A DNA stretch of 64,000 nucleotides from Candidatus Hadarchaeales archaeon (GCA_038872135.1 JAVZGN010000001.1:147-64146), one strand, 5' to 3'. Positions 1 to 64,000 are shown, numbered from the stretch's first letter. Made by a program: numbers and translations. The notes: generated from the letters alone by a model not told the origin.

Positions 1-106
1 CGATAGTCATCAACATCTCCGTGCTCGCTTTTGCCCTTTCCCTCGCCATCTATGCCTACAGGCACTTCGGAACCCTTGATGTGACAGCATTCAGGAGGCT
101 CAAAGA

Positions 107-1627
107 ATGATAGAGAATTTCCCCATCCTGCTGATAGCCATCCCCCTTTTCGCGGCATTTACGATGCCTTTGATAGGTCTGATTTTGAGGAGAAGAGGCA
201 CAACAAAGCTGTGTGAATTTGTAGCGATTTCTGTCATGGTCATTCTTCTCCTCATGGCATTCGCAGTGGCGGCCAGGGTCTGGGGAGGAGAACCGATCGT
301 TTACCGGCTTGGCGGCTGGCCTCCCCCCTTTGGGATTGTTCTGGCCGTTGATGCCCTCTCGGTCCAGATGGCCGTGATGATCGCGGGCCTTGGGCTGCTG
401 GTCTTTGTTTACGCTTCGGGTTACATGGAGGAGGAGAAGAGGAAAGATCTCTTCTATACTCTCTGTCTTCTGGCGGTGGCAGGAATGATGGGCACAGTTC
501 TAACTGGGGACATGTTCAACTTCTTTGTTTTTCTGGAAATAATGTCTATTTCTTCTTATGCTTTGATTTCATTCCGGAGGGACGCTGGGGGGATAGAAGG
601 AGCCATAAAATACATGCTGATGGGGTCCCTGGGGAACTCTATGATTTTGATATCGATAGTGCTTGTCTACGGGCTGGTCGGGAGCCTCACGATCGCAGAT
701 CTTGGGGCAAAGCTTTCTGTCTACTCGGCTGGGGGGCAGCCTGCTCCAGCTTCTCTCGTGCTGGCCCTCTCCCTCTTCATCACAGGGATAATGGTAAAAG
801 TTGCCATGATCCCATTCCACACGTGGCTGGCCGACTCATTCACCTCCGCCCCCACTGCCATCAGTGCGCTTCTGGCCGGTCCGGCGGCGGTGGTCGGAAT
901 CTACTGGGTTGCTCGTCTCCCCTACCTCCCCTTCGGCCTTCCGGTTGGCATCATCCTCATCTCTCTTGGACTCATCAGCATGGTTGGAGGAGTTCTGATG
1001 GCGCTGGTTCAGAGGGACTTCAAGCGGATGCTGGCCTATCATGTCATAAGCCAGAAGGGTTACATGGTCCTCGGGATAGGTCTGGGGACGCTAGGCTCTG
1101 TCCTCGGCGCCCAGGGCGGCCTCTTCCACCTCTTGAACCATTCCACCTACAAGGCGATGCTCTTCATGTGTGCCGGGGCAGTTTTGATGAGGACAGGGAC
1201 ACAGAAGTTTGATGAGCTTGGAGGGCTGGGGAAGAAAATGCCGGTCACTGCGATGGCGTTTCTGATCGGCGCCCTCGCTATCTCTGGAATTCCTCCGATG
1301 AATGGTTTTGCAAGCAAGTATTCAATCTATCTCGGGGGGATAGAGGCTGGGCAGCCGGCAATAACCGCCATCGCCGTCTTGGTGAGCGCTTTGACATTCG
1401 CCAGCTTCTTCAAAGCCTTCAGCTCAGTTTTTCTCGGAACTCTTCCAAAGAGATATGAGAGAGTTGAGGAAGCCCCGAGGAGGATGCTAGTGGCGATGGT
1501 CACGATGGCGGCAATCTGTGTGGTCATCGGGCTGATACCAGCAATAGGGTTCAATGTTGTGGCTCCAGCCCAGGCAGCAGCGGAGAACTCTGTGGGCTAC
1601 ATTAGAACAGTTCTCGGAGGGAGTTGA
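107..1627 (+). CDS. mbhH: Mrp/NuoL-like multi-TM antiporter-type subunit of a membrane-bound hydrogenase (MbhH-like)
   Basis: The 506-aa product is highly hydrophobic and shows the NuoL/MnhD family pattern (WLADSFTSAPTAISALLAG, HHVISQKGY). It is immediately followed by NuoB/C/D/H/I-like hydrogenase genes. The operon probably begins upstream of the window. Confidence 0.8.
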   Translation: MIENFPILLIAIPLFAAFTMPLIGLILRRRGTTKLCEFVAISVMVILLLMAFAVAARVWGGEPIVYRLGGWPPPFGIVLAVDALSVQMAVMIAGLGLLVFVYASGYMEEEKRKDLFYTLCLLAVAGMMGTVLTGDMFNFFVFLEIMSISSYALISFRRDAGGIEGAIKYMLMGSLGNSMILISIVLVYGLVGSLTIADLGAKLSVYSAGGQPAPASLVLALSLFITGIMVKVAMIPFHTWLADSFTSAPTAISALLAGPAAVVGIYWVARLPYLPFGLPVGIILISLGLISMVGGVLMALVQRDFKRMLAYHVISQKGYMVLGIGLGTLGSVLGAQGGLFHLLNHSTYKAMLFMCAGAVLMRTGTQKFDELGGLGKKMPVTAMAFLIGALAISGIPPMNGFASKYSIYLGGIEAGQPAITAIAVLVSALTFASFFKAFSSVFLGTLPKRYERVEEAPRRMLVAMVTMAAICVVIGLIPAIGFNVVAPAQAAAENSVGYIRTVLGGS

Positions 1628-1953
1628 TGGCAGCATTCACCTGGGATCCGGTGACTGTCACCGTCACAATATTTCTCGGTGCACTACTCGGTTATGTGTT
1701 CATCTACCTCGGAAGAGCCATCACGAAGCCTGCTCCGAAGCCCCTTAAGCTCAAAAATTATGCTTGCGGCGAGGAGCCTCTCCCGGCCCATCCCGACAGC
1801 GAGCAATTTTTTTCTGCTGTAAGAAGAGTTGTTAGGCCGTTCTACCAGCACGTCCAGCGAGCCCACACAGGCATCATCAGCACATATCTTCTCTGGATGG
1901 TCCTCGGGATGATAGTGATTTTTATAGTGCTTTTCCTCACGGTGATGAAATGA
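1624..1953 (+). CDS. small membrane subunit of the Mbh-type hydrogenase (MbhI-like)
   Basis: The 109-aa product has two predicted TM helices. It overlaps the upstream gene at ATGA and the next gene by 4 nt, indicating translational coupling. It sits in the MbhI position. Confidence 0.5.
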   Translation: MMAAFTWDPVTVTVTIFLGALLGYVFIYLGRAITKPAPKPLKLKNYACGEEPLPAHPDSEQFFSAVRRVVRPFYQHVQRAHTGIISTYLLWMVLGMIVIFIVLFLTVMK

Positions 1954-2366
1954 GCGTGGCGGGCTTTTTCAGGAAGAAGTCCCCCTGGATCCTGCACTTC
2001 GACACCGGGGGCTGCAATGGATGCTCGATAGAGGTGGTGGCCGCTCTTACACCAAGATACGACGTTGAGCGTTTCGGAATGGTGGCGAAAGGAACACCCA
2101 GACACGCAGATATCTTGGTTGTCACGGGGGCAGTGACAAAGCAGTGCCTTCCGAGGCTCCTGAACATCTATGAGCAGATGCCGGAGCCAAAGCTGGTTGT
2201 GGCGGTCGGCGCATGCGCATCTTCCGCCAGCCCCTTCCAAGGATGCTATAATGTCGTCGGCCCCTTGGATAAACATCTCCCGGTGGCAGCATATGTCCCT
2301 GGATGTCCTCCAAGACCTGAGGCAATCATCGACGGGTTGCTGAAGATTCTGGGGAGGTTGGAGTAA
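1950..2366 (+). CDS. mbhJ: [NiFe] hydrogenase small subunit, NuoB-like (MbhJ-like)
   Basis: It carries the NuoB-family Cys pattern CNGCSIEV...GACASSASPF...VPGCPPRPE that ligates the proximal [4Fe-4S] cluster. Confidence 0.85.
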   Translation: MSVAGFFRKKSPWILHFDTGGCNGCSIEVVAALTPRYDVERFGMVAKGTPRHADILVVTGAVTKQCLPRLLNIYEQMPEPKLVVAVGACASSASPFQGCYNVVGPLDKHLPVAAYVPGCPPRPEAIIDGLLKILGRLE

Positions 2367-2785
2367 TGGAGGTTCGGGAAGTTCTAGAGATCATCGGCCC
2401 ATTCGTGAAGGATGTGAAGGCAGACAAAAATCACATTTTCGCAATTTCAAGCGTCCAGGATTTAAGAAATGTCTTTAAGCTCCTTTCAGAAAAAGGGATT
2501 GTACACGTCTCGGATATTACGGGTGTTGACCTTGGAGATTCTGTAGCGGTGATTTACAGACTCGACTGTAGGCCATCTTTTCTTAATTTAAAAATCTTCC
2601 TCCCGAAAAATGATTTAAGAATCCGCACGATTACAGACATCTTTCCCGGGGCATCCCTCTATGAGCGTGATTTGATGGAGATGTTTGGAATAAAGATCGA
2701 GGCACATCCAGACCCAAGGAAACTTTTCCTCCCCGATGATTGGCCCGAGGGAGTTTACCCGTTGAGAAAGGAGGTCAAACAATGA
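2366..2785 (+). CDS. mbhK: NuoC-like hydrogenase subunit (MbhK-like)
   Basis: The 139-aa product has the NuoC/30-kDa subunit fold signature (ERDLMEMFGIKIEAHPDPRKLFLPDDWPEG). Its stop overlaps the next start at ATGA. Confidence 0.75.
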   Translation: MEVREVLEIIGPFVKDVKADKNHIFAISSVQDLRNVFKLLSEKGIVHVSDITGVDLGDSVAVIYRLDCRPSFLNLKIFLPKNDLRIRTITDIFPGASLYERDLMEMFGIKIEAHPDPRKLFLPDDWPEGVYPLRKEVKQ

Positions 2786-3930
2786 CAATGGTTCTCCCAA
2801 TTGGTCCACAACATCCAGCTCTAAAGGAAGTTGAGAATTTCACCTTGGAGGTCAATGGTGAGGAAATTGTTGGCGTGGACATCCGTCTCGGCTATTCGCA
2901 CAGAGGTATAGAGAGAGGAATGCAGGAGAGGACCTATCCTCAGGGAGTTTATCTTGCTGAAAGGGTTTGTGGGATATGCAACATCGCCCACTCAGCCACA
3001 TACTGCCTAGCAGTAGAGAAGCTGGCTGGAGTTGAAATTCCTGAGAGAGCGAAAATCATCAGGACAATCCTGCTTGAGCTTGAGCGAATTCACAGCCATC
3101 TCCTCTGGGCAGGGGTGGCGTTCTATGAGATAGGCTTTGAGACCCTCTTCATGTATACGTGGAGAGACAGGGAGATGGTCTTAGATGTCAGAGAGGCAAT
3201 TTCTGGTGCAAGACAGATTTCGGCCTCAAATGTTCCCGGCGGGGTAAGAAGAGACGTGAAGGCCGAGCACATCTCATTTGCTTTAGATGTCCTCAGGAGA
3301 CTGGAGGAATCGACCAAATACTACTTGGATGTCTGCACATCAGATCCAACAATCATCGCTAGGTGTTCAGGGGTAGGAGTTCTGAGCAAGCACGAGGCTA
3401 CAAAATTATGCGCAACCGGCCCAACCGCAAGGGCATCAGGAGTTGAATGGGATCTGAGAAGAAGAGATCCGTATCTTATGTATGAAGATGTTGATTTCGA
3501 TGTAGTGGTGGAAAAAGATGGGGATGTCTTTGCAAGAATTCTAGTGAGATTGAGAGAGGTTCTTGAGTCTATAAGAATAGTCAGGCAGCTGCTCGAAAAG
3601 CTCCCAGGAGGGCCGGTGAGGATGGAGATCCCAAAGAAAATAGATCCATCAGAGGCAATAGCGAGAACCGAGGCACCGCGGGGGGAATTGCTTTACTATA
3701 TGCTTTCGAATGGAACGGAGAGGCCTGAGAGGGTGAGGATAAGAACTCCAACATATGCAAATGTCCTTTCTTGGAAACCGATGTTCGCCGGTGCCACCAT
3801 CGCGGATGCTCCAATAATCATCGCCAGCATCGACCCTTGCTTCACCTGCTGCGACCGATTGAGCATCATAGATGTCAAAACAGATGAAAAGAAGCTCGTG
3901 GAGTTCAGGGAGCTGAGGGGGTTCAGATGA
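2782..3930 (+). CDS. mbhL: membrane-bound [NiFe] hydrogenase large subunit, group 4, NuoD-like (MbhL-like)
   Basis: The N-terminal Ni-binding motif is RVCGICNIAHSATYC and the C-terminal motif is DPCFTCCDR. A GGAGGT ribosome-binding site lies 7 nt upstream of the ATG at 2782. The ORF tracker's start at 2740 is probably too long. Confidence 0.9.
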   Translation: MTMVLPIGPQHPALKEVENFTLEVNGEEIVGVDIRLGYSHRGIERGMQERTYPQGVYLAERVCGICNIAHSATYCLAVEKLAGVEIPERAKIIRTILLELERIHSHLLWAGVAFYEIGFETLFMYTWRDREMVLDVREAISGARQISASNVPGGVRRDVKAEHISFALDVLRRLEESTKYYLDVCTSDPTIIARCSGVGVLSKHEATKLCATGPTARASGVEWDLRRRDPYLMYEDVDFDVVVEKDGDVFARILVRLREVLESIRIVRQLLEKLPGGPVRMEIPKKIDPSEAIARTEAPRGELLYYMLSNGTERPERVRIRTPTYANVLSWKPMFAGATIADAPIIIASIDPCFTCCDRLSIIDVKTDEKKLVEFRELRGFR

Positions 3931-4880
3931 TAGGCCAAGCACTAAACTTCCTTTTTTCCCTCTTAGTTTTTCCAGGGTTTCTCTTTGTCGCACTTCTTGG
4001 GCTTATTTATCTAGGATTAGATAGAAAATGCTGTGCCCACATGCAGCACAGGATCGGCCCGCCCATTTGGCAGGAAATCTATGATTTTGGAAAATTGATG
4101 ACAAAGGAAGACATAACCCCCGCAAACGCCGATCCCATCATCTTCAACGCAGCTCCTCTCTTGGCTCTCGGGGCGCTGCTCGCAGTGGCGCTGATAATTC
4201 CCATTGCTTCACCAAACCCATTGCTCTCTGGAGCCGCCGATGTTGTGGTTCTCATTTACCTCCTGAACCTTCCGGCGATAGCGATGATGCTTGGGGGCTA
4301 TTCCTCGGGCTGCGCTTTCGGTGTGGTTGGGGCGGGAAGACATGTAACGCAGCTGATGGGATATGAGTTGGTTTTCATCATCTCAATTCTATCAGTCGTC
4401 ATGAAGACAGGTTTGCTGGGAGTTTCTGAGATAGTTAAGTACCAGAGCCTCCATGGCTGGACATTGTTTGACCTACAGCTTCTCCCAGCCTTTTTGGCGG
4501 CCCTTTTTGCCGTCCAAGGAAAGCTTTTGAGAACTCCCTTCGACATTCCCGAGGCCCATCAGGAGATAGTCGCCGGCCCTCTTACTGAATACTCGGGACC
4601 AAAGCTTGCACTCTGGAGGCTAGCTTATGATATTGAGACGGTGCTTGTTTTTGGGCTTCTAGCCTCTCTTTTCCTCGGGGGGCCAACGGAGTACTTGATC
4701 GGAGGACTGAGAATTCCCGCCGTGGCAGATTTTATAGTGAAAACCCTCGTTCTCCTTTTCATCTCAGTGGTCATTAGGACGATCATGGCTAGGTTGAGGA
4801 TAGACCAGACGCTCAGGCTCTACTGGGGAGCCGGGGTTCTGCTGGCTTTGGTCAGCCTAGTTCTGGTGGGGGTGAAATGA
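3927..4880 (+). CDS. mbhM: NuoH-like membrane subunit (MbhM-like)
   Basis: The 317-aa polytopic membrane protein belongs to the NuoH/HycD family. Its start overlaps the upstream stop at ATGA. Confidence 0.8.
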   Translation: MIGQALNFLFSLLVFPGFLFVALLGLIYLGLDRKCCAHMQHRIGPPIWQEIYDFGKLMTKEDITPANADPIIFNAAPLLALGALLAVALIIPIASPNPLLSGAADVVVLIYLLNLPAIAMMLGGYSSGCAFGVVGAGRHVTQLMGYELVFIISILSVVMKTGLLGVSEIVKYQSLHGWTLFDLQLLPAFLAALFAVQGKLLRTPFDIPEAHQEIVAGPLTEYSGPKLALWRLAYDIETVLVFGLLASLFLGGPTEYLIGGLRIPAVADFIVKTLVLLFISVVIRTIMARLRIDQTLRLYWGAGVLLALVSLVLVGVK

Positions 4881-5206
4881 TGCCGAGGATCCTTCCAACT
4901 GTTTTGAAAAATCTTTTCAGGAAGCCAGCGACCCTCAAGTACCCGAAAGTGAAAAGAGAGCTCCCAGAAGGGTACCGGGGGGCGCCGACGATAGATAGTT
5001 CCCTCTGCGTGCGATGCTGGAACTGCATTCGGGCATGCCCGGTGAGGGCGATAAGTGTAAAAAAGGAGACGAGGACGCCGAGCATTAATCTGACCATGTG
5101 CATTCAATGTGGTGAATGCGCCGAGGCCTGTCCGACGAAGGCCATCAGGATGTCTAAGGAGTATGAGCTGGCCGTGGTTGATAAAGAGGCGGCAAAGGTC
5201 GAATGA
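4877..5206 (+). CDS. mbhN: 2x[4Fe-4S] ferredoxin-like subunit, NuoI-like (MbhN-like)
   Basis: It contains two CxxCxxCxxxCP motifs (CVRCWNCIRACP and CIQCGECAEACP). It is the last gene of the operon. Confidence 0.85.
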   Translation: MMPRILPTVLKNLFRKPATLKYPKVKRELPEGYRGAPTIDSSLCVRCWNCIRACPVRAISVKKETRTPSINLTMCIQCGECAEACPTKAIRMSKEYELAVVDKEAAKVE

Positions 5207-5809
5207 TCATTTTTTGGCGGTGGCCTCTTCTTTTGGAGCAAGTTTTTTCTGGTATACTCTAGCGCCTATCCCGATAGCGCTGGCGACCACACCGGCCCAG
5301 AACCCTCTCCCAAGGAAGATTTTTACCGGGGCTGTGATCGTGGCCGGACCAATTTGAAATGTAGCAACCGTGCCCCCCTGGAAATATGGAATGTTCAGCG
5401 ATTGGACTACCGAGCTCCCAGCCATAGATGAAAGAAAATTCGGAAGAACATTGTTGACGAGAAATGTTCCAACCACAATTGTTATCACAAGGCCAACCAC
5501 AGACCACAGCGGCTTCATCACCCCAAATCTGAAGAGCTTTCTGGCCCACCAGCTCCTTGGAAATATGGAAGCGAGGAGGACGAATGTTCCGCCTATCAAA
5601 AATGAGATTTTGGTTGCGAGCAGGAACAGCCCGATAAGGGGAGATTCCAGTGGCATTTCAGCTAGGCGCACATTCAGCTCAAATGGGGATGTCTCGAAGT
5701 GAAATGCCCTATCTCCCACCTCTACAATCCACCATGGGCCAAGGAACGGCAGGAGCAGCATCAGGACCCCCAGCCCAGCGCCGAGATAGTTTATTTCTGC
5801 AAGCTTCAT
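5207..5809 (-). CDS. hypothetical polytopic membrane protein
   Basis: The 200-aa product has several hydrophobic helices and a Lys-rich C-terminal tail. It is co-oriented and overlapping with 5806-6303. Confidence 0.4.
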   Translation of the reverse strand: MKLAEINYLGAGLGVLMLLLPFLGPWWIVEVGDRAFHFETSPFELNVRLAEMPLESPLIGLFLLATKISFLIGGTFVLLASIFPRSWWARKLFRFGVMKPLWSVVGLVITIVVGTFLVNNVLPNFLSSMAGSSVVQSLNIPYFQGGTVATFQIGPATITAPVKIFLGRGFWAGVVASAIGIGARVYQKKLAPKEEATAKK

Positions 5810-6303
5810 CTGGTGCCCTCCATCGAGATTTTTATTTCAATCCCAAGTTTTTCAATCGTGATTTCCCCTCCGCCCGATTGCCAGTTTCCCTGCCGCGGGT
5901 CGCTGCTGCATTTTCCCGTCAAGACGATAATTTTGTTTTCGTTTGGCAGAATTTGAGTCGGGGAGCTTGTGCTCAGGATCATCTTTTCACCATTTTTTGT
6001 GAATGTTATGGAAATTTCTTTAACCGTGAGCGAAAACGGGATTCCGGAGATCTCCAGAGGCAGTGTTGCGGTTTGGGTAGCCGGGTCGTATGTGGCATTT
6101 TCCTGTATCGGTCGCAGATTTCCCATGTTTCGCATGTTTAAAAAATTTTGAACATTTCCAATCGCAGATCCAGCGCCGCCAGTATCGATTAGAGTTTCCT
6201 GGATGTTCCAGTTGTGCATGCTGAAAGCTATCAGGAGGGGTCCAAGCGAGAGAGCTAGACCGAGCAACCTCAGCCCAAGCCCGAGGGCACTTTCCTTCTT
6301 CAC
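5806..6303 (-). CDS. hypothetical secreted/exported protein
   Basis: The N-terminus (MKKESALGLGLRLLGLALSLGPLLIAFS) looks like a signal peptide followed by a soluble domain. It overlaps the downstream gene by 4 nt. Confidence 0.4.
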   Translation of the reverse strand: MKKESALGLGLRLLGLALSLGPLLIAFSMHNWNIQETLIDTGGAGSAIGNVQNFLNMRNMGNLRPIQENATYDPATQTATLPLEISGIPFSLTVKEISITFTKNGEKMILSTSSPTQILPNENKIIVLTGKCSSDPRQGNWQSGGGEITIEKLGIEIKISMEGTR

Positions 6304-6615
6304 CGCACCAGCAAGAGGTTGGAATACATAAATATAATTGTAACTGGAGAGCGGCGTTCTTCGGAATTTCTAGCTTTGGGAGTTTCGCTAGTGCATGACG
6401 TATCTCTAGATTTCTAATCCGAGTTTTTTATTCAAAAACAGCTTCTGTCATGAGAGCTTCATTTTTCCCATTCCGGTTTTGTAAACGACCCCTGGGTCAG
6501 CCCGGAAATATGGACAGAGATGATCCAATCTGGCTGATGGCGAGGAATCCCCTGCTGATAGCCATTCACAATCCAAAACGATTATATCCCGTGTGAAGAG
6601 ACTTGAAGGATATAA

Positions 6616-7107
6616 ATGCCGGATGAGATGGCTCAGAAGGTTCTTCTATATGACCGGGAGAGATGCACCGGCTGCAGGGCCTGTGAGATGGCATGCGCTT
6701 ACAGAAACTTTAGAACTCTTACTCCCACAAAAACCAACATTTCAATTTTTCTTGATGAGAACTCCTTTTCTCTAGAAGCCATCCACTGTCTCCACTGCCA
6801 GGAGCCGGTGTGCATGGCCGCCTGTCCGGCAGAGGCGATAACAAAAGATGATGCAACTGGATGGGTGACCATCAACCCGCTGAAATGCATAGGATGTCGC
6901 TCATGCACATACGCCTGTCCGCTGGCAGCCTGCTGGTTTGATGAAGAAGTGAAAGTAGCATTCAAATGCAATTTCTGCGACGGAGACCCGAACTGTGCAA
7001 AGTTCTGCTCTCCTCAGGCCATCAGGGTTGCCACGAGGGAGGAGGCGATGAAGTTCGCAAGAGAAGAATATCTCACAGGAGGGAAAAAATGGGAGAGCAA
7101 GAGGTAA
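6616..7107 (+). CDS. 2x[4Fe-4S] ferredoxin-like subunit (HdrC-like or DMSO-reductase beta-like)
   Basis: It carries several Cys clusters (CTGCRACEMAC, CLHCQEPVCMAACP, CIGCRSCTYACP, CNFCDGDPNCAKFC). It is the first gene of a tightly coupled five-gene operon. Confidence 0.7.
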   Translation: MPDEMAQKVLLYDRERCTGCRACEMACAYRNFRTLTPTKTNISIFLDENSFSLEAIHCLHCQEPVCMAACPAEAITKDDATGWVTINPLKCIGCRSCTYACPLAACWFDEEVKVAFKCNFCDGDPNCAKFCSPQAIRVATREEAMKFAREEYLTGGKKWESKR

Positions 7108-7742
7108 AAAAACTGCTTGAAGATGCAGGTATTTCAAATGTTACTGTTCCCAGGCCGCGGAAAGTTTATGCCGAGATCTCCCCCCAGCATCTGAGAAATG
7201 CCGTTGAGACGATAATGAAAAACGGCGGGAGGTTTGTAATCATCGCCGCCCTCGATGCCTGGCTGAACATCGAGCTTTCCTATCATCTCGACATCGATGG
7301 GACCGGGATAGTGATGAAGGTGAAAATACCCAAGGAGAACCCAGAGCTTCCAAGCATAGCAGACATCACCCCAGCAGCAGAGTGGGCGGAGCGCGAGGCT
7401 TCTGAATTAGTGGGAGTGAAGTTCATAGGCAATCCACGACCAGAGAACCTAGTTCTTCCCGCCGGCTGGGATGGGAGGCCAATGGCAAAGCCTTTCAAGC
7501 CACCGGTTGATGAAAAGGTCGCTGGAGTCGCTGAGTCGATACTTTCGGTTGGCGCCACGGCCCCGATTTCATCCCTGATGGAAAGCAGGAGGGTGGAAGC
7601 AGGGTTACCGGCAAAGCCCCCCGCGGCATACACTTCTGAATCCAGCCTCAAGGAAATTCAAGATTTCGCTAGGAGCACAGGTTTCGCTGAAGAGGTTGGC
7701 TATGATCGGGAAAAGAGAAAGCTGAGAGGAGCGAGAAAATGA
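7089..7742 (+). CDS. NuoC-like hydrogenase subunit
   Basis: The tracked ORF at 6966 is over-extended. A GGAGGG ribosome-binding site precedes the ATG at 7089. The central domain has the NuoC fold (GGRFVIIAALDAW...YHLDIDG...AEWAEREASELVGVKFIGNPRPENLVLPAGWDG) and is followed by a low-complexity C-terminal tail. Confidence 0.65.
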   Translation: MGEQEVKKLLEDAGISNVTVPRPRKVYAEISPQHLRNAVETIMKNGGRFVIIAALDAWLNIELSYHLDIDGTGIVMKVKIPKENPELPSIADITPAAEWAEREASELVGVKFIGNPRPENLVLPAGWDGRPMAKPFKPPVDEKVAGVAESILSVGATAPISSLMESRRVEAGLPAKPPAAYTSESSLKEIQDFARSTGFAEEVGYDREKRKLRGARK

Positions 7743-8608
7743 GGAAATTTGCCCTTTTCCCCGGCTGCATCATTCCCCAGAGGCTCCCAAGCATCGAGAT
7801 AGCAGCGCGAAAAGTTTTCCAGGCATTGGGAATGGAGGCCGCCGAGATGAAAGGTTACAACTGCTGTCCAGACCCTGTGATTGCAAGATACATGAACAGA
7901 AACTTTGTCCTCTCCCTCTCGGCCAGAAATCTCAGCTTGGCGGAGGAAAATGGGCTGGATGTGGTGGTCCTCTGCAACGGCTGCTTTGAGTCTCTCTGGG
8001 AGGCAAATGAGAGTCTTCGGGAGGAAAAAACTAGAGAAGATGTCAACACCATCTTGAAGGAAGCTGGCAGAAGATATGAGGGGAGAAGCAGGGTGAAGCA
8101 TGTGGTGGAGGTGCTTTACGAGGATGGGATGATCGATGAAGTGAGGCGGCTGGTGAAGCATCCGCTGAGAGATCTCAAGCTGGCCATCCACTACGGTTGT
8201 CATCTCTTCAGGGAGGAGAAAGGGAAAGACATCTGGAGGAAGCCGAGGCAGCTTCAGGAGCTTGTGAAAGCAACTGGCGCCGAGGTGATTCCTTGCCCGC
8301 TTGACAAACTCTGCTGTGGATTTCCAGTTTCAGAAGTGGACAGAGAATATTCGCTCAAAAGGAATCTCCTTCCAAAGCTCCAGTGCTATTCCCATCTTGG
8401 AGTTGACGGAGTTGTGGTTGTCTGTCCGACCTGTAACATCCAGATGGAGTCCGGGCAGCTCTCCCTTAGAAGATATGGAGCAAACTTTTCAATCCCATGT
8501 CTTCATCTGGTGGAGCTACTGGCCCTGGCCTTCGGAGTGCCAGCTGCCGAACTCCACCTTGAGTTCCACCGGAGCCCGGTTGCCCAGCTGGCTCAGAAGG
8601 TGAAATGA
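7739..8608 (+). CDS. HdrB-like protein with two CCG (Cys-rich) domains (heterodisulfide reductase subunit B / SdhC family)
   Basis: The N-terminus MRKFALFPGCIIPQRLPSIEIAARKVF...NCCPDP is HdrB-like. The second CCG domain carries CGFP...CPTCNIQM. The gene is 4-nt coupled on both sides. Confidence 0.7.
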   Translation: MRKFALFPGCIIPQRLPSIEIAARKVFQALGMEAAEMKGYNCCPDPVIARYMNRNFVLSLSARNLSLAEENGLDVVVLCNGCFESLWEANESLREEKTREDVNTILKEAGRRYEGRSRVKHVVEVLYEDGMIDEVRRLVKHPLRDLKLAIHYGCHLFREEKGKDIWRKPRQLQELVKATGAEVIPCPLDKLCCGFPVSEVDREYSLKRNLLPKLQCYSHLGVDGVVVVCPTCNIQMESGQLSLRRYGANFSIPCLHLVELLALAFGVPAAELHLEFHRSPVAQLAQKVK

Positions 8609-9741
8609 TGGAAACAATAGTGATAGGACCATATCACCCGCTCCTTCTTGAACCTGAGGTTTACGAGGTGACGGTTAGAGACGGGAGGATAGTTGACGTT
8701 GCAATTAAACAGGGTTTCGCCCACAGGGGAGCCGAGAAGCTCATGGAGTCGAAGTCTCTAACTCAGGCTCTTTTTGTGGCGGAGAGGATATGTGGGCTCT
8801 GCTCTCAGGCTCATTCCACAGCCTACTGTCAGGCTGTCGAGAGAGTACTCAACCTCGAGATCCCAAAAAGGGCGGATTATATCCGGGCGCTTGTCTTTGA
8901 GCTCGAGCGCATCCACAGCCACTGGATGTGGTTTGCTCTTCTTTTCCACACCATCCACCAGCATGGAATTTTCATGAAGATACTCGATGCAAGGGAGGAG
9001 GTGATGGATCTCCTTGAAGAAATCTGCGGCAACAGGGTTCACTATTCAATCAACACTGTCGGAGGGGTGAGGAGAGATGTGAGCCCCAAGATTTTGAAAA
9101 GAATTGAGGAAGTTGTCGATAGAGCAGAAATTTTTTCCAGCGAGCTCATGAATTCTGTGAAGGAAACATCTCAGAGGCTTTCTGGAATTGGGCTGCTGCC
9201 AAAAGATAAATCCAAGGCCTGGGGGGCAGTGGGCCCAGTGCTGAGGGCATCCGGGATTGCCAGCGACATCAGGAGGGACGACCCATATTCAGTTTATCCC
9301 TCCCTCGATTTCGAGGTGTGTGTGGAAGATGGATGCGATGTTTATTCAAGGGCAATGGTGAGAGCCAGGGAGCTGTTTGAGTGCACCAAGATGATCAAGC
9401 AGATAGTGAAGGAAATCCCCCCTGGAGAAATAAAAGCAGATTTCCCAAAGCCAGTTGTTGGAGAAGATTTCAGCAGGGTCGAGGCCCCCCGGGGCGAGCT
9501 GATCTATTTTGTGAAGTTGAATGGAAGCCACAGGCCTGAGAGGGTAAAGCTGCGTCCCCCAACCTACGTGAACGACCCGGCCCTGAAGGAAATGTTGGTG
9601 GGGGAGAAGCTTTCAGACCTTCCGCCAATTCTAGAAAGCATTGACCGGTGCATCTCTTGCACAAACAGAGTGACGGTGATCGATGAAAAAAGCGGTAGAG
9701 TGAAAAAATTCACGTTTGAGGAGCTGGGGAGGATGGGATAA
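8605..9741 (+). CDS. [NiFe] hydrogenase large subunit, group-4 type (NuoD-like), second copy
   Basis: The N-terminal metal-binding motif RICGLCSQAHSTAYC and the C-terminal motif DRCISCTNR are both retained, so this is a real hydrogenase rather than a Nuo-like relic. The 378-aa product has no membrane partner subunits in its operon. Confidence 0.85.
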   Translation: MMETIVIGPYHPLLLEPEVYEVTVRDGRIVDVAIKQGFAHRGAEKLMESKSLTQALFVAERICGLCSQAHSTAYCQAVERVLNLEIPKRADYIRALVFELERIHSHWMWFALLFHTIHQHGIFMKILDAREEVMDLLEEICGNRVHYSINTVGGVRRDVSPKILKRIEEVVDRAEIFSSELMNSVKETSQRLSGIGLLPKDKSKAWGAVGPVLRASGIASDIRRDDPYSVYPSLDFEVCVEDGCDVYSRAMVRARELFECTKMIKQIVKEIPPGEIKADFPKPVVGEDFSRVEAPRGELIYFVKLNGSHRPERVKLRPPTYVNDPALKEMLVGEKLSDLPPILESIDRCISCTNRVTVIDEKSGRVKKFTFEELGRMG

Positions 9742-10613
9742 TGGAAATATCAGTTTACAGGCTGAATACAGGATCATGCAACGGCTGTGACATAGAGGTG
9801 GCAGCCGTCCTAGCTTCGAGATTTGAGGCTGAGAAAACAGGGGTGAAGGTCGTGGATGACCCTGAGAAGGCAAATGTCCTTGTGCTGACAGGAATTCTGA
9901 ACAGGAAAATGGTTGATGTGTTGAAGGAGGTCTACCACAAGATTAACGAGCCAAAGATCGTCATCGCCGTCGGGACATGTGCAGTTTCCAGCGGCATCTT
10001 CGGTGGCTCTTATGCTGTTGGTGGAACGTCGGATGAAATCATCCCCGTTGCTGCTTACATCCCGGGCTGTGCACCCTCGCCTCAAGAGATAATGGCAGCG
10101 GTCGCAGAGGTCGCGGCCCTCTCGAAAGATGAATTTCTAGCCCCAGAAGGATTCAGGGGTCTTCCAAGGGTCGATGAAGAAAAATGCACGGGCTGCGGGG
10201 CATGTGTCGTCAGCTGCCCCGCCCAGGCGATAGAGATGAAGGATGAGGGAAGAAGAAAAATCATCTATGTGAATGAAAAGTGCATAAGTTGCGGGAAATG
10301 TGAGGAGGTCTGCCCCGACGATGCAGTTAAGCTTGAGGAGAAAAGGCATCCGGCTTCTAGAAAAAGGGAGGGGATGAAAAGGGTTGTGGAGGAGCCGTTT
10401 GCCGTCTGTCCGGTTTGCGGTGGGGCGAGCATCCCAGAAAAGCAGGCAAAAGCCATTCTTGAGAGAGCGCTCTCGAATGCTCCATTGCTGGGGGAATTCA
10501 AAGAAAAGCTGGAGGGATCTGTTAGAATCTGCCAGAGATGTAGGAGGAGTGGAGGCGCGATATCTGAGGCAAAGGCACTCCTTTACAGCATTGCAGCGAA
10601 GGTCGCAGATTAA
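9741..10613 (+). CDS. NuoB-like hydrogenase small subunit fused to a 2x[4Fe-4S] ferredoxin domain and a C-terminal Cys4 motif
   Basis: The NuoB core (CNGCDIEVAA...GTCAVSSGIF...IPGCAPSPQE) is followed by CTGCGACVVSCP and CISCGKCEEVCP, and then by CPVCGG...CQRCRR. Its start overlaps the upstream stop (TAATG). Confidence 0.8.
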   Translation: MEISVYRLNTGSCNGCDIEVAAVLASRFEAEKTGVKVVDDPEKANVLVLTGILNRKMVDVLKEVYHKINEPKIVIAVGTCAVSSGIFGGSYAVGGTSDEIIPVAAYIPGCAPSPQEIMAAVAEVAALSKDEFLAPEGFRGLPRVDEEKCTGCGACVVSCPAQAIEMKDEGRRKIIYVNEKCISCGKCEEVCPDDAVKLEEKRHPASRKREGMKRVVEEPFAVCPVCGGASIPEKQAKAILERALSNAPLLGEFKEKLEGSVRICQRCRRSGGAISEAKALLYSIAAKVAD

Positions 10614-10630
10614 GCGCCAGATTTAAGCCG

Positions 10631-12124
10631 ATGGTTGGGAAGATTCATCTGATGACAGAGCAGCCAAAGATCTCCACAGTTTCTCTCCCAAAACAGATGT
10701 ACTTCTTCGGGCGGGAAGCCGAGATAAATGAGATAGTAGACTTCATGGCATCAGAAACTTGCAGGGTTCTTGTCCTCAAGGGAATTGCAGGAATTGGAAA
10801 GACTGCGTTGATTGCAAAACTGGTAGAAATGTATCGTAGCTCCAAGCACATCCTCTATATCAAGATCTATCCATACACAACTCTGAGAGGGCTCCTCGGG
10901 AGAGTGGCAGAGTTTCTGCAGGAGTTGGGGAGGGAGAATCTCAAGCGATATCTTGAGGGCAGGGAAATAGAGCTGGAGGGGCTTTTCAACGCTTTGCGGA
11001 AAGACCTTGATAGAAGCAATCTCCTCCTCATTCTGGATGATGTCCACTATGCGGTCGAAGAAATCACAAAAATCCTCACTCCTCTTCTAGATGTTTTAGA
11101 TGGCACAGATGCCAAAGTCGTGGTCTCGGGAAGGATGATCCCAAAGTTCTACGATAAGAGAGATACATTGGTGAGGAGAAGGCTGAAGGAGGAGATCCTC
11201 TGGGGGCTTGATGAGGCCGCCGCTGCGCAGCTTCTGAGGCAGAGGGGGATCGATGAAAAGTATATACAGGAAATATACCAAGCGACTGCCGGGCACCCCC
11301 TGATGCTTGAGCTGGTAAAACCCGGAAGCGTTATTGAGGCTGCGGAGTTCATAGAAAAGGAGATCGTTGAATCGCTAACTTTCGAAGAGAAAAAATTTCT
11401 CGAAGCCGCTTCAGTTTTCAGGGCACCTTTCTCCAGGGATGCGATTGAAGGAGACCCAGACACAATGAGAAAGCTTACCGAACGGCTGTTGATCAGGGAG
11501 GTCGATGGCAAATTTGAGGTTCATGAGATGATAAAAAATATATTCTATGGGAAGCTCACCGCTGAAGAGAAGGTGGGATACCACAGAGCGGCGGCAGAGT
11601 TCTATCTCAAACTCGGGACAAGCGAAGCGATAGTCGAGGCGATATACCACCTGATAAAGGGATACAGGCAGCAGCAGGCCGCTTCTATGGCCATAGAGCA
11701 TGGGTTCCGGTTGATCGAGGAGGGATATGGGGATGCGCTGCTTTCAGAGCTTTCAATGATCGAAGAGGCCGAGGTCCCAGATTTCTGGCCATACATAAAA
11801 ATTCTATCAGGGGATATTTACAGCGAAAAGGGGAGATTTGAGGATGCTATCAAAGAGTATGAGACATGCATTGAGTATACGGGGGCCGGGGAGCCGAGGG
11901 GCGGGCGTGAGATGTTCGCATACATGTGGTTTGGGGTTTCAAAGGAGTTGCTGAGGGCAAAGGCCCTGGCATATCTGAGAATAGGAGAGCTGCAGGTGAA
12001 AAGAGGAAAAATCGAAGAGGCGAGGGAGGCATACCAGCAGGCCCTAAAGGTGTTGAGGGAACTGAAATCTCCAGACGCAGATGAGATAGAAAGAAAACTT
12101 CAGGACCTAGAGGTGATGAAGTGA
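10631..12124 (+). CDS. STAND/AAA+-type P-loop NTPase with C-terminal TPR-like repeats
   Basis: The Walker A motif is LKGIAGIGKTALIAKL and the Walker B motif is LLLILDDVH. The C-terminal region has TPR-like helices (AYLRIGELQVKRGKIEEAREAYQQALKVL). No effector domain is present. Confidence 0.55.
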   Translation: MVGKIHLMTEQPKISTVSLPKQMYFFGREAEINEIVDFMASETCRVLVLKGIAGIGKTALIAKLVEMYRSSKHILYIKIYPYTTLRGLLGRVAEFLQELGRENLKRYLEGREIELEGLFNALRKDLDRSNLLLILDDVHYAVEEITKILTPLLDVLDGTDAKVVVSGRMIPKFYDKRDTLVRRRLKEEILWGLDEAAAAQLLRQRGIDEKYIQEIYQATAGHPLMLELVKPGSVIEAAEFIEKEIVESLTFEEKKFLEAASVFRAPFSRDAIEGDPDTMRKLTERLLIREVDGKFEVHEMIKNIFYGKLTAEEKVGYHRAAAEFYLKLGTSEAIVEAIYHLIKGYRQQQAASMAIEHGFRLIEEGYGDALLSELSMIEEAEVPDFWPYIKILSGDIYSEKGRFEDAIKEYETCIEYTGAGEPRGGREMFAYMWFGVSKELLRAKALAYLRIGELQVKRGKIEEAREAYQQALKVLRELKSPDADEIERKLQDLEVMK

Positions 12125-13092
12125 TTGAAAAAGCCTTGAGAGGGACTGTCGAGGTCGTGACGGAAGAGGAGTTGAGAGAACTCCTGAAGGGGAGATTTTC
12201 GGTTTACTGTGGATATGAACCCTCTGGAAAGATTCACTTCGGTCACCTTCTGACGGTGAGGAAGCTCAAGGACTTCCAGGAGATTGGGGGAAGAGTTGTG
12301 GTTTTGCTGGCAGATCTCCACGCCTATCTCAACCACAAGGGAACCTTGGAAGAGATAAGAAGGGTGGCAGAGTACAACAAGCATTGCTTCATCGCTTTGG
12401 GGCTCAATCCGGCAAAGACAGAATTCATTCTCGGGTCTTCGTTTCAGCTGGAGAGAGAGTTTCAGATGGATGTTTTACAGATGGCAACCTTCACAACGCT
12501 ACTAAGAGCTAGGCGTTCGATGGCAGAGATCGCGAGGAAGCTGGAGGACCCAGATGTTGCCCAGGTTCTCTATCCTCTGATGCAGGCTGTGGACATAGCT
12601 CACCTCAAGGTTGATATCGCCGTTGGGGGGATAGACCAGCGAAAGGTTCACATGATTGCGAGGGAGAACCTCCCGAGATTGGGGTATAAGAAGCCCGTTT
12701 GCGTCCACACACCACTTCTCCACGGAATCGATGGAGAGGAGAAGATGTCTTCGAGCAAGGAGAATTTCATTGCTATAGACGATTCACCAGAGGTCATCAG
12801 AAAGAAGATGGCGGAGGCGTTTTGCCCGCCAAAGGAGATAGAGGGAAATCCGGTGGTGGAATATGCCGAGCATCTGGTTTTACCGGAGTTCGGGCGGCTG
12901 GTGGTGGAGAGGCCCGAGAGGTATGGGGGAAGGCTTGAGATCACGAGCGCCCAAGAGCTGCGTGAGCTTTATCGGGAGGGGAAGCTTCACCCGGCCGATC
13001 TCAAAGCGGCAGTAGGGGAAAGTCTTTCAAGAATGTTTGCTCCTGTGAGGGAATATTTCTCAGAGCACCCAGAGGCAGCTCTGGATCGTTGA
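12121..13092 (+). CDS. tyrS: tyrosyl-tRNA synthetase, archaeal type
   Basis: It has the class-I HIGH-like motif (GKIHFGHL) and the KMSKS motif (KMSSS). LLADLHAYLN and DDSPEVIRKKM match archaeal TyrRS closely. It starts with GTG and overlaps the upstream stop. Confidence 0.9.
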   Translation: MIEKALRGTVEVVTEEELRELLKGRFSVYCGYEPSGKIHFGHLLTVRKLKDFQEIGGRVVVLLADLHAYLNHKGTLEEIRRVAEYNKHCFIALGLNPAKTEFILGSSFQLEREFQMDVLQMATFTTLLRARRSMAEIARKLEDPDVAQVLYPLMQAVDIAHLKVDIAVGGIDQRKVHMIARENLPRLGYKKPVCVHTPLLHGIDGEEKMSSSKENFIAIDDSPEVIRKKMAEAFCPPKEIEGNPVVEYAEHLVLPEFGRLVVERPERYGGRLEITSAQELRELYREGKLHPADLKAAVGESLSRMFAPVREYFSEHPEAALDR

Positions 13093-13163
13093 ACTTTTCG
13101 GATTGATGCCCTTGGAAAAATCTCGAGCGATTTCCGAAAATGGTGTAACTTCCTTGCTTCTGA

Positions 13164-13970
13164 TTATCCCTTCAATATCTTCAGCAGTCTCCTCGCATCT
13201 TCTGCCATGTAAATGTTGTTAAACATGCAATAGGTCTCCTTTCCCTTGGTTTTCCTGCATATCTCAGCCACCCGCTTCAGCTCTTCCTCAGAATATCGGT
13301 AGTTGTAGATTGATGGCTTCCCAAAGCCGTGGAGCCTGAAATATACAATTCTCTTCGCCCCGAGGTGGAGCGGAAGATTTCTGAGGGGATCAACCACATG
13401 AACGAGATCCAGTTCCTCGCACAGCTCCTTCACCTTCTCTTGGTGTTCCGGCCAGTCTCCCCGAGGCTCCCAGCCCAAGATGATTCCTTCCCTCTCAATT
13501 TTTGATAGAAACTTTCTCATGTTTCTTTCATTTTCCTCGGTGGCTCTGAAATTTGGCGGGCACTGGATGATACAGATTTTTGCCCCGAGTTCCTTGCAGA
13601 TTTCCATCGTTTTCTCCCAAGCCCAGAAGTTATCTCCAGTGGGTTTCAGCCACCCATACTCCCTTTTCTTCAGCTCTTCGGCGGTCATGCCAGAGCGGCG
13701 CCAAGTTGGGCTAGTCGGAAGGTGGGTAATCGCCTGCCAGGCCTTCATGCAGTAGATGAAACCTTCTGGGGCCTCTTCCCTCCACTTCTTCGCAGTTTCT
13801 GGTTTTGGAAGCCGGTAAAATGTGCTCTGGATTTCAACGGTTCTGAATGTTCTGAAATACTCGGCTTTTCCCACGGCCCACCCGCAGCATCCGACGAAAA
13901 TTTTCACCTCATTTCCTCCCAGCAATTTTTCTGAACAAGTTGATTCTCCTTCTCTGAAGCAGCTCCTCAA
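13164..13970 (-). CDS. DUF72 (YecE-like) family protein
   Basis: It has the DUF72 signatures FVGCCGW and TFYRLPKP. The true start is uncertain because the ORF overlaps the upstream hycI by 62 nt. Confidence 0.5.
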   Translation of the reverse strand: MRSCFREGESTCSEKLLGGNEVKIFVGCCGWAVGKAEYFRTFRTVEIQSTFYRLPKPETAKKWREEAPEGFIYCMKAWQAITHLPTSPTWRRSGMTAEELKKREYGWLKPTGDNFWAWEKTMEICKELGAKICIIQCPPNFRATEENERNMRKFLSKIEREGIILGWEPRGDWPEHQEKVKELCEELDLVHVVDPLRNLPLHLGAKRIVYFRLHGFGKPSIYNYRYSEEELKRVAEICRKTKGKETYCMFNNIYMAEDARRLLKILKG

Positions 13971-14433
13971 AGATAGATGTTACCTTATCCACGGCCTTTG
14001 CGACTTTTGGTCCCATCTCACTCCCAAAAATCGACTGCTCCACCTGTATTCCCAGAAGCAGCACCTTCACGCCCATCTCCTTTTTCAGGTATTCTGAGAT
14101 CATCGATAGGGGAAGAGTGTGAGTGGAGATACTTTTCCAGGTTATACTGTGTGGATCTGCGATTATTACATCTCCAGGTGATCCTCCGAAATCAGCAGCG
14201 TCGATGAATATAAGGTGGGATGGATTCAGCCGCTTTATCTTTCCCGTGATATTTTCAGGAGCCATTCCCCCAAGCAACACAGTGACTCTGTCTCCCATTT
14301 TCTTCTTCAAAATGTTTGCCACAGCGACACCAACCCCGTCGTCCCCCCTCAGCTCGTTTCCCACGCCAACAACAACGATTTTCTTTCCATCTTTTAGAAA
14401 ATCCTTTAGCTCATTGACTATTGCCGTTTTCAT
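13909..14433 (-). CDS. hycI: hydrogenase maturation endopeptidase (HycI/HybD family)
   Basis: The motif VVVGVGNELRGDDGVGVAVANIL is diagnostic for hydrogenase maturation proteases. The product is 174 aa. Confidence 0.8.
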   Translation of the reverse strand: MKTAIVNELKDFLKDGKKIVVVGVGNELRGDDGVGVAVANILKKKMGDRVTVLLGGMAPENITGKIKRLNPSHLIFIDAADFGGSPGDVIIADPHSITWKSISTHTLPLSMISEYLKKEMGVKVLLLGIQVEQSIFGSEMGPKVAKAVDKVTSIFEELLQRRRINLFRKIAGRK

Positions 14434-15155
14434 TTCACCAGCCGTTTGATTATTTTCTCGAGTTCAGCAGCGACAGCGGTTTTCAAAAGTTTTTTGGGTT
14501 CACCGATAGCTTTCTCAACTTCCGCATCGAATGGAAGAACTCCCAGAAATCTCACCCCAAGTTCTTCCGCAAGCTCTTTTGATAGAGGAGGCTCCCCGAT
14601 GCTCATGTTTTCCACAATCCCCTCGATTCTCATCCCGAGGGCCAAGAGACTCAGTGTCATAGTCCTGACGGTGGGAAGAGTGACTTTTGAAGGCGTGGAA
14701 ACAAGAAGAAATCCCGCCCTTCTAATAAACCTCGCAATATCCATAATTCCATCACCTCCTCCCGGTGGCATGTCCACAAGGAGAAAATCAAGGCTTCCCC
14801 ACCTGGTAACCGAAAGGAGCTCGAGGACAGCGTTTGAGACATCATACCCCCTGAGAAAGGATGGATTGCTCCCCACAAATGGAAGGATCGACATCAGCTG
14901 GATTCCTGCCACCCTCTGCGGAAGCAGCCCCCTGTCTTCTCTCACAACAGCTCTGTTTTCTCCAAGTATTGTCGAAAGAGATGGCCCATGGAGATCGAGG
15001 TCCAACAGCCCAACCTTTGCTCCCCTCTTTTTCATGAGGAGAGCTGTGAGAGATGTTACCAAGCTTTTTCCTACACCCCCCTTTCCGCTCCCTATGCATA
15101 GGATTTTTTTCACACCGGAAAGCATTCTTTCAGCAGCGAGAGGTCTTGGATCCAC
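14430..15155 (-). CDS. Mrp/MinD-family P-loop ATPase, probably a Thermococcales-type HypB
   Basis: It has the deviant Walker A motif GSGKGGVGKS. Its position between hypA and hycI matches the Mrp/MinD-type HypB described in Thermococcus. It is 4-nt coupled to hycI. Confidence 0.75.
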   Translation of the reverse strand: MDPRPLAAERMLSGVKKILCIGSGKGGVGKSLVTSLTALLMKKRGAKVGLLDLDLHGPSLSTILGENRAVVREDRGLLPQRVAGIQLMSILPFVGSNPSFLRGYDVSNAVLELLSVTRWGSLDFLLVDMPPGGGDGIMDIARFIRRAGFLLVSTPSKVTLPTVRTMTLSLLALGMRIEGIVENMSIGEPPLSKELAEELGVRFLGVLPFDAEVEKAIGEPKKLLKTAVAAELEKIIKRLVK

Positions 15156-15539
15156 TCATTCCACCTCAATCGATTCTATCCAGACACCCCTTCCGGCCTC
15201 AACCGAGAAATCGGGTGAACCGCAGCTGGGGCAGCGATGATAAGCGTGAATGGCTTCGGGGAGAAAGTGAATTGATTCAGCTCTTCTTCCCCGTGGATGA
15301 TAGTTCCATTCATTTCCGCAGCTTCTACATTTCATCCTTGCCATCTCATGCTTGAGAACAATCTCAGCTCTAGAAGCCGCCGTCTTCTTCGCCAGCTCTC
15401 TTAAAGCAGCTCTAAAAATTTTCTCATCTATCTGCTGGAGCTCCCCCAGAACTACTGTTATTCTCCTAATCGTTTTTCCGCCTTTTATTGCTTGGAGGGA
15501 GGTAGCAATAACTCCCTCCGCCAGAGCCCATTCATGCAT
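15156..15539 (-). CDS. hypA: hydrogenase nickel-incorporation protein HypA
   Basis: The real start is the internal MHEW, so the tracked ORF is over-extended. HypA has the zinc site CRSCG...CPSCG. Confidence 0.85.
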   Translation of the reverse strand: MHEWALAEGVIATSLQAIKGGKTIRRITVVLGELQQIDEKIFRAALRELAKKTAASRAEIVLKHEMARMKCRSCGNEWNYHPRGRRAESIHFLPEAIHAYHRCPSCGSPDFSVEAGRGVWIESIEVE

Positions 15540-15591
15540 ATTTCTCAAATTAACGGGAGTGATAGATAATAAGACTTTCCGCGGTGGGCGT

Positions 15592-15858
15592 CTATCGCGA
15601 ACGCAGGACGGCAATTCCCCAGATGACGAGCACAGGGATTATCATCGCAATTCCAATGCCTAGCGCTTCAAGGCTTGCATCCAGAAACTCTCCGCCCTCG
15701 TACCCCAGCACATGGTCGACCAGAATCATCACGGTGGCTCCCCAGAACATAAGGCTGAGGAATCCCAGCCTGTACTTTGGCTGGGAGAGAAACTTGGCAG
15801 TCGTCGCAATGATAGCAGCAATTAGCGTCGTTATTAACCACATTTTACCTCCTCCCAA
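15592..15858 (-). CDS. small membrane protein of a paralogous pair
   Basis: The 88-aa product has 2-3 TM helices. The motif L..WG..VM.LV.H....E is shared with the adjacent 15845-16249 product. Confidence 0.4.
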   Translation of the reverse strand: MGGGKMWLITTLIAAIIATTAKFLSQPKYRLGFLSLMFWGATVMILVDHVLGYEGGEFLDASLEALGIGIAMIIPVLVIWGIAVLRSR

Positions 15859-16249
15859 GCCTCGCCTCGATGCCAGCTACCCGGGAGAATTTTTCGCCAA
15901 GTTTCAGGTTTATCCCCACCATTGCTCCCCAAAGCGCGACAATGGAAATTGTCATTGGCACGCCAATGCCGAGCATCTCCGGAAGGACTTCTGACAGTCC
16001 TGCAGTCAAGAATGGGGGATAGGGAACGACTTCACCGTGGGCTATGTGCTCGACTGCTAGCATCACAACTCCTCCCCAGAGAAGGGCGTTGAGCCACCCC
16101 AGGCACCAGCGATGAGAAGTTTTTCTACTCAAGAGGGTTGTTATCACCGCAAGAATCCCCGGGACGATAAAGCATGCCATTCTTCTCACCCCCCTGTTGC
16201 CAGTATTACTTTTATGCTTATAAATATTACGATAATTTCCAGCAGCCAT
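15845..16249 (-). CDS. small membrane protein, paralog of 15592-15858
   Basis: It carries the same L.W.LN.LLWGG.VM..VEH..HGE core as its neighbour. The start is probably an internal Met (MACFIVPG). Confidence 0.4.
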   Translation of the reverse strand: MAAGNYRNIYKHKSNTGNRGVRRMACFIVPGILAVITTLLSRKTSHRWCLGWLNALLWGGVVMLAVEHIAHGEVVPYPPFLTAGLSEVLPEMLGIGVPMTISIVALWGAMVGINLKLGEKFSRVAGIEARLGRR

Positions 16250-16299
16250 TCAGGAAATTGGTGAATGACTTTTATCCTTTCAGGCAGATTTTACTCTGT

Positions 16300-16372
16300 G
16301 GCCAGGGTAGTGCAGCGGCTAGCATCCGGGACTGTGGATCCCGTGACCCGGGTTCGAATCCCGGCCCTGGCC
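16300..16372 (+). tRNA. tRNA-His (anticodon GTG) with a genomically encoded G-1
   Basis: It folds as a cloverleaf with an 8-bp acceptor stem (GGCCAGGG/CCCTGGCC), where G-1 pairs with C73. The anticodon loop is CTGTGGA and the T-loop is TTCGAAT. An upstream TTTTATCC TATA-like box and a downstream oligo-T run support independent transcription. Confidence 0.85.
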
Positions 16373-16415
16373 CCTTTCACCGAAGGCAGACTGATATAAG
16401 GCGTAGAAGGCAGAA

Positions 16416-16421
16416 TTTTTT
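16416..16421 (+). terminator. oligo-T archaeal terminator after tRNA-His
   Basis: A run of six T's lies 44 nt downstream of the tRNA 3' end. Confidence 0.4.
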
Positions 16422-16427
16422 GATTGG

Positions 16428-17093
16428 ATGGACAGACCGCATGTAATTCTCAACGCAGCAACAACAGCCGATGGGAAGATAGCGACTGTCGGCGGAGACA
16501 GCAAGATTTCCTGCAGGGAGGATCTCAAGCGCCTTCACAGGCTGAGGTCAAAAGTCGATGCGGTAATGGTAGGAGCGGGAACCGTCATAGCCGATGATCC
16601 AGCTCTAACAGTTAGATTTGTTAAGGGGAAGAACCCGATAAGGGTCGTGGTTGATGGCGAGGGAAGAATTCCTCTTCACGCAAGAATTCTTTCGAAAGAG
16701 GCCCCTACCATAGTTGCGGTTTCTGAGAAGGCTGAGAAAAAGAAGCTTAAGAGATTACGGGAGAAGGGGGCAGAGATCATCGTGATCGGAAAAAATGAAG
16801 TTGATCTCGGAAAATTGCTGGAGACGCTGAAAAGGAAGGGGGTCAAGAAGCTTCTGCTGGAGGGGGGTTCAACCCTCAACTGGAACATGCTGGCGAACGG
16901 CCTCGTGGACGAGATCATCATTTCAATCGCCCCGGTAATCGTTGGTGGTGAGAAGTCCAAGTCTCTCGTCGGCGGAGCAGGATTTGAAAGAGTGGCGGAG
17001 GGCATCAGACTTCGCCTCAGGAAAGTGGAGAGAGTCGGAAGGGATCTCACCCTCTACTACACCGTTGAGGGGAGAGAGTGCTCAGAAAAATAA
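16428..17093 (+). CDS. 2,5-diamino-6-ribosylamino-4(3H)-pyrimidinone 5'-phosphate reductase (RibD C-terminal-domain-like, archaeal riboflavin pathway)
   Basis: It has the RibD/DHFR-like reductase motifs MDRPHVILNAATTADGKIA...SKVDAVMVGAGTV...LLLEGGSTLN. Confidence 0.7.
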   Translation: MDRPHVILNAATTADGKIATVGGDSKISCREDLKRLHRLRSKVDAVMVGAGTVIADDPALTVRFVKGKNPIRVVVDGEGRIPLHARILSKEAPTIVAVSEKAEKKKLKRLREKGAEIIVIGKNEVDLGKLLETLKRKGVKKLLLEGGSTLNWNMLANGLVDEIIISIAPVIVGGEKSKSLVGGAGFERVAEGIRLRLRKVERVGRDLTLYYTVEGRECSEK

Positions 17094-17773
17094 ACAATGT
17101 GCTTCTGATAGGCGTGGGACATGTGATCCCAAAGAGTCTAGAGGAGGTCAGAACCAAGATTTTGGAGGAGCGCCCAGACATCGTTGCAGTGGAGCTGTGC
17201 CCTGCCAGGTATGCGGCTTTGGTAGGCGGTGTGGGGAGCTCCAGGAGCAGTCCGGCAGATCCTCTTTCATGGTTTCTTGGCCTTCTTCAGGAGAAGTTCT
17301 CATCTCAGACTGGAATGCCGGCGGGGAGGGAGATGGTAGCGGCCGTTGACAGCGCAAAGCAGATCGGAGCAGCGGTAGTTCTAATGGACCAGAATATCTT
17401 GGCCACGATAGAGCGGCTGTATTCGCTTATGCCTTTGAGGGAAAAGTTTCTCCTGTTAGTTCACATATTGTTTGCCCTTCTCCCATTTCACAGAAAAATA
17501 GATATGGAAGCGCTGACAGAGGAGGCCGTTGCACAGAATCTTGTAGAAAGGTTTCGGAAATTTTTCCCGACAGCAGCCAGAATTTTGATCGATGAGCGTG
17601 ATGAGTACATGGTGATGAAACTTCTCCCCGTTCTCTCGAGTGGCAAAAAAATCGTTTGCGTCGTTGGTGCCGCGCACATCTTTGGCATGGAGAGACTTCT
17701 GGCGGAGAATTTAAGGGAAGTTGAGAAGAAATTCTGGTGGAGGGAGAAAATAGAATTCAAGGGGGGAGGCTGA
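17078..17773 (+). CDS. TraB/PrgY family protein
   Basis: The N-terminus LIGVGHVIPKSLEEVRTKILEERPDIVAVELC is typical of the TraB/Tiki family. Confidence 0.6.
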   Translation: MLRKINNVLLIGVGHVIPKSLEEVRTKILEERPDIVAVELCPARYAALVGGVGSSRSSPADPLSWFLGLLQEKFSSQTGMPAGREMVAAVDSAKQIGAAVVLMDQNILATIERLYSLMPLREKFLLLVHILFALLPFHRKIDMEALTEEAVAQNLVERFRKFFPTAARILIDERDEYMVMKLLPVLSSGKKIVCVVGAAHIFGMERLLAENLREVEKKFWWREKIEFKGGG

Positions 17774-18496
17774 ATGTTGGAAACCATTTTACTCGCCACG
17801 CTTCTTCTGAGCAGCGTTTCCTTCATCGGGCTTTTGTTTTTTTACTTCAGGGAAAAATCGATTGAGGTCATAATGCTCCCTTTCACCGGGCTCTCTTCTG
17901 GGATCCTTCTTTCTGTGGCATTCTTTTATCCACTCTCGGTCTCCCTCCCGAGAATAGTCACCCCCCAGCTGTGCTTTTCAATCCTCCTCTTCGGTTTCAC
18001 AATCTTTTTTGTGCTTGAGAAGATCTTCTACTGGCATCACTTTCACGAAGGTCTTCGGGAAATCTGGCCGTACACTCCGCTTAATCTTCTCGGGGATTCT
18101 ATACACAATCTCTTGCTTGGGCTCGGGCTTACCGCAGTTTTCCTCCTTTCCCGAGCTGCTGGGTGGATAACTCTTCTGGCGCTCCTCATCCACGCGATAC
18201 CTCAGGAGCTGAGCGACTTCGCCCTTCTCATTCACGGAGGGCTTGGAAAATGGAGGGCGCTTGGGGCAAGCTTCGGCTCAGGTCTATTTTTTGTCGTTGG
18301 CGGTCTTGTTGGGATCATCCTTCCTCCAGTCACCAATCAATATCTGGCGGCGGTTCTGGCTGGAGAGATGATTTACTCTGGAGCCGTAGATTTGGTTCCC
18401 AGGAGGCTGGAGGCGAGAGAGAGGGCCGTTATAAGGCTAGCTTTCTTTTTGATCGGGATTATTCCGACTCTCATGCTTTCGATTTATTTTGGCTGA
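17774..18496 (+). CDS. ZIP-family divalent metal (zinc/iron) permease, ZupT-like
   Basis: It is a polytopic membrane protein with ZIP signature helices (GDSIHNLLLGLGL and LIHAIPQELSDFALL). Confidence 0.7.
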   Translation: MLETILLATLLLSSVSFIGLLFFYFREKSIEVIMLPFTGLSSGILLSVAFFYPLSVSLPRIVTPQLCFSILLFGFTIFFVLEKIFYWHHFHEGLREIWPYTPLNLLGDSIHNLLLGLGLTAVFLLSRAAGWITLLALLIHAIPQELSDFALLIHGGLGKWRALGASFGSGLFFVVGGLVGIILPPVTNQYLAAVLAGEMIYSGAVDLVPRRLEARERAVIRLAFFLIGIIPTLMLSIYFG

Positions 18497-18506
18497 CGGT
18501 GCTGTT

Positions 18507-18551
18507 TTTCTCCCTTTATAAGCAACTTCCTCACAAAACTTTGGCGGGAAA
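18507..18551 (+). promoter_or_regulatory. archaeal promoter (BRE-TATA, CCCTTTATAA) plus a conserved 23-nt element CCTCACAAAACTTTGGCGGGAAA, copy 1
   Basis: The 23-nt block is identical to 19013-19035. In both copies it lies 8-9 nt downstream of a TTATAA box and therefore overlaps the predicted transcription start. Confidence 0.55.
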
Positions 18552-18576
18552 AGGAGAAATAGGAGGTGAAAGAAAG

Positions 18577-18933
18577 ATGGTATTGATGGACATCCTTCAG
18601 GCTTTTGGGGCGATCACCCTTCCGATAATTGTCACAGTTATCCTGAGCAACCGGCAGACCCAGAGGATAATCGAAACGACTACAGCACAGACCCACCAGA
18701 TCCTCTCGGAGATAAAGAAGGTCCAGGAGGACATTTCATGCACACTCAAGAAGGTCAGGAGAATCCAGCAGGACACTACTTGTCTCCTTAAGAAAGTTGA
18801 CTTGGGCCTCAGGGCAAATGCTGTCATGCATGGCTGGAAGAGAGTCGATGGATTGACTCCTGAAGAGGCGAGAAAGCTCCCTGAGCCAAAAGTCTACGAT
18901 GAAGAGCTGAAAATTTGCTATCATAAATCTTGA
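18577..18933 (+). CDS. small N-terminally membrane-anchored protein of unknown function
   Basis: An AGGAGGTGA ribosome-binding site precedes the ATG at 18577. The 119-aa product has one N-terminal TM helix and a charged helical tail. The longer tracked ORF at 18163 is the out-of-phase 5' extension. Confidence 0.4.
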   Translation: MVLMDILQAFGAITLPIIVTVILSNRQTQRIIETTTAQTHQILSEIKKVQEDISCTLKKVRRIQQDTTCLLKKVDLGLRANAVMHGWKRVDGLTPEEARKLPEPKVYDEELKICYHKS

Positions 18934-18989
18934 TCTTTCCACCGCTGGCTTTGAGGGAAAACTGTGCCAAACTCCGGAAAACCCGGGAT

Positions 18990-19035
18990 TTTTCTTCCCT
19001 TATAAATAACCTCCTCACAAAACTTTGGCGGGAAA
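18990..19035 (+). promoter_or_regulatory. archaeal promoter (CCCTTATAAATA) plus the same conserved 23-nt element, copy 2
   Basis: It is a second copy of the BRE/TATA plus CCTCACAAAACTTTGGCGGGAAA block and ends 4 nt before the ATG of the zinc-ribbon micro-ORF. Confidence 0.55.
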
Positions 19036-19038
19036 GAA

Positions 19039-19149
19039 ATGATGGAAAATCCCACTGTTTGTAAGGGATGCGGCCTCTTCTACATCTACCCGGCCCATCT
19101 AGACGTGAAAAACAATCCCTGCCCTAGGTGCGGCCATCTCAACGCCTGA
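19039..19149 (+). CDS. 36-aa zinc-ribbon micro-protein (CxxC...CxxC)
   Basis: The product is MMENPTVCKGCGLFYIYPAHLDVKNNPCPRCGHLNA. It lies downstream of the duplicated promoter element and is too short for the ORF track. Confidence 0.4.
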   Translation: MMENPTVCKGCGLFYIYPAHLDVKNNPCPRCGHLNA

Positions 19150-19153
19150 GAGA

Positions 19154-19822
19154 TCATTTCATCCCGAGGATAACGTGAAGCTGCGGCACGACTCTGAAAG
19201 TTAGTCCCCTTTTCAGGCAGTAATCTGCCAGCGTTTTCGCCCGGCCGATGTAGTCCCCCCCACTGATGTTGGCTGGTTGCAGGAAAACTCGGGAAGGGGA
19301 CACCATTCTTCTAGCGATGAATCTTTCAACTTCAGGGACATCCTCCTCAGGCCGAACGACAACAAACTTGAAATACCATTCCTTCGCATGTTTCACCCAC
19401 TCGAAATCGCCGTAGTCTACAACCTGCTCAGAGTTCTTCAGCTTCGGGGAGATGCTCCAGACATCTATGGCATCTACAAGCTCTCGGGAAGGAGCAACAG
19501 TGCCGTTTGTTTCGATGAGTAGCTTCTCTGGTCTGAGTTCTCGGCATAGCTCTAAAATTTCTTTGGAATCTTGTAGCAGAGGTTCACCTCCAGTGAGAAC
19601 AACAAGCTCAGCCGGAAGCAGTTTCTCGATTTCATGAATCAACTCTTTGACTTCCACCAGGCGCCCACATCCCCACGAATATTTGGTGTCACAAAAGGAG
19701 CATCTGAGGTTGCAGCGGGAGAACCTCACAAAGACTGCAGTAGCTCCAACATAGGCTCCCTCACCCATAATGCTCTTGAAGACTTCGGTTACCTCAAGCA
19801 TCTCTTTCCTTTTCTTCTTCAA
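19154..19822 (-). CDS. queE: 7-carboxy-7-deazaguanine synthase QueE (radical SAM)
   Basis: It has the QueE-type cluster motif CNLRCSFCDTKY within the conserved IMGEGAYVGATAVFVRFSRC context. Confidence 0.75.
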   Translation of the reverse strand: MKKKRKEMLEVTEVFKSIMGEGAYVGATAVFVRFSRCNLRCSFCDTKYSWGCGRLVEVKELIHEIEKLLPAELVVLTGGEPLLQDSKEILELCRELRPEKLLIETNGTVAPSRELVDAIDVWSISPKLKNSEQVVDYGDFEWVKHAKEWYFKFVVVRPEEDVPEVERFIARRMVSPSRVFLQPANISGGDYIGRAKTLADYCLKRGLTFRVVPQLHVILGMK

Positions 19823-19892
19823 AACATAAGAGCTTCACCATCGAAAGCACCGATGGGATTTTAAGCCAAAGGGAAAAGCAACTCTTGGTTGA

Positions 19893-20822
19893 ATGGGGAC
19901 GGGCACAGGCTACGGAAAGGTTATCCTCTTCAACGAACACTTTGTCGGCTATGGGATTCCATCAATAGTGTCCGCGTTTGATAGGAAAACCACCTGCACA
20001 GTAGAAAGGGTGGCGGGGTCGGGGTGGACACTTCAGGATGAAAGACCAGAAACCCCCGGCTACAAGGCTGAGAAGCTCCATCAGCAGAGAGAATCCATTG
20101 ACCGCATACTTTCGGCGATGGGGATAGACCTCTCAACAACCGGCCTCAAGATAATTTTCGGCGGTGATCTGGTGGCGGCTAGCGGGGTCGGTGCCAGCGC
20201 AGCATCGTGTGTGGCTCTAGCCCGAGCTCTTTCTAATGAATTCGGTCTCAATCTAAACGACGACAGAATAAACGAAATCGCCTATGAGGGGGAAAAAGCA
20301 TATCACGGTGCACCCTCTGGTGTTGACAACACCGCCGCAACCTATGGTGGGCTTCTGTGGTTTGTGAAGGGAAAGCCAATCGAGAGAATTTCCATCAAGC
20401 GGCCCGTTGAAGTTGTGATAGGAAACACAGGGATAGTGGCAGATACATCGAAGGTCGTAGCGGGAGTGAGGGAAAGAAAGGAGAAATTCCCGGAAAAGTA
20501 TGCGAGAATCTTCAGAGAGGCAGAAGAGGTGGTGTATGAGGCTAGAAGTGCTCTTGAGAATTTTGATCTGAAGAGGGTCGGGGAATTGATGAACAAAAAT
20601 CATGAGTTGCTTCAAGCCATTGAGGTTTCTTGCAAGGAGCTCGATTTTCTAGTGGAGCTTTCTAGAAGAGAAGGGGCTTTTGGGGCAAAGTTAACTGGCG
20701 GAGGATGTGGAGGAAACATGGTGGCGCTTACTCCAGGGAAGGAGCTTCAGGAGAAAGTGGCGAGGGCAATTGAAAGAGAGGGCTTCGAAACACTTAGAAC
20801 GATGATAGGGGTGAGATCTTGA
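19893..20822 (+). CDS. mvk: mevalonate kinase (GHMP kinase family)
   Basis: It has the GHMP motifs YGKVILFNEHFVGYG and ASGVGASAASCVA. It is 4-nt coupled to the downstream UbiD-family gene. Confidence 0.7.
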   Translation: MGTGTGYGKVILFNEHFVGYGIPSIVSAFDRKTTCTVERVAGSGWTLQDERPETPGYKAEKLHQQRESIDRILSAMGIDLSTTGLKIIFGGDLVAASGVGASAASCVALARALSNEFGLNLNDDRINEIAYEGEKAYHGAPSGVDNTAATYGGLLWFVKGKPIERISIKRPVEVVIGNTGIVADTSKVVAGVRERKEKFPEKYARIFREAEEVVYEARSALENFDLKRVGELMNKNHELLQAIEVSCKELDFLVELSRREGAFGAKLTGGGCGGNMVALTPGKELQEKVARAIEREGFETLRTMIGVRS

Positions 20823-22090
20823 ATTTTCGAGAGTTCTTGAAATTTCTGGATGAAAAAGGGCTTTTGATAAAAATAAGGCGCCCCGTAGATGTGAATCTAG
20901 AAGCATCCACAATAATAAGAATGCTTAATGACAGGCCCCTCCTGTTTGAAAATGTCAAGGGCCATTCGATGCCGGTGGCAGCAAACATCTGCTCGACAAG
21001 AGAAACTGTGGCGCTAGGGCTTGGGATAAAACCGAATGAAATCATCTTAAAACTTGCCAGCGCCATAGACCACCCAAAGGAGCCAGATGTTGTTGAAGCC
21101 ACCGATTACCGTGAAATTCCCCCGGACCTCTCAAAGCTCCCTATTCTCTTCCATTACCCGTTTGATGGTGGCCCTTACATCTCCTCAGGAGTTGTCATCG
21201 CCAGAGACCTAGAACTTGGAACAAACGCTTCTTTCCACAGGATGATGGTCATCGGGAAAGACAGAGTCGTCGTAAGAATTCTGCCTAGGGATTTCGATGC
21301 TTTTCTCAAGCGGGGAAACAAAGAATTTGCCGTCTGCATCGGAAATCCCGTTCAGGTCCTTGTGGCCGCCGCTGTTTCCGTTGAGCTGGGGAAAAGCGAA
21401 TTGAGCATTGCAAATTCTCTAGCAAAAACAGAGCTGGTAAGACTAGACGGCCACGAAGTTCCCCAGGCAGAAATAGTGATGATAGCAGAGATTACCGGTG
21501 AGGAGCATGATGAGGGGCCTTTTCTGGATCTTACGGAGACCCCGGACATCGTGAGGAAGCAGAGGGTCGCAAGAATAAAGAAGATCTACACAAAGGAGAA
21601 CCCAATTTACCACGCCCTTCTTCCGGGCGGTCTCGAGCACAAGATTTTAATGGGGATGCCAAGGGAGCCTACCATCTTCAGGGAGGTCAGCAAAGTCTGT
21701 GAGTGCATGGATGTCCTGATAACTCCTGGCGGCTGCTCATGGCTCCATGCTGTGGTAAAAATAAAGAAGAAGGCCCCCGACGATGGGAGAAAAGCAATAG
21801 AGGCTGCATTCAGAGGCCATAAATCTCTCAAGCATGTGTGGGTTGTCGATGAAGACATAAACATCCATGACCCGCGGGAAGTCGAGTGGGCGATGGCGAC
21901 GAGATTTCAAGGGGATCGAGATATAATAATGAAAAGAGAGCCGGGATCATCTCTTGATCCATCGTCCGACTTGGAGACAAGGATGACAACAAAGCTGGGT
22001 TTTGATTTGACCATCCCTTGGGACAGGGATCCAAAAGATTTCATCAAGCCCGGTCCACCTTTGAAACTTGACATTAACGACTATCTCTGA
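20819..22090 (+). CDS. UbiD-family decarboxylase, candidate trans-anhydromevalonate-5-phosphate decarboxylase of the archaeal mevalonate pathway
   Basis: The 423-aa product has UbiD-family architecture. It is operonic with mevalonate kinase, as in the archaea-type mevalonate pathway. Confidence 0.75.
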   Translation: MNFREFLKFLDEKGLLIKIRRPVDVNLEASTIIRMLNDRPLLFENVKGHSMPVAANICSTRETVALGLGIKPNEIILKLASAIDHPKEPDVVEATDYREIPPDLSKLPILFHYPFDGGPYISSGVVIARDLELGTNASFHRMMVIGKDRVVVRILPRDFDAFLKRGNKEFAVCIGNPVQVLVAAAVSVELGKSELSIANSLAKTELVRLDGHEVPQAEIVMIAEITGEEHDEGPFLDLTETPDIVRKQRVARIKKIYTKENPIYHALLPGGLEHKILMGMPREPTIFREVSKVCECMDVLITPGGCSWLHAVVKIKKKAPDDGRKAIEAAFRGHKSLKHVWVVDEDINIHDPREVEWAMATRFQGDRDIIMKREPGSSLDPSSDLETRMTTKLGFDLTIPWDRDPKDFIKPGPPLKLDINDYL

Positions 22091-22159
22091 AACTGCCGAT
22101 TATGCCATCCTTTCGGCCTAAGCTGTGGAGGTGGCATCTAAGCCCGTTATATATCCAAA

Positions 22160-24175
22160 ATGGAGAGTAATATCGGGATACTTCTGCAGCCAGAAAAGAA
22201 TATGGTTAAGGGGCAGCCGGCGGGGGGCGAAAAAGCGCAAGAGCCCGGACCCCTGGAGGAGGATCTCCTTCTGGCCGAGCTGGACAAAAAGCTTGAGGAG
22301 AAGGAGGCGCAGGTGGAAGAGCAAGCATCCTCCACGCCGGAACCCATTCAAGAGAGTGCAATCCCAGAAGCTCCAGCAGGCACCACCGGTGAATCAGAGG
22401 CAGAGGATAAAACTTTGGGAGCCCCAGATGCCGAGGAGGACGCATTTCTAAATGAGCTCTTGGGAGTTATTGAGGAGAAAGAAACTTCGACAGGATCAAC
22501 CGCGGTACCAACCACCCCGGTGGAAGTGCAGGCCGAGGCGGTGGGAGAAGAAGTCGTAGAGGAGGTACCGGTGGATGCCGGGGAAGCGATAAGATCGATC
22601 GTGGCAGCGGAAGATGAGATAGTGAAAGAGCTTGGAGAAAAATATTCCGCTCTAGAGCAGGTGAGGGCCCCCCAGGAGTTCCTTGAGTTTTGCACTTTCG
22701 AGATTCCTCCCGGCTATAGAGAGCTGGAGAGGTACTGGATCACAAGACCGTATGTCTGGGCCGCGATCCTCTACTCCCCGGAAAGGAATGAAAGGCTCTA
22801 CTACTTGGTAGAGCCAAGTCTGACCCCTGGGGAAAAGATGGCTCTTGAGCGACTGCATGAACATCTGATAGACAGGCTCGTCTACACAGGAAAGGTTAAG
22901 GACAGAGACAGGGCCATCGCCATCAAAGTTGGGGAGCTGCTTAAGGAATATGGTATAACTCTCACATCAAAATCACTGAAAAAAATTCTTTACTACCTGA
23001 AGAGGAACTACATAGGATATGGTAAAATAGATGGCCTTCTTAGAGATCCAAACATTGAGGATATTTCGTGCGACGGTCTGAATGTTCCGATATTCATTTA
23101 CAGCAGGAGATATCAAAGTTTAAGAACAAACATCATTTTTACAGATTCAACTGAACTTGACCTTTTCGTCATAAGGCTTGTAGAAAAGGCGGGAAAGCAG
23201 ATAACCTTTGGGAAGCCAACAGTTGATGCCGCTCTCCCAGAGGGCTATAGGCTGCAGGCAACTCTTGGGACGGAGGTAACAACGAGAGGCAGCTCATTTT
23301 CTATCAGAAAATATTCTGAGGAACCATTTACTCCGATAGACCTTCTCGCCTACGGCACCTTCTCTGCAGAGATGCTCGCTTACCTCTGGCTTGCAACTGA
23401 AAACAAGAAAAACATCTTTGTGGTTGGGGGAACAGCCAGCGGGAAGACATCAACCCTGAATGCCCTCTCGATGTTTATCTGGCCCGATGCCAAAATCGTT
23501 AGCATAGAGGACACAAGAGAGCTCGCCCTTTATCAGGAGAACTGGATTCCGAGCATCACCCGCCCGGCACCTGGAGAAAAGGCAATAGAAATGTTCGACC
23601 TCCTCAGGCAGGCCCTCCGACAAAGACCCGAAGTCATCATAGTGGGAGAGGTCAGGGGAAAGGAAGCTCTGACGATGTTCCAGGCAATGTCCACAGGCCA
23701 CACCTGTTATTCGACCATGCACGCAGGTTCCATCCAGGAAATGGTCCACAGGCTTGAGGGAGAGCCGATAAATGTTCCCCATCACATGCTTGCGGCCCTA
23801 GATATCGTCTGTCTCCAACTCCTGACCTACTATCGGGACCAAAGGGTCAGGAGAAACCAGAGCATAGTCGAAATAGTGGGAATAGACCCAAGCACCGGGG
23901 CCCTCCGAACAAACAGAATTTTCGAAAGAAACCCCCTCACAGACGAGTTCGAGAGGGTTGGAGAATCCCAGGTTCTCAGGGAGATAGCGAGGGAGAGAGG
24001 CTGGAGTGCATTGGAGCTGGAGCGGGAACTCAAGCGAAGGCAGCAGGTTCTGGAGTTTCTCTACAAAAATAATATCAGGCGACTGCATGAGGTAGCTATC
24101 ATATTCAGGCAGTACTATTTTGAGCCAGAGAAGGTCATGGAGCAGATTATTTCGGGAAAGCTCAGTGTTGAGTAA
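22160..24175 (+). CDS. type II/IV secretion-system ATPase (FlaI/PilB/VirB11 superfamily) with a long acidic N-terminal extension
   Basis: The Walker A motif is VVGGTASGKTSTLNAL and the Asp/His boxes are characteristic of secretion ATPases. The first roughly 150 aa are E/A/P-rich and low-complexity. Confidence 0.8.
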   Translation: MESNIGILLQPEKNMVKGQPAGGEKAQEPGPLEEDLLLAELDKKLEEKEAQVEEQASSTPEPIQESAIPEAPAGTTGESEAEDKTLGAPDAEEDAFLNELLGVIEEKETSTGSTAVPTTPVEVQAEAVGEEVVEEVPVDAGEAIRSIVAAEDEIVKELGEKYSALEQVRAPQEFLEFCTFEIPPGYRELERYWITRPYVWAAILYSPERNERLYYLVEPSLTPGEKMALERLHEHLIDRLVYTGKVKDRDRAIAIKVGELLKEYGITLTSKSLKKILYYLKRNYIGYGKIDGLLRDPNIEDISCDGLNVPIFIYSRRYQSLRTNIIFTDSTELDLFVIRLVEKAGKQITFGKPTVDAALPEGYRLQATLGTEVTTRGSSFSIRKYSEEPFTPIDLLAYGTFSAEMLAYLWLATENKKNIFVVGGTASGKTSTLNALSMFIWPDAKIVSIEDTRELALYQENWIPSITRPAPGEKAIEMFDLLRQALRQRPEVIIVGEVRGKEALTMFQAMSTGHTCYSTMHAGSIQEMVHRLEGEPINVPHHMLAALDIVCLQLLTYYRDQRVRRNQSIVEIVGIDPSTGALRTNRIFERNPLTDEFERVGESQVLREIARERGWSALELERELKRRQQVLEFLYKNNIRRLHEVAIIFRQYYFEPEKVMEQIISGKLSVE

Positions 24176-24178
24176 TGG

Positions 24179-24739
24179 CTATAACAGCACGACTCTGTCC
24201 CCCACAGCGAATGTTTTGTTAGAGATGTGCAAAAGCGGCTTCACTCTTTTGGCGTTTAGCATTCCATCTTCCACCGCATTTTCATCAGCATGAGCAACCA
24301 GAACCCTCCCTGCAATCACCACATACTCTGGTCCTTTATACATCCACTCAAGCTTACACTCAAAGTTCACCGGGCATTCCACAACTCTCGGCGGCTTCAC
24401 CTTCTCCGATGGCTCCCATGCCAACTTTGCCTTTTCTAGCTCATTCACCCCCCGGGGAAAGCTCTTCCCGCAGATGTACATTTTTTCCTTTATTGATTCC
24501 GGGACGAGGTTTACAACAAACTCTTCAGTTTCGCAGATGTTGTGGTAGGTGTCGCTCTCATAGCTGGTGGAAAAGGCGATGATCGGGGGCTCCGATTCTA
24601 CCGGTGTTACCCAAGACATTGGCGCCGCATTTATTCTCCCCTGCTTGTCGACCGTCGTTATCAGAACCACCGGCCTAGGCCCCAAGAGCTTGTAGGCGTT
24701 TTTCAATTCAACCCGCATTCTTTCAAAATTTTTACCCAT
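24179..24739 (-). CDS. flavin reductase-like FMN-binding protein (split-barrel)
   Basis: The motif VVLITTVDKQGRINAAPMSWVTPVESEPPIIAFS is typical of the flavin-reductase domain. Confidence 0.7.
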   Translation of the reverse strand: MGKNFERMRVELKNAYKLLGPRPVVLITTVDKQGRINAAPMSWVTPVESEPPIIAFSTSYESDTYHNICETEEFVVNLVPESIKEKMYICGKSFPRGVNELEKAKLAWEPSEKVKPPRVVECPVNFECKLEWMYKGPEYVVIAGRVLVAHADENAVEDGMLNAKRVKPLLHISNKTFAVGDRVVLL

Positions 24740-24777
24740 CCACTAAAGTTAAACCTTTCTGTTGGCAGGATAAAGAT

Positions 24778-25974
24778 GTGAATGACCTCGAGATATTCCT
24801 GGTGGCCGTTGCGGCGATCTGGGCGCTTGTTCTCATAACCTACAAAAAATTTGATCTCAAGAAAAGGGGTTTTTCAATCTATCCGTACATGGCCACATTG
24901 ATGTGGAGAACGGAGAGGGGCCTCCACACGATGGACAGAATAGCAAAGAGGTGGAGAAGCAGATGGCTCTTCTTCGGCAATCTGGCAATATTTCTGGGAG
25001 TGTTTTTCATGCTTTTTGTCACAATAAACCTTCTTCTGAATGCAATTATCAACCTCACCACGCCAAGAGCAATGCCCGGTGTGGCGTTTGTCGTCCCTGG
25101 CCTCATCCCAGGGCTGACTGTTATCATATGGCTGATAGTTATCGGGGTTGTGCTCGGCTTCCACGAGTTCTTCCATGGGTTTTTGCTCAGAGCTCAGAAT
25201 CTGAGGACAAAGTCGATAGGGCTGATGCTCTTTCTTTTCATTCCTGGAGCATTTGTTGAACCGGACGAGAAAAGGCTGATGAAAGCTAAACCTAAGGCCA
25301 GGGCCAGAATGTTTGCTGCCGGCCCGATCAGCAATGTTGTGACATCATTTCTTTTTCTCTGTATAATCCTGGCGCTTGTAGCTCCAAAGCCAGGGGTTTA
25401 CGTTTATGGTGTGGCAAAAGGTTATCCGGCCGAAAACATTCCAGTTGGTGCCAGAATCGTCATGCTTGACAACTTTTATGTGGAGACCATCGAGAACTAT
25501 GATAACTTTTTCTATGGAAAAAAGCCTGGGGAGAATGTGAGGGTCGAGACAGATACTGACAACTTTCATCTTACGCTGAAGCAGTATCCAGGCAATGAGA
25601 ATATTGGAACGATCGGAGCAGTAGTGATGCGTGCTGTTCCTCCCTATCAGTTTCTCAACCCTCTTTTCATGCTGAGTTCGACCGCAGCAGTTATACTGGG
25701 GGCTCCAGTTTTCCACCCCATTGTTTACTCCTCGGTCGTCCCATTTGTGGTGATTGATGTTTTGAAGTGGATTTTTGTTCTGAGTCTTGGTGTCGGGCTT
25801 TTCAACCTTCTGCCAGCGAAGCCCTTAGATGGGGGCTATGTGCTTGAAGCACTTTTGGAGCTGAAGATATCAAGGGAGAAAGCGAGAAAGGTTGTTAAAG
25901 CCACATCCTACCTAGTGCTGATCCTGATAATAATAAATATTGCCACGCCATATCTCCGGGCGGTGCTTTCATGA
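24778..25974 (+). CDS. site-2 protease (M50-family intramembrane zinc metalloprotease)
   Basis: The HExxH motif (GFHEFFHGF) lies in a TM segment, and the protein has multiple TM helices. It starts with GTG. Confidence 0.75.
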   Translation: MNDLEIFLVAVAAIWALVLITYKKFDLKKRGFSIYPYMATLMWRTERGLHTMDRIAKRWRSRWLFFGNLAIFLGVFFMLFVTINLLLNAIINLTTPRAMPGVAFVVPGLIPGLTVIIWLIVIGVVLGFHEFFHGFLLRAQNLRTKSIGLMLFLFIPGAFVEPDEKRLMKAKPKARARMFAAGPISNVVTSFLFLCIILALVAPKPGVYVYGVAKGYPAENIPVGARIVMLDNFYVETIENYDNFFYGKKPGENVRVETDTDNFHLTLKQYPGNENIGTIGAVVMRAVPPYQFLNPLFMLSSTAAVILGAPVFHPIVYSSVVPFVVIDVLKWIFVLSLGVGLFNLLPAKPLDGGYVLEALLELKISREKARKVVKATSYLVLILIIINIATPYLRAVLS

Positions 25975-26174
25975 AAATATGTGTGCGCTTTTTTGGAGGA
26001 GAGGAAAAAATCGTGGAGCTCCCAGATGGCGCGAAAATCTTGGATCTGCTGAAGGAACTTGGAATAAACAGGGAAACGATATTGGTAAAGATGGATGGAA
26101 AAATTGTTCCGGAGGAAGAGGAGCTAAGGAACGGGGCGGAGGTAACAATATTTCATGTGGTGACGGGCGGTTGA
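25971..26174 (+). CDS. small archaeal modifier/sulfur-carrier protein (ThiS/MoaD-like, ends with Gly-Gly)
   Basis: The 67-aa beta-grasp-like product ends ...VTIFHVVTGG followed by the stop. It lies directly upstream of TtuA/NcsA. Confidence 0.65.
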   Translation: MKICVRFFGGEEKIVELPDGAKILDLLKELGINRETILVKMDGKIVPEEEELRNGAEVTIFHVVTGG

Positions 26175-27104
26175 ATGCTCAGATGTAGCCTTTGTGGTAG
26201 AAGGGCAGTTTATCACCAGAGATACTCCGGCATATACCTCTGCGACAGGTGTTTTGTGAAGGGGTTTGAGCGCAGGTTCAGAAGAGCTGTAGCAAAAGAG
26301 CATCTTGTTGTTCCGGGGGAAAAGATTGCAGTTGCTGTTTCTGGTGGGAAGGACAGCGTTACCTGCATGCACCTCCTAGCAGAGTACTGCAAGAGAAAAA
26401 ACTGCGAGGTGGTTGCAATAACGGTTGACGAGGGAATAGAGGGGTATAGGGAAAAGTCGCTGGAGGTAGCAAGGAAAAATGCTGAGCTCCTGGGGATCGA
26501 ACACCACGTTATAAGCTTTCAGAAAGAGTTTGGGATAACCCTGGATGAGATGATAAAAAGGGCTGTAGAGAAAAAAACTGGGCTAGGGCCATGCACCTAC
26601 TGCGGAATTCTTCGGCGCTCTCTTCTAAACAAAGCCGCCAAGAGAGTCGGGGCAAACAAGGTTGCTACCGCACATAATTTAGATGATGAAGCTCAGGCGA
26701 TAATGCTCAACTACATCAGGGGGGACCTTGCTAGGCTTTACCGCCTTGGTCCAGCTTACGCACCGCTTGAGGGATTTGTTCCCAGGATAAAACCTCTCCG
26801 GGAAATTCCAGAGAAAGAAATAGCTCTTTACGCGTTTCTGAAAGGAATAGAGGTAGATTTAAGCACATGCCCATATCGGGGAGAAATCCATTCAGAGGTC
26901 CGCGATTTTTTAAATAGGCTGGAGGAAAACCACCCAAACTCAAAATTCATGGTTGTGAGGATGTTTGATAAAATGAAACCGCATCTTGAAAAAATCGTGC
27001 CAGAGTTCATCCCAAAAAGATGTACTGTGTGTGGAGAACCGACATCAGTTGAAAAATGCAAATCGTGTGAGCTTCTAACAGAACTGGATTTGTGTAAAGA
27101 TTGA
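26175..27104 (+). CDS. tRNA 2-thiolation protein (TtuA/NcsA PP-loop ATPase family)
   Basis: It has the PP-loop AVAVSGGKDS, N-terminal (CSLCGRRA...CDRC) and C-terminal (CTVCGE...CKSC) zinc fingers, and the 4Fe-4S-ligating Cys. Confidence 0.8.
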   Translation: MLRCSLCGRRAVYHQRYSGIYLCDRCFVKGFERRFRRAVAKEHLVVPGEKIAVAVSGGKDSVTCMHLLAEYCKRKNCEVVAITVDEGIEGYREKSLEVARKNAELLGIEHHVISFQKEFGITLDEMIKRAVEKKTGLGPCTYCGILRRSLLNKAAKRVGANKVATAHNLDDEAQAIMLNYIRGDLARLYRLGPAYAPLEGFVPRIKPLREIPEKEIALYAFLKGIEVDLSTCPYRGEIHSEVRDFLNRLEENHPNSKFMVVRMFDKMKPHLEKIVPEFIPKRCTVCGEPTSVEKCKSCELLTELDLCKD

Positions 27105-27870
27105 ATGGTGTCGTGCAACACTCACCTTTGGATGGCTCTTGAAGATTGAATGGCTTCCACCAATGTTAAAAATCAAGTTCAGGTGAAATGGTCAGGGTTA
27201 TTATAATATAGATGGGAATCGTTAATGATTTTTGATGTTATCGCAAATTACACAGATACTCTTTAAAATACATGGTTATCTCTCAAGCGTCAGGATTAAA
27301 GTTCCTCCCATTACCAATACCCGCAAAAATAAACTATTTTGACATCCCGAGAAAAATATGAAATAGAAGTCAAAAAGAGATTGGAGTCCTACATCAAGCC
27401 GGGGTCAATATTTTTAGATATCGGCGCTTACAGTACTCCCGCAAGTATTTTTCCCCTCAAATAGAGAATAGAATGGCTTAGGATGAGAGGGAGAGGTGGC
27501 CGCGCCAAACAAGGTAGGTGTGGCATCCTTTGAACTGTCTGCAGATGCTTTTCATAGTCAGAAAGAGCATTTCGGTTTTTGATGCTCACAGAAGATCAGC
27601 GATGGGTCCTCTTCGAGGCCACGTCTGGATGCATACGCAGGACTACTGGTCGAGATGGTGCGCCAGACAGTAACCAACCACAGCTTTCTCCCTTTTGGAT
27701 GCACCTACCACATCCTGACTTTGAGGGTAAGGAAGCCAACCGAAGGAGCTCATTCATCACCGCAACGCTTCTCATTTTTCATTTCCCGCCTTTCATTCAA
27801 CTAGGCAAGCTGGCCTCGTTATTCTAAGTTTGTAACATCACTCCGTGGAGGTGAATGTTTCTTCAGCACT

Positions 27871-28113
27871 TTATTTCCGAAAGCTTAGCCACTCTTTTAT
27901 CTCTTGGACTTCCGGCACCCTTCCACTCACCTTTAACTCACCGTCTATCACCACGGCGGGGCTATCAATAATGCCCCTCATAACCGCTTTTTTCTGGTCA
28001 TATACATGAATCACCTCTGCCTTGATGCCAAGCTCTTTGATCGCTTGTTTGCAGTTCTCTTCCGTTTTTTTGCATTTTGGGCACCCCACACCGAAAACCT
28101 CTATTTTTATCAT
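27871..28113 (-). CDS. thioredoxin-fold redox-active disulfide protein (small, CPKC active site)
   Basis: The 80-aa product has the motif KIEVFGVGCPKCKK. It pairs with the adjacent DUF318 permease, which is a common arrangement. Confidence 0.7.
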   Translation of the reverse strand: MIKIEVFGVGCPKCKKTEENCKQAIKELGIKAEVIHVYDQKKAVMRGIIDSPAVVIDGELKVSGRVPEVQEIKEWLSFRK

Positions 28114-28134
28114 CTTATCACCTCCTCATATTTC

Positions 28135-29169
28135 TCACAATCCTCCAATAAAAATCATGTAAAGGGACCCTGCTACAAAGGCCCAGACTACCGCGAGCAA
28201 CGCGTATGTTAAAACAGTTTTTCGGCCTATTACCTTCGAGACACCGAGCATGGAGGGAATGGATGTCATCGGGCCACCGAGCATGAAGGCAAGAGCCGCA
28301 GCAGGAGCCATTCCAGCATTGATCAGCGTTTTTACTAAGAAGACTTCAACTAGGGTCGGCGTGTAGAATGGAACGCCAATGATAGCACCCAAGAAAACGC
28401 CCAAGACTCCGGTAAAGCAAGTCGCCACAACAGTAGTAGGCAAATATGCATCGATAAAACTCACAGCCGCAATACCCAAAAGAAGATATGGCAAGACCAT
28501 TCTCACCAGTGTGTACGCTTCTTTCAAGGAATTTGCAGACTTTTCCCAAAAATCCATCTTGACCATTCCTGCCGCTTTTGCTATTGATATCTTAGAGAAT
28601 TTTTCTCCGACGGCTTTTCCCCAAGGGGTCTTCGCGACGACGAACCCTATCAGGACAGCACCGAAAAAAGCAGAGACATAACGAGCCCCGGCCAACACTG
28701 GCGAGATAAGTTCCGAGGTGAACACGATACCGATGAAGTTCGCGGCGGGGGCCATCAACAGGAACGATATGGCGGGGCCTATGCCTGCGCCAGCCATCAT
28801 GATACCTGCAAATACAGGGATCATTGCGCAAGAGCATACTACCAAGACCGAAGCCAGCAGCGCTGCTAAAACATACGATCTCATGCTCATGCTCGAAAGG
28901 TACTTATTCATCTTTTCGCGGGAGACGAAACTTTCTATGACCCCTGCAAGTGTAAAAGCGAACAAAAAAGGACCCCACACCCTGGTGATGTAACTTGCTA
29001 TGTAGACGAACGGGATTAAAATCGGGTTGTAAGATTTTAGGTCCCCATAATTGTAAACTGGGAAAAGCGGGTGGCCGGTGACCCTAGAGTAGACAATTGT
29101 AAACAAACCGAAGAAAAGAAAGCCCCACGCCAGTATAGCTAGAACGGTTTTCTTGCGTGGCATGCTCAA
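28135..29169 (-). CDS. DUF318/ArsP-like permease
   Basis: It is polytopic and carries the conserved membrane-embedded CxC motif (VVCSCAMIP). Confidence 0.65.
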   Translation of the reverse strand: MSMPRKKTVLAILAWGFLFFGLFTIVYSRVTGHPLFPVYNYGDLKSYNPILIPFVYIASYITRVWGPFLFAFTLAGVIESFVSREKMNKYLSSMSMRSYVLAALLASVLVVCSCAMIPVFAGIMMAGAGIGPAISFLLMAPAANFIGIVFTSELISPVLAGARYVSAFFGAVLIGFVVAKTPWGKAVGEKFSKISIAKAAGMVKMDFWEKSANSLKEAYTLVRMVLPYLLLGIAAVSFIDAYLPTTVVATCFTGVLGVFLGAIIGVPFYTPTLVEVFLVKTLINAGMAPAAALAFMLGGPMTSIPSMLGVSKVIGRKTVLTYALLAVVWAFVAGSLYMIFIGGL

Positions 29170-29483
29170 CTATCCCCACTATCTTGAAGTTTCATCAGGG
29201 CTTCCCTCCCAGTCATCCCCTTTGCGACACCCAGCGCTCTAGCCTTTGACGTGCAGGATTCTATCTTCGCTTCTAGGGCATCCTCAATTTTTGTTAGACC
29301 TTTTACTCTGGCTGCAGTGACATTGCGTTCATCTAAAGCGTCCATGTCAAAGCTTCTGCAGACAATCAATCCTTTCTTAGCTATTAACCCGATGATGGCT
29401 GGGATTTCGGGAAAATCCGGATTTCCGATTTTCACCCCAACAACGGTCGTCCCGTTTATTTCAACAGGTATTATCTCTATCAT
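29166..29483 (-). CDS. hypothetical protein
   Basis: The 105-aa soluble product is 4-nt coupled upstream of the permease. It has no recognisable motif. Confidence 0.35.
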   Translation of the reverse strand: MIEIIPVEINGTTVVGVKIGNPDFPEIPAIIGLIAKKGLIVCRSFDMDALDERNVTAARVKGLTKIEDALEAKIESCTSKARALGVAKGMTGREALMKLQDSGDS

Positions 29484-29577
29484 GATTGCCCCCGCGAGCT
29501 TTTTTACACACAGATCTCATTTTAACTACAAATAGAAACATATATATGTATTTTCGTTACAAATTGTAATAGATGCT

Positions 29578-30138
29578 ATGGATGATATCGATAAGAAAAT
29601 AATATCCTTCCTTCAAGAGGATGGACGGATCTCTCTTTCTGAAATAGGTCAGAAAGTGGGGCTCTCCCACGTAAGTGTAAGAAAAAGATTAAAAAATCTC
29701 TGTGAAAGTCTGGTTAAGGTTTCTGCTGGCCTTAACGCTGAGCAGCTTGCTCTCCATATTGCTATCGTGAACGCCGAAGTAGAAACACATGAACGCCTCC
29801 AGGAACTCATAGATATATTTTCAAAATGTCCGAGAATAGTGTTCGTGACCACCACGACGGGTGCCTACAACATGATGACGATAATGGTTGCGGAAGACGC
29901 CGACACCTTAAACGCAATTTTAGAGGTCTGCTCTGTACGAGCACAAAGAGGCATCAGACGGTCGGAAGCAGTCATAGGAGAAGCACCCGCAGTCCCAAGG
30001 TACCTCCCGATCAAAATTGTTCCCAATAAAGAAATGGAAGTAGCCCCATGTGGAATCAACTGTGGAAAATGTTCACGTTATAAAAATCAAAAATGCCTCG
30101 GTTGCCCTGCGACCAAGCATTATCGCGGTCCTCTTTGA
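29578..30138 (+). CDS. Lrp/AsnC-family transcription regulator with an extra C-terminal Cys-rich domain
   Basis: It has an N-terminal HTH (ISFLQEDGRISLSEIGQKVGLSHVSVRKRL) and an AsnC-type C-domain. A CGINCGKCSRYKNQKCLGCP tail follows. Confidence 0.65.
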   Translation: MDDIDKKIISFLQEDGRISLSEIGQKVGLSHVSVRKRLKNLCESLVKVSAGLNAEQLALHIAIVNAEVETHERLQELIDIFSKCPRIVFVTTTTGAYNMMTIMVAEDADTLNAILEVCSVRAQRGIRRSEAVIGEAPAVPRYLPIKIVPNKEMEVAPCGINCGKCSRYKNQKCLGCPATKHYRGPL

Positions 30139-30249
30139 ATTTCTTGCTATGCTGATGGATCGAGCAGCGAATTCCCAGAAATGGTGATCAGATCGCTATC
30201 CCCAAGCCAGCTTTTCCTTCAAGCTTCAGGGAACAGTTCTGTGATTTTT

Positions 30250-30825
30250 TCTTATTGACGGTACAGTGGGCGGGCGCGATCAGGTCTAATCCCCATAATA
30301 TCACAAATTTTCAAAGCCGTGCATCCCGCCCGCGACACCTCGTATCTTCCCAAACTTTAAAGCCACAGAGAAAATATTTCGAACTCCCGGATGAGAACAC
30401 CCGACGATGACTGCCAACCCATTGCCTGTTTTCACAACATGGATTGTTTCTTGATCCCTTTGCCCAGTTCACCGTGGTCCAGACCCCCTTCCGTATCTTC
30501 CGGGCGTATTTTAGTTCGTGCAGATCAAAGCGGGAGGCCAGCTCCTTTCTCATGCTTTGAAAAAGATTGGAGAGCGTATACTTCTAAATCCCGCCTTTGT
30601 ATGCGATGCAAGTCTCCGAGGCGATCCCAGTGCGAGTGAGAAATGACCGCTCTCTTTATTTCCTCCAGATGGACCCCAAGTTCGAGAGTAATATGTTTCC
30701 ATCCCGTCCAGTATCGAACAGTATTTTCTCGTCCTTGAACTCGAGCAGGCGGGAAAGCCCCAACCCTTTTCGAATCCCGGCTTCGCTTCGTTGTCATAAA
30801 TGATTTTCAGTTTCATTTCCATCAC
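30250..30825 (-). pseudogene. frameshifted remnant of an MBL-fold metallo-hydrolase
   Basis: The N-terminal piece (MKLKIIYDNEAKPGFEKGWGF) is in one frame. The HxHxDH-like piece (ISHSHWDRLGDL) is in another. Further fragments lie downstream. No intact ORF spans them. Confidence 0.4.
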
Positions 30826-31108
30826 ACCTGAGGCTCAATTGAGATTGGCAGGCTCATTAACTCAAGTGCCCAGCTCCTCGGGCGGTGAAGGCTTGGACGC
30901 AAAGATTGGGGGACGGCGCTCGACAAGCATGCTAGCCACCTTATTCTTAGCGTTCTGGCATGGAGGCTGCTGAATGGTTCCATTCTTTCCTCACGTTCCT
31001 CACGCGTATATCTTTTTATGATCCAGAGGGGAGCACGTTGAAAAAATTTAGAGAACAAAAATAATCCCTTTTCTGCCGTCTGAATGCGCATGAAGATTAT
31101 TATCGATT

Positions 31109-31116
31109 GTTTTATA
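31109..31116 (+). promoter_or_regulatory. TATA box (TTTATA) for the SRP RNA / tRNA-Ser transcription unit
   Basis: An A/T-rich box lies about 22-28 nt upstream of the predicted SRP RNA 5' end. Confidence 0.45.
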
Positions 31117-31137
31117 CAGTCTGAAAGCGATGTTCAA

Positions 31138-31458
31138 TCGGCGACGGGCTACGGCGGGCGGCTACCCCTCGCCTATCAACCACAAATGGGGTTCACGGTG
31201 GGCCGAAGCAGGAGGGCGGTGTCTGCAACCGTGCGCCTGCTCCGGTTACCGGCGTGGAAGTCTCGTCCCGCTGGGCCGGTGGTGGTGGGGCCTCGGTCGT
31301 AGGATCGAGGAGAACCACCTTTGCCTGCTGAACCCGGCCAGGACCGGAAGGTAGCAGCCGTAGGCAGGACACTGGGCGCTGGCGGCAAACGGGACGGAGC
31401 CAAGGGGCCGGGTGTGGGTGTGCGGGGAGGGCATCAACTTCCTGCGGCCCGTCGCCTC
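31138..31458 (+). ncRNA. signal recognition particle RNA (7S/SRP RNA)
   Basis: The roughly 320-nt GC-rich segment contains the conserved helix-8 motif GCCAGGACCGGAAGGTAGCAGCC. Its 5' end (GGCGACGGGC) pairs perfectly with its 3' end (GCCCGTCGCC). All ORFs in this segment are GC-rich artefacts. Confidence 0.7.
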
Positions 31459-31459
31459 C

Positions 31460-31548
31460 GCCGGGGTGCCCCAGCCAGGTACGGGGCGGGGTTGCTAACC
31501 CCGTTGCGCGTAAGCGCTTCCAGGGTTCAAATCCCTGCCCCGGCGCCA
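31460..31548 (+). tRNA. tRNA-Ser (anticodon GCT), type II with a long variable arm and encoded CCA
   Basis: The acceptor stem is GCCGGGG/CCCCGGC and the anticodon loop is TTGCTAA. The variable arm is GCGC-GTAA-GCGC and the T-loop is TTCAAAT. The 3' end is GCCA. Confidence 0.85.
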
Positions 31549-32666
31549 CTCAAAATTTCTAGGACCAACTCCTCGCATCGTTGAATATTTTTCCTCGCGT
31601 CAAAATTTTCGATCGCATGTTTTCGTGCGTTCCTTCCCAGCCTTCTTCGCAGGCTCTCGTCTTTTAGAATTCTTATGATAGCTTCTGCAAGAGCGTTTGA
31701 ATTTTTTTCCTGTACCAAGATTCCAGTTTTTCCATTCAAAACATATTCTGGGATCCCACCACAAAATGTGGAGACAACGGGCGTTCCGCAAGCCATGCTT
31801 TGAATGTTGACCATCCCCACCTGCTCCTCAAATTTTCTAGTGGTTATAGATGGAGTGACGGTCAGCCGGGCGGCCCTGAAGTATTTTGGCATGTCTTCAT
31901 TTTTCACGACACCAAGCAGGATGACGTCTTTTTCAAGCCTGTGAGCTTTTGCGTAATCCACGATCAGAGGGCGGAGGGATCCATCCCCAGCGATCACAAG
32001 CTTGACATCTTTTACGGCCCGTTTCACTTCTTTAAATGCTGGAAGGAGATATCTGATTCCCTTATGTTCTTCAAGGAGTCCTGCAAAGAAAATTGCCCGC
32101 CCAAAATCCGGTTCCTCGCCGGTTTTCGTTGGTGTGAATTTATTGATGTCAACGCCCCAAGTTCCCCACATCAGGCGCTTTAACTTCTCTTCATTAATGC
32201 CAACCTCCAACAAATTTCTTTTTGCCCTGCTATTCAGATAAATCACAGCTCGGGCGTGGGAAGCATAGAATTTGAGATAGATTTTCAAAAAGGGTGCGAA
32301 CACCCCAAACTTTATTTCAGGGGGGCGTTGTTCAAGCATGGGGAAGAACATTGGAACATCCAAAATCTTTGACATAAGAAAACTTGCGGCACAGGCGGGA
32401 AAAGTGAGAGGAAAACCATATGGCTCCGATCCCTGAATGATGTTTGGAGAGCATTCCTTTAATTTTTTGCAGAGATCGAAAAAACTGGAGTATCTAATAA
32501 GGCCTTTGAATTCCTCTGGTTTGAAATCTCGATAGGGTGCTCGATGGTAGAAATGAATGACTTCCACTTTTTTAAAATATTTTGCTGGCTCTACAACATC
32601 TCGTCTCACATCTGTACTTATTATCGCCATCTTTGGTTTCATCAAACTTCTCTCCTTTTCTCCCAT
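31527..32666 (-). CDS. glycosyltransferase family 4 (GT1 fold)
   Basis: It has GT4 motifs (EEHKGIRYL and CGTPVVSTFCGGIPEYV). Its 3' end overlaps the tRNA-Ser 3' end convergently by about 22 nt. Confidence 0.75.
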   Translation of the reverse strand: MGEKERSLMKPKMAIISTDVRRDVVEPAKYFKKVEVIHFYHRAPYRDFKPEEFKGLIRYSSFFDLCKKLKECSPNIIQGSEPYGFPLTFPACAASFLMSKILDVPMFFPMLEQRPPEIKFGVFAPFLKIYLKFYASHARAVIYLNSRAKRNLLEVGINEEKLKRLMWGTWGVDINKFTPTKTGEEPDFGRAIFFAGLLEEHKGIRYLLPAFKEVKRAVKDVKLVIAGDGSLRPLIVDYAKAHRLEKDVILLGVVKNEDMPKYFRAARLTVTPSITTRKFEEQVGMVNIQSMACGTPVVSTFCGGIPEYVLNGKTGILVQEKNSNALAEAIIRILKDESLRRRLGRNARKHAIENFDARKNIQRCEELVLEILSGAGAGI

Positions 32667-32735
32667 GAAATATTTTTACTATCCTAACAAATTCTTGTAG
32701 TGGCCCTATTTTAGATGCAACCAGCTCGATGTTAT

Positions 32736-33554
32736 TCAAATTTCCTTTTTCCCCCTGATGTATCTCCTGTAGGCCGCATCGACGGCCATGGCACTCTTGG
32801 AAAGGATCTTGTGAGACGTCAGGGAAGAGAAGTATCTTATTTCCTTTGGTAGGCAATGCCCGCCGATTCCGTCTCGGGCTTCCAGAATTTCAATATTCCA
32901 TTTTGTGTTGCAGGCTTCTCTCACTTCTTCAAATTTTAACCCAAGCTCTTCACACACCATTCTCATTTCTTCTGCAAATGCAATCTGGACATATCTATAG
33001 GCATTTTCGGCAACTTTTGCCATCTCAGCTACTTCGATCCGTGAAACCGGAAAGAGGGGGATCTTCAACCTGTCTCTGTAGAACCTGATACCTGCTTTCA
33101 GACTTCTCGCATTTATTCCTCCAATTACTCTTAATTGCTTCACACCATGTTTGAGGGGCTCTTTCGCCCAATATCGGTGTGGAACATGAACGAGGAGTCC
33201 TCTGCCCTCAAAGAAATTATAAACCTTCTTGCATGTACCAGGAATGATTGTGCTTTCAATTGAGATCAACGTATCCCTTTTCGACTTACCGGCAATCTTT
33301 TCACAGACATCAAAAACTGGTCCGAGGTCGGGTTCATCTTTTTTCAGCAACGTGCTTACACATATCACATAAACATCGGCCGGCGTAACTTCCTCCCATT
33401 TAACTACGGCAGGTATGCCGTTCTTCTTTGCCCGTTCCACAGCAGCCGCGCTTATATCATAGCCCTGAACGGAAAATCCCCGTTTAGCGATATACTTCGC
33501 TGTGGGAAGCCCTATTTCACCTAGCCCTAATACACATACTCTCATAGATGTCAA
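32736..33554 (-). CDS. UDP-sugar 6-dehydrogenase family protein, short form lacking the C-terminal UDP-binding domain
   Basis: It has the N-terminal Rossmann motif VLGLGEIGLP and a central domain with AEMAKVAENAYRYVQIAFAEE and the catalytic-Cys motif GGHCLPKE. At 272 aa it ends early. Confidence 0.6.
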   Translation of the reverse strand: MTSMRVCVLGLGEIGLPTAKYIAKRGFSVQGYDISAAAVERAKKNGIPAVVKWEEVTPADVYVICVSTLLKKDEPDLGPVFDVCEKIAGKSKRDTLISIESTIIPGTCKKVYNFFEGRGLLVHVPHRYWAKEPLKHGVKQLRVIGGINARSLKAGIRFYRDRLKIPLFPVSRIEVAEMAKVAENAYRYVQIAFAEEMRMVCEELGLKFEEVREACNTKWNIEILEARDGIGGHCLPKEIRYFSSLTSHKILSKSAMAVDAAYRRYIRGKKEI

Positions 33555-33611
33555 TGAATTACAGATTTTTGGGTATTTATCTGTTTTTTAGGGTTAAAGA
33601 AAAAAATCGAA

Positions 33612-34643
33612 TCAGACCTGAGGAGCAATGTAGGCTTTAAACCATTCAGCGGTTTTGCTCAGTCCTTTTTCCAAGCTCGTTCGCGGCGACCACCCCAAGA
33701 GTTTCCTTGCTTTCGTTATGTCCGGGCATCTGCGTTTCGGATCTCCAGGTGGCAATGGAGCAAAAGAAACATCTAGAGCAGCGCCAGTGATTTTTTTCAC
33801 GATTTCTGCCAGGTCAAGTATTCTTATTTCCTCGTTGTTTCCGATGTTTACAACTTCTCCCTTAGCTTTTTCAGATGTTAAAAGTAGGAGCAATCCTTCT
33901 ATTTCATCGGCCACATAGACAAATGATCTGGTCTGGCTTCCATCTCCAAATACCGTTAGTGGTTTTCCGGTGAGGGCTTGCGCGATGAACCGCGGAACAA
34001 CCCTACCGTAGATTCCATCGGCTCTCATCCGCGGCCCATATGTATTGAAAATCCTGCTTATCCTGACGTCTACATTGAACTCTTTTAGATAGGCCCGCGC
34101 CAGTGCCTCGCCAGTTCGCTTCGATTCTTCGTAAGCACTTCTTGGACCCACTGGATCAACATTCCCGGTATAAGTTTCTGGCGTTGGGACGACAAGTGGA
34201 TCACCATAGACCTCGCTAGTGGAGGTGAAGAGAAACTTAGCCCCGCTTTTTCTCGCTATTTCTAAGGCATTCTCAGTCCCCCGCGTGTTTGCTTTTATTA
34301 TCTCGATAGGAAATTTCTCCAACTCAAAGGGAGAAGCCCTGCTTGCGGCATGAATGACGAAATCAAATTTTTCCTTGAGAGGTATCGGCTGTGAAACATC
34401 GTGCTCTATGAGCCTGAAATTTTTGTGGGAGAGTAAATGAGAAATGTTTGATTTCAGACCGCTGGCAAAATTGTCTAAGCACCATACCTTGGCTCCATCT
34501 TTGATTAGCACATCGCATATCCAGGAGCCCAAAAACCCCGCCCCGCCTGTTATCAACACCCGTCTATCCTCGAAAGTTACCCCCTTCGCCCTTAACCTTC
34601 GGCGGATCTCCTCCACATCTTCTTCTATCTTTGGGTCTCTCAT
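33612..34643 (-). CDS. NAD-dependent epimerase/dehydratase, UDP-glucuronate decarboxylase (UXS)-like
   Basis: It has the motif VLITGGAGFLGSWICDVL and a YxxxK catalytic region. It is typical of the extended SDR family. Confidence 0.75.
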   Translation of the reverse strand: MRDPKIEEDVEEIRRRLRAKGVTFEDRRVLITGGAGFLGSWICDVLIKDGAKVWCLDNFASGLKSNISHLLSHKNFRLIEHDVSQPIPLKEKFDFVIHAASRASPFELEKFPIEIIKANTRGTENALEIARKSGAKFLFTSTSEVYGDPLVVPTPETYTGNVDPVGPRSAYEESKRTGEALARAYLKEFNVDVRISRIFNTYGPRMRADGIYGRVVPRFIAQALTGKPLTVFGDGSQTRSFVYVADEIEGLLLLLTSEKAKGEVVNIGNNEEIRILDLAEIVKKITGAALDVSFAPLPPGDPKRRCPDITKARKLLGWSPRTSLEKGLSKTAEWFKAYIAPQV

Positions 34644-34751
34644 GCTTTTTCTATATGTCTGTAGGGGCTAAAATAGATATCGAGAACCAAGCGATTTCTC
34701 GTGCAATCTCCGCCGTGTTTATTTAAGTGGGCGAGAAGTAATTTAGAAACA

Positions 34752-35765
34752 ATGGTGAATATTGGGATTATTGGACTTGGATATTGGGGGCCAAATTATC
34801 TCAGAATAGTCCGAGAGCTAGAACACTGTAAGGTGAGCTATTGCTGCGATCTCGATGAAAAGGCGCTTGAAAGAGCAAAATTGGTTGCCCCAGAAATAAA
34901 AATCACGAAAGACTTCAGAAAAGTGGCGGAGGATCCAGAAACCGACGCGGTGATAATAACGACACCTTTGAACACCCATTATGAGATAGGTAAATTCTGC
35001 TTGGAGCACGGGAAACACGTACTGATGGAAAAGCCATTTGCATCCAATTCCGATGAGGCTAGGGCCCTTGCAAAAATTTCTGAGAAGAATGATTTAGTGT
35101 TGATGGCCGGGCATGTGTATGAATATCACCCGGCCGTGAGAAAACTTAAGGAGGAGATAAAGGCCGGTAAGCTTGGGGATGTTTATTACATGAGCGCTGA
35201 GAGGGTAGGGCTTGGCCCGATAAGGAAGTATGCGAGTGCTCTCTGGGACCTAGCCACTCATGACATCTCGATAGCCCTCTACCTGTTCGAGAAGATGCCG
35301 AGGGAAGTGAGTGCCCAGTCTGAATCTTACATCCAAAAGAAGGTCCCCGACGTCGTGTTTTTGACAATGAAATTTCCTGGCGATATCTTATGCAACATTC
35401 ACGCGAGCTGGATTGCCCCCGAGAAGATTAGAAAGGTAACGCTGGTCGGCTCAAAGGGAATGGCTGTTTTTGATGATGTGAACAAATCGGAGATGCTAAA
35501 GATTTATGAAAGAGAAATCGATAAGAGCCGCTTAAACAGCACACCAAAGTATATTGATCATCAGAGAATAGTGAAAATCGGGAATGTCTACATGCCGCCG
35601 GTGGAGCAGTCGGAGCCCCTGAGAATTCAGTGTGAGCACTTCATTGAGTGTATACTTAAAAACAGGCGGCCCGCCACCGACGCCATGGATGGGCTGAAGG
35701 TAATAAAAATTTTGGAGGCCGCCGAGAAATCTATCAGAAAAAGGAGGGAGGGAAAATTCCGATAA
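34752..35765 (+). CDS. Gfo/Idh/MocA-family NAD-dependent oxidoreductase (WbpB-like UDP-sugar 3-dehydrogenase)
   Basis: The Rossmann motif is IGIIGLGYWGPNYL. The start is probably the internal Met at 34752. Confidence 0.75.
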   Translation: MVNIGIIGLGYWGPNYLRIVRELEHCKVSYCCDLDEKALERAKLVAPEIKITKDFRKVAEDPETDAVIITTPLNTHYEIGKFCLEHGKHVLMEKPFASNSDEARALAKISEKNDLVLMAGHVYEYHPAVRKLKEEIKAGKLGDVYYMSAERVGLGPIRKYASALWDLATHDISIALYLFEKMPREVSAQSESYIQKKVPDVVFLTMKFPGDILCNIHASWIAPEKIRKVTLVGSKGMAVFDDVNKSEMLKIYEREIDKSRLNSTPKYIDHQRIVKIGNVYMPPVEQSEPLRIQCEHFIECILKNRRPATDAMDGLKVIKILEAAEKSIRKRREGKFR

Positions 35766-35776
35766 AAAATGTAGAA

Positions 35777-36193
35777 ATGGGAAAAAATGTTAAGATACCA
35801 TTTCCTGAGCTGGTAAACCTCTATGGGTGTAAGATCGGGGATAATTGCTTCATCGGGCCATTCGTTGAGATTCAGGAGGGTGTAGAAATTGGTGCCGGAA
35901 GCAGAATTCAGTCCCACTCCTTCATCTGCACCGGAGTAAAAATAGGAAAGAATGTTTTTGTGGGGCATGGGGTCATGTTCATAAACGATAGATACCCTGT
36001 TCGAAGAGATCCAGCTTTCTGGGAGGAGACGATTGTGGAAGATGATGTAGCTATAGGAAACAATGCAACGATTCTCCCATGCAGGATAGGAAAGGGAGCG
36101 CTGGTTGGAGCGGGAGCGGTTGTCACAAAGGATGTTCCTCCAGGAAAAGTTGTAGCTGGCAATCCAGCGAGGATTATCGGTGATCGAAAGTGA
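35777..36193 (+). CDS. left-handed beta-helix (hexapeptide) acetyltransferase, WbpD-like
   Basis: It has hexapeptide repeats ([28 protein letters not shown]...). It is 4-nt coupled to the downstream aminotransferase. Confidence 0.75.
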
Positions 36194-37296
36194 AGGTCCC
36201 CCTTGTCGATCTTGTCCGCCAATATAGAAGCATAAAGGGGAGCATTGATAGCGCCATAAAGGAGGTTCTCAGCAGCGGTTCATTTATCTTGGGGAAGAAT
36301 GTTGTAACTTTTGAAAAGAATTTTGCAAAATATTGTGGAGTGAAATATGGGGTTGGCGTAGCCTCTGGCACAGATGCTCTTAGGCTGGCCCTTGCGGCTC
36401 TAGGCATAAAAGCTGGTGATGAGGTAATAACAACTGCAAACACCTTTATTTCAACAGTCGATGCTATATCCAACAATCAGGCGAAACCGATTTTTGTCGA
36501 TGTAGATGAAACCTACACAATGGATGTCGAAAAATTGAAGGAGGCGATAACCCCTCGCGTGAAGGCCATCATCCCAGTTCACCTTTATGGTCACCCAGCA
36601 GAAATGGCGCAGATTTTGGAAATAGCTGAGAAGCACGGAATAGCGGTAGTGGAGGATGCGGCTCAAGCTCATGGGGCGGAATATAAAAAGAGAAAGGTTG
36701 GAAGTTTTGGAGATTGTGCTTGTTTCAGTTTTTATCCCGCAAAGAACCTTGGGGCATATGGCGATGGGGGGATAATCTTGACCAATGATGACGAGATTCA
36801 TGAAAAACTTTACATGCTTAGAAACTATGGCCAGAGGGAGAAAAATAGGCATGAGTTCATCGGATGTAACAGCAGATTGGATGAGCTCCAGGCAGCGATC
36901 CTAAATGTTAAGCTGAAATATCTGGAGAGATGGAACTCTGCTAGAAGAAGGGTAGCTAAGGAATATTCTAGGAGATTGGGGGAAAATGAAAAGCTGGTTT
37001 TGCCGCAAGAGAAGCCCCATGTAAAGCATGTTTTTCATCTTTATGTCGTAAGAACGGAGAGGAGGGACGAGCTGCGTGAATGGCTGAAGGCAAGAGGAAT
37101 CGAAACAGGCATTCATTATCCAATTCCCGTTCATCTTCAGAAGGCATACGCGCATCTAGGAGTTAAAGAAGGGAGCCTACCAAAAACGGAGAAATATTCG
37201 CGGGAAATTATTTCACTGCCGATGTTCCCGGAGATGAGAAAATCAGAAGTTGGGCATGTTTGCGATTCCATCGAAAGCTTTTTTGAGAGGAGTTAA
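36190..37296 (+). CDS. DegT/DnrJ/EryC1-family PLP aminotransferase (WbpE-like)
   Basis: Family motifs are present in the 368-aa product, including a lysine in the [16 protein letters not shown] region. Confidence 0.85.
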
Positions 37297-37299
37297 AAA

Positions 37300-38424
37300 T
37301 TATTTCCGCAATTTCTTAAGATATTCTATGAGGGGCTTCTTCATAATTTCATTGTCCACTTCCCACTTTCTTTTTCTGCAGTTTTCTTTCAACCTTTTGT
37401 AGAGCTTTTTATCCTCAAGAAGTCGAAGAATACCTTTTGCGATATCTTCTGGCGTGTCTTTGACTACTATTCCAACGTCAAGCTTCCTCACCCACTCGGC
37501 ATGCTCGCCAGTGTCAGTGCACACTTGGGGAATTTCGGCGGCAATGTGTTCAAAGACTTTAAGCGATGAGATGACTCTGGTCATGAATGCATCTCTCGCT
37601 GGCATCACCGCAATGTAGGCACCTTTAAGGTTAGAAATGGCTTCCTCATGAGGGCTGTATCTTATCCAAACTACTCCCTCTTTTTTGCTGAGAAGCCTGC
37701 CGAGTTCTGGATCATATTTTACTTCTTCATCGCAGCCCCCCATGACTACGAGTTGGGTTTCCGGATGTTTTTTCTTTACTATTTCAAAGGCGCGAAGAAG
37801 AAGGTCTACCCCCTTCCACCTGGGGAAGCCGCCCATGTAGAAGATAGTTTTCTTTCTGAACCTTTTGGGCTTTATGCGAGAGATTTTTGCAACATTGGCC
37901 CCATTGTAGACCCGGAAGACATTTCTGTTAAGGTGCAACTTTTTATATTTCTCTGTTGAGTACCACGAGACGCAGAAGACGGCATTACTGAGTTTTATGG
38001 AAATTAGTTCCATCAACTCATAAACTGGGAACAGAAGTCTCCTTAAAACCCTCTTGTAGAGAGGCCCCTGCCAGGTTTTTTCCAATGCCATCTCCCCATA
38101 GAGCTCTATCACCACGGTGAGGACATTTTTTTTCGCGGCTTTCAGAATCGCCAACGAAAGAAAGTGGAAATATGGAGCAGAAAGAAACACAAACGTGTCG
38201 TATTTTTTGATAAAATGTGGCAGCTTCAGGAAAAAAATAATGGAATGGAGAATTTTATGCCCGACCGTTTGCCCGTAGTTTGGAGGCATGAGAAAGACAT
38301 CGGAAATCCCACAAACTCTAAAAAATTCGGAAACGGTAGAGGTATAATCAAAACCAATGACTTTTCTTTGTGTCGTGTGCATCACGATTTTTTTCTCCAC
38401 CACTCTTAAAACTCTATGGCGCAA
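37300..38424 (-). CDS. glycosyltransferase family 4
   Basis: It has the GT4 C-terminal domain (FYMGGFPRWKGVDLL...AVMPARDAF). Confidence 0.7.
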   Translation of the reverse strand: MRHRVLRVVEKKIVMHTTQRKVIGFDYTSTVSEFFRVCGISDVFLMPPNYGQTVGHKILHSIIFFLKLPHFIKKYDTFVFLSAPYFHFLSLAILKAAKKNVLTVVIELYGEMALEKTWQGPLYKRVLRRLLFPVYELMELISIKLSNAVFCVSWYSTEKYKKLHLNRNVFRVYNGANVAKISRIKPKRFRKKTIFYMGGFPRWKGVDLLLRAFEIVKKKHPETQLVVMGGCDEEVKYDPELGRLLSKKEGVVWIRYSPHEEAISNLKGAYIAVMPARDAFMTRVISSLKVFEHIAAEIPQVCTDTGEHAEWVRKLDVGIVVKDTPEDIAKGILRLLEDKKLYKRLKENCRKRKWEVDNEIMKKPLIEYLKKLRK

Positions 38425-38552
38425 AATTTCTCGTGGAAATTTTTTGATAGAATCTAGAAGGGCGGTGGCTCTAGGGGTGATGGTTGCATCTTGTGCAGGT
38501 TATATGGGCTGCAGTCCTCCAGAACAGATAATAGTTACTAGAACAGTTTTTA

Positions 38553-38984
38553 GTGATGAAAATTTATACGGTCGGACACTCCACGCGCAGGATGAAAGAT
38601 TTCATCAATATTCTCAAACATTTTCAGATAGAGCTCGTGGTAGATGTCCGGCGCTGGCCAGCGAGCAAAAAATTTCCCCGCTTTAACAAAAAGAATCTTC
38701 AGGCAAAGTTGAAAAAAGCTAGCATTGACTACATTCATTTTCCCGAACTTGGGGGTTACAGGAAAGGGGGCTACGCGGCTTTTGCGCAAACGAAAGAGTT
38801 TGAAAATGCGATAAGGGAGCTTCTGAAAATTGTCGATGATAGGACTGTAGCACTTCTTTGCGCGGAGATGCTGTGGTTCAAATGCCATCGGCGATATATC
38901 GCCGAGAGATTGGTCAAGCTTGGGTATTCTGTAACGCACATTTTTGATGAGCGGAGAACTCAGAAGCACAAGCTTAGGGAATAA
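38553..38984 (+). CDS. DUF488-family protein
   Basis: The N-terminus KIYTVGHSTR and the overall motif pattern fit DUF488. The antisense ORF 38550-39080 is rejected. Confidence 0.6.
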   Translation: MMKIYTVGHSTRRMKDFINILKHFQIELVVDVRRWPASKKFPRFNKKNLQAKLKKASIDYIHFPELGGYRKGGYAAFAQTKEFENAIRELLKIVDDRTVALLCAEMLWFKCHRRYIAERLVKLGYSVTHIFDERRTQKHKLRE

Positions 38985-39026
38985 AATGATGTTAAAATAT
39001 TTGTAAGGGAAATTATTGACGAGATA

Positions 39027-39557
39027 ATGAAAAGGGAAATCCAAAGCCGGCGACTCTACCGGCTCCTCTATCCCAGGCAAGTGATTCTAGTCAGCAGTTT
39101 GGACCCATCTACTGGAAAGCCGAATGTTCTCCCAGTTGCTTGGGCCACACCTCTTTCTGCAGAACCCCCGCTCGTCGGGGTCCTGCTTACAAAAGAGCGC
39201 TACTCTCATAGTTTGATAGAAAAATCGGGGGAATTCGTGATAAACATTCCGACGATGGAACTCCTGGAAAAAATCAAGAAGTGTGGCAGCACTTCGGGAA
39301 GATCTATTGAAAAGTTCAAAGAATTTGGGCTCACGCCGCGTCCTGCATCAAAAATTCGAACCCCTCTCGTTGAAGAATGCATCGCTCACCTCGAATGTAA
39401 GCTGGTTAAAATTGTGGAGACAGGCGATCACATGTTGTTTATTGGTGAGATTGTGGCTGCCAGCGCTGATGAGGGGATTTTTGAAAATGAAATGATGAAC
39501 ATGGGCAGGGCGAAACTGGTTTATCATATAGGAGGAGATGATTACACAACATTTTAG
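39027..39557 (+). CDS. flavin reductase-like FMN-binding protein, paralog of 24179-24739
   Basis: The motif VILVSSLDPSTGKPNVLPVAWATPLSAEPPLVGVLL matches the earlier flavin-reductase-like protein. Confidence 0.7.
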   Translation: MKREIQSRRLYRLLYPRQVILVSSLDPSTGKPNVLPVAWATPLSAEPPLVGVLLTKERYSHSLIEKSGEFVINIPTMELLEKIKKCGSTSGRSIEKFKEFGLTPRPASKIRTPLVEECIAHLECKLVKIVETGDHMLFIGEIVAASADEGIFENEMMNMGRAKLVYHIGGDDYTTF

Positions 39558-39586
39558 AGTCCGCGGACATACTGGAGAGTGGTAGC

Positions 39587-39964
39587 ATGTTCGTCCCACC
39601 TTCAGAACCAAAAGAGCTCCTTCAGCTACCAGAGTTTCACTTTGGAGTAGCCACGATAATAGTCATCGCGGTCGGTGCTTCGGCAACAATTTCTGGAAGC
39701 GCATTTGGTATCTCAAACATAACGATGGGTCTAATAATGGCGTTAAGCACTCTTGGTTCTATTGGATATGTGGGGCACAGAATTGTTAGAGAGTTTTTTC
39801 CACCAATTCCCATTTTTACCGCTTTTGGCATTCTCCTATTAGTCGCCGGTATTCAGTCTCTTCTCACTTGGCCGTGGCACATGTGGACAAGCTGGGCGAC
39901 AATGATTTCGGGAGCGACTTCTTTATACGGAGTTTATAGAAAATCTCGTAGCAGAATTTTATGA
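39587..39964 (+). CDS. hypothetical small membrane protein
   Basis: The 125-aa product has 3-4 TM helices and no recognisable motifs. Confidence 0.35.
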   Translation: MFVPPSEPKELLQLPEFHFGVATIIVIAVGASATISGSAFGISNITMGLIMALSTLGSIGYVGHRIVREFFPPIPIFTAFGILLLVAGIQSLLTWPWHMWTSWATMISGATSLYGVYRKSRSRIL

Positions 39965-40009
39965 TTTCTTTTCAGAGAAATCCTTATCCCCTCCAAAGGA
40001 AAAGAGTGT

Positions 40010-40771
40010 TTGATGGTTCCCCTTAATCTTATATTTCTTGGGACAGCTGGGGCGGGAAAGAGTTCCCTCACGGCAACCTTTGGAAGGTGGATTGAGCATA
40101 ATACAGATCAGAGAGTGGCGTATATCAACTTGGACCCCGGGTGTGACTCTCTTCCTTTTGTTCCCGACTTTGATATCCGTGAGCGCTTTACGGTGGCAAA
40201 GATAATGGAGGAGGAGAAGCTCGGTCCAAATGGAGCCATGGTCAGGGCAGCAGAGCTGTTTGAGCAGAATGCAAAAGAAATTTCCAAAAGCGTGGATGAG
40301 ATAAAAGCAGATATAAGGCTCGTGGACACCCCCGGGCAGTTGGAGGTCTTCCTTTTTCACGGTGGAAGAGAGATAGCAAGTTTAATGAATGGAACTACCA
40401 TCTCACTGTTTCTTCTTGATGCGAAGCTTGCCACAGATCCCGGAGGTCTCGTCTTTACAAGTCTCTTTAATTTGGCGATAGGACTAAAGTTGGCTACCCC
40501 GACAGTTCCAGTTTTGAATAAGGTAGACCTAATTGGAACCGGCGTTGAGAAAATTGATTGGATGTTGAGCGATCCAGAAGTTTTGAAGAAACAGATACTG
40601 GAGGAAAGGCTGGGGATGGCAGCCGAAGTCATCCTTTCTCTGGCAGGCATCCTCTCCAATTTTCTTCCTCCGACCAGGATAGCGAGGGTGAGTGCGAAGA
40701 CTGGGGAGGGAATGTCTTCTTTGTATGATATAGTGCATGAAGTCTTCTGTGCCTGCGGGGATCTCACCTAA
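40010..40771 (+). CDS. GPN-loop GTPase
   Basis: It has the P-loop GTAGAGKSS, the GPN motif (LGPNGAM) and the DTPGQLE G3 motif. Confidence 0.75.
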   Translation: MMVPLNLIFLGTAGAGKSSLTATFGRWIEHNTDQRVAYINLDPGCDSLPFVPDFDIRERFTVAKIMEEEKLGPNGAMVRAAELFEQNAKEISKSVDEIKADIRLVDTPGQLEVFLFHGGREIASLMNGTTISLFLLDAKLATDPGGLVFTSLFNLAIGLKLATPTVPVLNKVDLIGTGVEKIDWMLSDPEVLKKQILEERLGMAAEVILSLAGILSNFLPPTRIARVSAKTGEGMSSLYDIVHEVFCACGDLT

Positions 40772-41235
40772 CTTTGGTGCTTGATGGCATGGATGAGTGG
40801 CTCATTGGAATCTGCTTTTATTGAGGTGTGGGTGATGAATGTCTCGGTTTCTTTTATGCCTTTCAGTTTATGTATTTTTTTCACGATTTCTCCGAGTTCA
40901 CCCTCATCTTTTGCCCAAATCTCGAGAATGGCGCTGAATCTTCCAAAAACTCTGTGAAAGTTTTTTACTTGGGGAATTCTTGTGATGACCTCCTCATTTC
41001 TCTTTCTGAGGGCAGCGTTGGGAGATTCATTCAGGAGGATATATGCTCTGAGATTCAATCCTAGTTGACGGGGGTCAATTTCTACGCTGAACCTCTTGAC
41101 CAGCGTTTTTTTGAGCTCCTCGATTTTTTTAGCAGCTGTCTGTCTAGAAACTCCTGCTCTCTTTCCGATCTCTATAGTAGGAAGCCTCGCATCTTCCATC
41201 AAACTTAACAGAATTTTCTTTTCATTTTCGTTCAT
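40768..41235 (-). CDS. Lrp/AsnC-family transcription regulator
   Basis: It has the HTH IEIGKRAGVSRQTAAKKIEEL plus a RAM domain. Confidence 0.8.
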   Translation of the reverse strand: MNENEKKILLSLMEDARLPTIEIGKRAGVSRQTAAKKIEELKKTLVKRFSVEIDPRQLGLNLRAYILLNESPNAALRKRNEEVITRIPQVKNFHRVFGRFSAILEIWAKDEGELGEIVKKIHKLKGIKETETFITHTSIKADSNEPLIHAIKHQS

Positions 41236-41244
41236 TTTAACAAT

Positions 41245-43185
41245 TTGTTAACGAAAATACTTAAATACTTTACCATACAGAAATTCAAGGCTGATAGGAT
41301 GAAGGATGCAAAAAGGATGCTTTCGGGAATGATGAACGAAGAAAACTATAGAAAGCTTGCGGCAATTTCCCATCCAGAAGTTATTCAGTTTATTGCAGAC
41401 TCCGCGGAGTTGTGCGGACCAAAAGAGATTTTCATTTCTAATGACACTCCAGAGGATCTTGCGTACATCCGGAAGATGGCTATAGAAAGTGGTGAAGAAA
41501 AGGCAGACTTAAAGATGCCCGGCCACACCTACCACTTTGACGGCTATTTTGATCAGGGGAGAGACAGAAAGGTTACAAAGATCCTAGTTCCTGCTGGAGA
41601 TCACATAAGCCCAAACATAGAAGAGATCGAGAGGGAAGCGGGGTTGAAAGAAATTCAAGAGTTGCTCAGAAACTCCATGAGCGGCAAAACGATGATAGTG
41701 CGGCTTCTGACCCTCGGCCCTCCGGGCTCTGTCTTCACAATCCCCTGCATGGAATGTACAGATTCATGGTATGTGGCCCATTCGGTTAGTCTCCTATACA
41801 GGAGAGGTTATGAGGTGTTCAAGAAGCTACCCCCCACCGCGGAGATTTTCAAAACGCTTCATTCAGCCGGTAGGCTTGATGAGAGAAAGATAAGCGTTGA
41901 TCATGAGAAGAAGCGAATTTATGTTGATTACATCACAAACACTGTTTACAGCGTGAACACTCAGTACGCTGGAAATTCTGTGGGATTCAAGAAGTTAGCT
42001 CTGAGGCTGGCCATTAGAAAGGCCCACAGAGAAGGATGGCTTGCCGAGCATTTCATGATCATGGGGGTTAGAGATTCAAAGGGGAGGAAAACATACCTTG
42101 CAGGCGCTTTTCCGAGTGGTTGCGGGAAGACTTCAACAGCAATGCTTCCGGGGGAGACCATCCTCTCTGACGATCTCGCGTATGTCAGAAATATCGGTGG
42201 CGTTTGCAGAGGCGTGAATGTCGAGTCGGGTATTTTTGGAATTATTCAGAATGTGAACTCAAGAGATGACCCGCTCATCTATGAAGTGCTCACAAGTCCA
42301 AATGAAATTATTTTCTCAAATGTTTTGATCAAGGATGGAAGACCTTGGTGGCTGGGAATGGGCTGCGATCTCCCTAAAAGTGGTGTAAACTTTTCTGGGG
42401 AATGGTGGGAGGGGAAGACCGGCCCGGACGGGAAGGTGATACCACCTGCAAGTGAAAATGCAAGATACACGGTGGCATTGGAAGCGCTGAAAAATGCAGA
42501 TCCAGAGCTTCATAATCCAGAAGGTGTGGAGATCAGCGGGATAATGTTTGGTGGAAGAGACTATAGAGGATATGTTCCGGTACAGGAGAGTTTTGATTGG
42601 GAGCATGGGGTGATTGCATATGGTGCAGCGCTAGAAACCGAAACAACATTTGCGATAGTTGAGGAGCAGGGAAAATACGAGATAAATGTCATGAGCATCC
42701 AAGATTTTCTCACAATCCCTCTCGGTCAGTACATCAAGAATTATCTTGAGTTTGGAAGGAAGCTCAGGCGAATCCCCCGTATTTTCAGCGTCAACTACTT
42801 CTTAAGAGATGTGGAAACTGGGGATTTTCTGAACGAGCGCCGGGATAAGCACGTGTGGGTCAAATGGATGGCCCAGAGAGTCAACGGGGATGTCGGCGGA
42901 ATCGAGACTCCAACTGGAATAATTCCGATATATGAGGATTTGGTCCCGCTCTTTAGAGGAGTGCTGGGAAAGGAGTATAAAAGGGAGGAGTATAGGAAGC
43001 AGTTTACCATCAGGGTGAGGGAAAATCTTGGAAAGATTCGAAGGGTTCAGGAATTCTGGAAAAAGATTCCCGACGCCCCTGGGGAGATTTTCAAAGTGCT
43101 CGAAGCTCAGAAGAACAGACTCATTGAGGCTAGGGAGAAGTTTGGAGAGGAGTACATTGCCCCTGAAAAATTCCTAAAGAGATGA
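41245..43185 (+). CDS. pckG: phosphoenolpyruvate carboxykinase (GTP)
   Basis: It has the kinase-1a motif FPSGCGKTS, the GTP-PEPCK architecture and the expected length. The start may be an internal Met. Confidence 0.9.
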   Translation: MLTKILKYFTIQKFKADRMKDAKRMLSGMMNEENYRKLAAISHPEVIQFIADSAELCGPKEIFISNDTPEDLAYIRKMAIESGEEKADLKMPGHTYHFDGYFDQGRDRKVTKILVPAGDHISPNIEEIEREAGLKEIQELLRNSMSGKTMIVRLLTLGPPGSVFTIPCMECTDSWYVAHSVSLLYRRGYEVFKKLPPTAEIFKTLHSAGRLDERKISVDHEKKRIYVDYITNTVYSVNTQYAGNSVGFKKLALRLAIRKAHREGWLAEHFMIMGVRDSKGRKTYLAGAFPSGCGKTSTAMLPGETILSDDLAYVRNIGGVCRGVNVESGIFGIIQNVNSRDDPLIYEVLTSPNEIIFSNVLIKDGRPWWLGMGCDLPKSGVNFSGEWWEGKTGPDGKVIPPASENARYTVALEALKNADPELHNPEGVEISGIMFGGRDYRGYVPVQESFDWEHGVIAYGAALETETTFAIVEEQGKYEINVMSIQDFLTIPLGQYIKNYLEFGRKLRRIPRIFSVNYFLRDVETGDFLNERRDKHVWVKWMAQRVNGDVGGIETPTGIIPIYEDLVPLFRGVLGKEYKREEYRKQFTIRVRENLGKIRRVQEFWKKIPDAPGEIFKVLEAQKNRLIEAREKFGEEYIAPEKFLKR

Positions 43186-43189
43186 GTTT

Positions 43190-43666
43190 TTAGAAGAACT
43201 GGTATAGTTGCGTGAAAACTTCTTTGAGGTCGTTCGTCTGGTCCTTGTAGACTTCCGTGGCCCCTTTGTATCTAAGAGCATACACAATTCTCAGGGGGAT
43301 GATTTTTGAAAGGACAACGGCACTCGCACCCAGGAGAAGCTTTACAGAGGCCGCCCCTCCGGTGTAGTTTATTACAACTTCATCGGTCGGCTTTATCTGA
43401 CTGAAGACCTTTGAAATTGCGGCTCCCACAGACTTTATATCGAAGATGTCGCAAACCTGCCACACAACTTTTGTTCCGGTTTTTGAAGCCGCTCTTTCTA
43501 TCACCGTTTGGCTTGGCTCGGTATACCCACCAGCAGTCGCGATGTTTTTCATCTGAAAGTCAGAGCAGATGATGTAGGTGACATCTGGTTTCTCTTTTTC
43601 CAGCGCAAACTCCACTGTTGCTGGTACTTCTCCGAGCCCCTGTATGAGTATCTTCACCTTCTCCAT
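43190..43666 (-). CDS. hypothetical protein (Rossmann-like, unknown function)
   Basis: The 158-aa product has a GLGEV/NYTGGAASVKLLLG glycine-rich signature. I do not recognise it as a named family. Confidence 0.35.
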   Translation of the reverse strand: MEKVKILIQGLGEVPATVEFALEKEKPDVTYIICSDFQMKNIATAGGYTEPSQTVIERAASKTGTKVVWQVCDIFDIKSVGAAISKVFSQIKPTDEVVINYTGGAASVKLLLGASAVVLSKIIPLRIVYALRYKGATEVYKDQTNDLKEVFTQLYQFF

Positions 43667-43891
43667 TTTTCATAAATCTGGGGGGATTTATGGTTTTCTC
43701 TTGAGGCGAATGCAACGAAAAATTCAGATAAAAATAACTCCCGCCGCCGAGTTTCAACGTTGTCGGCAACACAAAAAGGTGCTAAAAATAATTTCTCGTC
43801 CCTCCTTTCTTGTTCAATCCCAGAATTCTTGAATTTTCAACGAGTCCAGATACAAAAATTTAAATGCTCCCGCAAAGTCAAGAGTGGTGAA

Positions 43892-44476
43892 ATGATGGTT
43901 AAAAAAGATCTGAAGGGCAGCAAAACCGAGAAGAACTTGCTCACGGCTTTCGCGGGGGAGTCTCAGGCCAGAAACCGCTACACATTTTATGCCGAGGTCG
44001 CTAGGAAAGAGGGTTACGAGCAGATTGCAGCGATATTTGAGGAAACGGCTTGGAATGAGCGGGCACATGCCCAGCGCGAGTTCCAGTTCCTGAAGGGCGG
44101 CGAGGTGGAGATTCAGGCGGCGTTCCCTGCTGGCGTTATCGGGGACACGAAGGCCAACCTGAAAGCAGCGGCAGATGGCGAGCACTATGAGTGGACAACC
44201 ATGTATAAGGAGTTTGAAAAGGTGGCGCGGGAGGAAGGATTCACGGAGATTGCGGATGTTTTCAAAGAGATAGGAGAGGTAGAGCAGCAGCATGAGGAGC
44301 GGTTTCTAGCGTTGCTAAAGAACATTACCGAGGGAAAGGTCTTCAAGAAGGACCGTCCCGTGAAGTGGAAGTGCCGCAATTGTGGATATGTACACTACGG
44401 AACATCTGCCCCGAAGAAATGTCCGGCATGTGGATACCCACAGAGCTACTACGAAGTGATGGCGGCGAACTATTAG
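43892..44476 (+). CDS. rubrerythrin
   Basis: It has a diiron four-helix-bundle (E...EXXH) motif and a C-terminal rubredoxin-like [10 protein letters not shown]...CPACG. The start was moved to the internal MMVKK. Confidence 0.85.
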
Positions 44477-44851
44477 TGTAGAGGCAGAAGACGGCCGGGA
44501 TCTAGATCTGCGGCTTGAACGCTGGAACTCTCTCGCTCGTGCTTCTAAGAAATGGCCGAAGAGGCATTCACAAAAGGCATTGTAGGTCCCCCCGTGAATA
44601 GTCAAATATCTCTCCCCACTACGCAGACATTTTGATCTGCTACGAGGATCGTGCTTTACGTTATTCTAGAGTAGTGTGAGCTTTACCTTTTGTTTCTAGC
44701 CTTCTTTGTCCGTAAATCACTTGGAACACATCTTTTATTGTCATTTGCGTTGAGCGGTCATATTTTTTTGAAGTTTTAGAATTCTTAACTCCTCCAGACC
44801 GGGTTTTGGGTTTGATTTTTATAAGTCCACATAAATAGATGCTGTGAAAGG

Positions 44852-45820
44852 ATGAAGCTCGGACGGGATTACACCAATTGTTTGGTCTTCGAGCATTTGA
44901 GCGACGAAGAAAAGAGGGCATTTGAGAGAGGCGAAATCGACCTGGGCTCGATGAACGCATTGGCTCTAGAGAAAGCAAAGCTGGACGTTCAGAAGCAGAT
45001 AGATGTGACGCTTGAGCTGGGACTTCAACATATAGAACTCGATGCTGACTCCCCCAATCCCTACCTCAGACTAGATGAAAAGCAGAGGAATGATATAAGA
45101 AATATGGCGGAGGACAGTGGTATTTCTCTCTCCCTTCATCTCCCATATTCCTATGTTGGGGGAAGCATATGCTCCCTCCAGGGGACTGATAGAAGGATGG
45201 CGGTTGACCTTTGCAAGGAATGCATGAGGTTTGCGGCAGACATTGGAGCAGAATCTGTAAATGTTCATCCTGGGAGCGCCCCATTCTACCAGCGCTATGG
45301 AAGGTACATGGAACAAATCCGCGCGAGCCTTTTCAAAAGCCTCCTCGACCTCTCAAAATACGCAAAGGAGCTGGGGCTCTGTCTTTTGCTCGAGAACAAC
45401 ACAGCTTTTGACGGAATTTTCAGTGAGGTTGGAGAGTGTCTGTCTCTTATCTCAGAGCTAAGGGAGAAGAATGCTGAGATATACTTCAATTTTGACATTG
45501 GCCATTGGTTCACGAGAGCCGATGTCGGGCAGGAGATTCCAAATCCCCCAGAGTCGATAATGGAACAAATTCCACCAGATTTTATAAAGGAGCTTCATCT
45601 CAATGACTATGTGCCGGTTGAAAAAATGTTTCACCCCCCGCTTCATCTTGAGCTAGGTCTCCTCAAGTTTGGGAATCTCCAGAGATATGCGAGGATTGTC
45701 AAAATGAAGCGGGTGGAGTTGATAGTTTTGGAGACTTCCCTCAAAAGCGTTGAGCAGGTTCTCCACTGGGAAGAATTTTTGAAGAGGGAGACCGATTTTG
45801 TCAAGCAGATTTTTGACTGA
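44852..45820 (+). CDS. sugar-phosphate isomerase/epimerase-like TIM-barrel protein (xylose isomerase-like fold)
   Basis: The motif pattern HLPYSYV...VNVHPG...LLENN is consistent with AP-endonuclease-2/xylose-isomerase-like TIM barrels. Confidence 0.5.
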   Translation: MKLGRDYTNCLVFEHLSDEEKRAFERGEIDLGSMNALALEKAKLDVQKQIDVTLELGLQHIELDADSPNPYLRLDEKQRNDIRNMAEDSGISLSLHLPYSYVGGSICSLQGTDRRMAVDLCKECMRFAADIGAESVNVHPGSAPFYQRYGRYMEQIRASLFKSLLDLSKYAKELGLCLLLENNTAFDGIFSEVGECLSLISELREKNAEIYFNFDIGHWFTRADVGQEIPNPPESIMEQIPPDFIKELHLNDYVPVEKMFHPPLHLELGLLKFGNLQRYARIVKMKRVELIVLETSLKSVEQVLHWEEFLKRETDFVKQIFD

Positions 45821-45848
45821 CGGCTCCTCTTCAGGCGAAAGGGAGGGC

Positions 45849-46364
45849 ATGAAATTGATAGTTTTTCACGCGGATGAATGCGATCCAAAGCGCTGTACCG
45901 CCAGGAAGCTGGCGAGGGCAGGAAAGGTGGAACTCGTGAGGGTGCCGTCTGATCTTCCGAAAAATGCTGTTCTTCTCGACCCCTTTGCCGAAACAGCGCT
46001 GTCAAGAGGAGACAGAGAACCTGCGATTAATGCCGGGCTTGTGGCATTCGACTGCTCATGGAAGAGGATAAAGGAATTTCCTCAAGCCATCAGGAAAAAA
46101 ATGGTCTGTCGCGCTCTCCCCTATCTTGTGGCCGCAAATCCAACGAATTATGGAAAGCCAACGATTTTGAGCACGGCTGAGGCTCTTGCTGCAGCCCTTT
46201 TCATCTTGGGGGAGAGAGCTCAGGCAAAGGAACTCTTGAGCATTTTTAAATGGGGAGAAGGCTTCTTCCATCTGAATGGAGAGCTTCTGGAAGCATATTC
46301 TACCGCGAGCACGAGTTCCCAGGCGGTGGCAATCCAGCAGAAATTTCTCGAGATGCGCAGATGA
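45849..46364 (+). CDS. Tsr3-like 16S rRNA aminocarboxypropyltransferase (DUF367)
   Basis: The motif MKLIVFHADECDPKRCTARKLARAGKVELV matches the Tsr3 family. The internal Met is the probable start. Confidence 0.7.
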   Translation: MKLIVFHADECDPKRCTARKLARAGKVELVRVPSDLPKNAVLLDPFAETALSRGDREPAINAGLVAFDCSWKRIKEFPQAIRKKMVCRALPYLVAANPTNYGKPTILSTAEALAAALFILGERAQAKELLSIFKWGEGFFHLNGELLEAYSTASTSSQAVAIQQKFLEMRR

Positions 46365-46417
46365 TTTAAATTTAGCGTCAGATTGTTGATGAGAACATGA
46401 GAAGAGAAAGGGAGAGG

Positions 46418-46570
46418 ATGCCTGCAAGCGGCGCCGGGCTCATGAGATATTTTGAGGAGGAGGGCCCAGGCAGGAAAATTCCTCCAAAGCTGATGCTCTA
46501 CTTTGTCATAGGAGTTATAATCTTTGAAATCCTGCTGAGGTTCATCGGTCAAACTCTGCTAGGATTTTAG
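46418..46570 (+). CDS. secG: preprotein translocase subunit Sec61beta (archaeal SecG)
   Basis: The unannotated 50-aa product is MPASGAGLMRYFEEEGPGRKIPPKLMLYFVIGVIIFEILLRF... It has the archaeal Sec61beta signature SGAGLMRY plus a C-terminal TM helix. A GGGAGAGG ribosome-binding site precedes it. Confidence 0.7.
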   Translation: MPASGAGLMRYFEEEGPGRKIPPKLMLYFVIGVIIFEILLRFIGQTLLGF

Positions 46571-47421
46571 GATTTTGCCATCATCTCCAAGCGTCTAATT
46601 CTTTCCTCCGGTGGCGGGTGGGTGGAAAATAGGCTAAGCAGCTTTACCCCTCTAAAAGGGTTGACTATGAAGAGGTGGGAGGTGGAGGGGTTGCCGGAAG
46701 CCAGAGGTCTCGCCTTCGCCGCAGATTCAAGTTTTTTCAGGGCGCTTGCGAGGGCCAGAGGCTTACCGGAGATATTTGCGCCACCTCTGTCTGCTTCGTA
46801 CTCTCTTCCCCTAGATATAGCAAGCCTGACGAGCATTGCAGCGAATGGCACCAAGAGAAAGGCGAGAAGGGCAATGATCCCCGCCCCGCTGTCCCTTTCA
46901 CTTCTTCTTGGTGCAAAATATGAGAAATAGAGGGCATAAGTTATGGCCGCGCCAATCATGGCAGCCAAGGTGTTTATCAGCATGTCTCTGTTTTTGATGT
47001 GGGCGAGTTCATGCCCAAGGACGCCCTCAAGCTCCTCATCGTTAAGGAGTTCAAGAGCCCCTTTTGTGACGGCGACAACCGAGTGGGACGGGGAGCGACC
47101 GGTGGCGAAGGCGTTTGGGGTATCGATGGGGACAACGGCGACCCTTGGCTTTGGGATTTTCGCGATTGCGGAGAGCCGCTCAACGATTTTATGGAGTCTA
47201 GGTTCCTCGGCGGGTGAAACAACTTTTGCCCGGTACATTGCGAGAACCCACCTATCGGCAAAGAAATACATGAAAAGGTTGAGTAGGATTGCCATTGCCA
47301 GCGCTGCGGTTAAAGAGTATTCAATCCCGATGCCGGTGACATAGCCAACTATCCACCCAACCAACATCAGTAGCCCCGTGAGCACACCCATGAGGAGAGC
47401 AGTTCTCGATAATCCGCCCAT
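46567..47421 (-). CDS. htpX: HtpX-like M48 zinc metalloprotease
   Basis: It has the HExxH motif (GHELAHIKNRD) and TM helices at both ends. Confidence 0.85.
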   Translation of the reverse strand: MGGLSRTALLMGVLTGLLMLVGWIVGYVTGIGIEYSLTAALAMAILLNLFMYFFADRWVLAMYRAKVVSPAEEPRLHKIVERLSAIAKIPKPRVAVVPIDTPNAFATGRSPSHSVVAVTKGALELLNDEELEGVLGHELAHIKNRDMLINTLAAMIGAAITYALYFSYFAPRRSERDSGAGIIALLAFLLVPFAAMLVRLAISRGREYEADRGGANISGKPLALASALKKLESAAKARPLASGNPSTSHLFIVNPFRGVKLLSLFSTHPPPEERIRRLEMMAKS

Positions 47422-47476
47422 TTTCCCTTTTTAGATGGGTGGAGAATTCATTTAAGAGTTTTGCTGGGGAGTTCAA

Positions 47477-48265
47477 GTGATGTTCAGGAGAGATGGAATG
47501 TTGGCGATTTTGGACGAAGAGTTTAAAGGGAGGGTCTTGGTTGCTGGGGACATTCACGGGGACCTCGAGGCATTTCTGAGTATTCGGAAGATATTTGGGG
47601 AAGATCAGGAGGCCCTTCTGATATTTCTGGGGGATTATGCAGATCGGGGCGAAAATGGGCTGGAGGTTATTCGCGGGGTTGCAGAACTTGTGGAGAAGAA
47701 TCCAGAGAGGATCATCCCGCTAAAAGGAAACCATGAGGATTACAGGGATGGGGAGCCGTGGTTTTCCCCTTGGACCCTCGGGGAGGAGGTTGAGGCTAAG
47801 ACGGGGAGCTCGTGGGAAGATTTTCTACCGGAGCTCGAGGATTTTCTTGGACGACTTTTTCTCGCGGCGCTCATCCCAGAGGCGGCGATTTTCGTCCATG
47901 GAGGCATGTCTTCAAAGGTAGGCGAGGTGAGACGGATAGTTGAGCCGAGCAGGGAGGTGGAGGAAGATATTCTCTGGAGTGATCCGATGGATGAAGATGG
48001 TGAACTTCCAAACCCTAGAGGAGCGGGCGTCCTGTTTGGGCCGGATGTGAGCAGGATGGTTCTGGAGAGGCTGGGCGTGAAGATGGTCATAAGGGGCCAT
48101 CAGCCGCAGAAGGCATATGATGGGCCATTCTTTGAGCATGAGGGGAGGGTGGTGACGCTTAGTTCAACGAATGTTTATGGAGGAAGGCCGTTTCTTTTGG
48201 ATTTTAGATGTGGTGAGGATCTTAAGCGGGAAAAGATGGACGTGATATATCTCGGGCAGAAATAG
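47477..48265 (+). CDS. calcineurin-like metallophosphoesterase (PPP-family Ser/Thr phosphatase-like)
   Basis: It has the motifs GDIHGD, GDYADRG and GNHE. Confidence 0.7.
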   Translation: MMFRRDGMLAILDEEFKGRVLVAGDIHGDLEAFLSIRKIFGEDQEALLIFLGDYADRGENGLEVIRGVAELVEKNPERIIPLKGNHEDYRDGEPWFSPWTLGEEVEAKTGSSWEDFLPELEDFLGRLFLAALIPEAAIFVHGGMSSKVGEVRRIVEPSREVEEDILWSDPMDEDGELPNPRGAGVLFGPDVSRMVLERLGVKMVIRGHQPQKAYDGPFFEHEGRVVTLSSTNVYGGRPFLLDFRCGEDLKREKMDVIYLGQK

Positions 48266-48369
48266 CCTAGCGACCCGCGTCATCAGCTCTGGAGATATGT
48301 CTTCAAGATTGAATTGTAGTCCGGTAGGCCGGTTTACCTTTTTTTATGAAGTATCCCACCGTGTGAAGT

Positions 48370-49674
48370 CTAAACCTGGATTTGCCCTCTGTAATCGAGC
48401 AACCACTTCCACAAGGGAACAAATTTCACGGTTCTACCCCCAACCTTTTCGCATGCTTCATAGTCGTCTGTCAGGATTAAGCCGCATTTCAGTCTAAAGT
48501 GTTTTAGGGCCTCCACCAAACCCTTGACTTCTCGTTCCCTGCTCTCGCCAGTTGGGTCAAAACAGACCTGTATAGCCTCTTTGACCCTCAAACCCTCTTT
48601 GATTAAAAAGTCGCACTCGTGCTTGTTTTTCCAGTAGTAGACATCCTTTCCCCGCCTCTTGAGTTCCACGAAAACTGCGTTCTCCATCGCTCTCCCCCTG
48701 TTTTCGCTGAATTTGAAGCCAACATTGCTGAAAAAACCGAGATCGCAGACATAGACTTTCTTGGGGCGCAGCTGTTGTGCCCGGATGGAATAGTCAAATT
48801 TTGGCACGAAGAAGAAGAGGAACACCTCCTTGAAATACTGTAAATATGTGTTTATGCTTTCCAAAGACAGGCCATAGCTTCTTGAATATTTTCTCGGGCT
48901 GAATGCCGCCGCCGAGTTTGAAGCAAGAAAATCTGCTAGGAGCTTTATCTTCCCGTAGCTAGCGTTGTACCGCTCCACGATGTCTTTGTGGATGATGTCG
49001 CTGAAGTATGCTGTAAGTAGCTTCTTCTTTGCCGGTGGGGTCTTGAAAAACACCTCGGGGAAGCCTCCCCACTCCAAGAATCCTGAAAGGGCTTTCTTTA
49101 TTCTGTTGATCTCCTCCCGTTCCAGCAGATGCCTGAGCTTTATGCCACTCCATTCGAGGTATTCAGCGAAGGAAAGGGGAAAAATCGGGATGGTTATGGC
49201 CCGACCGGTCAGTAGCCTGGCATACTCCGGCGCGATAAATTTTGAGGAGGAATCGGTGATAAAAACTTGCCTCACTTTCCTGAGGTCGTACAACTTCCTC
49301 AAAAAAGGGACCCAGTCTCTGCATCTGTGTATCTCGTCGAGAAAAAGGTAGGGTCTTGTATCGGGGTTCACGTTCGACTGGTATGCATCAAAAACTTCCC
49401 TCAGAGTTTTCTTTGCCAGTACATCGTCTTCAAAATTCACGAGGAGGATTTCCTCCGGCCTGACGCCTTTATCTAGGAGGCTGGAAACCAACTGGTAAAA
49501 CAGGGTGGACTTGCCACTTCTCCTAACGCCGATCAGCAGTTTTATCTCCCGCAATGTCATGGAGTCTTCAAGTTCTCGTAGCACCACTCGCTCTGTCCCG
49601 CGGAGTTCCTCATCCACCGATTTGTCTCTCCACCAGTGGTTCCATTCTGAAAGGGATTCTATAATCATCCTCAT
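48370..49674 (-). CDS. AAA-family ATPase with a C-terminal DUF4143-like domain
   Basis: It has the Walker A motif GVRRSGKST and the Walker B motif LFLDEIH. Confidence 0.7.
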   Translation of the reverse strand: MRMIIESLSEWNHWWRDKSVDEELRGTERVVLRELEDSMTLREIKLLIGVRRSGKSTLFYQLVSSLLDKGVRPEEILLVNFEDDVLAKKTLREVFDAYQSNVNPDTRPYLFLDEIHRCRDWVPFLRKLYDLRKVRQVFITDSSSKFIAPEYARLLTGRAITIPIFPLSFAEYLEWSGIKLRHLLEREEINRIKKALSGFLEWGGFPEVFFKTPPAKKKLLTAYFSDIIHKDIVERYNASYGKIKLLADFLASNSAAAFSPRKYSRSYGLSLESINTYLQYFKEVFLFFFVPKFDYSIRAQQLRPKKVYVCDLGFFSNVGFKFSENRGRAMENAVFVELKRRGKDVYYWKNKHECDFLIKEGLRVKEAIQVCFDPTGESREREVKGLVEALKHFRLKCGLILTDDYEACEKVGGRTVKFVPLWKWLLDYRGQIQV

Positions 49675-49681
49675 TTATTAG

Positions 49682-49702
49682 AACATTTAATATTTAAATG
49701 TT
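49682..49702. promoter_or_regulatory. perfect 9-3-9 palindrome AACATTTAA-TAT-TTAAATGTT in the promoter region of the AAA ATPase gene
   Basis: The inverted repeat lies 8-28 nt upstream of the start codon at 49674 and is A/T-rich. It may be a TATA/operator overlap. Confidence 0.4.
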
Positions 49703-49902
49703 ACGATATAGTAGAACATATCCGCGCGGGATTTCCTCGGCCTTACTGGCGGCTCGCAACTTTCGGGTCATGTTTTGAAGATGCCACACCGCAATAGTGA
49801 GGCGGGGTTTCTAATCTAAATCACGGAAGATGACACTTGGTCAGGGAAAAGTCAAGAGATCTAAAATGACGAGTTACCGCGGGATGAATGATGTTCAAGT
49901 TT

Positions 49903-49980
49903 TGGTGCGGCAGGCGGGATTCGAACCCGCGTCGCAGGCCCGGGGAGCCTGAGTCCTAGACCAGGCTAGACCACTGCCGC
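49903..49980 (-). tRNA. tRNA, probably tRNA-Gly (CCC), with encoded CCA
   Basis: The reverse complement folds with the acceptor stem GCGGCAG/CTGCCGC, D-loop AGCCTGGTCTA, T-loop TTCGAAT and 3' ACCA. The only 7-nt anticodon-loop solution is TCCCCGG, giving anticodon CCC with an atypical C at position 33. Confidence 0.7.
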
Positions 49981-50004
49981 CGTTTTTCCTTTTTCTTCAA
50001 ATAA

Positions 50005-50817
50005 CTAAAGCCTTTCGCGCGCGACTTCCACGAGCTCAGTTTTCGTCAGGAGACCCGCGAGTTCTCCCTGGAGGTTCACCACGGGCAATCCGGAGATCCT
50101 CTTCTCCCACATCAGTCGTGCTGCCTCATCCAGGGTTGCATCAGTTCTCACGGTCAGGGGGGGCCGCAGCATTATATCTCCAACGAGCAAATTTTTCACC
50201 CTCTCGATCCTTCGAGCATCCTCGGCAACCTCGTGGAAGGCTGCCAGCTTCATGGCAACCTCTCTTGTCGTGAGTACCCCAACCAGCTCTTTCTCTACAA
50301 CGACGGGAAGCACTCCAACCCCCTCTTCGAGCATCAGCTTCCTGGCGTGCAGAACCCTGTCCTCTGGCGAAGCCGTCAGGGGACTCGTCTGCATCACTTC
50401 CCCGACATAGACATCCCCACAATCAAAGCAAACCTTGGCAAAATCGATCTTCGTGAGAATCCCCCTCAGTTCACTTCCAACGACAACGGGGAGCCCACTG
50501 ATGTTTCTCTCAAGCATGAGTTCCGCTGCCCTCTTCGCGGTAAGGTCGGGTTCAACTGTTATAGGCTCTCTGCCCATTACTCCGGAAACATGAATTCTGC
50601 TTGGGGGTATCCTGTAGGCTTGGGGCGTCCCCAGCCCCTTGATGATGTCCTTTTCAGTGATTGTTCCGACAATTCTCCCGTCATCGGTCACAACAAGCCT
50701 CGAGACTTCATTTTTTTCCATCAGCTCCACGGCTTCCATCAGAGACTTGCTCTTCTCTATCGTTATGACCTTGGGCGTCATGAGCTGGTAGACTCTCATC
50801 TCAACCCCCTCTTGCAA
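50005..50817 (-). CDS. CBS-domain protein (two CBS pairs)
   Basis: It has repeated CBS motifs (...VSRLVVTDDGRIVGTITEKDI...). It is the first of five tandem CBS genes. Confidence 0.75.
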   Translation of the reverse strand: MQEGVEMRVYQLMTPKVITIEKSKSLMEAVELMEKNEVSRLVVTDDGRIVGTITEKDIIKGLGTPQAYRIPPSRIHVSGVMGREPITVEPDLTAKRAAELMLERNISGLPVVVGSELRGILTKIDFAKVCFDCGDVYVGEVMQTSPLTASPEDRVLHARKLMLEEGVGVLPVVVEKELVGVLTTREVAMKLAAFHEVAEDARRIERVKNLLVGDIMLRPPLTVRTDATLDEAARLMWEKRISGLPVVNLQGELAGLLTKTELVEVARERL

Positions 50818-51655
50818 TTCCCCTCACGATATCGGTTTTTGTTATTATTCCTTTTAACCTTCCATTCATCAAAACTGGGAGCCCACTTATTCCTTTGCTC
50901 AGCATGAGTTCTGCTGCGGCTGCGACATCGTCGTAGATGTCGACCGTCACAGGGTCAGGAGTCATTACATCTTCTGCTGTGAGGAGAGCTATCTTTTTGA
51001 TGTATCTTGCCTTGGGTCTTCCCCCTCTTTCCAGTCTTCTCGTGTACCTCACGCTGGAAACTCTCGGCCCCATCCAAGAAACATCGAGCTGGGCGAAAGC
51101 GATGTCCCTCTCGGTGATCATCCCGATGGGTTTCTCCCCGTCAACCACAATGACCCTCTTTATCCTCCATTTTTCCATCAGCTCAAGAACTCGGGATATG
51201 GAATGCTTCCTGTTGACCACGATGGGGTCTGGGGTCATAAGTGCCACAACTTTAAGCTTCCCCGCGAGGCTCTCGGCAAAATGCCGGATCACATCTGTCT
51301 TTGTAACTATCCCCAGAGGTTTGTTGTTTTCGGCGATGACGACGCTGCTAATACCATTTTTTATCATCATCTGGGCAATTTTTTCAATTTCTGTGTTTGG
51401 GGAGGCAGAGATCACCCCTTTGTGCATCAGGGCTGAGACTGGAATCTGATCTATTTCCCTTCTCCGCCAGCTTGGCCCGCTCCGGTTGAGCCCCTCGGCG
51501 ATATCGTGAAGGGAGAGCATCCCCACTGCCGCCCCCTCAGAGATGACAAGGACCCTGCTCACCCTGTACCTTATGAGCAAGTTTTTTGCGTGGGAGACCG
51601 GCTCGCTTGGTCTAATCCCCACAACCGGAGAACTCATTATGTCTTTTGCCTTCAA
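50801..51655 (-). CDS. CBS-domain protein (two CBS pairs)
   Basis: It has CBS repeats and overlaps the downstream paralog by 17 nt. Confidence 0.75.
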   Translation of the reverse strand: MKAKDIMSSPVVGIRPSEPVSHAKNLLIRYRVSRVLVISEGAAVGMLSLHDIAEGLNRSGPSWRRREIDQIPVSALMHKGVISASPNTEIEKIAQMMIKNGISSVVIAENNKPLGIVTKTDVIRHFAESLAGKLKVVALMTPDPIVVNRKHSISRVLELMEKWRIKRVIVVDGEKPIGMITERDIAFAQLDVSWMGPRVSSVRYTRRLERGGRPKARYIKKIALLTAEDVMTPDPVTVDIYDDVAAAAELMLSKGISGLPVLMNGRLKGIITKTDIVRGIARGG

Positions 51656-52554
51656 GCCAACAGCCTCAGCAAATCATGCTCGGTTATTATCCCGGCTAGG
51701 GCTCCATCCGACAGCACCGGCAGACCCCCACACCCCTTCTCCCTCATCAGGGCAGCGACCTCCCCAGCGTCCATTTCTGGTGTGGCCTTCAGCACCTCCC
51801 TTGTCATTATTTCCTGGGTTGGGACGGAGAGGGCCTCGTCCATCCTCTGGGATTTCATGAACTCGAAAACTTTGCTGGAGCCGAAGTATTTCATGATATC
51901 GACGGTTGTGATGATGCCGACGAGATCTCTCTCCCTCACGACGGGAACTCTCCTCACCCTGAAAGAGGTCATGCGCCTGGCAGCTTCCCCTATCGGCGTC
52001 TCTGGCTCAACCGTGATCACATGCCTCGTCATGTAGTATCCTGCAGTTCTTCCGGTGGTCGCGGGGATGAGAGATATGAGATCCCTTTCTGAGACGACTC
52101 CGACCACATCTCCATCATCGTTTAAAACCGGCAGCCCGCCCACACCTGTTTGGAGAAGGGTCTTCACAGCATCCTGAATAGACATGTAGATGTCTCCAGT
52201 GGGAAATTTTGTTTCCATGATGCTTTTCACCGGCTCGTTGATCACAGCATAGAAATTTCCTCTGAACTTTCCCTCCACAAGCTTGTACTTCTCTCCTCCG
52301 CCGAAGAGATTGACGAAGTCCCTGGATCTGACCACTCCCTCCAGTTTCATGGTGCCGGGCCTCATGATCAAAAGCCGCCTGACGCTGTTGCTCACCATCA
52401 GCCGCATGCACTCTTTTATCGGGGTACTCGGAGTTACAGTGACCAAAGGTTTTCTTGCAATTGTCATTATCTCGCCCTCCTTTTTGTGAATCCTGCTTTT
52501 GAACTCAACCGGGCCCCTTTCGTATGATTGGTAATGGGGGAATCTCTTCATCAT
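51652..52554 (-). CDS. CBS-domain protein (two CBS pairs)
   Basis: It has CBS repeats and an ATGA overlap with the next gene. Confidence 0.75.
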   Translation of the reverse strand: MMKRFPHYQSYERGPVEFKSRIHKKEGEIMTIARKPLVTVTPSTPIKECMRLMVSNSVRRLLIMRPGTMKLEGVVRSRDFVNLFGGGEKYKLVEGKFRGNFYAVINEPVKSIMETKFPTGDIYMSIQDAVKTLLQTGVGGLPVLNDDGDVVGVVSERDLISLIPATTGRTAGYYMTRHVITVEPETPIGEAARRMTSFRVRRVPVVRERDLVGIITTVDIMKYFGSSKVFEFMKSQRMDEALSVPTQEIMTREVLKATPEMDAGEVAALMREKGCGGLPVLSDGALAGIITEHDLLRLLA

Positions 52555-52555
52555 C

Positions 52556-53362
52556 TCACCTGCAGAATCTCCTGATGATGTCGCTCCTTGTGATGATGCC
52601 GACGAGGGTATCTCTGTCGATTACCGGGAGTCTCTTGATGTTTTTTTCTCGCATCAGTCGGATCGCCGCCTTAACCTTAGTGTCGGTGGGCACTGTTATC
52701 GCCGGGGTCCTCATGATCGATTTTACCTTTGGCGCAGTTTTTCCTTTTTTCGATTCTCCAGCTGTCCTCACCAACCCCTTTCTAATGAGATCAGATCTTG
52801 TGATCATCCCCACAACCTTCCTCTTCCCTCCCTCTCTCCTCACCACCGGCAGCCCTGAGAAGTTTGACTCTTCCATGAGTTTCCAGACTGCTTGGAGATC
52901 ATCATCCTCGGAGCAGCAGACGACATCTTCGACCATTACATCGGAAACTGTGATGTCTTGGGGGATGGCCTCCTCGAGCCTTGAGAGAATATCTTCAATT
53001 TTTATTATCCCGACACCATTTCTCGTGGCATAACCGTCGACCACCGGTGCCTCATCCAGCCCTCTTTCAACCATCTCTCGGGCTGCAGTTGCCAGCTCTG
53101 CGGTTGGGGTGAGGATGAGGGTTAGGGGGGACATCATCCCAGCAATAAAAATGTTTGAGCGGGTTGAGGTTACTTTTATCACATCCCTCTGGGTTATTAT
53201 TCCCTCAACCCTCCCCCCATCGATGACTGGAAGGACCCTAGCACCAGTTTCCCTCATCACAGCTCTGGCGTGGGTGATGAGGTCTCTTGGAGTAACAAAT
53301 GAATTCAGCGAACGCATGACGCTCCTTACGGTGACCCCCGCAAGCGGGCCTTTGCCTGTCAT
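52556..53362 (-). CDS. CBS-domain protein (two CBS pairs)
   Basis: It has CBS repeats (VRSVMRS...ARVLPVIDGGRVEGIITQRDV...). Confidence 0.75.
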   Translation of the reverse strand: MTGKGPLAGVTVRSVMRSLNSFVTPRDLITHARAVMRETGARVLPVIDGGRVEGIITQRDVIKVTSTRSNIFIAGMMSPLTLILTPTAELATAAREMVERGLDEAPVVDGYATRNGVGIIKIEDILSRLEEAIPQDITVSDVMVEDVVCCSEDDDLQAVWKLMEESNFSGLPVVRREGGKRKVVGMITRSDLIRKGLVRTAGESKKGKTAPKVKSIMRTPAITVPTDTKVKAAIRLMREKNIKRLPVIDRDTLVGIITRSDIIRRFCR

Positions 53363-53370
53363 TTAATCAT

Positions 53371-53907
53371 CTACTCGCCCATGGTGTCCCGGCAGTTCTC
53401 GCAGACCCACATTCCATTGATCTCATAAAGAGCGGTAGTGACCTCGCCGCATTGTTCGCAAACGCTTTCTTCGATTTCTTCTCGAGGCATCTCTTCCGCC
53501 GCTGAGGCCTCGATTATCTCTGGCGAAACTGCCATGATGTCTGCGGTCGTGATGATTCCAACCAGCTTTCCCTTGTCAACAACCGGTAGTCTTCTGATCT
53601 TGTTTTTTGTCATTATCTTGGCAGCCTCCACGACATCGGCGTCCGGACCGATTGTTGTTAGTGGGGAGGACATCACCTTCTTCACGAGGACCTTGCTTGG
53701 TTTTGCATCGGTGCTCACAACTTTCATCAGCAGGTCCCTTTCTGTCAAAATTCCAATGGGTCTCTTTCCATCAACAACAACGATTGAGCCAACGCTTTGC
53801 TCCGCCATCTTCTTTGCGGCGGTGGCCACGGTGGCGTTTGGGCCGATTGTGAGAACTTTTGGTGTCATCGCCTCTTTAACTGAGACAACTTTCTTCATTT
53901 CCACCAA
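53371..53907 (-). CDS. CBS-pair protein with a C-terminal zinc-ribbon (CxxC...CxxC)
   Basis: It has two CBS domains followed by CEQCGEVTTALYEINGMWVCENC. Confidence 0.75.
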   Translation of the reverse strand: MVEMKKVVSVKEAMTPKVLTIGPNATVATAAKKMAEQSVGSIVVVDGKRPIGILTERDLLMKVVSTDAKPSKVLVKKVMSSPLTTIGPDADVVEAAKIMTKNKIRRLPVVDKGKLVGIITTADIMAVSPEIIEASAAEEMPREEIEESVCEQCGEVTTALYEINGMWVCENCRDTMGE

Positions 53908-53958
53908 TCGTTTTTTTGTAGCGGAGTATTAATAACTTCTTCGGATGAAATCTCAGCG

Positions 53959-54636
53959 ATGGATTTAGAAGTCGAGAGGTGGAAGCGGGAGGCTGGTGAA
54001 AGGGCCGCGGGACTTGTGAAAAAGGGGATGGTGGTGGGACTTGGGTCTGGGACAACCGTGGCGGAAGTTGTGGCAGCCCTGAAGGGAAGGAAGTCGGTGG
54101 CGACATTTGTTCCTGCATCTTCCTTCATCGAAAGGGTTGCAAGGAGGGCGGGACTGAAAATCTCCCCTCTCTGCAGGGAGCTTGATTTAGCGATTGATGG
54201 AGCTGATGAAGTTGACCGGAAGATGAACCTCCTGAAGGGGAAGGGAGGAGCCCTGACGAGGGAAAAAATTCTTCTCAGGGCAGCGAGGAGGGTTGCGATA
54301 GTGGTAGATGAAACGAAGCTTGTGGGGCGGCTGGGGGAAAAAAATCCTGTGCCGGTGGAGATTTTTCCCTTTGCGGCAGGATTTGTGAGAGAGAGGCTGA
54401 GGAGGCTGGGAGGGGAGCCGGAGCTGAGGAGGAGGGCGGGAAGGCCATTCGTCACAGACAATGGAAATTATATTCTTGATGCTTGGTTTGGGAGGATCGA
54501 TGACCCGGCGGGGCTTGAGAGGGAGATAAACGAAATCCCAGGGGTTGTGGAGAATGGAATTTTTACCGTTCGGGTAGATCTCCTGATAATCGGTGGGAGA
54601 GAAGGGACAAAAGTGGTGAGGCGGGGTTCAAAATAA
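53959..54636 (+). CDS. rpiA: ribose-5-phosphate isomerase A
   Basis: It has the motifs GLGSGTTV and DGADEVD and is 225 aa long. Confidence 0.85.
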   Translation: MDLEVERWKREAGERAAGLVKKGMVVGLGSGTTVAEVVAALKGRKSVATFVPASSFIERVARRAGLKISPLCRELDLAIDGADEVDRKMNLLKGKGGALTREKILLRAARRVAIVVDETKLVGRLGEKNPVPVEIFPFAAGFVRERLRRLGGEPELRRRAGRPFVTDNGNYILDAWFGRIDDPAGLEREINEIPGVVENGIFTVRVDLLIIGGREGTKVVRRGSK

Positions 54637-54774
54637 CGGCCTGCTTAGTGCAGATACTTGAGACTGCTTTCAGCGTCTTCCGGCAAGTCTCGGTCAACTA
54701 TGCACGGCCGTGCACTTCTTAGCAAAACATTCTCGTTTCAAAGCAGCTACAAGTCCACTCATCACGAGAGTCCA

Positions 54775-55500
54775 CTAGCCGTGTGTGGTGAATTCTATCA
54801 TGTACACCCGGCGGCTTTTTCTCCTCGCCCAGAGGGGAAAGGCAACAACAGCCCCAGCGATGAATCCTCCAATATGCGCAAGATATGCAACATTAGACGA
54901 GCCAGGCAAGATCCAAGTTATCGACATCGAGATGAACTGGAGAATAAACCAAAAGCCAAGAAAAGCAGCAGCGGGGATCATTGCCACATGCCAGAAGTAA
55001 CCAAGCGTCAGGAGGGTGTGAACTTTCGCCCGCGGATAAATAAGCGCATAGGCCCCCAGCACCCCAGATATCGCTCCAGACGCCCCGATGGTCGGGATGG
55101 GAGAAGATGGATCTGAAAGGATGTGGAGGGCATCAGCTGCAAGTCCACACCCTATGTAGAACAGGATGAATTTTCCCCTCCCGAGAAGATCCTCAACATT
55201 GTCCCCAAAAATCCACAGATACCACATGTTCCCGATGATGTGAAAAAAACCCCCATGGAGAAACATTGATGTGATCAGGGTGTGGAGATTTTTCCCACCT
55301 ACAATTTCAGCAGGCCTCATTCCAAACTCCTCTATCGTCTGCTCGAAAACCCCCGTTGCCAGCGTCAAAATAAAAACAGCAAAATTGACGGCGATGAGAG
55401 CCCAGGTCACCACCGGCCTTCTCCTCGATGGATTTTCATCCTTCAGCGGGAACATCTCTTCACCCTTCCCCTCCAGACTTTCAGAAGCATCGAGTGGCAT
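54775..55500 (-). CDS. rhomboid-family intramembrane serine protease
   Basis: It has the catalytic GASGAISG and a His in a TM helix (AHIGGFIAG), with six TM helices. The start may be an internal Met, since the ORF overlaps the helicase 3' end. Confidence 0.8.
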   Translation of the reverse strand: MPLDASESLEGKGEEMFPLKDENPSRRRPVVTWALIAVNFAVFILTLATGVFEQTIEEFGMRPAEIVGGKNLHTLITSMFLHGGFFHIIGNMWYLWIFGDNVEDLLGRGKFILFYIGCGLAADALHILSDPSSPIPTIGASGAISGVLGAYALIYPRAKVHTLLTLGYFWHVAMIPAAAFLGFWFILQFISMSITWILPGSSNVAYLAHIGGFIAGAVVAFPLWARRKSRRVYMIEFTTHG

Positions 55501-57074
55501 GTCTGATCTGGGCTCCAGAATTCCACAACATCATCCTCAGACCTCAGAACCCTCCCCACCTGCTGGATGAAGCACCTATCCGCCATGTCCCGGTAGTAGG
55601 CCCAGAAGGCTGCCTTCCCAAGTTTTTTCTCCATCCCCCTCAGAAGGGGGTCCTCCCTCTCGGGAAATGGAAACTTAGTTACAATAATGCTTCTCATCCC
55701 CTTCAAATCCGCCCCCCTGTCCATCTTCGTCGTGAACATCACTCCATCCTCTTCAACAACATCTCTTCCCTTGATCTTCTCCACCAGCTGTGGGGGAAGG
55801 TATTTGAAGGCATGAACGGGGATGAACGCCGGCCTCTCAGCCTTCTCCATCATCTCCCCCAGAAGCCTCCAGTAATTTTCCCTAAAGTCATCCCTCGACC
55901 AGCTCCGATAGTTTACCGGCTTCTCCCTCCAAGTCCTTCTCTGGATGAGAAGGCCCGGGAACCTCGTCTCCCCCTCAACCACCAAGGGGTCAATCCCATA
56001 GACCTCCCTGAGAACTTCCTGGCTCTGAACTGTGGCCGACATCAGCAGCCACTTCCCGCCAACCTTCCTCCGATACCCCCGAAGGACAGGTCTTGGGTCT
56101 GGGACAAGATATGTCACGGAATCCCCCTTCACCTCGCACTCCACATCCTCCCAGTGCTCTAGGACCGATGCAAGCTTCCAGAAGAAATCATTAGCGGTTT
56201 CATCGATCTCCTCAAGCAGCTCCTTCAGGAAAATCGCAAGATCTAAGGGGTCTTTTCTCCCGGCGGTTGTCTCCCTCCAGACCTCTTCAAGCTCCGCCTC
56301 AATTTCATCCCCCCGGAGTTTTTCTCTCACCCACTCGATTCTCTTCCGGCTTACCGTCACCTTCAGCGCCAGCTGGTCCAGCCATTCGTCAGCTTCATCT
56401 ATGACCGTCAGCGGGAGCCTCGGGAGCCTTCCAATGGAGACCTCGGCAGCCCACTTCATGGAATTCATGACGATGACATCTGCCGATGGATACGCGGAAA
56501 ACTGCTTCCAGTAGGGGCACTCCCCATGGAGACAGACGGCCCACTCCCCGGCTACCCCGGTGTAGAACTCCTTCTTGGCCCCCTTCACATCCTTCGCGAG
56601 ATTTCTTGGAAAAACAAACCCCCACTCCCGGCATTCCTTCAGGGCATCTATCCTTCTTTCCCCAGCCTCCCGGTTGAGACGCCTCCTGCAGGGAAGCCCC
56701 CTCTCCGAGCAATTGACCTCACGTCCTTTTGCCCTCATGAATGAGCAGAGAAAGTTCTCCCGCCCCTTGAGAACGCTAATTTTCGCCTTTGAGCCATCCT
56801 CCTTGAGAAAGTATTTTTCCCTTTCATAACTCCTCGAATACTGTTCTGAAAGAACTTTGGTTGGAACTGTCACGATTCCCCTCCCCAGCTCAAGAATAGT
56901 TCTGATGCCTACCACAGACTTGCCGCTCCCCACCATGGCCTTGAGCAAAATGACGTCGTTCGATTCAAATCCTTCCAAAATCTCCTCTATCAGGTCCACT
57001 TGAGTTTTCCCTGAGGAATATCTGCGGGGCTGAAGAGGCTTTTCCTCTTGGTAGAGGTTGAGCGAAATCACCAT
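55443..57074 (-). CDS. Rad3/XPD-family (DinG-like) Fe-S helicase, short form
   Basis: It has Walker A (AMVGSGKS), a Cys cluster between motifs I and II (four Cys), a DEAD-like box (VIDEADEW), an SAT motif and motif VI (QQVGRVLRS). Confidence 0.6.
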   Translation of the reverse strand: MVISLNLYQEEKPLQPRRYSSGKTQVDLIEEILEGFESNDVILLKAMVGSGKSVVGIRTILELGRGIVTVPTKVLSEQYSRSYEREKYFLKEDGSKAKISVLKGRENFLCSFMRAKGREVNCSERGLPCRRRLNREAGERRIDALKECREWGFVFPRNLAKDVKGAKKEFYTGVAGEWAVCLHGECPYWKQFSAYPSADVIVMNSMKWAAEVSIGRLPRLPLTVIDEADEWLDQLALKVTVSRKRIEWVREKLRGDEIEAELEEVWRETTAGRKDPLDLAIFLKELLEEIDETANDFFWKLASVLEHWEDVECEVKGDSVTYLVPDPRPVLRGYRRKVGGKWLLMSATVQSQEVLREVYGIDPLVVEGETRFPGLLIQRRTWREKPVNYRSWSRDDFRENYWRLLGEMMEKAERPAFIPVHAFKYLPPQLVEKIKGRDVVEEDGVMFTTKMDRGADLKGMRSIIVTKFPFPEREDPLLRGMEKKLGKAAFWAYYRDMADRCFIQQVGRVLRSEDDVVEFWSPDQTCHSMLLKVWRGRVKRCSR

Positions 57075-57164
57075 TTTTCCGTTATTGTTTGTCCTCTCTC
57101 AGATAAATCTTCTCCGTCTCTTGAAGTATAAATCTTTTTATATTGGTGTGAATGTAAATTTTAC

Positions 57165-57575
57165 TTGGATTTAATGGAAATAGAAAAGGGAAAGCCCATC
57201 AGGATTTTTGCTGAGGAGGAGGGGGAGTGGAAGACCCTGGATCTCCAACAAGCCTTCAAGGTAGCAGAAGCCCTCGCCGACCCTACCAGACAATGGATCT
57301 ATCAGGTTCTGGAAAACGGTCCCTTCAGGCAGGCCGAGCTCGCGAAGAAGGCAAGCGACTTCTTCAAGAAAAAGATAACAAATGTCCTAATGCGCTATCA
57401 CCTCAACAAGCTCAGCGAGGCAGGCCTGGTGAGGTTTGGGATAAACCCTGGGCCGGGAAGGGTTAAAATGGTTTACAGAGCCTCGGACCTAAGAGTGCAG
57501 CTGAGGCAGTCTCTCTCTGGCGCAACTCCAGAAAACCTGAGCGAAGAGTTAACGAGGATTTTCAGGAGGAGCTGA
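57165..57575 (+). CDS. ArsR-like winged-helix transcription regulator
   Basis: The region LADPTRQWIYQVLENGPFRQAELAKKA...LSEAGLVR is ArsR-like. Its stop overlaps the next start (TGAATG). Confidence 0.5.
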   Translation: MDLMEIEKGKPIRIFAEEEGEWKTLDLQQAFKVAEALADPTRQWIYQVLENGPFRQAELAKKASDFFKKKITNVLMRYHLNKLSEAGLVRFGINPGPGRVKMVYRASDLRVQLRQSLSGATPENLSEELTRIFRRS

Positions 57576-58382
57576 ATGCCGGTCATCTCGGTTCTTGGGA
57601 CCAAAGGGGGAGTTGGAAAGTCCACCGTCGCGATGGGCATTGCTATATGGATCAGCAAGCTCCAGGAAGAGATGGTCCTTCTGGTAGACGGCGACACCCA
57701 TGTCAGGACAATTGAGCTGAAGATGTGCCCTGGGGCAGACGCCACCCTTTCCCAGGTGCTTGAAGGAAAGATCTCCCTCGCCGACGCCATCTTTGCATGC
57801 CAACTCAAGAGCGGTGGCAAGCCACTTTTCCCAAAGCTGGCGGTCCTCCCGGCCGGCGGAAGATTTCTCCCTCCTGGTGCGAGGGACATGGTTAATTTTG
57901 TAGAGACTACTGTCAGAAGATTCGACAGGATGCTCACAACCCTCAGAAAAAAATTTTCCTACATAATAGTTGATACCCCTGCATCGGTGGGGTTCGAGCA
58001 TTTAATCCTGACGGCAATTGCAGATGGCCTCCTCTTTGTGGTCAACCCAGATCTCGACTCGATCCTCTCAGCCACCCAGACAGCGGTTGGGCTGAAAGAG
58101 CTTCTTGGGATAAATTCCATCGGAGTGGTCGTCAACAGGGCACCCAAGGGCAGCACCGCGGAGGAGTGGGCATCTCAGACAGAGAAGATTGCCCCGGTGA
58201 TAGGAGTAATCGAAGACGATGAGCTTGTGGAGGATTCTTTCAGGAAGGATCTTCCGGTAGTTGCCCTTTACCCTGAGGCTCCTTCAAGCATTGCTCTTGA
58301 GAGCATCGCAAGGGAGATCCTCAGGATGGAAATTCAGCCGATGAAACTCCTTCCGAAGTTTGAGTTTGCGAGAAAGGGATAG
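57576..58382 (+). CDS. MinD/ParA-family P-loop ATPase
   Basis: It has the deviant Walker A motif GTKGGVGKST and is 268 aa long. Confidence 0.75.
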   Translation: MPVISVLGTKGGVGKSTVAMGIAIWISKLQEEMVLLVDGDTHVRTIELKMCPGADATLSQVLEGKISLADAIFACQLKSGGKPLFPKLAVLPAGGRFLPPGARDMVNFVETTVRRFDRMLTTLRKKFSYIIVDTPASVGFEHLILTAIADGLLFVVNPDLDSILSATQTAVGLKELLGINSIGVVVNRAPKGSTAEEWASQTEKIAPVIGVIEDDELVEDSFRKDLPVVALYPEAPSSIALESIAREILRMEIQPMKLLPKFEFARKG

Positions 58383-58401
58383 CTCTCCATCTCGGTCAGA
58401 G

Positions 58402-61400
58402 CTAAGCGTGAGTTCTCAGCCCCCTCCAGATGAATCTCCCAATTGTTGCTAGGGCCAAAAACAAAAGGACCCCCACGGCAGCAAAGAACAGGTAGATAGA
58501 CGGGACCCAGGAAAATGGCTGGGTGGGAAGAGCGGAGATGATGATGGTGTGGGTCGAGAAGCGAGGAATTGAGACAAACACCTGAATGCCTTCGGCCCCT
58601 CTTAAAACTAGATATTCTGGAACATCCTCGTCGGTGGGATCAAGGACATCCCTGTAGTCTTCAGCTTCCCTGATGGGGAGGTTATCTAGGAGAACCCTCA
58701 ACCCCGTGGTGGGGCGGAAGATGCTGTTTTCAATGTTCATCATTATTGTCTTTCCATTTCCAGTAGACTCCACCTCAACAACAATTTTCTCTTCAACAGC
58801 TATCTCCTTCACTTCGACTCTCACCCCAGGATACTGGAAATCAATCGAGGAGATTCCCCTCCTAATTTTCAGAGAGACACCCAGAAAGCCGTTGGCAATA
58901 GCATTTTCCAAGAGATCGAGCCGGCGATTCTCTTCTGGAATTTCAAATTCTTCCAAAATCTGCCCCACATTTTCCACAAGATTTTCCATGGTTCTAGCAT
59001 ATGCGGGGAGAACGGTCACCACCACGCTCGCCTCAGAATCAAGATAATCCATGTAGCCAGAGAGAAACGCAGAAATCTTCACGCGCTCTTTGCTGGCAAC
59101 CTCTGGAGCTATAAATTCCACAGAAGTTCGCCCTAGAACATCGGTTCTCCCGCTGGCAGCTGAAAGAATCCCAGCCGTCGCCGCCCACCCAATTTTTCTA
59201 CCAGAAATCGGCCGATTGTCGCCATCTTTTAAAGTGGCAGTGATGGTGATGGAATCTCCTGAGAAAACTTCAAGGTTGGAAGGTTCAAGACTCAAAAAAG
59301 TTGCCCTTGGGGGAGGTGAAGGGGGAAACATCTGGCTTGGGCTTGGGATGGTCCCCTCCTCCGCCTCAACCGAGAAGGAATAGACCTTTGGAGTCGCTGT
59401 TGGGGTTTCCAGCAGAAACTTTGCCCGGAGAAATCTCGCCCGCGGGAGCTCCGAGAGATCGAGCACAGTCATCTTCCCATAATAGGGCAGCCACTCGGTC
59501 TCTCCCTTTATTGTGGAGCGGTCGTCGCTGACCTCAACCTTGATCAAGATGTTTTCTCCACCAGAGACGCTACCTCTGATGGCAAGATTCTCAAACCTTG
59601 CATTCACCCCAAAATCCTCCCATGGAGAAGTCCACACCCCCCTCTTCCTCCCGCTTTCAAGCGTCAGATGATTTTCCACCCTTCTTGTGTTTTCATGCAC
59701 TCCCTCATCCCATTTTTCCTCAGAATATCCCCTCCCGCCAACAAAAGTGACATTGGGGCTGCTGGTTGCCAGAAATGTGAAAGAAGAGATGGCGGGGCTC
59801 GTCTCATCCTCAGGTGTCTCCAGGTAAAATGTGACCCGCCCATATCTCGCTGGAATTATCTCCAAGGCCGCAAAGCCAAACCTCAGCTCAGCGTCAATCC
59901 TATCCTTTGTTGCGAGAGCATCATCCGAGGTTTCGATTGTTATTCTCAAGTTTTCAATTCCTCTTTTCCTGCTTCCTGCCTGAACAGCCAAGTGGTTAGC
60001 CTCACCGATGAAATACCATGGAGATGTCCACTTCCCGCAGAGGGGATGAAGCCTGAAACCATAAAAAGTCCCGTAGCCGCTGCCGGTGATTATCTCGGGG
60101 AGGTCATCTCCATCCAGGTCCCCGGAGCTGGGCCAGCCGCCGCCAAGACCGGAGGCGAGAAATGGCAGTTTAATCCAGTTCTCCCCAATCCTGATGAAAC
60201 CATCGAAGCCGTTGGTGCTTGCAATCACCAAAACCTTGGCGCCTTTCAGCGAGATCACAGTGGGTCCCGGGAACCACCCCAGCCCGCCAATCCCGCTGAC
60301 AAGCATCGAGTTCTCGGTCCAACCGTTTTCCGTCCATTCATAGCCATACATCGCTCCAGGTCCCTTCCCCACCAGGAGCTCTGGATAATCATCCCCATCA
60401 AGATCTCCGACCCACGGGAAGATGTAATCGTTGAACTGGGGGAGGCCGGCTGTGAGGGCTGAGTTCTCCACCCAGTTCTCTCCATCTTTGTTCCAGCTGA
60501 ACCCCCGCAGAATCCCTTGGTGATTCCCGACCAAGAGCTCCAGCGAGCCATCATTCCAGAGATCAAAGAGAGCCGGTGTGGGAAGAGTGGTGATGGTTGG
60601 AAGCCCTTTCACAAGTGCCGAGTTCTCCACCCACCCATTGGCTGTCCAGCTGTACCCATGGACGCCGGTTGGACGGTCGCCGGAGAGAAGCTCGAGTGTC
60701 CCATCGCCATTTATGTCTCCAAGGGCTGGGGCGGACTGCTCGACCAGAGTGTAAATCCCCTTTATGACATTTTCATTGTCGATCCATCTCTCACCATCCC
60801 AAGTTTTTCCACCCAAAAGACCATACTTGTTTCCCAGTATGAGATCAAGTCTTCCATCTTTGTCTATGTCAGCCGTCGCGGTGCAGGACCACGGCCCACC
60901 ACTCATACCTTTCTTAACATTTTCATTTTCCACCCAGGTGCTTCCTGTCCAAGTATATCCATGAAAAACATCAGCATATTGCTCCCCAGAGATTAGGTCT
61001 GGCCTTCCATCCCCATCCACATCTGCAATGCTTGGGTGGGAGTACATGTTGCCAATCCTTTTGAGCCCGGCAACAAGGGAGGAGTTCTCAACCCAGTTTT
61101 CTCCCGTCCATGAAAACCCATAGAAGTAGCCGGCGGCACTTCCAGCGATGAGCTCCGGGCGATTGTCCCCGGTGATGTCTGCAAGGGCCGGAGCCGACCA
61201 GCTTCCGATATCCCTGAGCCCCTTGATGATTTTGGAATTTCCAGTCCACCTCCCTTTCGTCCAGCTGTAACCCTTGAAGCTCCCTCCTTCCCAGCCAATT
61301 ATTACATCAATTGTACCATCACCATCAACATCTCCAAAAGCCGGCGCAGAGTTTGTGAGCTGTGGAAGGCCCAAGGTCAAGGTGAAGTCTTCTACCCAGC

Positions 61401-62355
61401 GGTTGTCCACCCGTCTGAACCCTCTCGTCCCCTCGGCATACTGCCCTACAAAGAGCTCTGGGATGTTGTCGCCGTCCATGTCCCAGAGAGCTGGAGAGGC
61501 ATAATCGGTTATCGATGGGAGCCCGGCAACAAGAGGCTTCCTCTCGCTCCAGAGGGAGAGGCTGAGATTCTCGTAAAACCATGTGTTTTCAAATTCTCCA
61601 GCTTCCCAATCCTCCCTACTGCTCATGTCCCATCTCCCAAATGAGCTGCTGCCATCGATGTTTTCCCGGCAAGCGTAGACTGTTACCTGGCGGAGTCCCC
61701 TCCCACCAGCTGTGATGATTCTTGTAAATGTATTTTCGGGAAGGGGCCCGAAATTCTCCATGAAATTTTCCCACACCACCCACACCCTGTCAATGCCCCC
61801 GATATCTCCACCGAAAATCCTGCGGACTTTCCCCATCATCTGAATATCTTGGGGCGCCGATTGAAATGGAAGGATGAGCTCCACAGCCAGGTCATCCACG
61901 ATGAAAACCCTGTTTTCCCTTCTGGAGGTGAAGTTGTCCGTTTCATCCCTGATTTCCACATAGACATCGTAGTAGCCGAGAACAGAGTCGTCCGGAGGAT
62001 CGAAATCATAATGCCACTCCCCCGTGTAGGCATCGATCTCTGTGAATGTTGAAGAAATGTCGACATTGTCCACCATCCTTTCGCCCAAAGGATTGAAGAT
62101 GGTGATCCAGCAGATGCCAGCGACATTGTCTATCGCGGTTTTCCCATTGTTGTCCCTGACCCTGATGGTGATTCTCAGATCATTGTCTGCGCCAGAGTTC
62201 TCCCTGTCGATGTCTCTGTCAACAATTTCTGGCTGGGCCATCACACTTAAGATTGTCAGGGGTGGGTCTTGCTCTTGAGCCGTAGAGCTTGGAAGTTGAA
62301 TGGTGGAGAGTACCAGTGTAAGGATGATGAAAAGTGCCCCGGCTTTTTTCATCAT
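58402..62355 (-). CDS. large secreted surface protein with about ten FG-GAP/beta-propeller-like repeats, an Ig-like (Big_2-like) domain and a C-terminal TM anchor
   Basis: A signal peptide follows the MMKKAG start. Roughly 45-aa repeats of the form GY.WT..GWVENS.L..GL......P.LGD.DGDG..ELL.G recur, each with a Ca-binding-like DxDGDG motif. The C-terminus is hydrophobic with an RGLRTHA tail. Confidence 0.75.
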   Translation of the reverse strand: MMKKAGALFIILTLVLSTIQLPSSTAQEQDPPLTILSVMAQPEIVDRDIDRENSGADNDLRITIRVRDNNGKTAIDNVAGICWITIFNPLGERMVDNVDISSTFTEIDAYTGEWHYDFDPPDDSVLGYYDVYVEIRDETDNFTSRRENRVFIVDDLAVELILPFQSAPQDIQMMGKVRRIFGGDIGGIDRVWVVWENFMENFGPLPENTFTRIITAGGRGLRQVTVYACRENIDGSSSFGRWDMSSREDWEAGEFENTWFYENLSLSLWSERKPLVAGLPSITDYASPALWDMDGDNIPELFVGQYAEGTRGFRRVDNRWVEDFTLTLGLPQLTNSAPAFGDVDGDGTIDVIIGWEGGSFKGYSWTKGRWTGNSKIIKGLRDIGSWSAPALADITGDNRPELIAGSAAGYFYGFSWTGENWVENSSLVAGLKRIGNMYSHPSIADVDGDGRPDLISGEQYADVFHGYTWTGSTWVENENVKKGMSGGPWSCTATADIDKDGRLDLILGNKYGLLGGKTWDGERWIDNENVIKGIYTLVEQSAPALGDINGDGTLELLSGDRPTGVHGYSWTANGWVENSALVKGLPTITTLPTPALFDLWNDGSLELLVGNHQGILRGFSWNKDGENWVENSALTAGLPQFNDYIFPWVGDLDGDDYPELLVGKGPGAMYGYEWTENGWTENSMLVSGIGGLGWFPGPTVISLKGAKVLVIASTNGFDGFIRIGENWIKLPFLASGLGGGWPSSGDLDGDDLPEIITGSGYGTFYGFRLHPLCGKWTSPWYFIGEANHLAVQAGSRKRGIENLRITIETSDDALATKDRIDAELRFGFAALEIIPARYGRVTFYLETPEDETSPAISSFTFLATSSPNVTFVGGRGYSEEKWDEGVHENTRRVENHLTLESGRKRGVWTSPWEDFGVNARFENLAIRGSVSGGENILIKVEVSDDRSTIKGETEWLPYYGKMTVLDLSELPRARFLRAKFLLETPTATPKVYSFSVEAEEGTIPSPSQMFPPSPPPRATFLSLEPSNLEVFSGDSITITATLKDGDNRPISGRKIGWAATAGILSAASGRTDVLGRTSVEFIAPEVASKERVKISAFLSGYMDYLDSEASVVVTVLPAYARTMENLVENVGQILEEFEIPEENRRLDLLENAIANGFLGVSLKIRRGISSIDFQYPGVRVEVKEIAVEEKIVVEVESTGNGKTIMMNIENSIFRPTTGLRVLLDNLPIREAEDYRDVLDPTDEDVPEYLVLRGAEGIQVFVSIPRFSTHTIIISALPTQPFSWVPSIYLFFAAVGVLLFLALATIGRFIWRGLRTHA

Positions 62356-62383
62356 CAATCCCTTATCTGCAAAGGGCATAAAT

Positions 62384-63217
62384 CTATCTGGACGCAAACG
62401 CCGGCTCGCATTTCACTCCCAAAGATCTGCAAATCTCTTCCACCCTTGCAGAAATCTCCTCCCACCTTTTTGATCCTGGAGCCACTAGGGATGGAAGGCT
62501 CTCAATCAACTCCGGCCGCTCCATCTTCAGAAAGTTTGAAAGTCTATGCAGAACCCACCGCTTCAGGTTGAGCTTGTCATAGATGACTTTGCTGCCCGTC
62601 TCCGCCGCCACAGAAACAACTTCTCTCAATCCAATTTCATCGTCATTAACTTCCGGTATGATTGGGCCGAGAAAAAGCCAGGTCTCAACCCCTTCCGCCG
62701 AGAACTCCCTCAGAACCCCAGCCCGCTCATCCGGGGAAGAGGATCCAGGTTCAAGATTTTTCGCGAGCTCTCTGTTCATCGTGGTTATTGTTACACCAAC
62801 ATCAGAGTTCTCCGGCCTCAGAAGATCGATGTCTCGGAGCACAAGTTTTGATTTTGTTTGGATGGAAACATGGAAGCCATTTGCCAGCAGGATTTCTGCG
62901 CACCTTCTCGTCAGCCCCAGCTTTTCCTCAAGAGGCTGATACGGGTCGGTTACCGTGCTTATCCCAACAACTCCCCTCGGCTTTTTCTTCACCTCTCTGG
63001 CCAGAACTTCCACGATGTTTTCCTTTGGATAAACGACTTTTCCCCAGCTTGCCGCTAACTCTTCATCCCCAAGAACGGCTGGAGAATAGCAGTAGAGGCA
63101 CCCGTGAGCGCAGCCGAGATATGGGTTGATAGAATATCTCAGCCCAGGGAGTTTAGACTGGGAGAGGGCGGTTTTGCATTTTATCGGCTCTATCTTCATC
63201 AGAAAAATTTGCCCCAC
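62384..63217 (-). CDS. radical SAM protein (spore-photoproduct-lyase-like/Rv2578c family)
   Basis: It has the cluster motif CAHGCLYCY. The 277-aa product is 14-nt coupled upstream of the surface-protein gene. Confidence 0.7.
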   Translation of the reverse strand: MGQIFLMKIEPIKCKTALSQSKLPGLRYSINPYLGCAHGCLYCYSPAVLGDEELAASWGKVVYPKENIVEVLAREVKKKPRGVVGISTVTDPYQPLEEKLGLTRRCAEILLANGFHVSIQTKSKLVLRDIDLLRPENSDVGVTITTMNRELAKNLEPGSSSPDERAGVLREFSAEGVETWLFLGPIIPEVNDDEIGLREVVSVAAETGSKVIYDKLNLKRWVLHRLSNFLKMERPELIESLPSLVAPGSKRWEEISARVEEICRSLGVKCEPAFASR

Positions 63218-63310
63218 TCGCTTATAGCCCGATGTCCTGTTTGGTTTCTAATTCTCCACTTGTGTCGATGTCTTCACTGGTGTCGGAACTCAGACGCTTC
63301 TCCAACCGCT

Positions 63311-63322
63311 TTCTATAAATAG
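63311..63322 (+). promoter_or_regulatory. TATA box (TTCTATAAATAG) about 25 nt upstream of the structured RNA candidate
   Basis: A strong archaeal TATA-like hexamer lies at the right distance from the first base of the terminal helix at 63345. Confidence 0.45.
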
Positions 63323-63344
63323 ACGAAGAGAGAAAATTTTAATT

Positions 63345-63547
63345 GGCGGGGATCGGGCTCACTTGGTGGCCTTTACCGAAGCTCCGACTTCGGTGTTCCG
63401 CAGAACAGTGATTTCACTGGACTGCGGGTTGCATCCTTTCCCGGATGCGGGGAACCAAGGTGGGCTGAGCCCACTTCGGCATCGCAAGTGATGGCTAGCG
63501 TTCACCGTTACATCGCTTGCGATGTACGATGGAACCCGACCCCCGCC
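63345..63547 (+). ncRNA. candidate structured ncRNA (about 203 nt) of unknown family
   Basis: The 5' GGCGGGGATCGGG pairs with the 3' CCCGACCCCCGCC to form a 13-bp closing helix with one mismatch. At least five internal perfect hairpins are enclosed (CCGAAG/CTTCGG, CCGCAG..CAGTGA/CACTGG..CTGCGG, GCATCC/GGATGC, GTGGGC/GCCCAC, CATCGC/GCGATG). A TATA box sits at about -25. No ORF covers the segment. Confidence 0.35.
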
Positions 63548-63583
63548 GTTTAAGATATATCTTTCTGCGCGAAGAGTTCTTGG

Positions 63584-64000
63584 ATGAGAGGAGTACTGCT
63601 GGATGTTGAATACGATGAGGTTGATGGAAGACCTGTTATAAAGCTTCTCATCAAAGGGGAGAAAGAGACTTTCACGGCCATCGATGCCTCTCTCTCACAG
63701 TATTTCTATGTGGTCGCTGAGGATCCCCAAAAAGTTTCGAAATTTATCTCAGAGCTGGAAATCTTGGAAAAGGATGAAAAAATCCGTCCAAAAGGGGTGG
63801 AGGTGGTGAGGGTCATGAGGCTTGGAAGGGAACTGGAGGCAATCAAGGTTCTTCTCCTCCATCCAAAACACCTCACCGCACTTCGCCACGCCATCAGGGG
63901 CCTCCCGAAGGTAAAGGAGATCTTTGGTTATGATATCCCTCCGGCCAGACGCTACCTGATAGACACAGGACTTGTGCCGATGGGCGGCGTTGAAGTTGAG
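63584..64000 (+). CDS. polB: family B DNA polymerase, N-terminal part (continues beyond the window)
   Basis: The N-terminus MRGVLLDVEYDEVDGRPVIKLLIKGE...FGYDIPPARRYLIDTGLVPMGG matches the N-terminal domain of archaeal PolB (compare [20 protein letters not shown]). A TATA-like box lies at 63549-63560. Confidence 0.85.
   Translation, partial: MRGVLLDVEYDEVDGRPVIKLLIKGEKETFTAIDASLSQYFYVVAEDPQKVSKFISELEILEKDEKIRPKGVEVVRVMRLGRELEAIKVLLLHPKHLTALRHAIRGLPKVKEIFGYDIPPARRYLIDTGLVPMGGVEVE

Follow-up and report, generated by a model that had tools for sequence, protein, structure and literature searches.

A five-gene archaeal operon for a probable cytoplasmic group-4 [NiFe] hydrogenase with an HdrB-type subunit

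Here, we present an analysis of a five-gene operon (6616-10613, plus strand; genes g1 to g5) in a 64-kb stretch of DNA from a Candidatus Hadarchaeales archaeon, hereafter the window. The operon probably encodes a cytoplasmic five-subunit [NiFe] hydrogenase:disulfide reductase without an ion-translocating module, which would correspond to the peripheral arm of formate hydrogenlyase (FHL) with HdrB replacing the formate dehydrogenase FdhF and would descend from a membrane-bound, Ehd-like ancestor. The first-pass annotation regarded a group-4 core linked to HdrB as unusual on the premise that HdrB and HdrC normally partner with group-3c hydrogenases. An exclusive partnership of this kind is not supported, since the literature already contains group-4 hydrogenases that interact with HdrB, i.e., Ehd, Ehe, Drh, and Ehg, proposed from genomes since 2015-2022, as well as "Ehd-like" enzymes; Ehd, Ehe, and Ehg have been called membrane-associated and Drh "putative membrane-associated" (PMC9723716, PMC6046458, PMC12700198). 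The group-4/HdrB combination itself is therefore already known, and the unusual part is the total loss of membrane subunits; we found no description in the literature of an HdrB-linked group-4 hydrogenase that lacks all of them. Thus, the operon probably represents a soluble offshoot of a genome-predicted enzyme class described as membrane-associated.

Gene content and cofactor ligands

All five ORFs were recovered at their annotated coordinates with intact, overlapping reading frames and, as originally reported, a start/stop overlap at every junction, i.e., 19 nt at g1/g2, 4 nt (ATGA) at both g2/g3 and g3/g4, and 1 nt (TAATG) at g4/g5. A GGAGG-like motif lies ahead of each of the four junctions. 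For g2, ATG 7089 was taken as the true start, and the upstream in-frame ATG 6966 was rejected. A putative archaeal promoter region (6581..6615, plus strand), which we read from the sequence and give low weight, forms the end of the 312-bp intergenic gap upstream of g1 and has a TTATAT box ~30 nt before the g1 ATG. By Kyte-Doolittle analysis, none of the five proteins has a TM-like segment, as the first-pass annotation anticipated, while the same test identified 12, 2, and 8 segments in the neighboring MbhH, MbhI, and MbhM. One hydrophobic stretch in g3 (residues 249-270) aligns with a conserved helix of soluble HdrB.

Based on domain matches (Complex1_49kDa, NiFeSe_Hases) and PDB scores, g4 (8605..9741, plus strand) is assigned to the large subunits (LSUs) of group 4 and not group 3, as first proposed. 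It scores 230 bits with MbhL (6cfw_L) and 228 bits with HycE (7z0s_E) but only 63 bits with Frh; MvhA was absent among the matches listed, and identity to the MbhL of the same genome is 41%. Both Ni-binding Cys pairs are present (L1, RICGLCSQAH; L2, DRCISCTNR). After L2 comes a C-terminal extension of 23 aa that is predicted to be cleavable by a protease. This extension, together with the HycI and HypA genes nearby, implies that the enzyme is matured and active. Homologs carry JGI names and automatic annotations such as "NADH-quinone oxidoreductase subunit D," NuoD/FpoD NCBIfam models score high, though sub-threshold, on g4, and reduced "fpo" operons with hdrB2 have been described in thermophilic Bathyarchaeia (PMC8407382), all of which would fit a decaying remnant or a module that is Fpo/Nuo-like rather than a hydrogenase. 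We consider this reading highly improbable and effectively refuted: of the 120 nearest LSU clusters, 119 carry both Ni-binding CxxC pairs, which genuine NuoD sequences placed in one tree with them lack, a C-terminal extension is present and a HycI gene adjoins the operon in a Bathyarchaeia locus (L006) and lies near it in the window, the full sets of 16 Cys in g5 and 10 in HdrB are conserved, and the overlapping frames are intact.

The 290-aa g5 (9741..10613, plus strand) fuses a NuoB/HycG/MbhJ-type domain (Oxidored_q6; 106 bits with P. furiosus Mbh) to a HycF/NuoI-type 2x[4Fe-4S] domain (two CxxCxxCxxxC motifs) and a Cys4 tail (CPVC...CQRC), bearing out the earlier description in sequence and fold. 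With the predicted proximal ligands C13, C16, C80, and C110, g5 has three [4Fe-4S] sites overall; C223, C226, C264, and C267 match the C-terminal Cys4 mononuclear metal site of HycF, where the four Cys coordinate one metal ion on an extension in contact with HycB (PMC9474812). The AF2 model of g5 (pLDDT 90) has HycF (7z0s_F/7z0t_F; TMt 0.75-0.87), MbhJ, and HycG as its top Foldseek matches; in both sequence and fold, g5 therefore combines HycG with HycF, including the Cys4 site. All 16 Cys are kept in 114-116 of 116 NuoB::HycF fusion clusters, arguing for strong purifying selection.

g3 (7739..8608, plus strand) carries the presumed disulfide-reducing site. Consistent with the earlier assignment of two CCG domains, PF02754 matches twice, and the full-length protein aligns with solved HdrB structures (8rvu_b, 216 bits; 5odc_B, 205 bits). 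The 10 cluster Cys are all retained in the alignment, as are the Glu that follows CxxC and the GCH His; this Glu and His align with E87 and H154 of M. maripaludis HdrB, for which a proton-transfer role has been proposed (PMC13518236). Because the TIGR03288 HdrB equivalog model (NCBIfam) scores 254 bits, under its cutoff of 345, the substrate may not be CoM-S-S-CoB.

The first-pass annotation placed the HdrC-like element in g1, described as a 2x[4Fe-4S] protein. Rather, the 163-aa g1 (6616..7107, plus strand) is a HycB/AorA/DmsB-type ferredoxin (Pfam Fer4_11) with 16 Cys in four [4Fe-4S] motifs, all 16 of which align with the electron-transfer subunit 8c0z_C (94 bits); HycB (7z0s_B) matches at E 3e-12, and the PDB search returned no HdrC match. 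In 22 of 24 complete loci, the leading gene encodes this type of protein, and we propose that it serves as an electron wire or port. The HdrC-like element resides instead in the tail of the 217-aa g2 (7089..7742, plus strand), of which the NuoC/MbhK-like assignment stands (Complex1_30kDa, residues 29-137). The tail (residues ~140-217; nt ~7506-7739) matches HdrC at E 1.7e-3 to 4e-3 as a single sequence, while its family profile matches HdrC C-termini only (8rvu_c, 1.8e-10; 5odc_C, 6e-10; 9sfi_E, 6e-8; 7bkb_C, 2e-3); a genuine HdrC from a related locus (L091) hits the window at 7530-7730 in tblastn. These similarities identify the tail as a homolog of the HdrC C-terminal region. g2 contains no Cys, and its tail is kept in every family member, soluble and membrane variants alike, but is missing from the neighboring MbhK.

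Conservation and genomic context

The five-gene set is present in 24 complete loci, corresponding to ~19 non-redundant, independent contigs of Hadarchaeota and Bathyarchaeia with differing flanks, arguing that the arrangement is not an assembly fragment; this soluble operon type is common in subsurface archaea. The operon contains no NuoH or NuoL homolog, in line with the first-pass annotation, and neither do the flanks of the 24 loci, inspected up to 9 kb. By comparison, NuoL- and NuoH-like genes are interleaved in a more distant, membrane-bound version in Desulfurococcales/Thermoprotei (L007, L013, L017), which has the order fer-NuoL-NuoC+arm-HdrB-LSU-NuoH-NuoI(+Cys4)-NuoB. In a rough NJ tree, LSUs from the soluble context, including g4, form one clade of 111 leaves. 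Because NuoD sequences fall between the soluble and membrane HdrB-linked clades in this crude tree, we infer a soluble-from-membrane polarity from gene content: a membrane-bound, Ehd-like HdrB-coupled ancestor would have lost its NuoL-like and NuoH-like genes, and NuoB would have become fused to NuoI/HycF.

An Mbh-type operon (107-5206; NuoL-like, small TM protein, NuoB, NuoC, NuoD with CxxC pairs, NuoH, NuoI) lies 1.4 kb upstream. On the minus strand are genes for a HycI-type maturation endopeptidase (13909..14433; PF01750, E 1.7e-16), an Mrp/NBP35-type P-loop ATPase (14430-15155; PF10609), and HypA (15156-15614; PF01155). HycI shares 38% identity with the HycI whose gene lies immediately upstream of the L006 cluster and probably processes g4, MbhL, or both by removing the C-terminal extension; the ATPase and HypA are nickel-insertion accessory proteins, possibly shared with Mbh. 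Both neighborhoods reported previously are thus real; however, the Mbh adjacency, which had been taken as functional evidence, is confined to this genome and absent at all related loci and therefore says little.

Alternatively, the five proteins could belong, as its peripheral arm, to an ion-translocating complex in the membrane, the membrane subunits of which would be encoded elsewhere or borrowed from Mbh. The NuoH/NuoL-like subunits of Mbh are encoded only 1.4 kb away, our view of this genome spans 64 kb, and the earlier group-4 hydrogenases, including Ehd, Ehe, and Ehg, were all described as membrane-associated, with Drh putatively so. We nevertheless consider this arrangement improbable. 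Mbh has its own complete NuoB/C/D/I set and is missing next to all other complete loci, and the ~19 contigs, from at least two phyla, have no membrane gene within ≤9 kb. Moreover, NuoB is covalently joined to NuoI/HycF in 116 clusters, g5 starts ~22-35 residues later than MbhJ/HycG in pairwise alignments, and membrane-type LSUs have an N-terminal extension of 5-14 residues that is missing from soluble-type LSUs. A soluble core is feasible, since P. furiosus MbhJKL, engineered as a cytoplasmic subcomplex, is reportedly active.

Proposed electron path and reaction

Judged from the subunit homologies, the most likely function of the complex is that of a cytoplasmic, non-energy-conserving H2:disulfide oxidoreductase. 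The group-4 [NiFe] site of g4 would split or produce H2, and electrons would pass to the proximal [4Fe-4S] cluster in the HycG-like half of g5, the two clusters in its HycF-like half, and then the four clusters of the HycB-like g1. The NuoC-like g2 would occupy the place on the large subunit that NuoC-type proteins have throughout the complex-I relatives, and its HdrC-derived C-terminal arm would keep HdrB on the complex. Because the complex has no membrane arm, the energy released when H2 reduces the disulfide would not be conserved, a situation that would favor a low H2 threshold or, with a low-potential disulfide, near-equilibrium (reversible) operation.

g1 could also be an entry port for ferredoxin, instead of or besides a bridge to HdrB. 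The complex might then act as a redox hub with three ports, or evolve H2, rather than serve as an uptake H2:disulfide reductase; reduced ferredoxin or a docked oxidoreductase would feed electrons into g1, just as FdhF feeds HycB, for proton reduction at the [NiFe] site or disulfide reduction at HdrB. Alternatively, a low-potential dithiol carrier might be oxidized to yield H2 at very low H2 partial pressure. The g1 family joins a catalytic partner to a hydrogenase module in FHL and AOR, genes for HdrA/MvhD(FlpD)/HdrBC and ETF, which make or use ferredoxin and disulfides, flank the cluster in several relatives (L091, L107, L006), and characterized group-4 enzymes such as Mbh, FHL, and Ech mostly evolve H2 from ferredoxin or formate. 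Still, we regard this reading as rather unlikely. The operon has no flavin subunit and, therefore, no bifurcation within the five subunits; at a potential like that of CoM-S-S-CoB (about −140 mV), H2 formation from thiols is thermodynamically excluded; and, given that the HdrC arm is conserved and that hdrB sits between the nuoC and LSU genes, HdrB is more likely a core catalytic partner than an accessory. The window contains no genes for HdrA, MvhD, CoM/CoB, or candidate disulfide carriers.

Comparison with known systems

MvhAGD/VhuAGD-HdrABC (5ODC, 8RVU, 9SW6) shares a closely homologous HdrB (205-216 bits, all Cys kept), the C-terminal arm of HdrC, which in the window operon is transplanted onto NuoC, and an overall reaction that includes H2-dependent disulfide reduction. 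Its hydrogenase belongs to group 3c, however, while the window enzyme, of group 4, lacks the ferredoxin core of HdrC as well as HdrA, FAD, and MvhD, and hence has no flavin-based bifurcation within the complex. P. furiosus Mbh (group 4d, 6CFW) is the best-scoring solved relative of both the LSU (230 bits) and the NuoB-like domain (106 bits) and has the same Ni ligands; yet Mbh, including that of the window, has Mrp-type and NuoH/NuoL-type membrane subunits and a short MbhN without the Cys4 extension, and it lacks an HdrC arm on MbhK, HdrB, and a HycB-like subunit.

E. coli FHL (Hyc, group 4a; 7Z0S/7Z0T; PMC9474812) has a similar LSU (228 bits), a HycG-like small subunit, a HycB-like four-cluster ferredoxin, a NuoC-like domain, and a HycF-like two-cluster subunit with the same C-terminal Cys quartet. 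It differs in its HycC/HycD membrane anchor and in its electron-input enzyme FdhF, in place of which the window complex would have HdrB. In addition, HycE has its NuoC domain fused to the LSU, while in the window operon NuoC is separate and fused to the HdrC arm, and HycG and HycF are fused.

Drh, the "disulfide-reducing hydrogenase" of Methanocellales, compared here by its description, is likewise a group-4-type cluster with hdrB and without an antiporter-like subunit (Lyu & Lu 2015; PMC6046458; PMC9723716 Suppl. File 5). It was proposed to reduce heterodisulfide directly with H2 without an ion gradient, and its transcripts are more abundant in syntrophic coculture than in monoculture (PMC6046458; PMC9723716). 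In contrast to the five genes of the window, which encode no membrane protein, Drh comprises eight (drhG, F, D, E, C, hdrB, drhH, drhB), and the name drhB suggests an EchB/NuoH-like anchor; its hosts are CoM/CoB-using methanogens rather than Hadarchaeota.

Ehd (energy-converting hydrogenase D) and "Ehd-like" enzymes are predicted from genomes of Methanomethylicia, Culexarchaeia, Bathyarchaeia, and Muzhaarchaeaceae, and the listed order is EhdA-C, EhdD/hdrC, EhdE/hdrB, EhdF/NiFe, EhdG-I (PMC9723716, PMC12700198). As in the window operon, the group-4 LSU gene directly follows hdrB, hdrB follows a gene labeled "hdrC," and the proposed chemistry is H2 <-> disulfide, as it also is for Ehe, Drh, and Ehg. 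However, Ehd is described as membrane-bound and energy-conserving with an ion-antiporter subunit, while the window operon has no NuoL- or NuoH-like genes and its NuoB and NuoI are fused. The membrane-bound relatives L007, L013, and L017 are comparable to Ehd in gene order, from which the putative orthology with Ehd is drawn, and contain every soluble subunit type of the window operon, i.e., the ferredoxin, NuoC with the HdrC arm, HdrB, the LSU, NuoI with Cys4, and NuoB.

The five-gene operon and its [NiFe] large subunit

The ORF listing of the window contains five consecutive ORFs on the plus strand at 6616-10613 (g1 to g5), preceded by a 312-bp intergenic region with a TTATAT box ~30 nt before the first ATG. 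The listing starts g2 at 6966; the ATG at 7089, which follows a GGAGGG sequence, yields a product of 217 aa, the length of all homologues. With this start, the g1/g2, g2/g3, g3/g4 and g4/g5 junctions overlap by 19, 4, 4 and 1 nt, in agreement with the overlapping operon described in the first-pass annotation. The hdrB gene (g3) lies between the nuoC-like gene (g2) and the large-subunit gene (g4) with a 4-nt overlap on each side, a position kept in all relatives. Based on a Kyte-Doolittle scan, g1, g2, g4 and g5 have no TM-like segments, while the single hydrophobic stretch in g3 (residues 249-270) aligns to a conserved helix of the soluble, structurally solved HdrB; the same scan gave 12, 2 and 8 TM segments for MbhH, MbhI and MbhM encoded next door. 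The earlier proposal that all five products lack TM helices is, consequently, supported.

The 378-aa product of g4 matches the Pfam families Complex1_49kDa (E 1.6e-62) and NiFeSe_Hases. It retains both Ni/Fe-binding Cys pairs, RICGLCSQAH (C63, C66) and DRCISCTNR (C349, C352), as originally noted, and both CxxC pairs are present in 119 of the 120 nearest clusters. Among solved structures, g4 scores highest against MbhL of Pyrococcus furiosus (230 bits) and HycE of Escherichia coli (228 bits), compared with ~180 bits for Mbs and ~145-170 bits for NuoD, which are not hydrogenases, and with 63, 60 and ~60 bits for the group 3 enzyme Frh, NiFeSe and group 1 enzymes, respectively. Moreover, g4 falls below the cutoffs of the NuoD/FpoD models, and the NuoD sequences in the same alignment lack the Ni ligands. 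Judged from its sequence, the catalytic core of g4 is that of a group 4 [NiFe] hydrogenase and not of group 3, as had been suggested. Group 4 [NiFe] hydrogenases are the closest relatives of complex I. The best database match, found in a MAG of Candidatus Hadarchaeales, has 100% identity; with only 41% identity to the MbhL encoded 5 kb upstream in the window, g4 is an old paralogue of that protein.

A C-terminal extension of 23 aa follows R355 in g4, and we take an extension past DRCISCTNR to be the arrangement that is cut by HycI-type proteases. Cleavage is predicted, as this extension occurs together with genes for HycI, HypA and an Mrp/NBP35 ATPase, a maturation set located at 13.9-15.6 kb of the window; in the related locus L006, HycI adjoins the five-gene cluster. 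An alternative interpretation is that the operon encodes a non-hydrogenase Fpo/Nuo module or a decaying remnant. The Ni ligands, the C-terminal extension, the linkage to HycI and the conservation of all cluster ligands argue against this reading, to which we attach next to no credence.

Several neighboring genes in the window were also considered. An Mbh-type operon with MbhH-N equivalents lies at 107-5206 (plus strand), and its MbhL has CGIC and CFTC pairs; the window begins just upstream of the NuoL-like gene, and any Mrp-type MbhA-G part would fall outside. Between Mbh and the operon lie two ORFs for membrane proteins (5207-6303, minus strand), which have no homologue near related clusters and were dismissed as components. 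The gene at 10631-12124 (plus strand) begins 17 nt past the last operon stop and encodes a STAND/AAA ATPase of 497 aa whose C-terminal part consists of TPR repeats. It may be co-transcribed with the operon in the window, and it overlaps by 4 nt the tyrosyl-tRNA synthetase gene at 12121-13092 (plus strand). As none of the related hydrogenase clusters has a homologue of the ATPase nearby, we rejected it as part of the operon, and it probably lies outside the hydrogenase system. Genes for ZIP-family metal transporters and for NikR are found repeatedly around the cluster in Hadarchaeal loci (17774-18496, plus strand, in the window; L004:10021-10746; L099 and L101, ZIP and NikR), and they may serve to supply nickel to the hydrogenase or to regulate it. 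Downstream of the hydrogenase region, both the window (19893-22090, plus strand) and the Hadarchaeum locus L001 (10737-12942) have a gene pair for a GHMP kinase and a UbiD-family decarboxylase, and our guess is that it belongs to an archaeal mevalonate-pathway variant. Farther away, five consecutive proteins consisting only of CBS domains (178-300 aa each) are encoded in a tandem paralogue array at 50005-53907 (minus strand), and the gene at 58402-62397 (minus strand) encodes 1331 aa with FG-GAP and Big_1 repeats, probably a large protein of the cell surface or for adhesion.

Iron-sulfur subunits, HdrB and the HdrC-derived arm

The small subunit g5 (290 aa) was described as fused to a 2x[4Fe-4S] domain with a Cys4 tail, and our analyses identify this domain as HycF-like. 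Residues 5-122 align with MbhJ/HycG, including the four Cys of the proximal cluster, and residues 133-270 align with HycF. Consistently, an AlphaFold model built from a 49-sequence alignment (mean pLDDT 90) finds HycF of 7Z0S/7Z0T as the best Foldseek match (TM 0.75-0.87 on the target, rmsd 1.6-2.1 A), followed by MbhJ and HycG. The Cys4 tail (C223, C226, C264 and C267) corresponds to the HycF quartet C117/C120/C155/C158, which in the structure of the E. coli formate hydrogenlyase (FHL) holds a single metal ion and lies on a C-terminal extension contacting HycB (PMC9474812). The NuoB::HycF fusion occurs in 116 full-length clusters at 90% identity with all 16 Cys kept in 114-116 of them, and the labelled sources are Hadarchaeales/Hadesarchaea, Bathyarchaeia and Thermoproteota.

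We found that g1 differs from its first description as a 2x[4Fe-4S] HdrC-like ferredoxin. It is a 163-aa protein of the Fer4_11/HycB type with 16 Cys in four cluster motifs. Each of these Cys has a counterpart in the subunit that transfers electrons in an aldehyde oxidoreductase (8c0z_C, 94 bits), and further structure matches of g1 are HycB3 of HDCR and FHL HycB. No HdrC appears in this list of matches, and the HdrC ferredoxin core (Fer4_8/Fer4_17, TIGR03290) was found in no subunit of the operon. Based on the Cys alignment and the HdrC-free list of matches, g1 is a four-cluster HycB-type wire and not a two-cluster HdrC.

An HdrC-like element does exist, as had been claimed; rather than being g1, it is the C-terminal arm of g2. 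Residues 29-137 of g2 form a NuoC/30-kDa fold, and the ~75 further residues form a tail that, as a single sequence, matches the HdrC C-terminus weakly. However, a profile of 11 family tails searched against the PDB has five HdrC chains as its top five matches (E 1.8e-10 to 2e-3) and always aligns with the last ~65 residues of HdrC. Reciprocally, a genuine HdrC from L091 finds the g2 tail segment of the window by tblastn. Every relative has the tail, which is missing from the adjacent MbhK. Whereas a word-indexed search returned only 4 proteins, an exhaustive phmmer search recovered about 20 clusters (50% identity) with NuoC plus tail, as entries lacking names and gene context. A contig scan with a g2 alignment keyed on the generic NuoC motif and gave 80 loci, mostly bacterial complex I, of which L009-L013 and L017 were informative; the metagenome scan used a 5-sequence alignment of the g2 tail, as the 11-sequence version was too diverse. 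On the evidence of these alignments, the HdrC-like element is present only as an arm grafted onto NuoC, and this fusion is a concrete hint at the way in which a core of the complex-I type acquired an Hdr module.

The earlier identification of g3 (289 aa) as an HdrB-like protein with two CCG domains is confirmed. It matches solved HdrB proteins end to end with 216, 214, 205, 198 and 180 bits (including 8rvu_b, 8rvv_B and 5odc_B), matches PF02754 twice, and keeps every Cys of both CCG domains. It also retains the Glu that follows the first CxxC motif and the GCH His, matching E87 and H154 of HdrB, for which a role in proton delivery has been proposed (PMC13518236). The score against the HdrB equivalog TIGR03288 (254 bits) is below the cutoff of 345, above which the same substrate would be implied, while it is far above the scores for SdhE (139 bits), TfrB (64 bits) and GlpC (20-30 bits).

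Conservation, membrane-bound relatives and gene neighborhoods

The five genes occur in the same order on Hadarchaeota and Bathyarchaeia contigs with quite different flanks. After the metagenome scan, 24 complete loci were available, ~19 of them non-redundant, with a permuted order (g5-g1-g2-g3-g4) in two. In none of the 24 did we find a membrane arm (NuoH-like plus NuoL/Mrp antiporter-like subunits) in the operon, or homologues of NuoH, NuoL, MbhH or MbhM in the flanks (up to 9 kb on either side), in line with the early observation that the operon has no membrane subunits. Membrane partners encoded elsewhere in the genome, outside the 64-kb window, are unlikely given the NuoB fusion, the N-terminal truncations and the fact that membrane-subunit genes are lacking throughout ~19 contigs. 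Specifically, g5 starts ~22-35 residues later than MbhJ/HycG in pairwise alignments, and soluble-type large subunits lack the 5-14-residue N-terminal extension of membrane-type ones. In a neighbor-joining tree of 194 large-subunit and NuoD sequences, which is crude and was read for this grouping only, all context-verified soluble large subunits fall in one clade of 111 leaves with the other groups outside. We suggest that this is a natural, widespread and strongly conserved version of group 4 without the entire membrane arm: the fusion is found in no fewer than 116 clusters of the small subunit (90% identity), for the most part from Hadarchaeota and Bathyarchaeia, which are abundant subsurface lineages.

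A membrane-bound eight-gene version is present in Desulfurococcales/Thermoprotei (L007:4828-11127, L013:5350-11648 and L017:5276-11602), with large subunits 47-50% identical to that of the window. The gene order is ferredoxin, NuoL-like (380 aa), NuoC plus arm, HdrB, large subunit, NuoH, NuoI/HycF-like (184 aa) and NuoB, and the 184-aa protein already bears the Cys4 extension; in L007, hypD, hypE, hypC and hypF follow. This version probably corresponds to the published 'Ehd-like' type. The simplest reading, in which the direction is inferred, is that such a membrane-bound form gave rise to the soluble operon when its two membrane genes were lost and NuoB became fused to NuoI. Two candidate extensions of the family were set aside. 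An Asgard occurrence (L002/L003, GCA_030018135.1, labelled Candidatus Hodarchaeaceae) has flanks syntenic with Candidatus Hadarchaeum L004, i.e. AdoMet synthase, AsnC, MJ1579, IF-2B and a FeS-assembly protein, then NikR, an HD hydrolase and acetyl-CoA synthetase; the label is doubtful and may reflect mislabelling, mis-binning or name confusion. A clade of 393-aa large subunits among the top matches (P0105-P0115) was not accepted as HdrB-coupled, since the one contig checked (L090, encoding P0115) has an ordinary Nuo-like membrane cluster with NuoA, NuoB, NuoC, an incompletely annotated downstream gene, and NuoK/J-like and antiporter genes, and HdrB is absent. Large-subunit similarity alone, consequently, does not mark the HdrB-coupled type.

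The flanks of several relatives contain Hdr modules. Genes for HdrA-like, FlpD/MvhD, HdrC and HdrB proteins flank the soluble cluster in the Bathyarchaeia-type relatives L091 (60-3787, minus strand; 9375-15146, plus strand), L107 (2903-6713 and 13174-18544) and L006 (12798-17128), and ETF genes are also located beside the cluster in L107 and L089. These flanks suggest that the soluble cluster is functionally linked to flavin-based bifurcating Hdr modules without a hydrogenase of their own, and they fit recycling of the disulfide/dithiol used by such modules. The 64-kb window itself has no HdrA, MvhD/FlpD, HdrBC or ETF genes of the kind flanking the relatives and no CoM/CoB or mcr genes.

GcvH-fold genes are oriented head-to-head with the operon in five loci (L107:8019-8507, L108:76-519, L112:206-664, L113:5774-6232 and L114:275-730, all on the minus strand), and one lies 2 kb downstream of it in L006 (12088-12690, plus strand); there is none in the window. 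All six proteins have ETW[NMR]F instead of ESVKA and lack the lipoyl lysine, for which reason we rejected the simple form of the idea that lipoyl-GcvH is the disulfide substrate. The five head-to-head proteins share a C-terminal HCKELCFGCPKKNC-type motif (Cx3-4Cx2Cx4C), and four of them have the Cys pair GLCDFPLIC. The L006 protein has neither Cys motif and an N-terminal extension that by eye is RHH-like (ribbon-helix-helix), and it may be a regulator; more generally, the operon-linked GcvH-like proteins may be redox-protein substrates or regulators. A gcvH gene is also included in the Ehe cluster of Culexarchaeia (PMC9723716). Instead of a free heterodisulfide, the physiological substrate of HdrB could be a small redox protein dedicated to this role, although we consider this a long shot. 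If the GcvH-like protein alternates between a dithiol and a disulfide state, by analogy to DsrC/DsrK, the soluble complex would act as an H2:protein-disulfide oxidoreductase that equilibrates a protein thiol pool with H2 and feeds the HdrA/MvhD-type bifurcating modules next door in L091, L107 and L006.

Proposed reaction and relation to known systems

Because the parts correspond to the peripheral arm of FHL plus HdrB, minus FdhF, we propose that electrons would pass from the [NiFe] site of g4 to the proximal cluster in the N-terminal part of g5, to the two clusters of its C-terminal domain, through the four clusters of g1 and to the two non-cubane clusters of HdrB. Wagner and colleagues reportedly observed in 2017 that the C-terminal region of HdrC packs against HdrB, and the HdrC-derived arm of g2 may hold HdrB in place. 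The net reaction, H2 + R-S-S-R' = RSH + R'SH, would occur in the cytoplasm without ion translocation. The potential of a CoM-S-S-CoB-like acceptor is about -140 mV; with such an acceptor, ~50 kJ/mol would be wasted, in exchange for a very low H2 threshold. With a low-potential disulfide as acceptor, subsurface H2 levels would allow the reaction to run in both directions. As for physiology, the literature gave a single hint: the antiporter-less Drh of Methanocella is up-regulated in syntrophic coculture compared with monoculture (PMC6046458). Alternatively, the complex could be a ferredoxin-linked or H2-evolving three-port hub. Proteins of the g1 type are docking wires in FHL and AOR, and H2 evolution is the usual direction of characterized group 4 enzymes; a hub is thus plausible, though less likely than H2-dependent disulfide reduction, which we favor.

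The original interpretation, a soluble group 4 hydrogenase coupled to HdrB, holds with respect to the soluble complex, while the pairing of group 4 with HdrB is already known. The premise that HdrB/C pair only with group 3c hydrogenases is outdated. A section of Kohtz et al. 2022 (PMC9723716) treats HdrB-interacting hydrogenases, predicted from genomes, i.e. Ehd in Methanomethylicia, Ehe in Culexarchaeia (with gcvH, sdhA and cdhA), Ehg in Nezhaarchaeia and the antiporter-free Drh in Methanocellales (Lyu & Lu 2015), together with an 'Ehd-like' group that takes in Bathyarchaeia. Ehg is expressed in a cultured Methanonezhaarchaeon (PMC12700198). Comparative genomics of Bathyarchaeia described reduced 'fpo' operons with hdrB2 (PMC8407382), which may well be this cluster under an Fpo label. 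We found no purified enzyme of the Ehd, Ehe, Drh or Ehg type in the literature, and their H2:disulfide chemistry is inferred from genomes; an all-soluble complex of five subunits would be a tractable target for this chemistry. In the literature searched, with most subscription journals outside the search, the soluble five-gene form, the NuoB::HycF fusion and the NuoC::HdrC-arm fusion are undescribed. Correcting NuoBCD/Fpo annotations of such genes would affect how H2 cycling is represented in metabolic models for sediments and hot springs.

To our knowledge, every group 4 [NiFe] hydrogenase has been described as membrane-bound or membrane-associated, as have Ehd, Ehe, Drh and Ehg. Like these four, the window operon has hdrB inside a group 4 [NiFe] gene cluster; the antiporter of Ehd, Ehe and Ehg and the membrane association of Drh are missing from it, in contrast to L007, L013 and L017. 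The operon lacks a membrane arm, unlike Fpo/Nuo, and its large subunit has Ni ligands. Compared with HdrC, only the arm is present, on NuoC, without the 2x[4Fe-4S] ferredoxin core. Like FHL (group 4a), the operon has HycB-, HycF- (with Cys4) and HycG-like parts; unlike FHL, it has neither FdhF nor the HycC/HycD arm, and NuoC is separate, whereas NuoC and NuoD are fused in HycE. Under the wiring proposed here, it works like an FHL arm but is no FHL. The new elements are the soluble architecture and this proposed FHL-like wiring, supporting that the catalytic core of group 4 can be put to new use as a soluble redox module.
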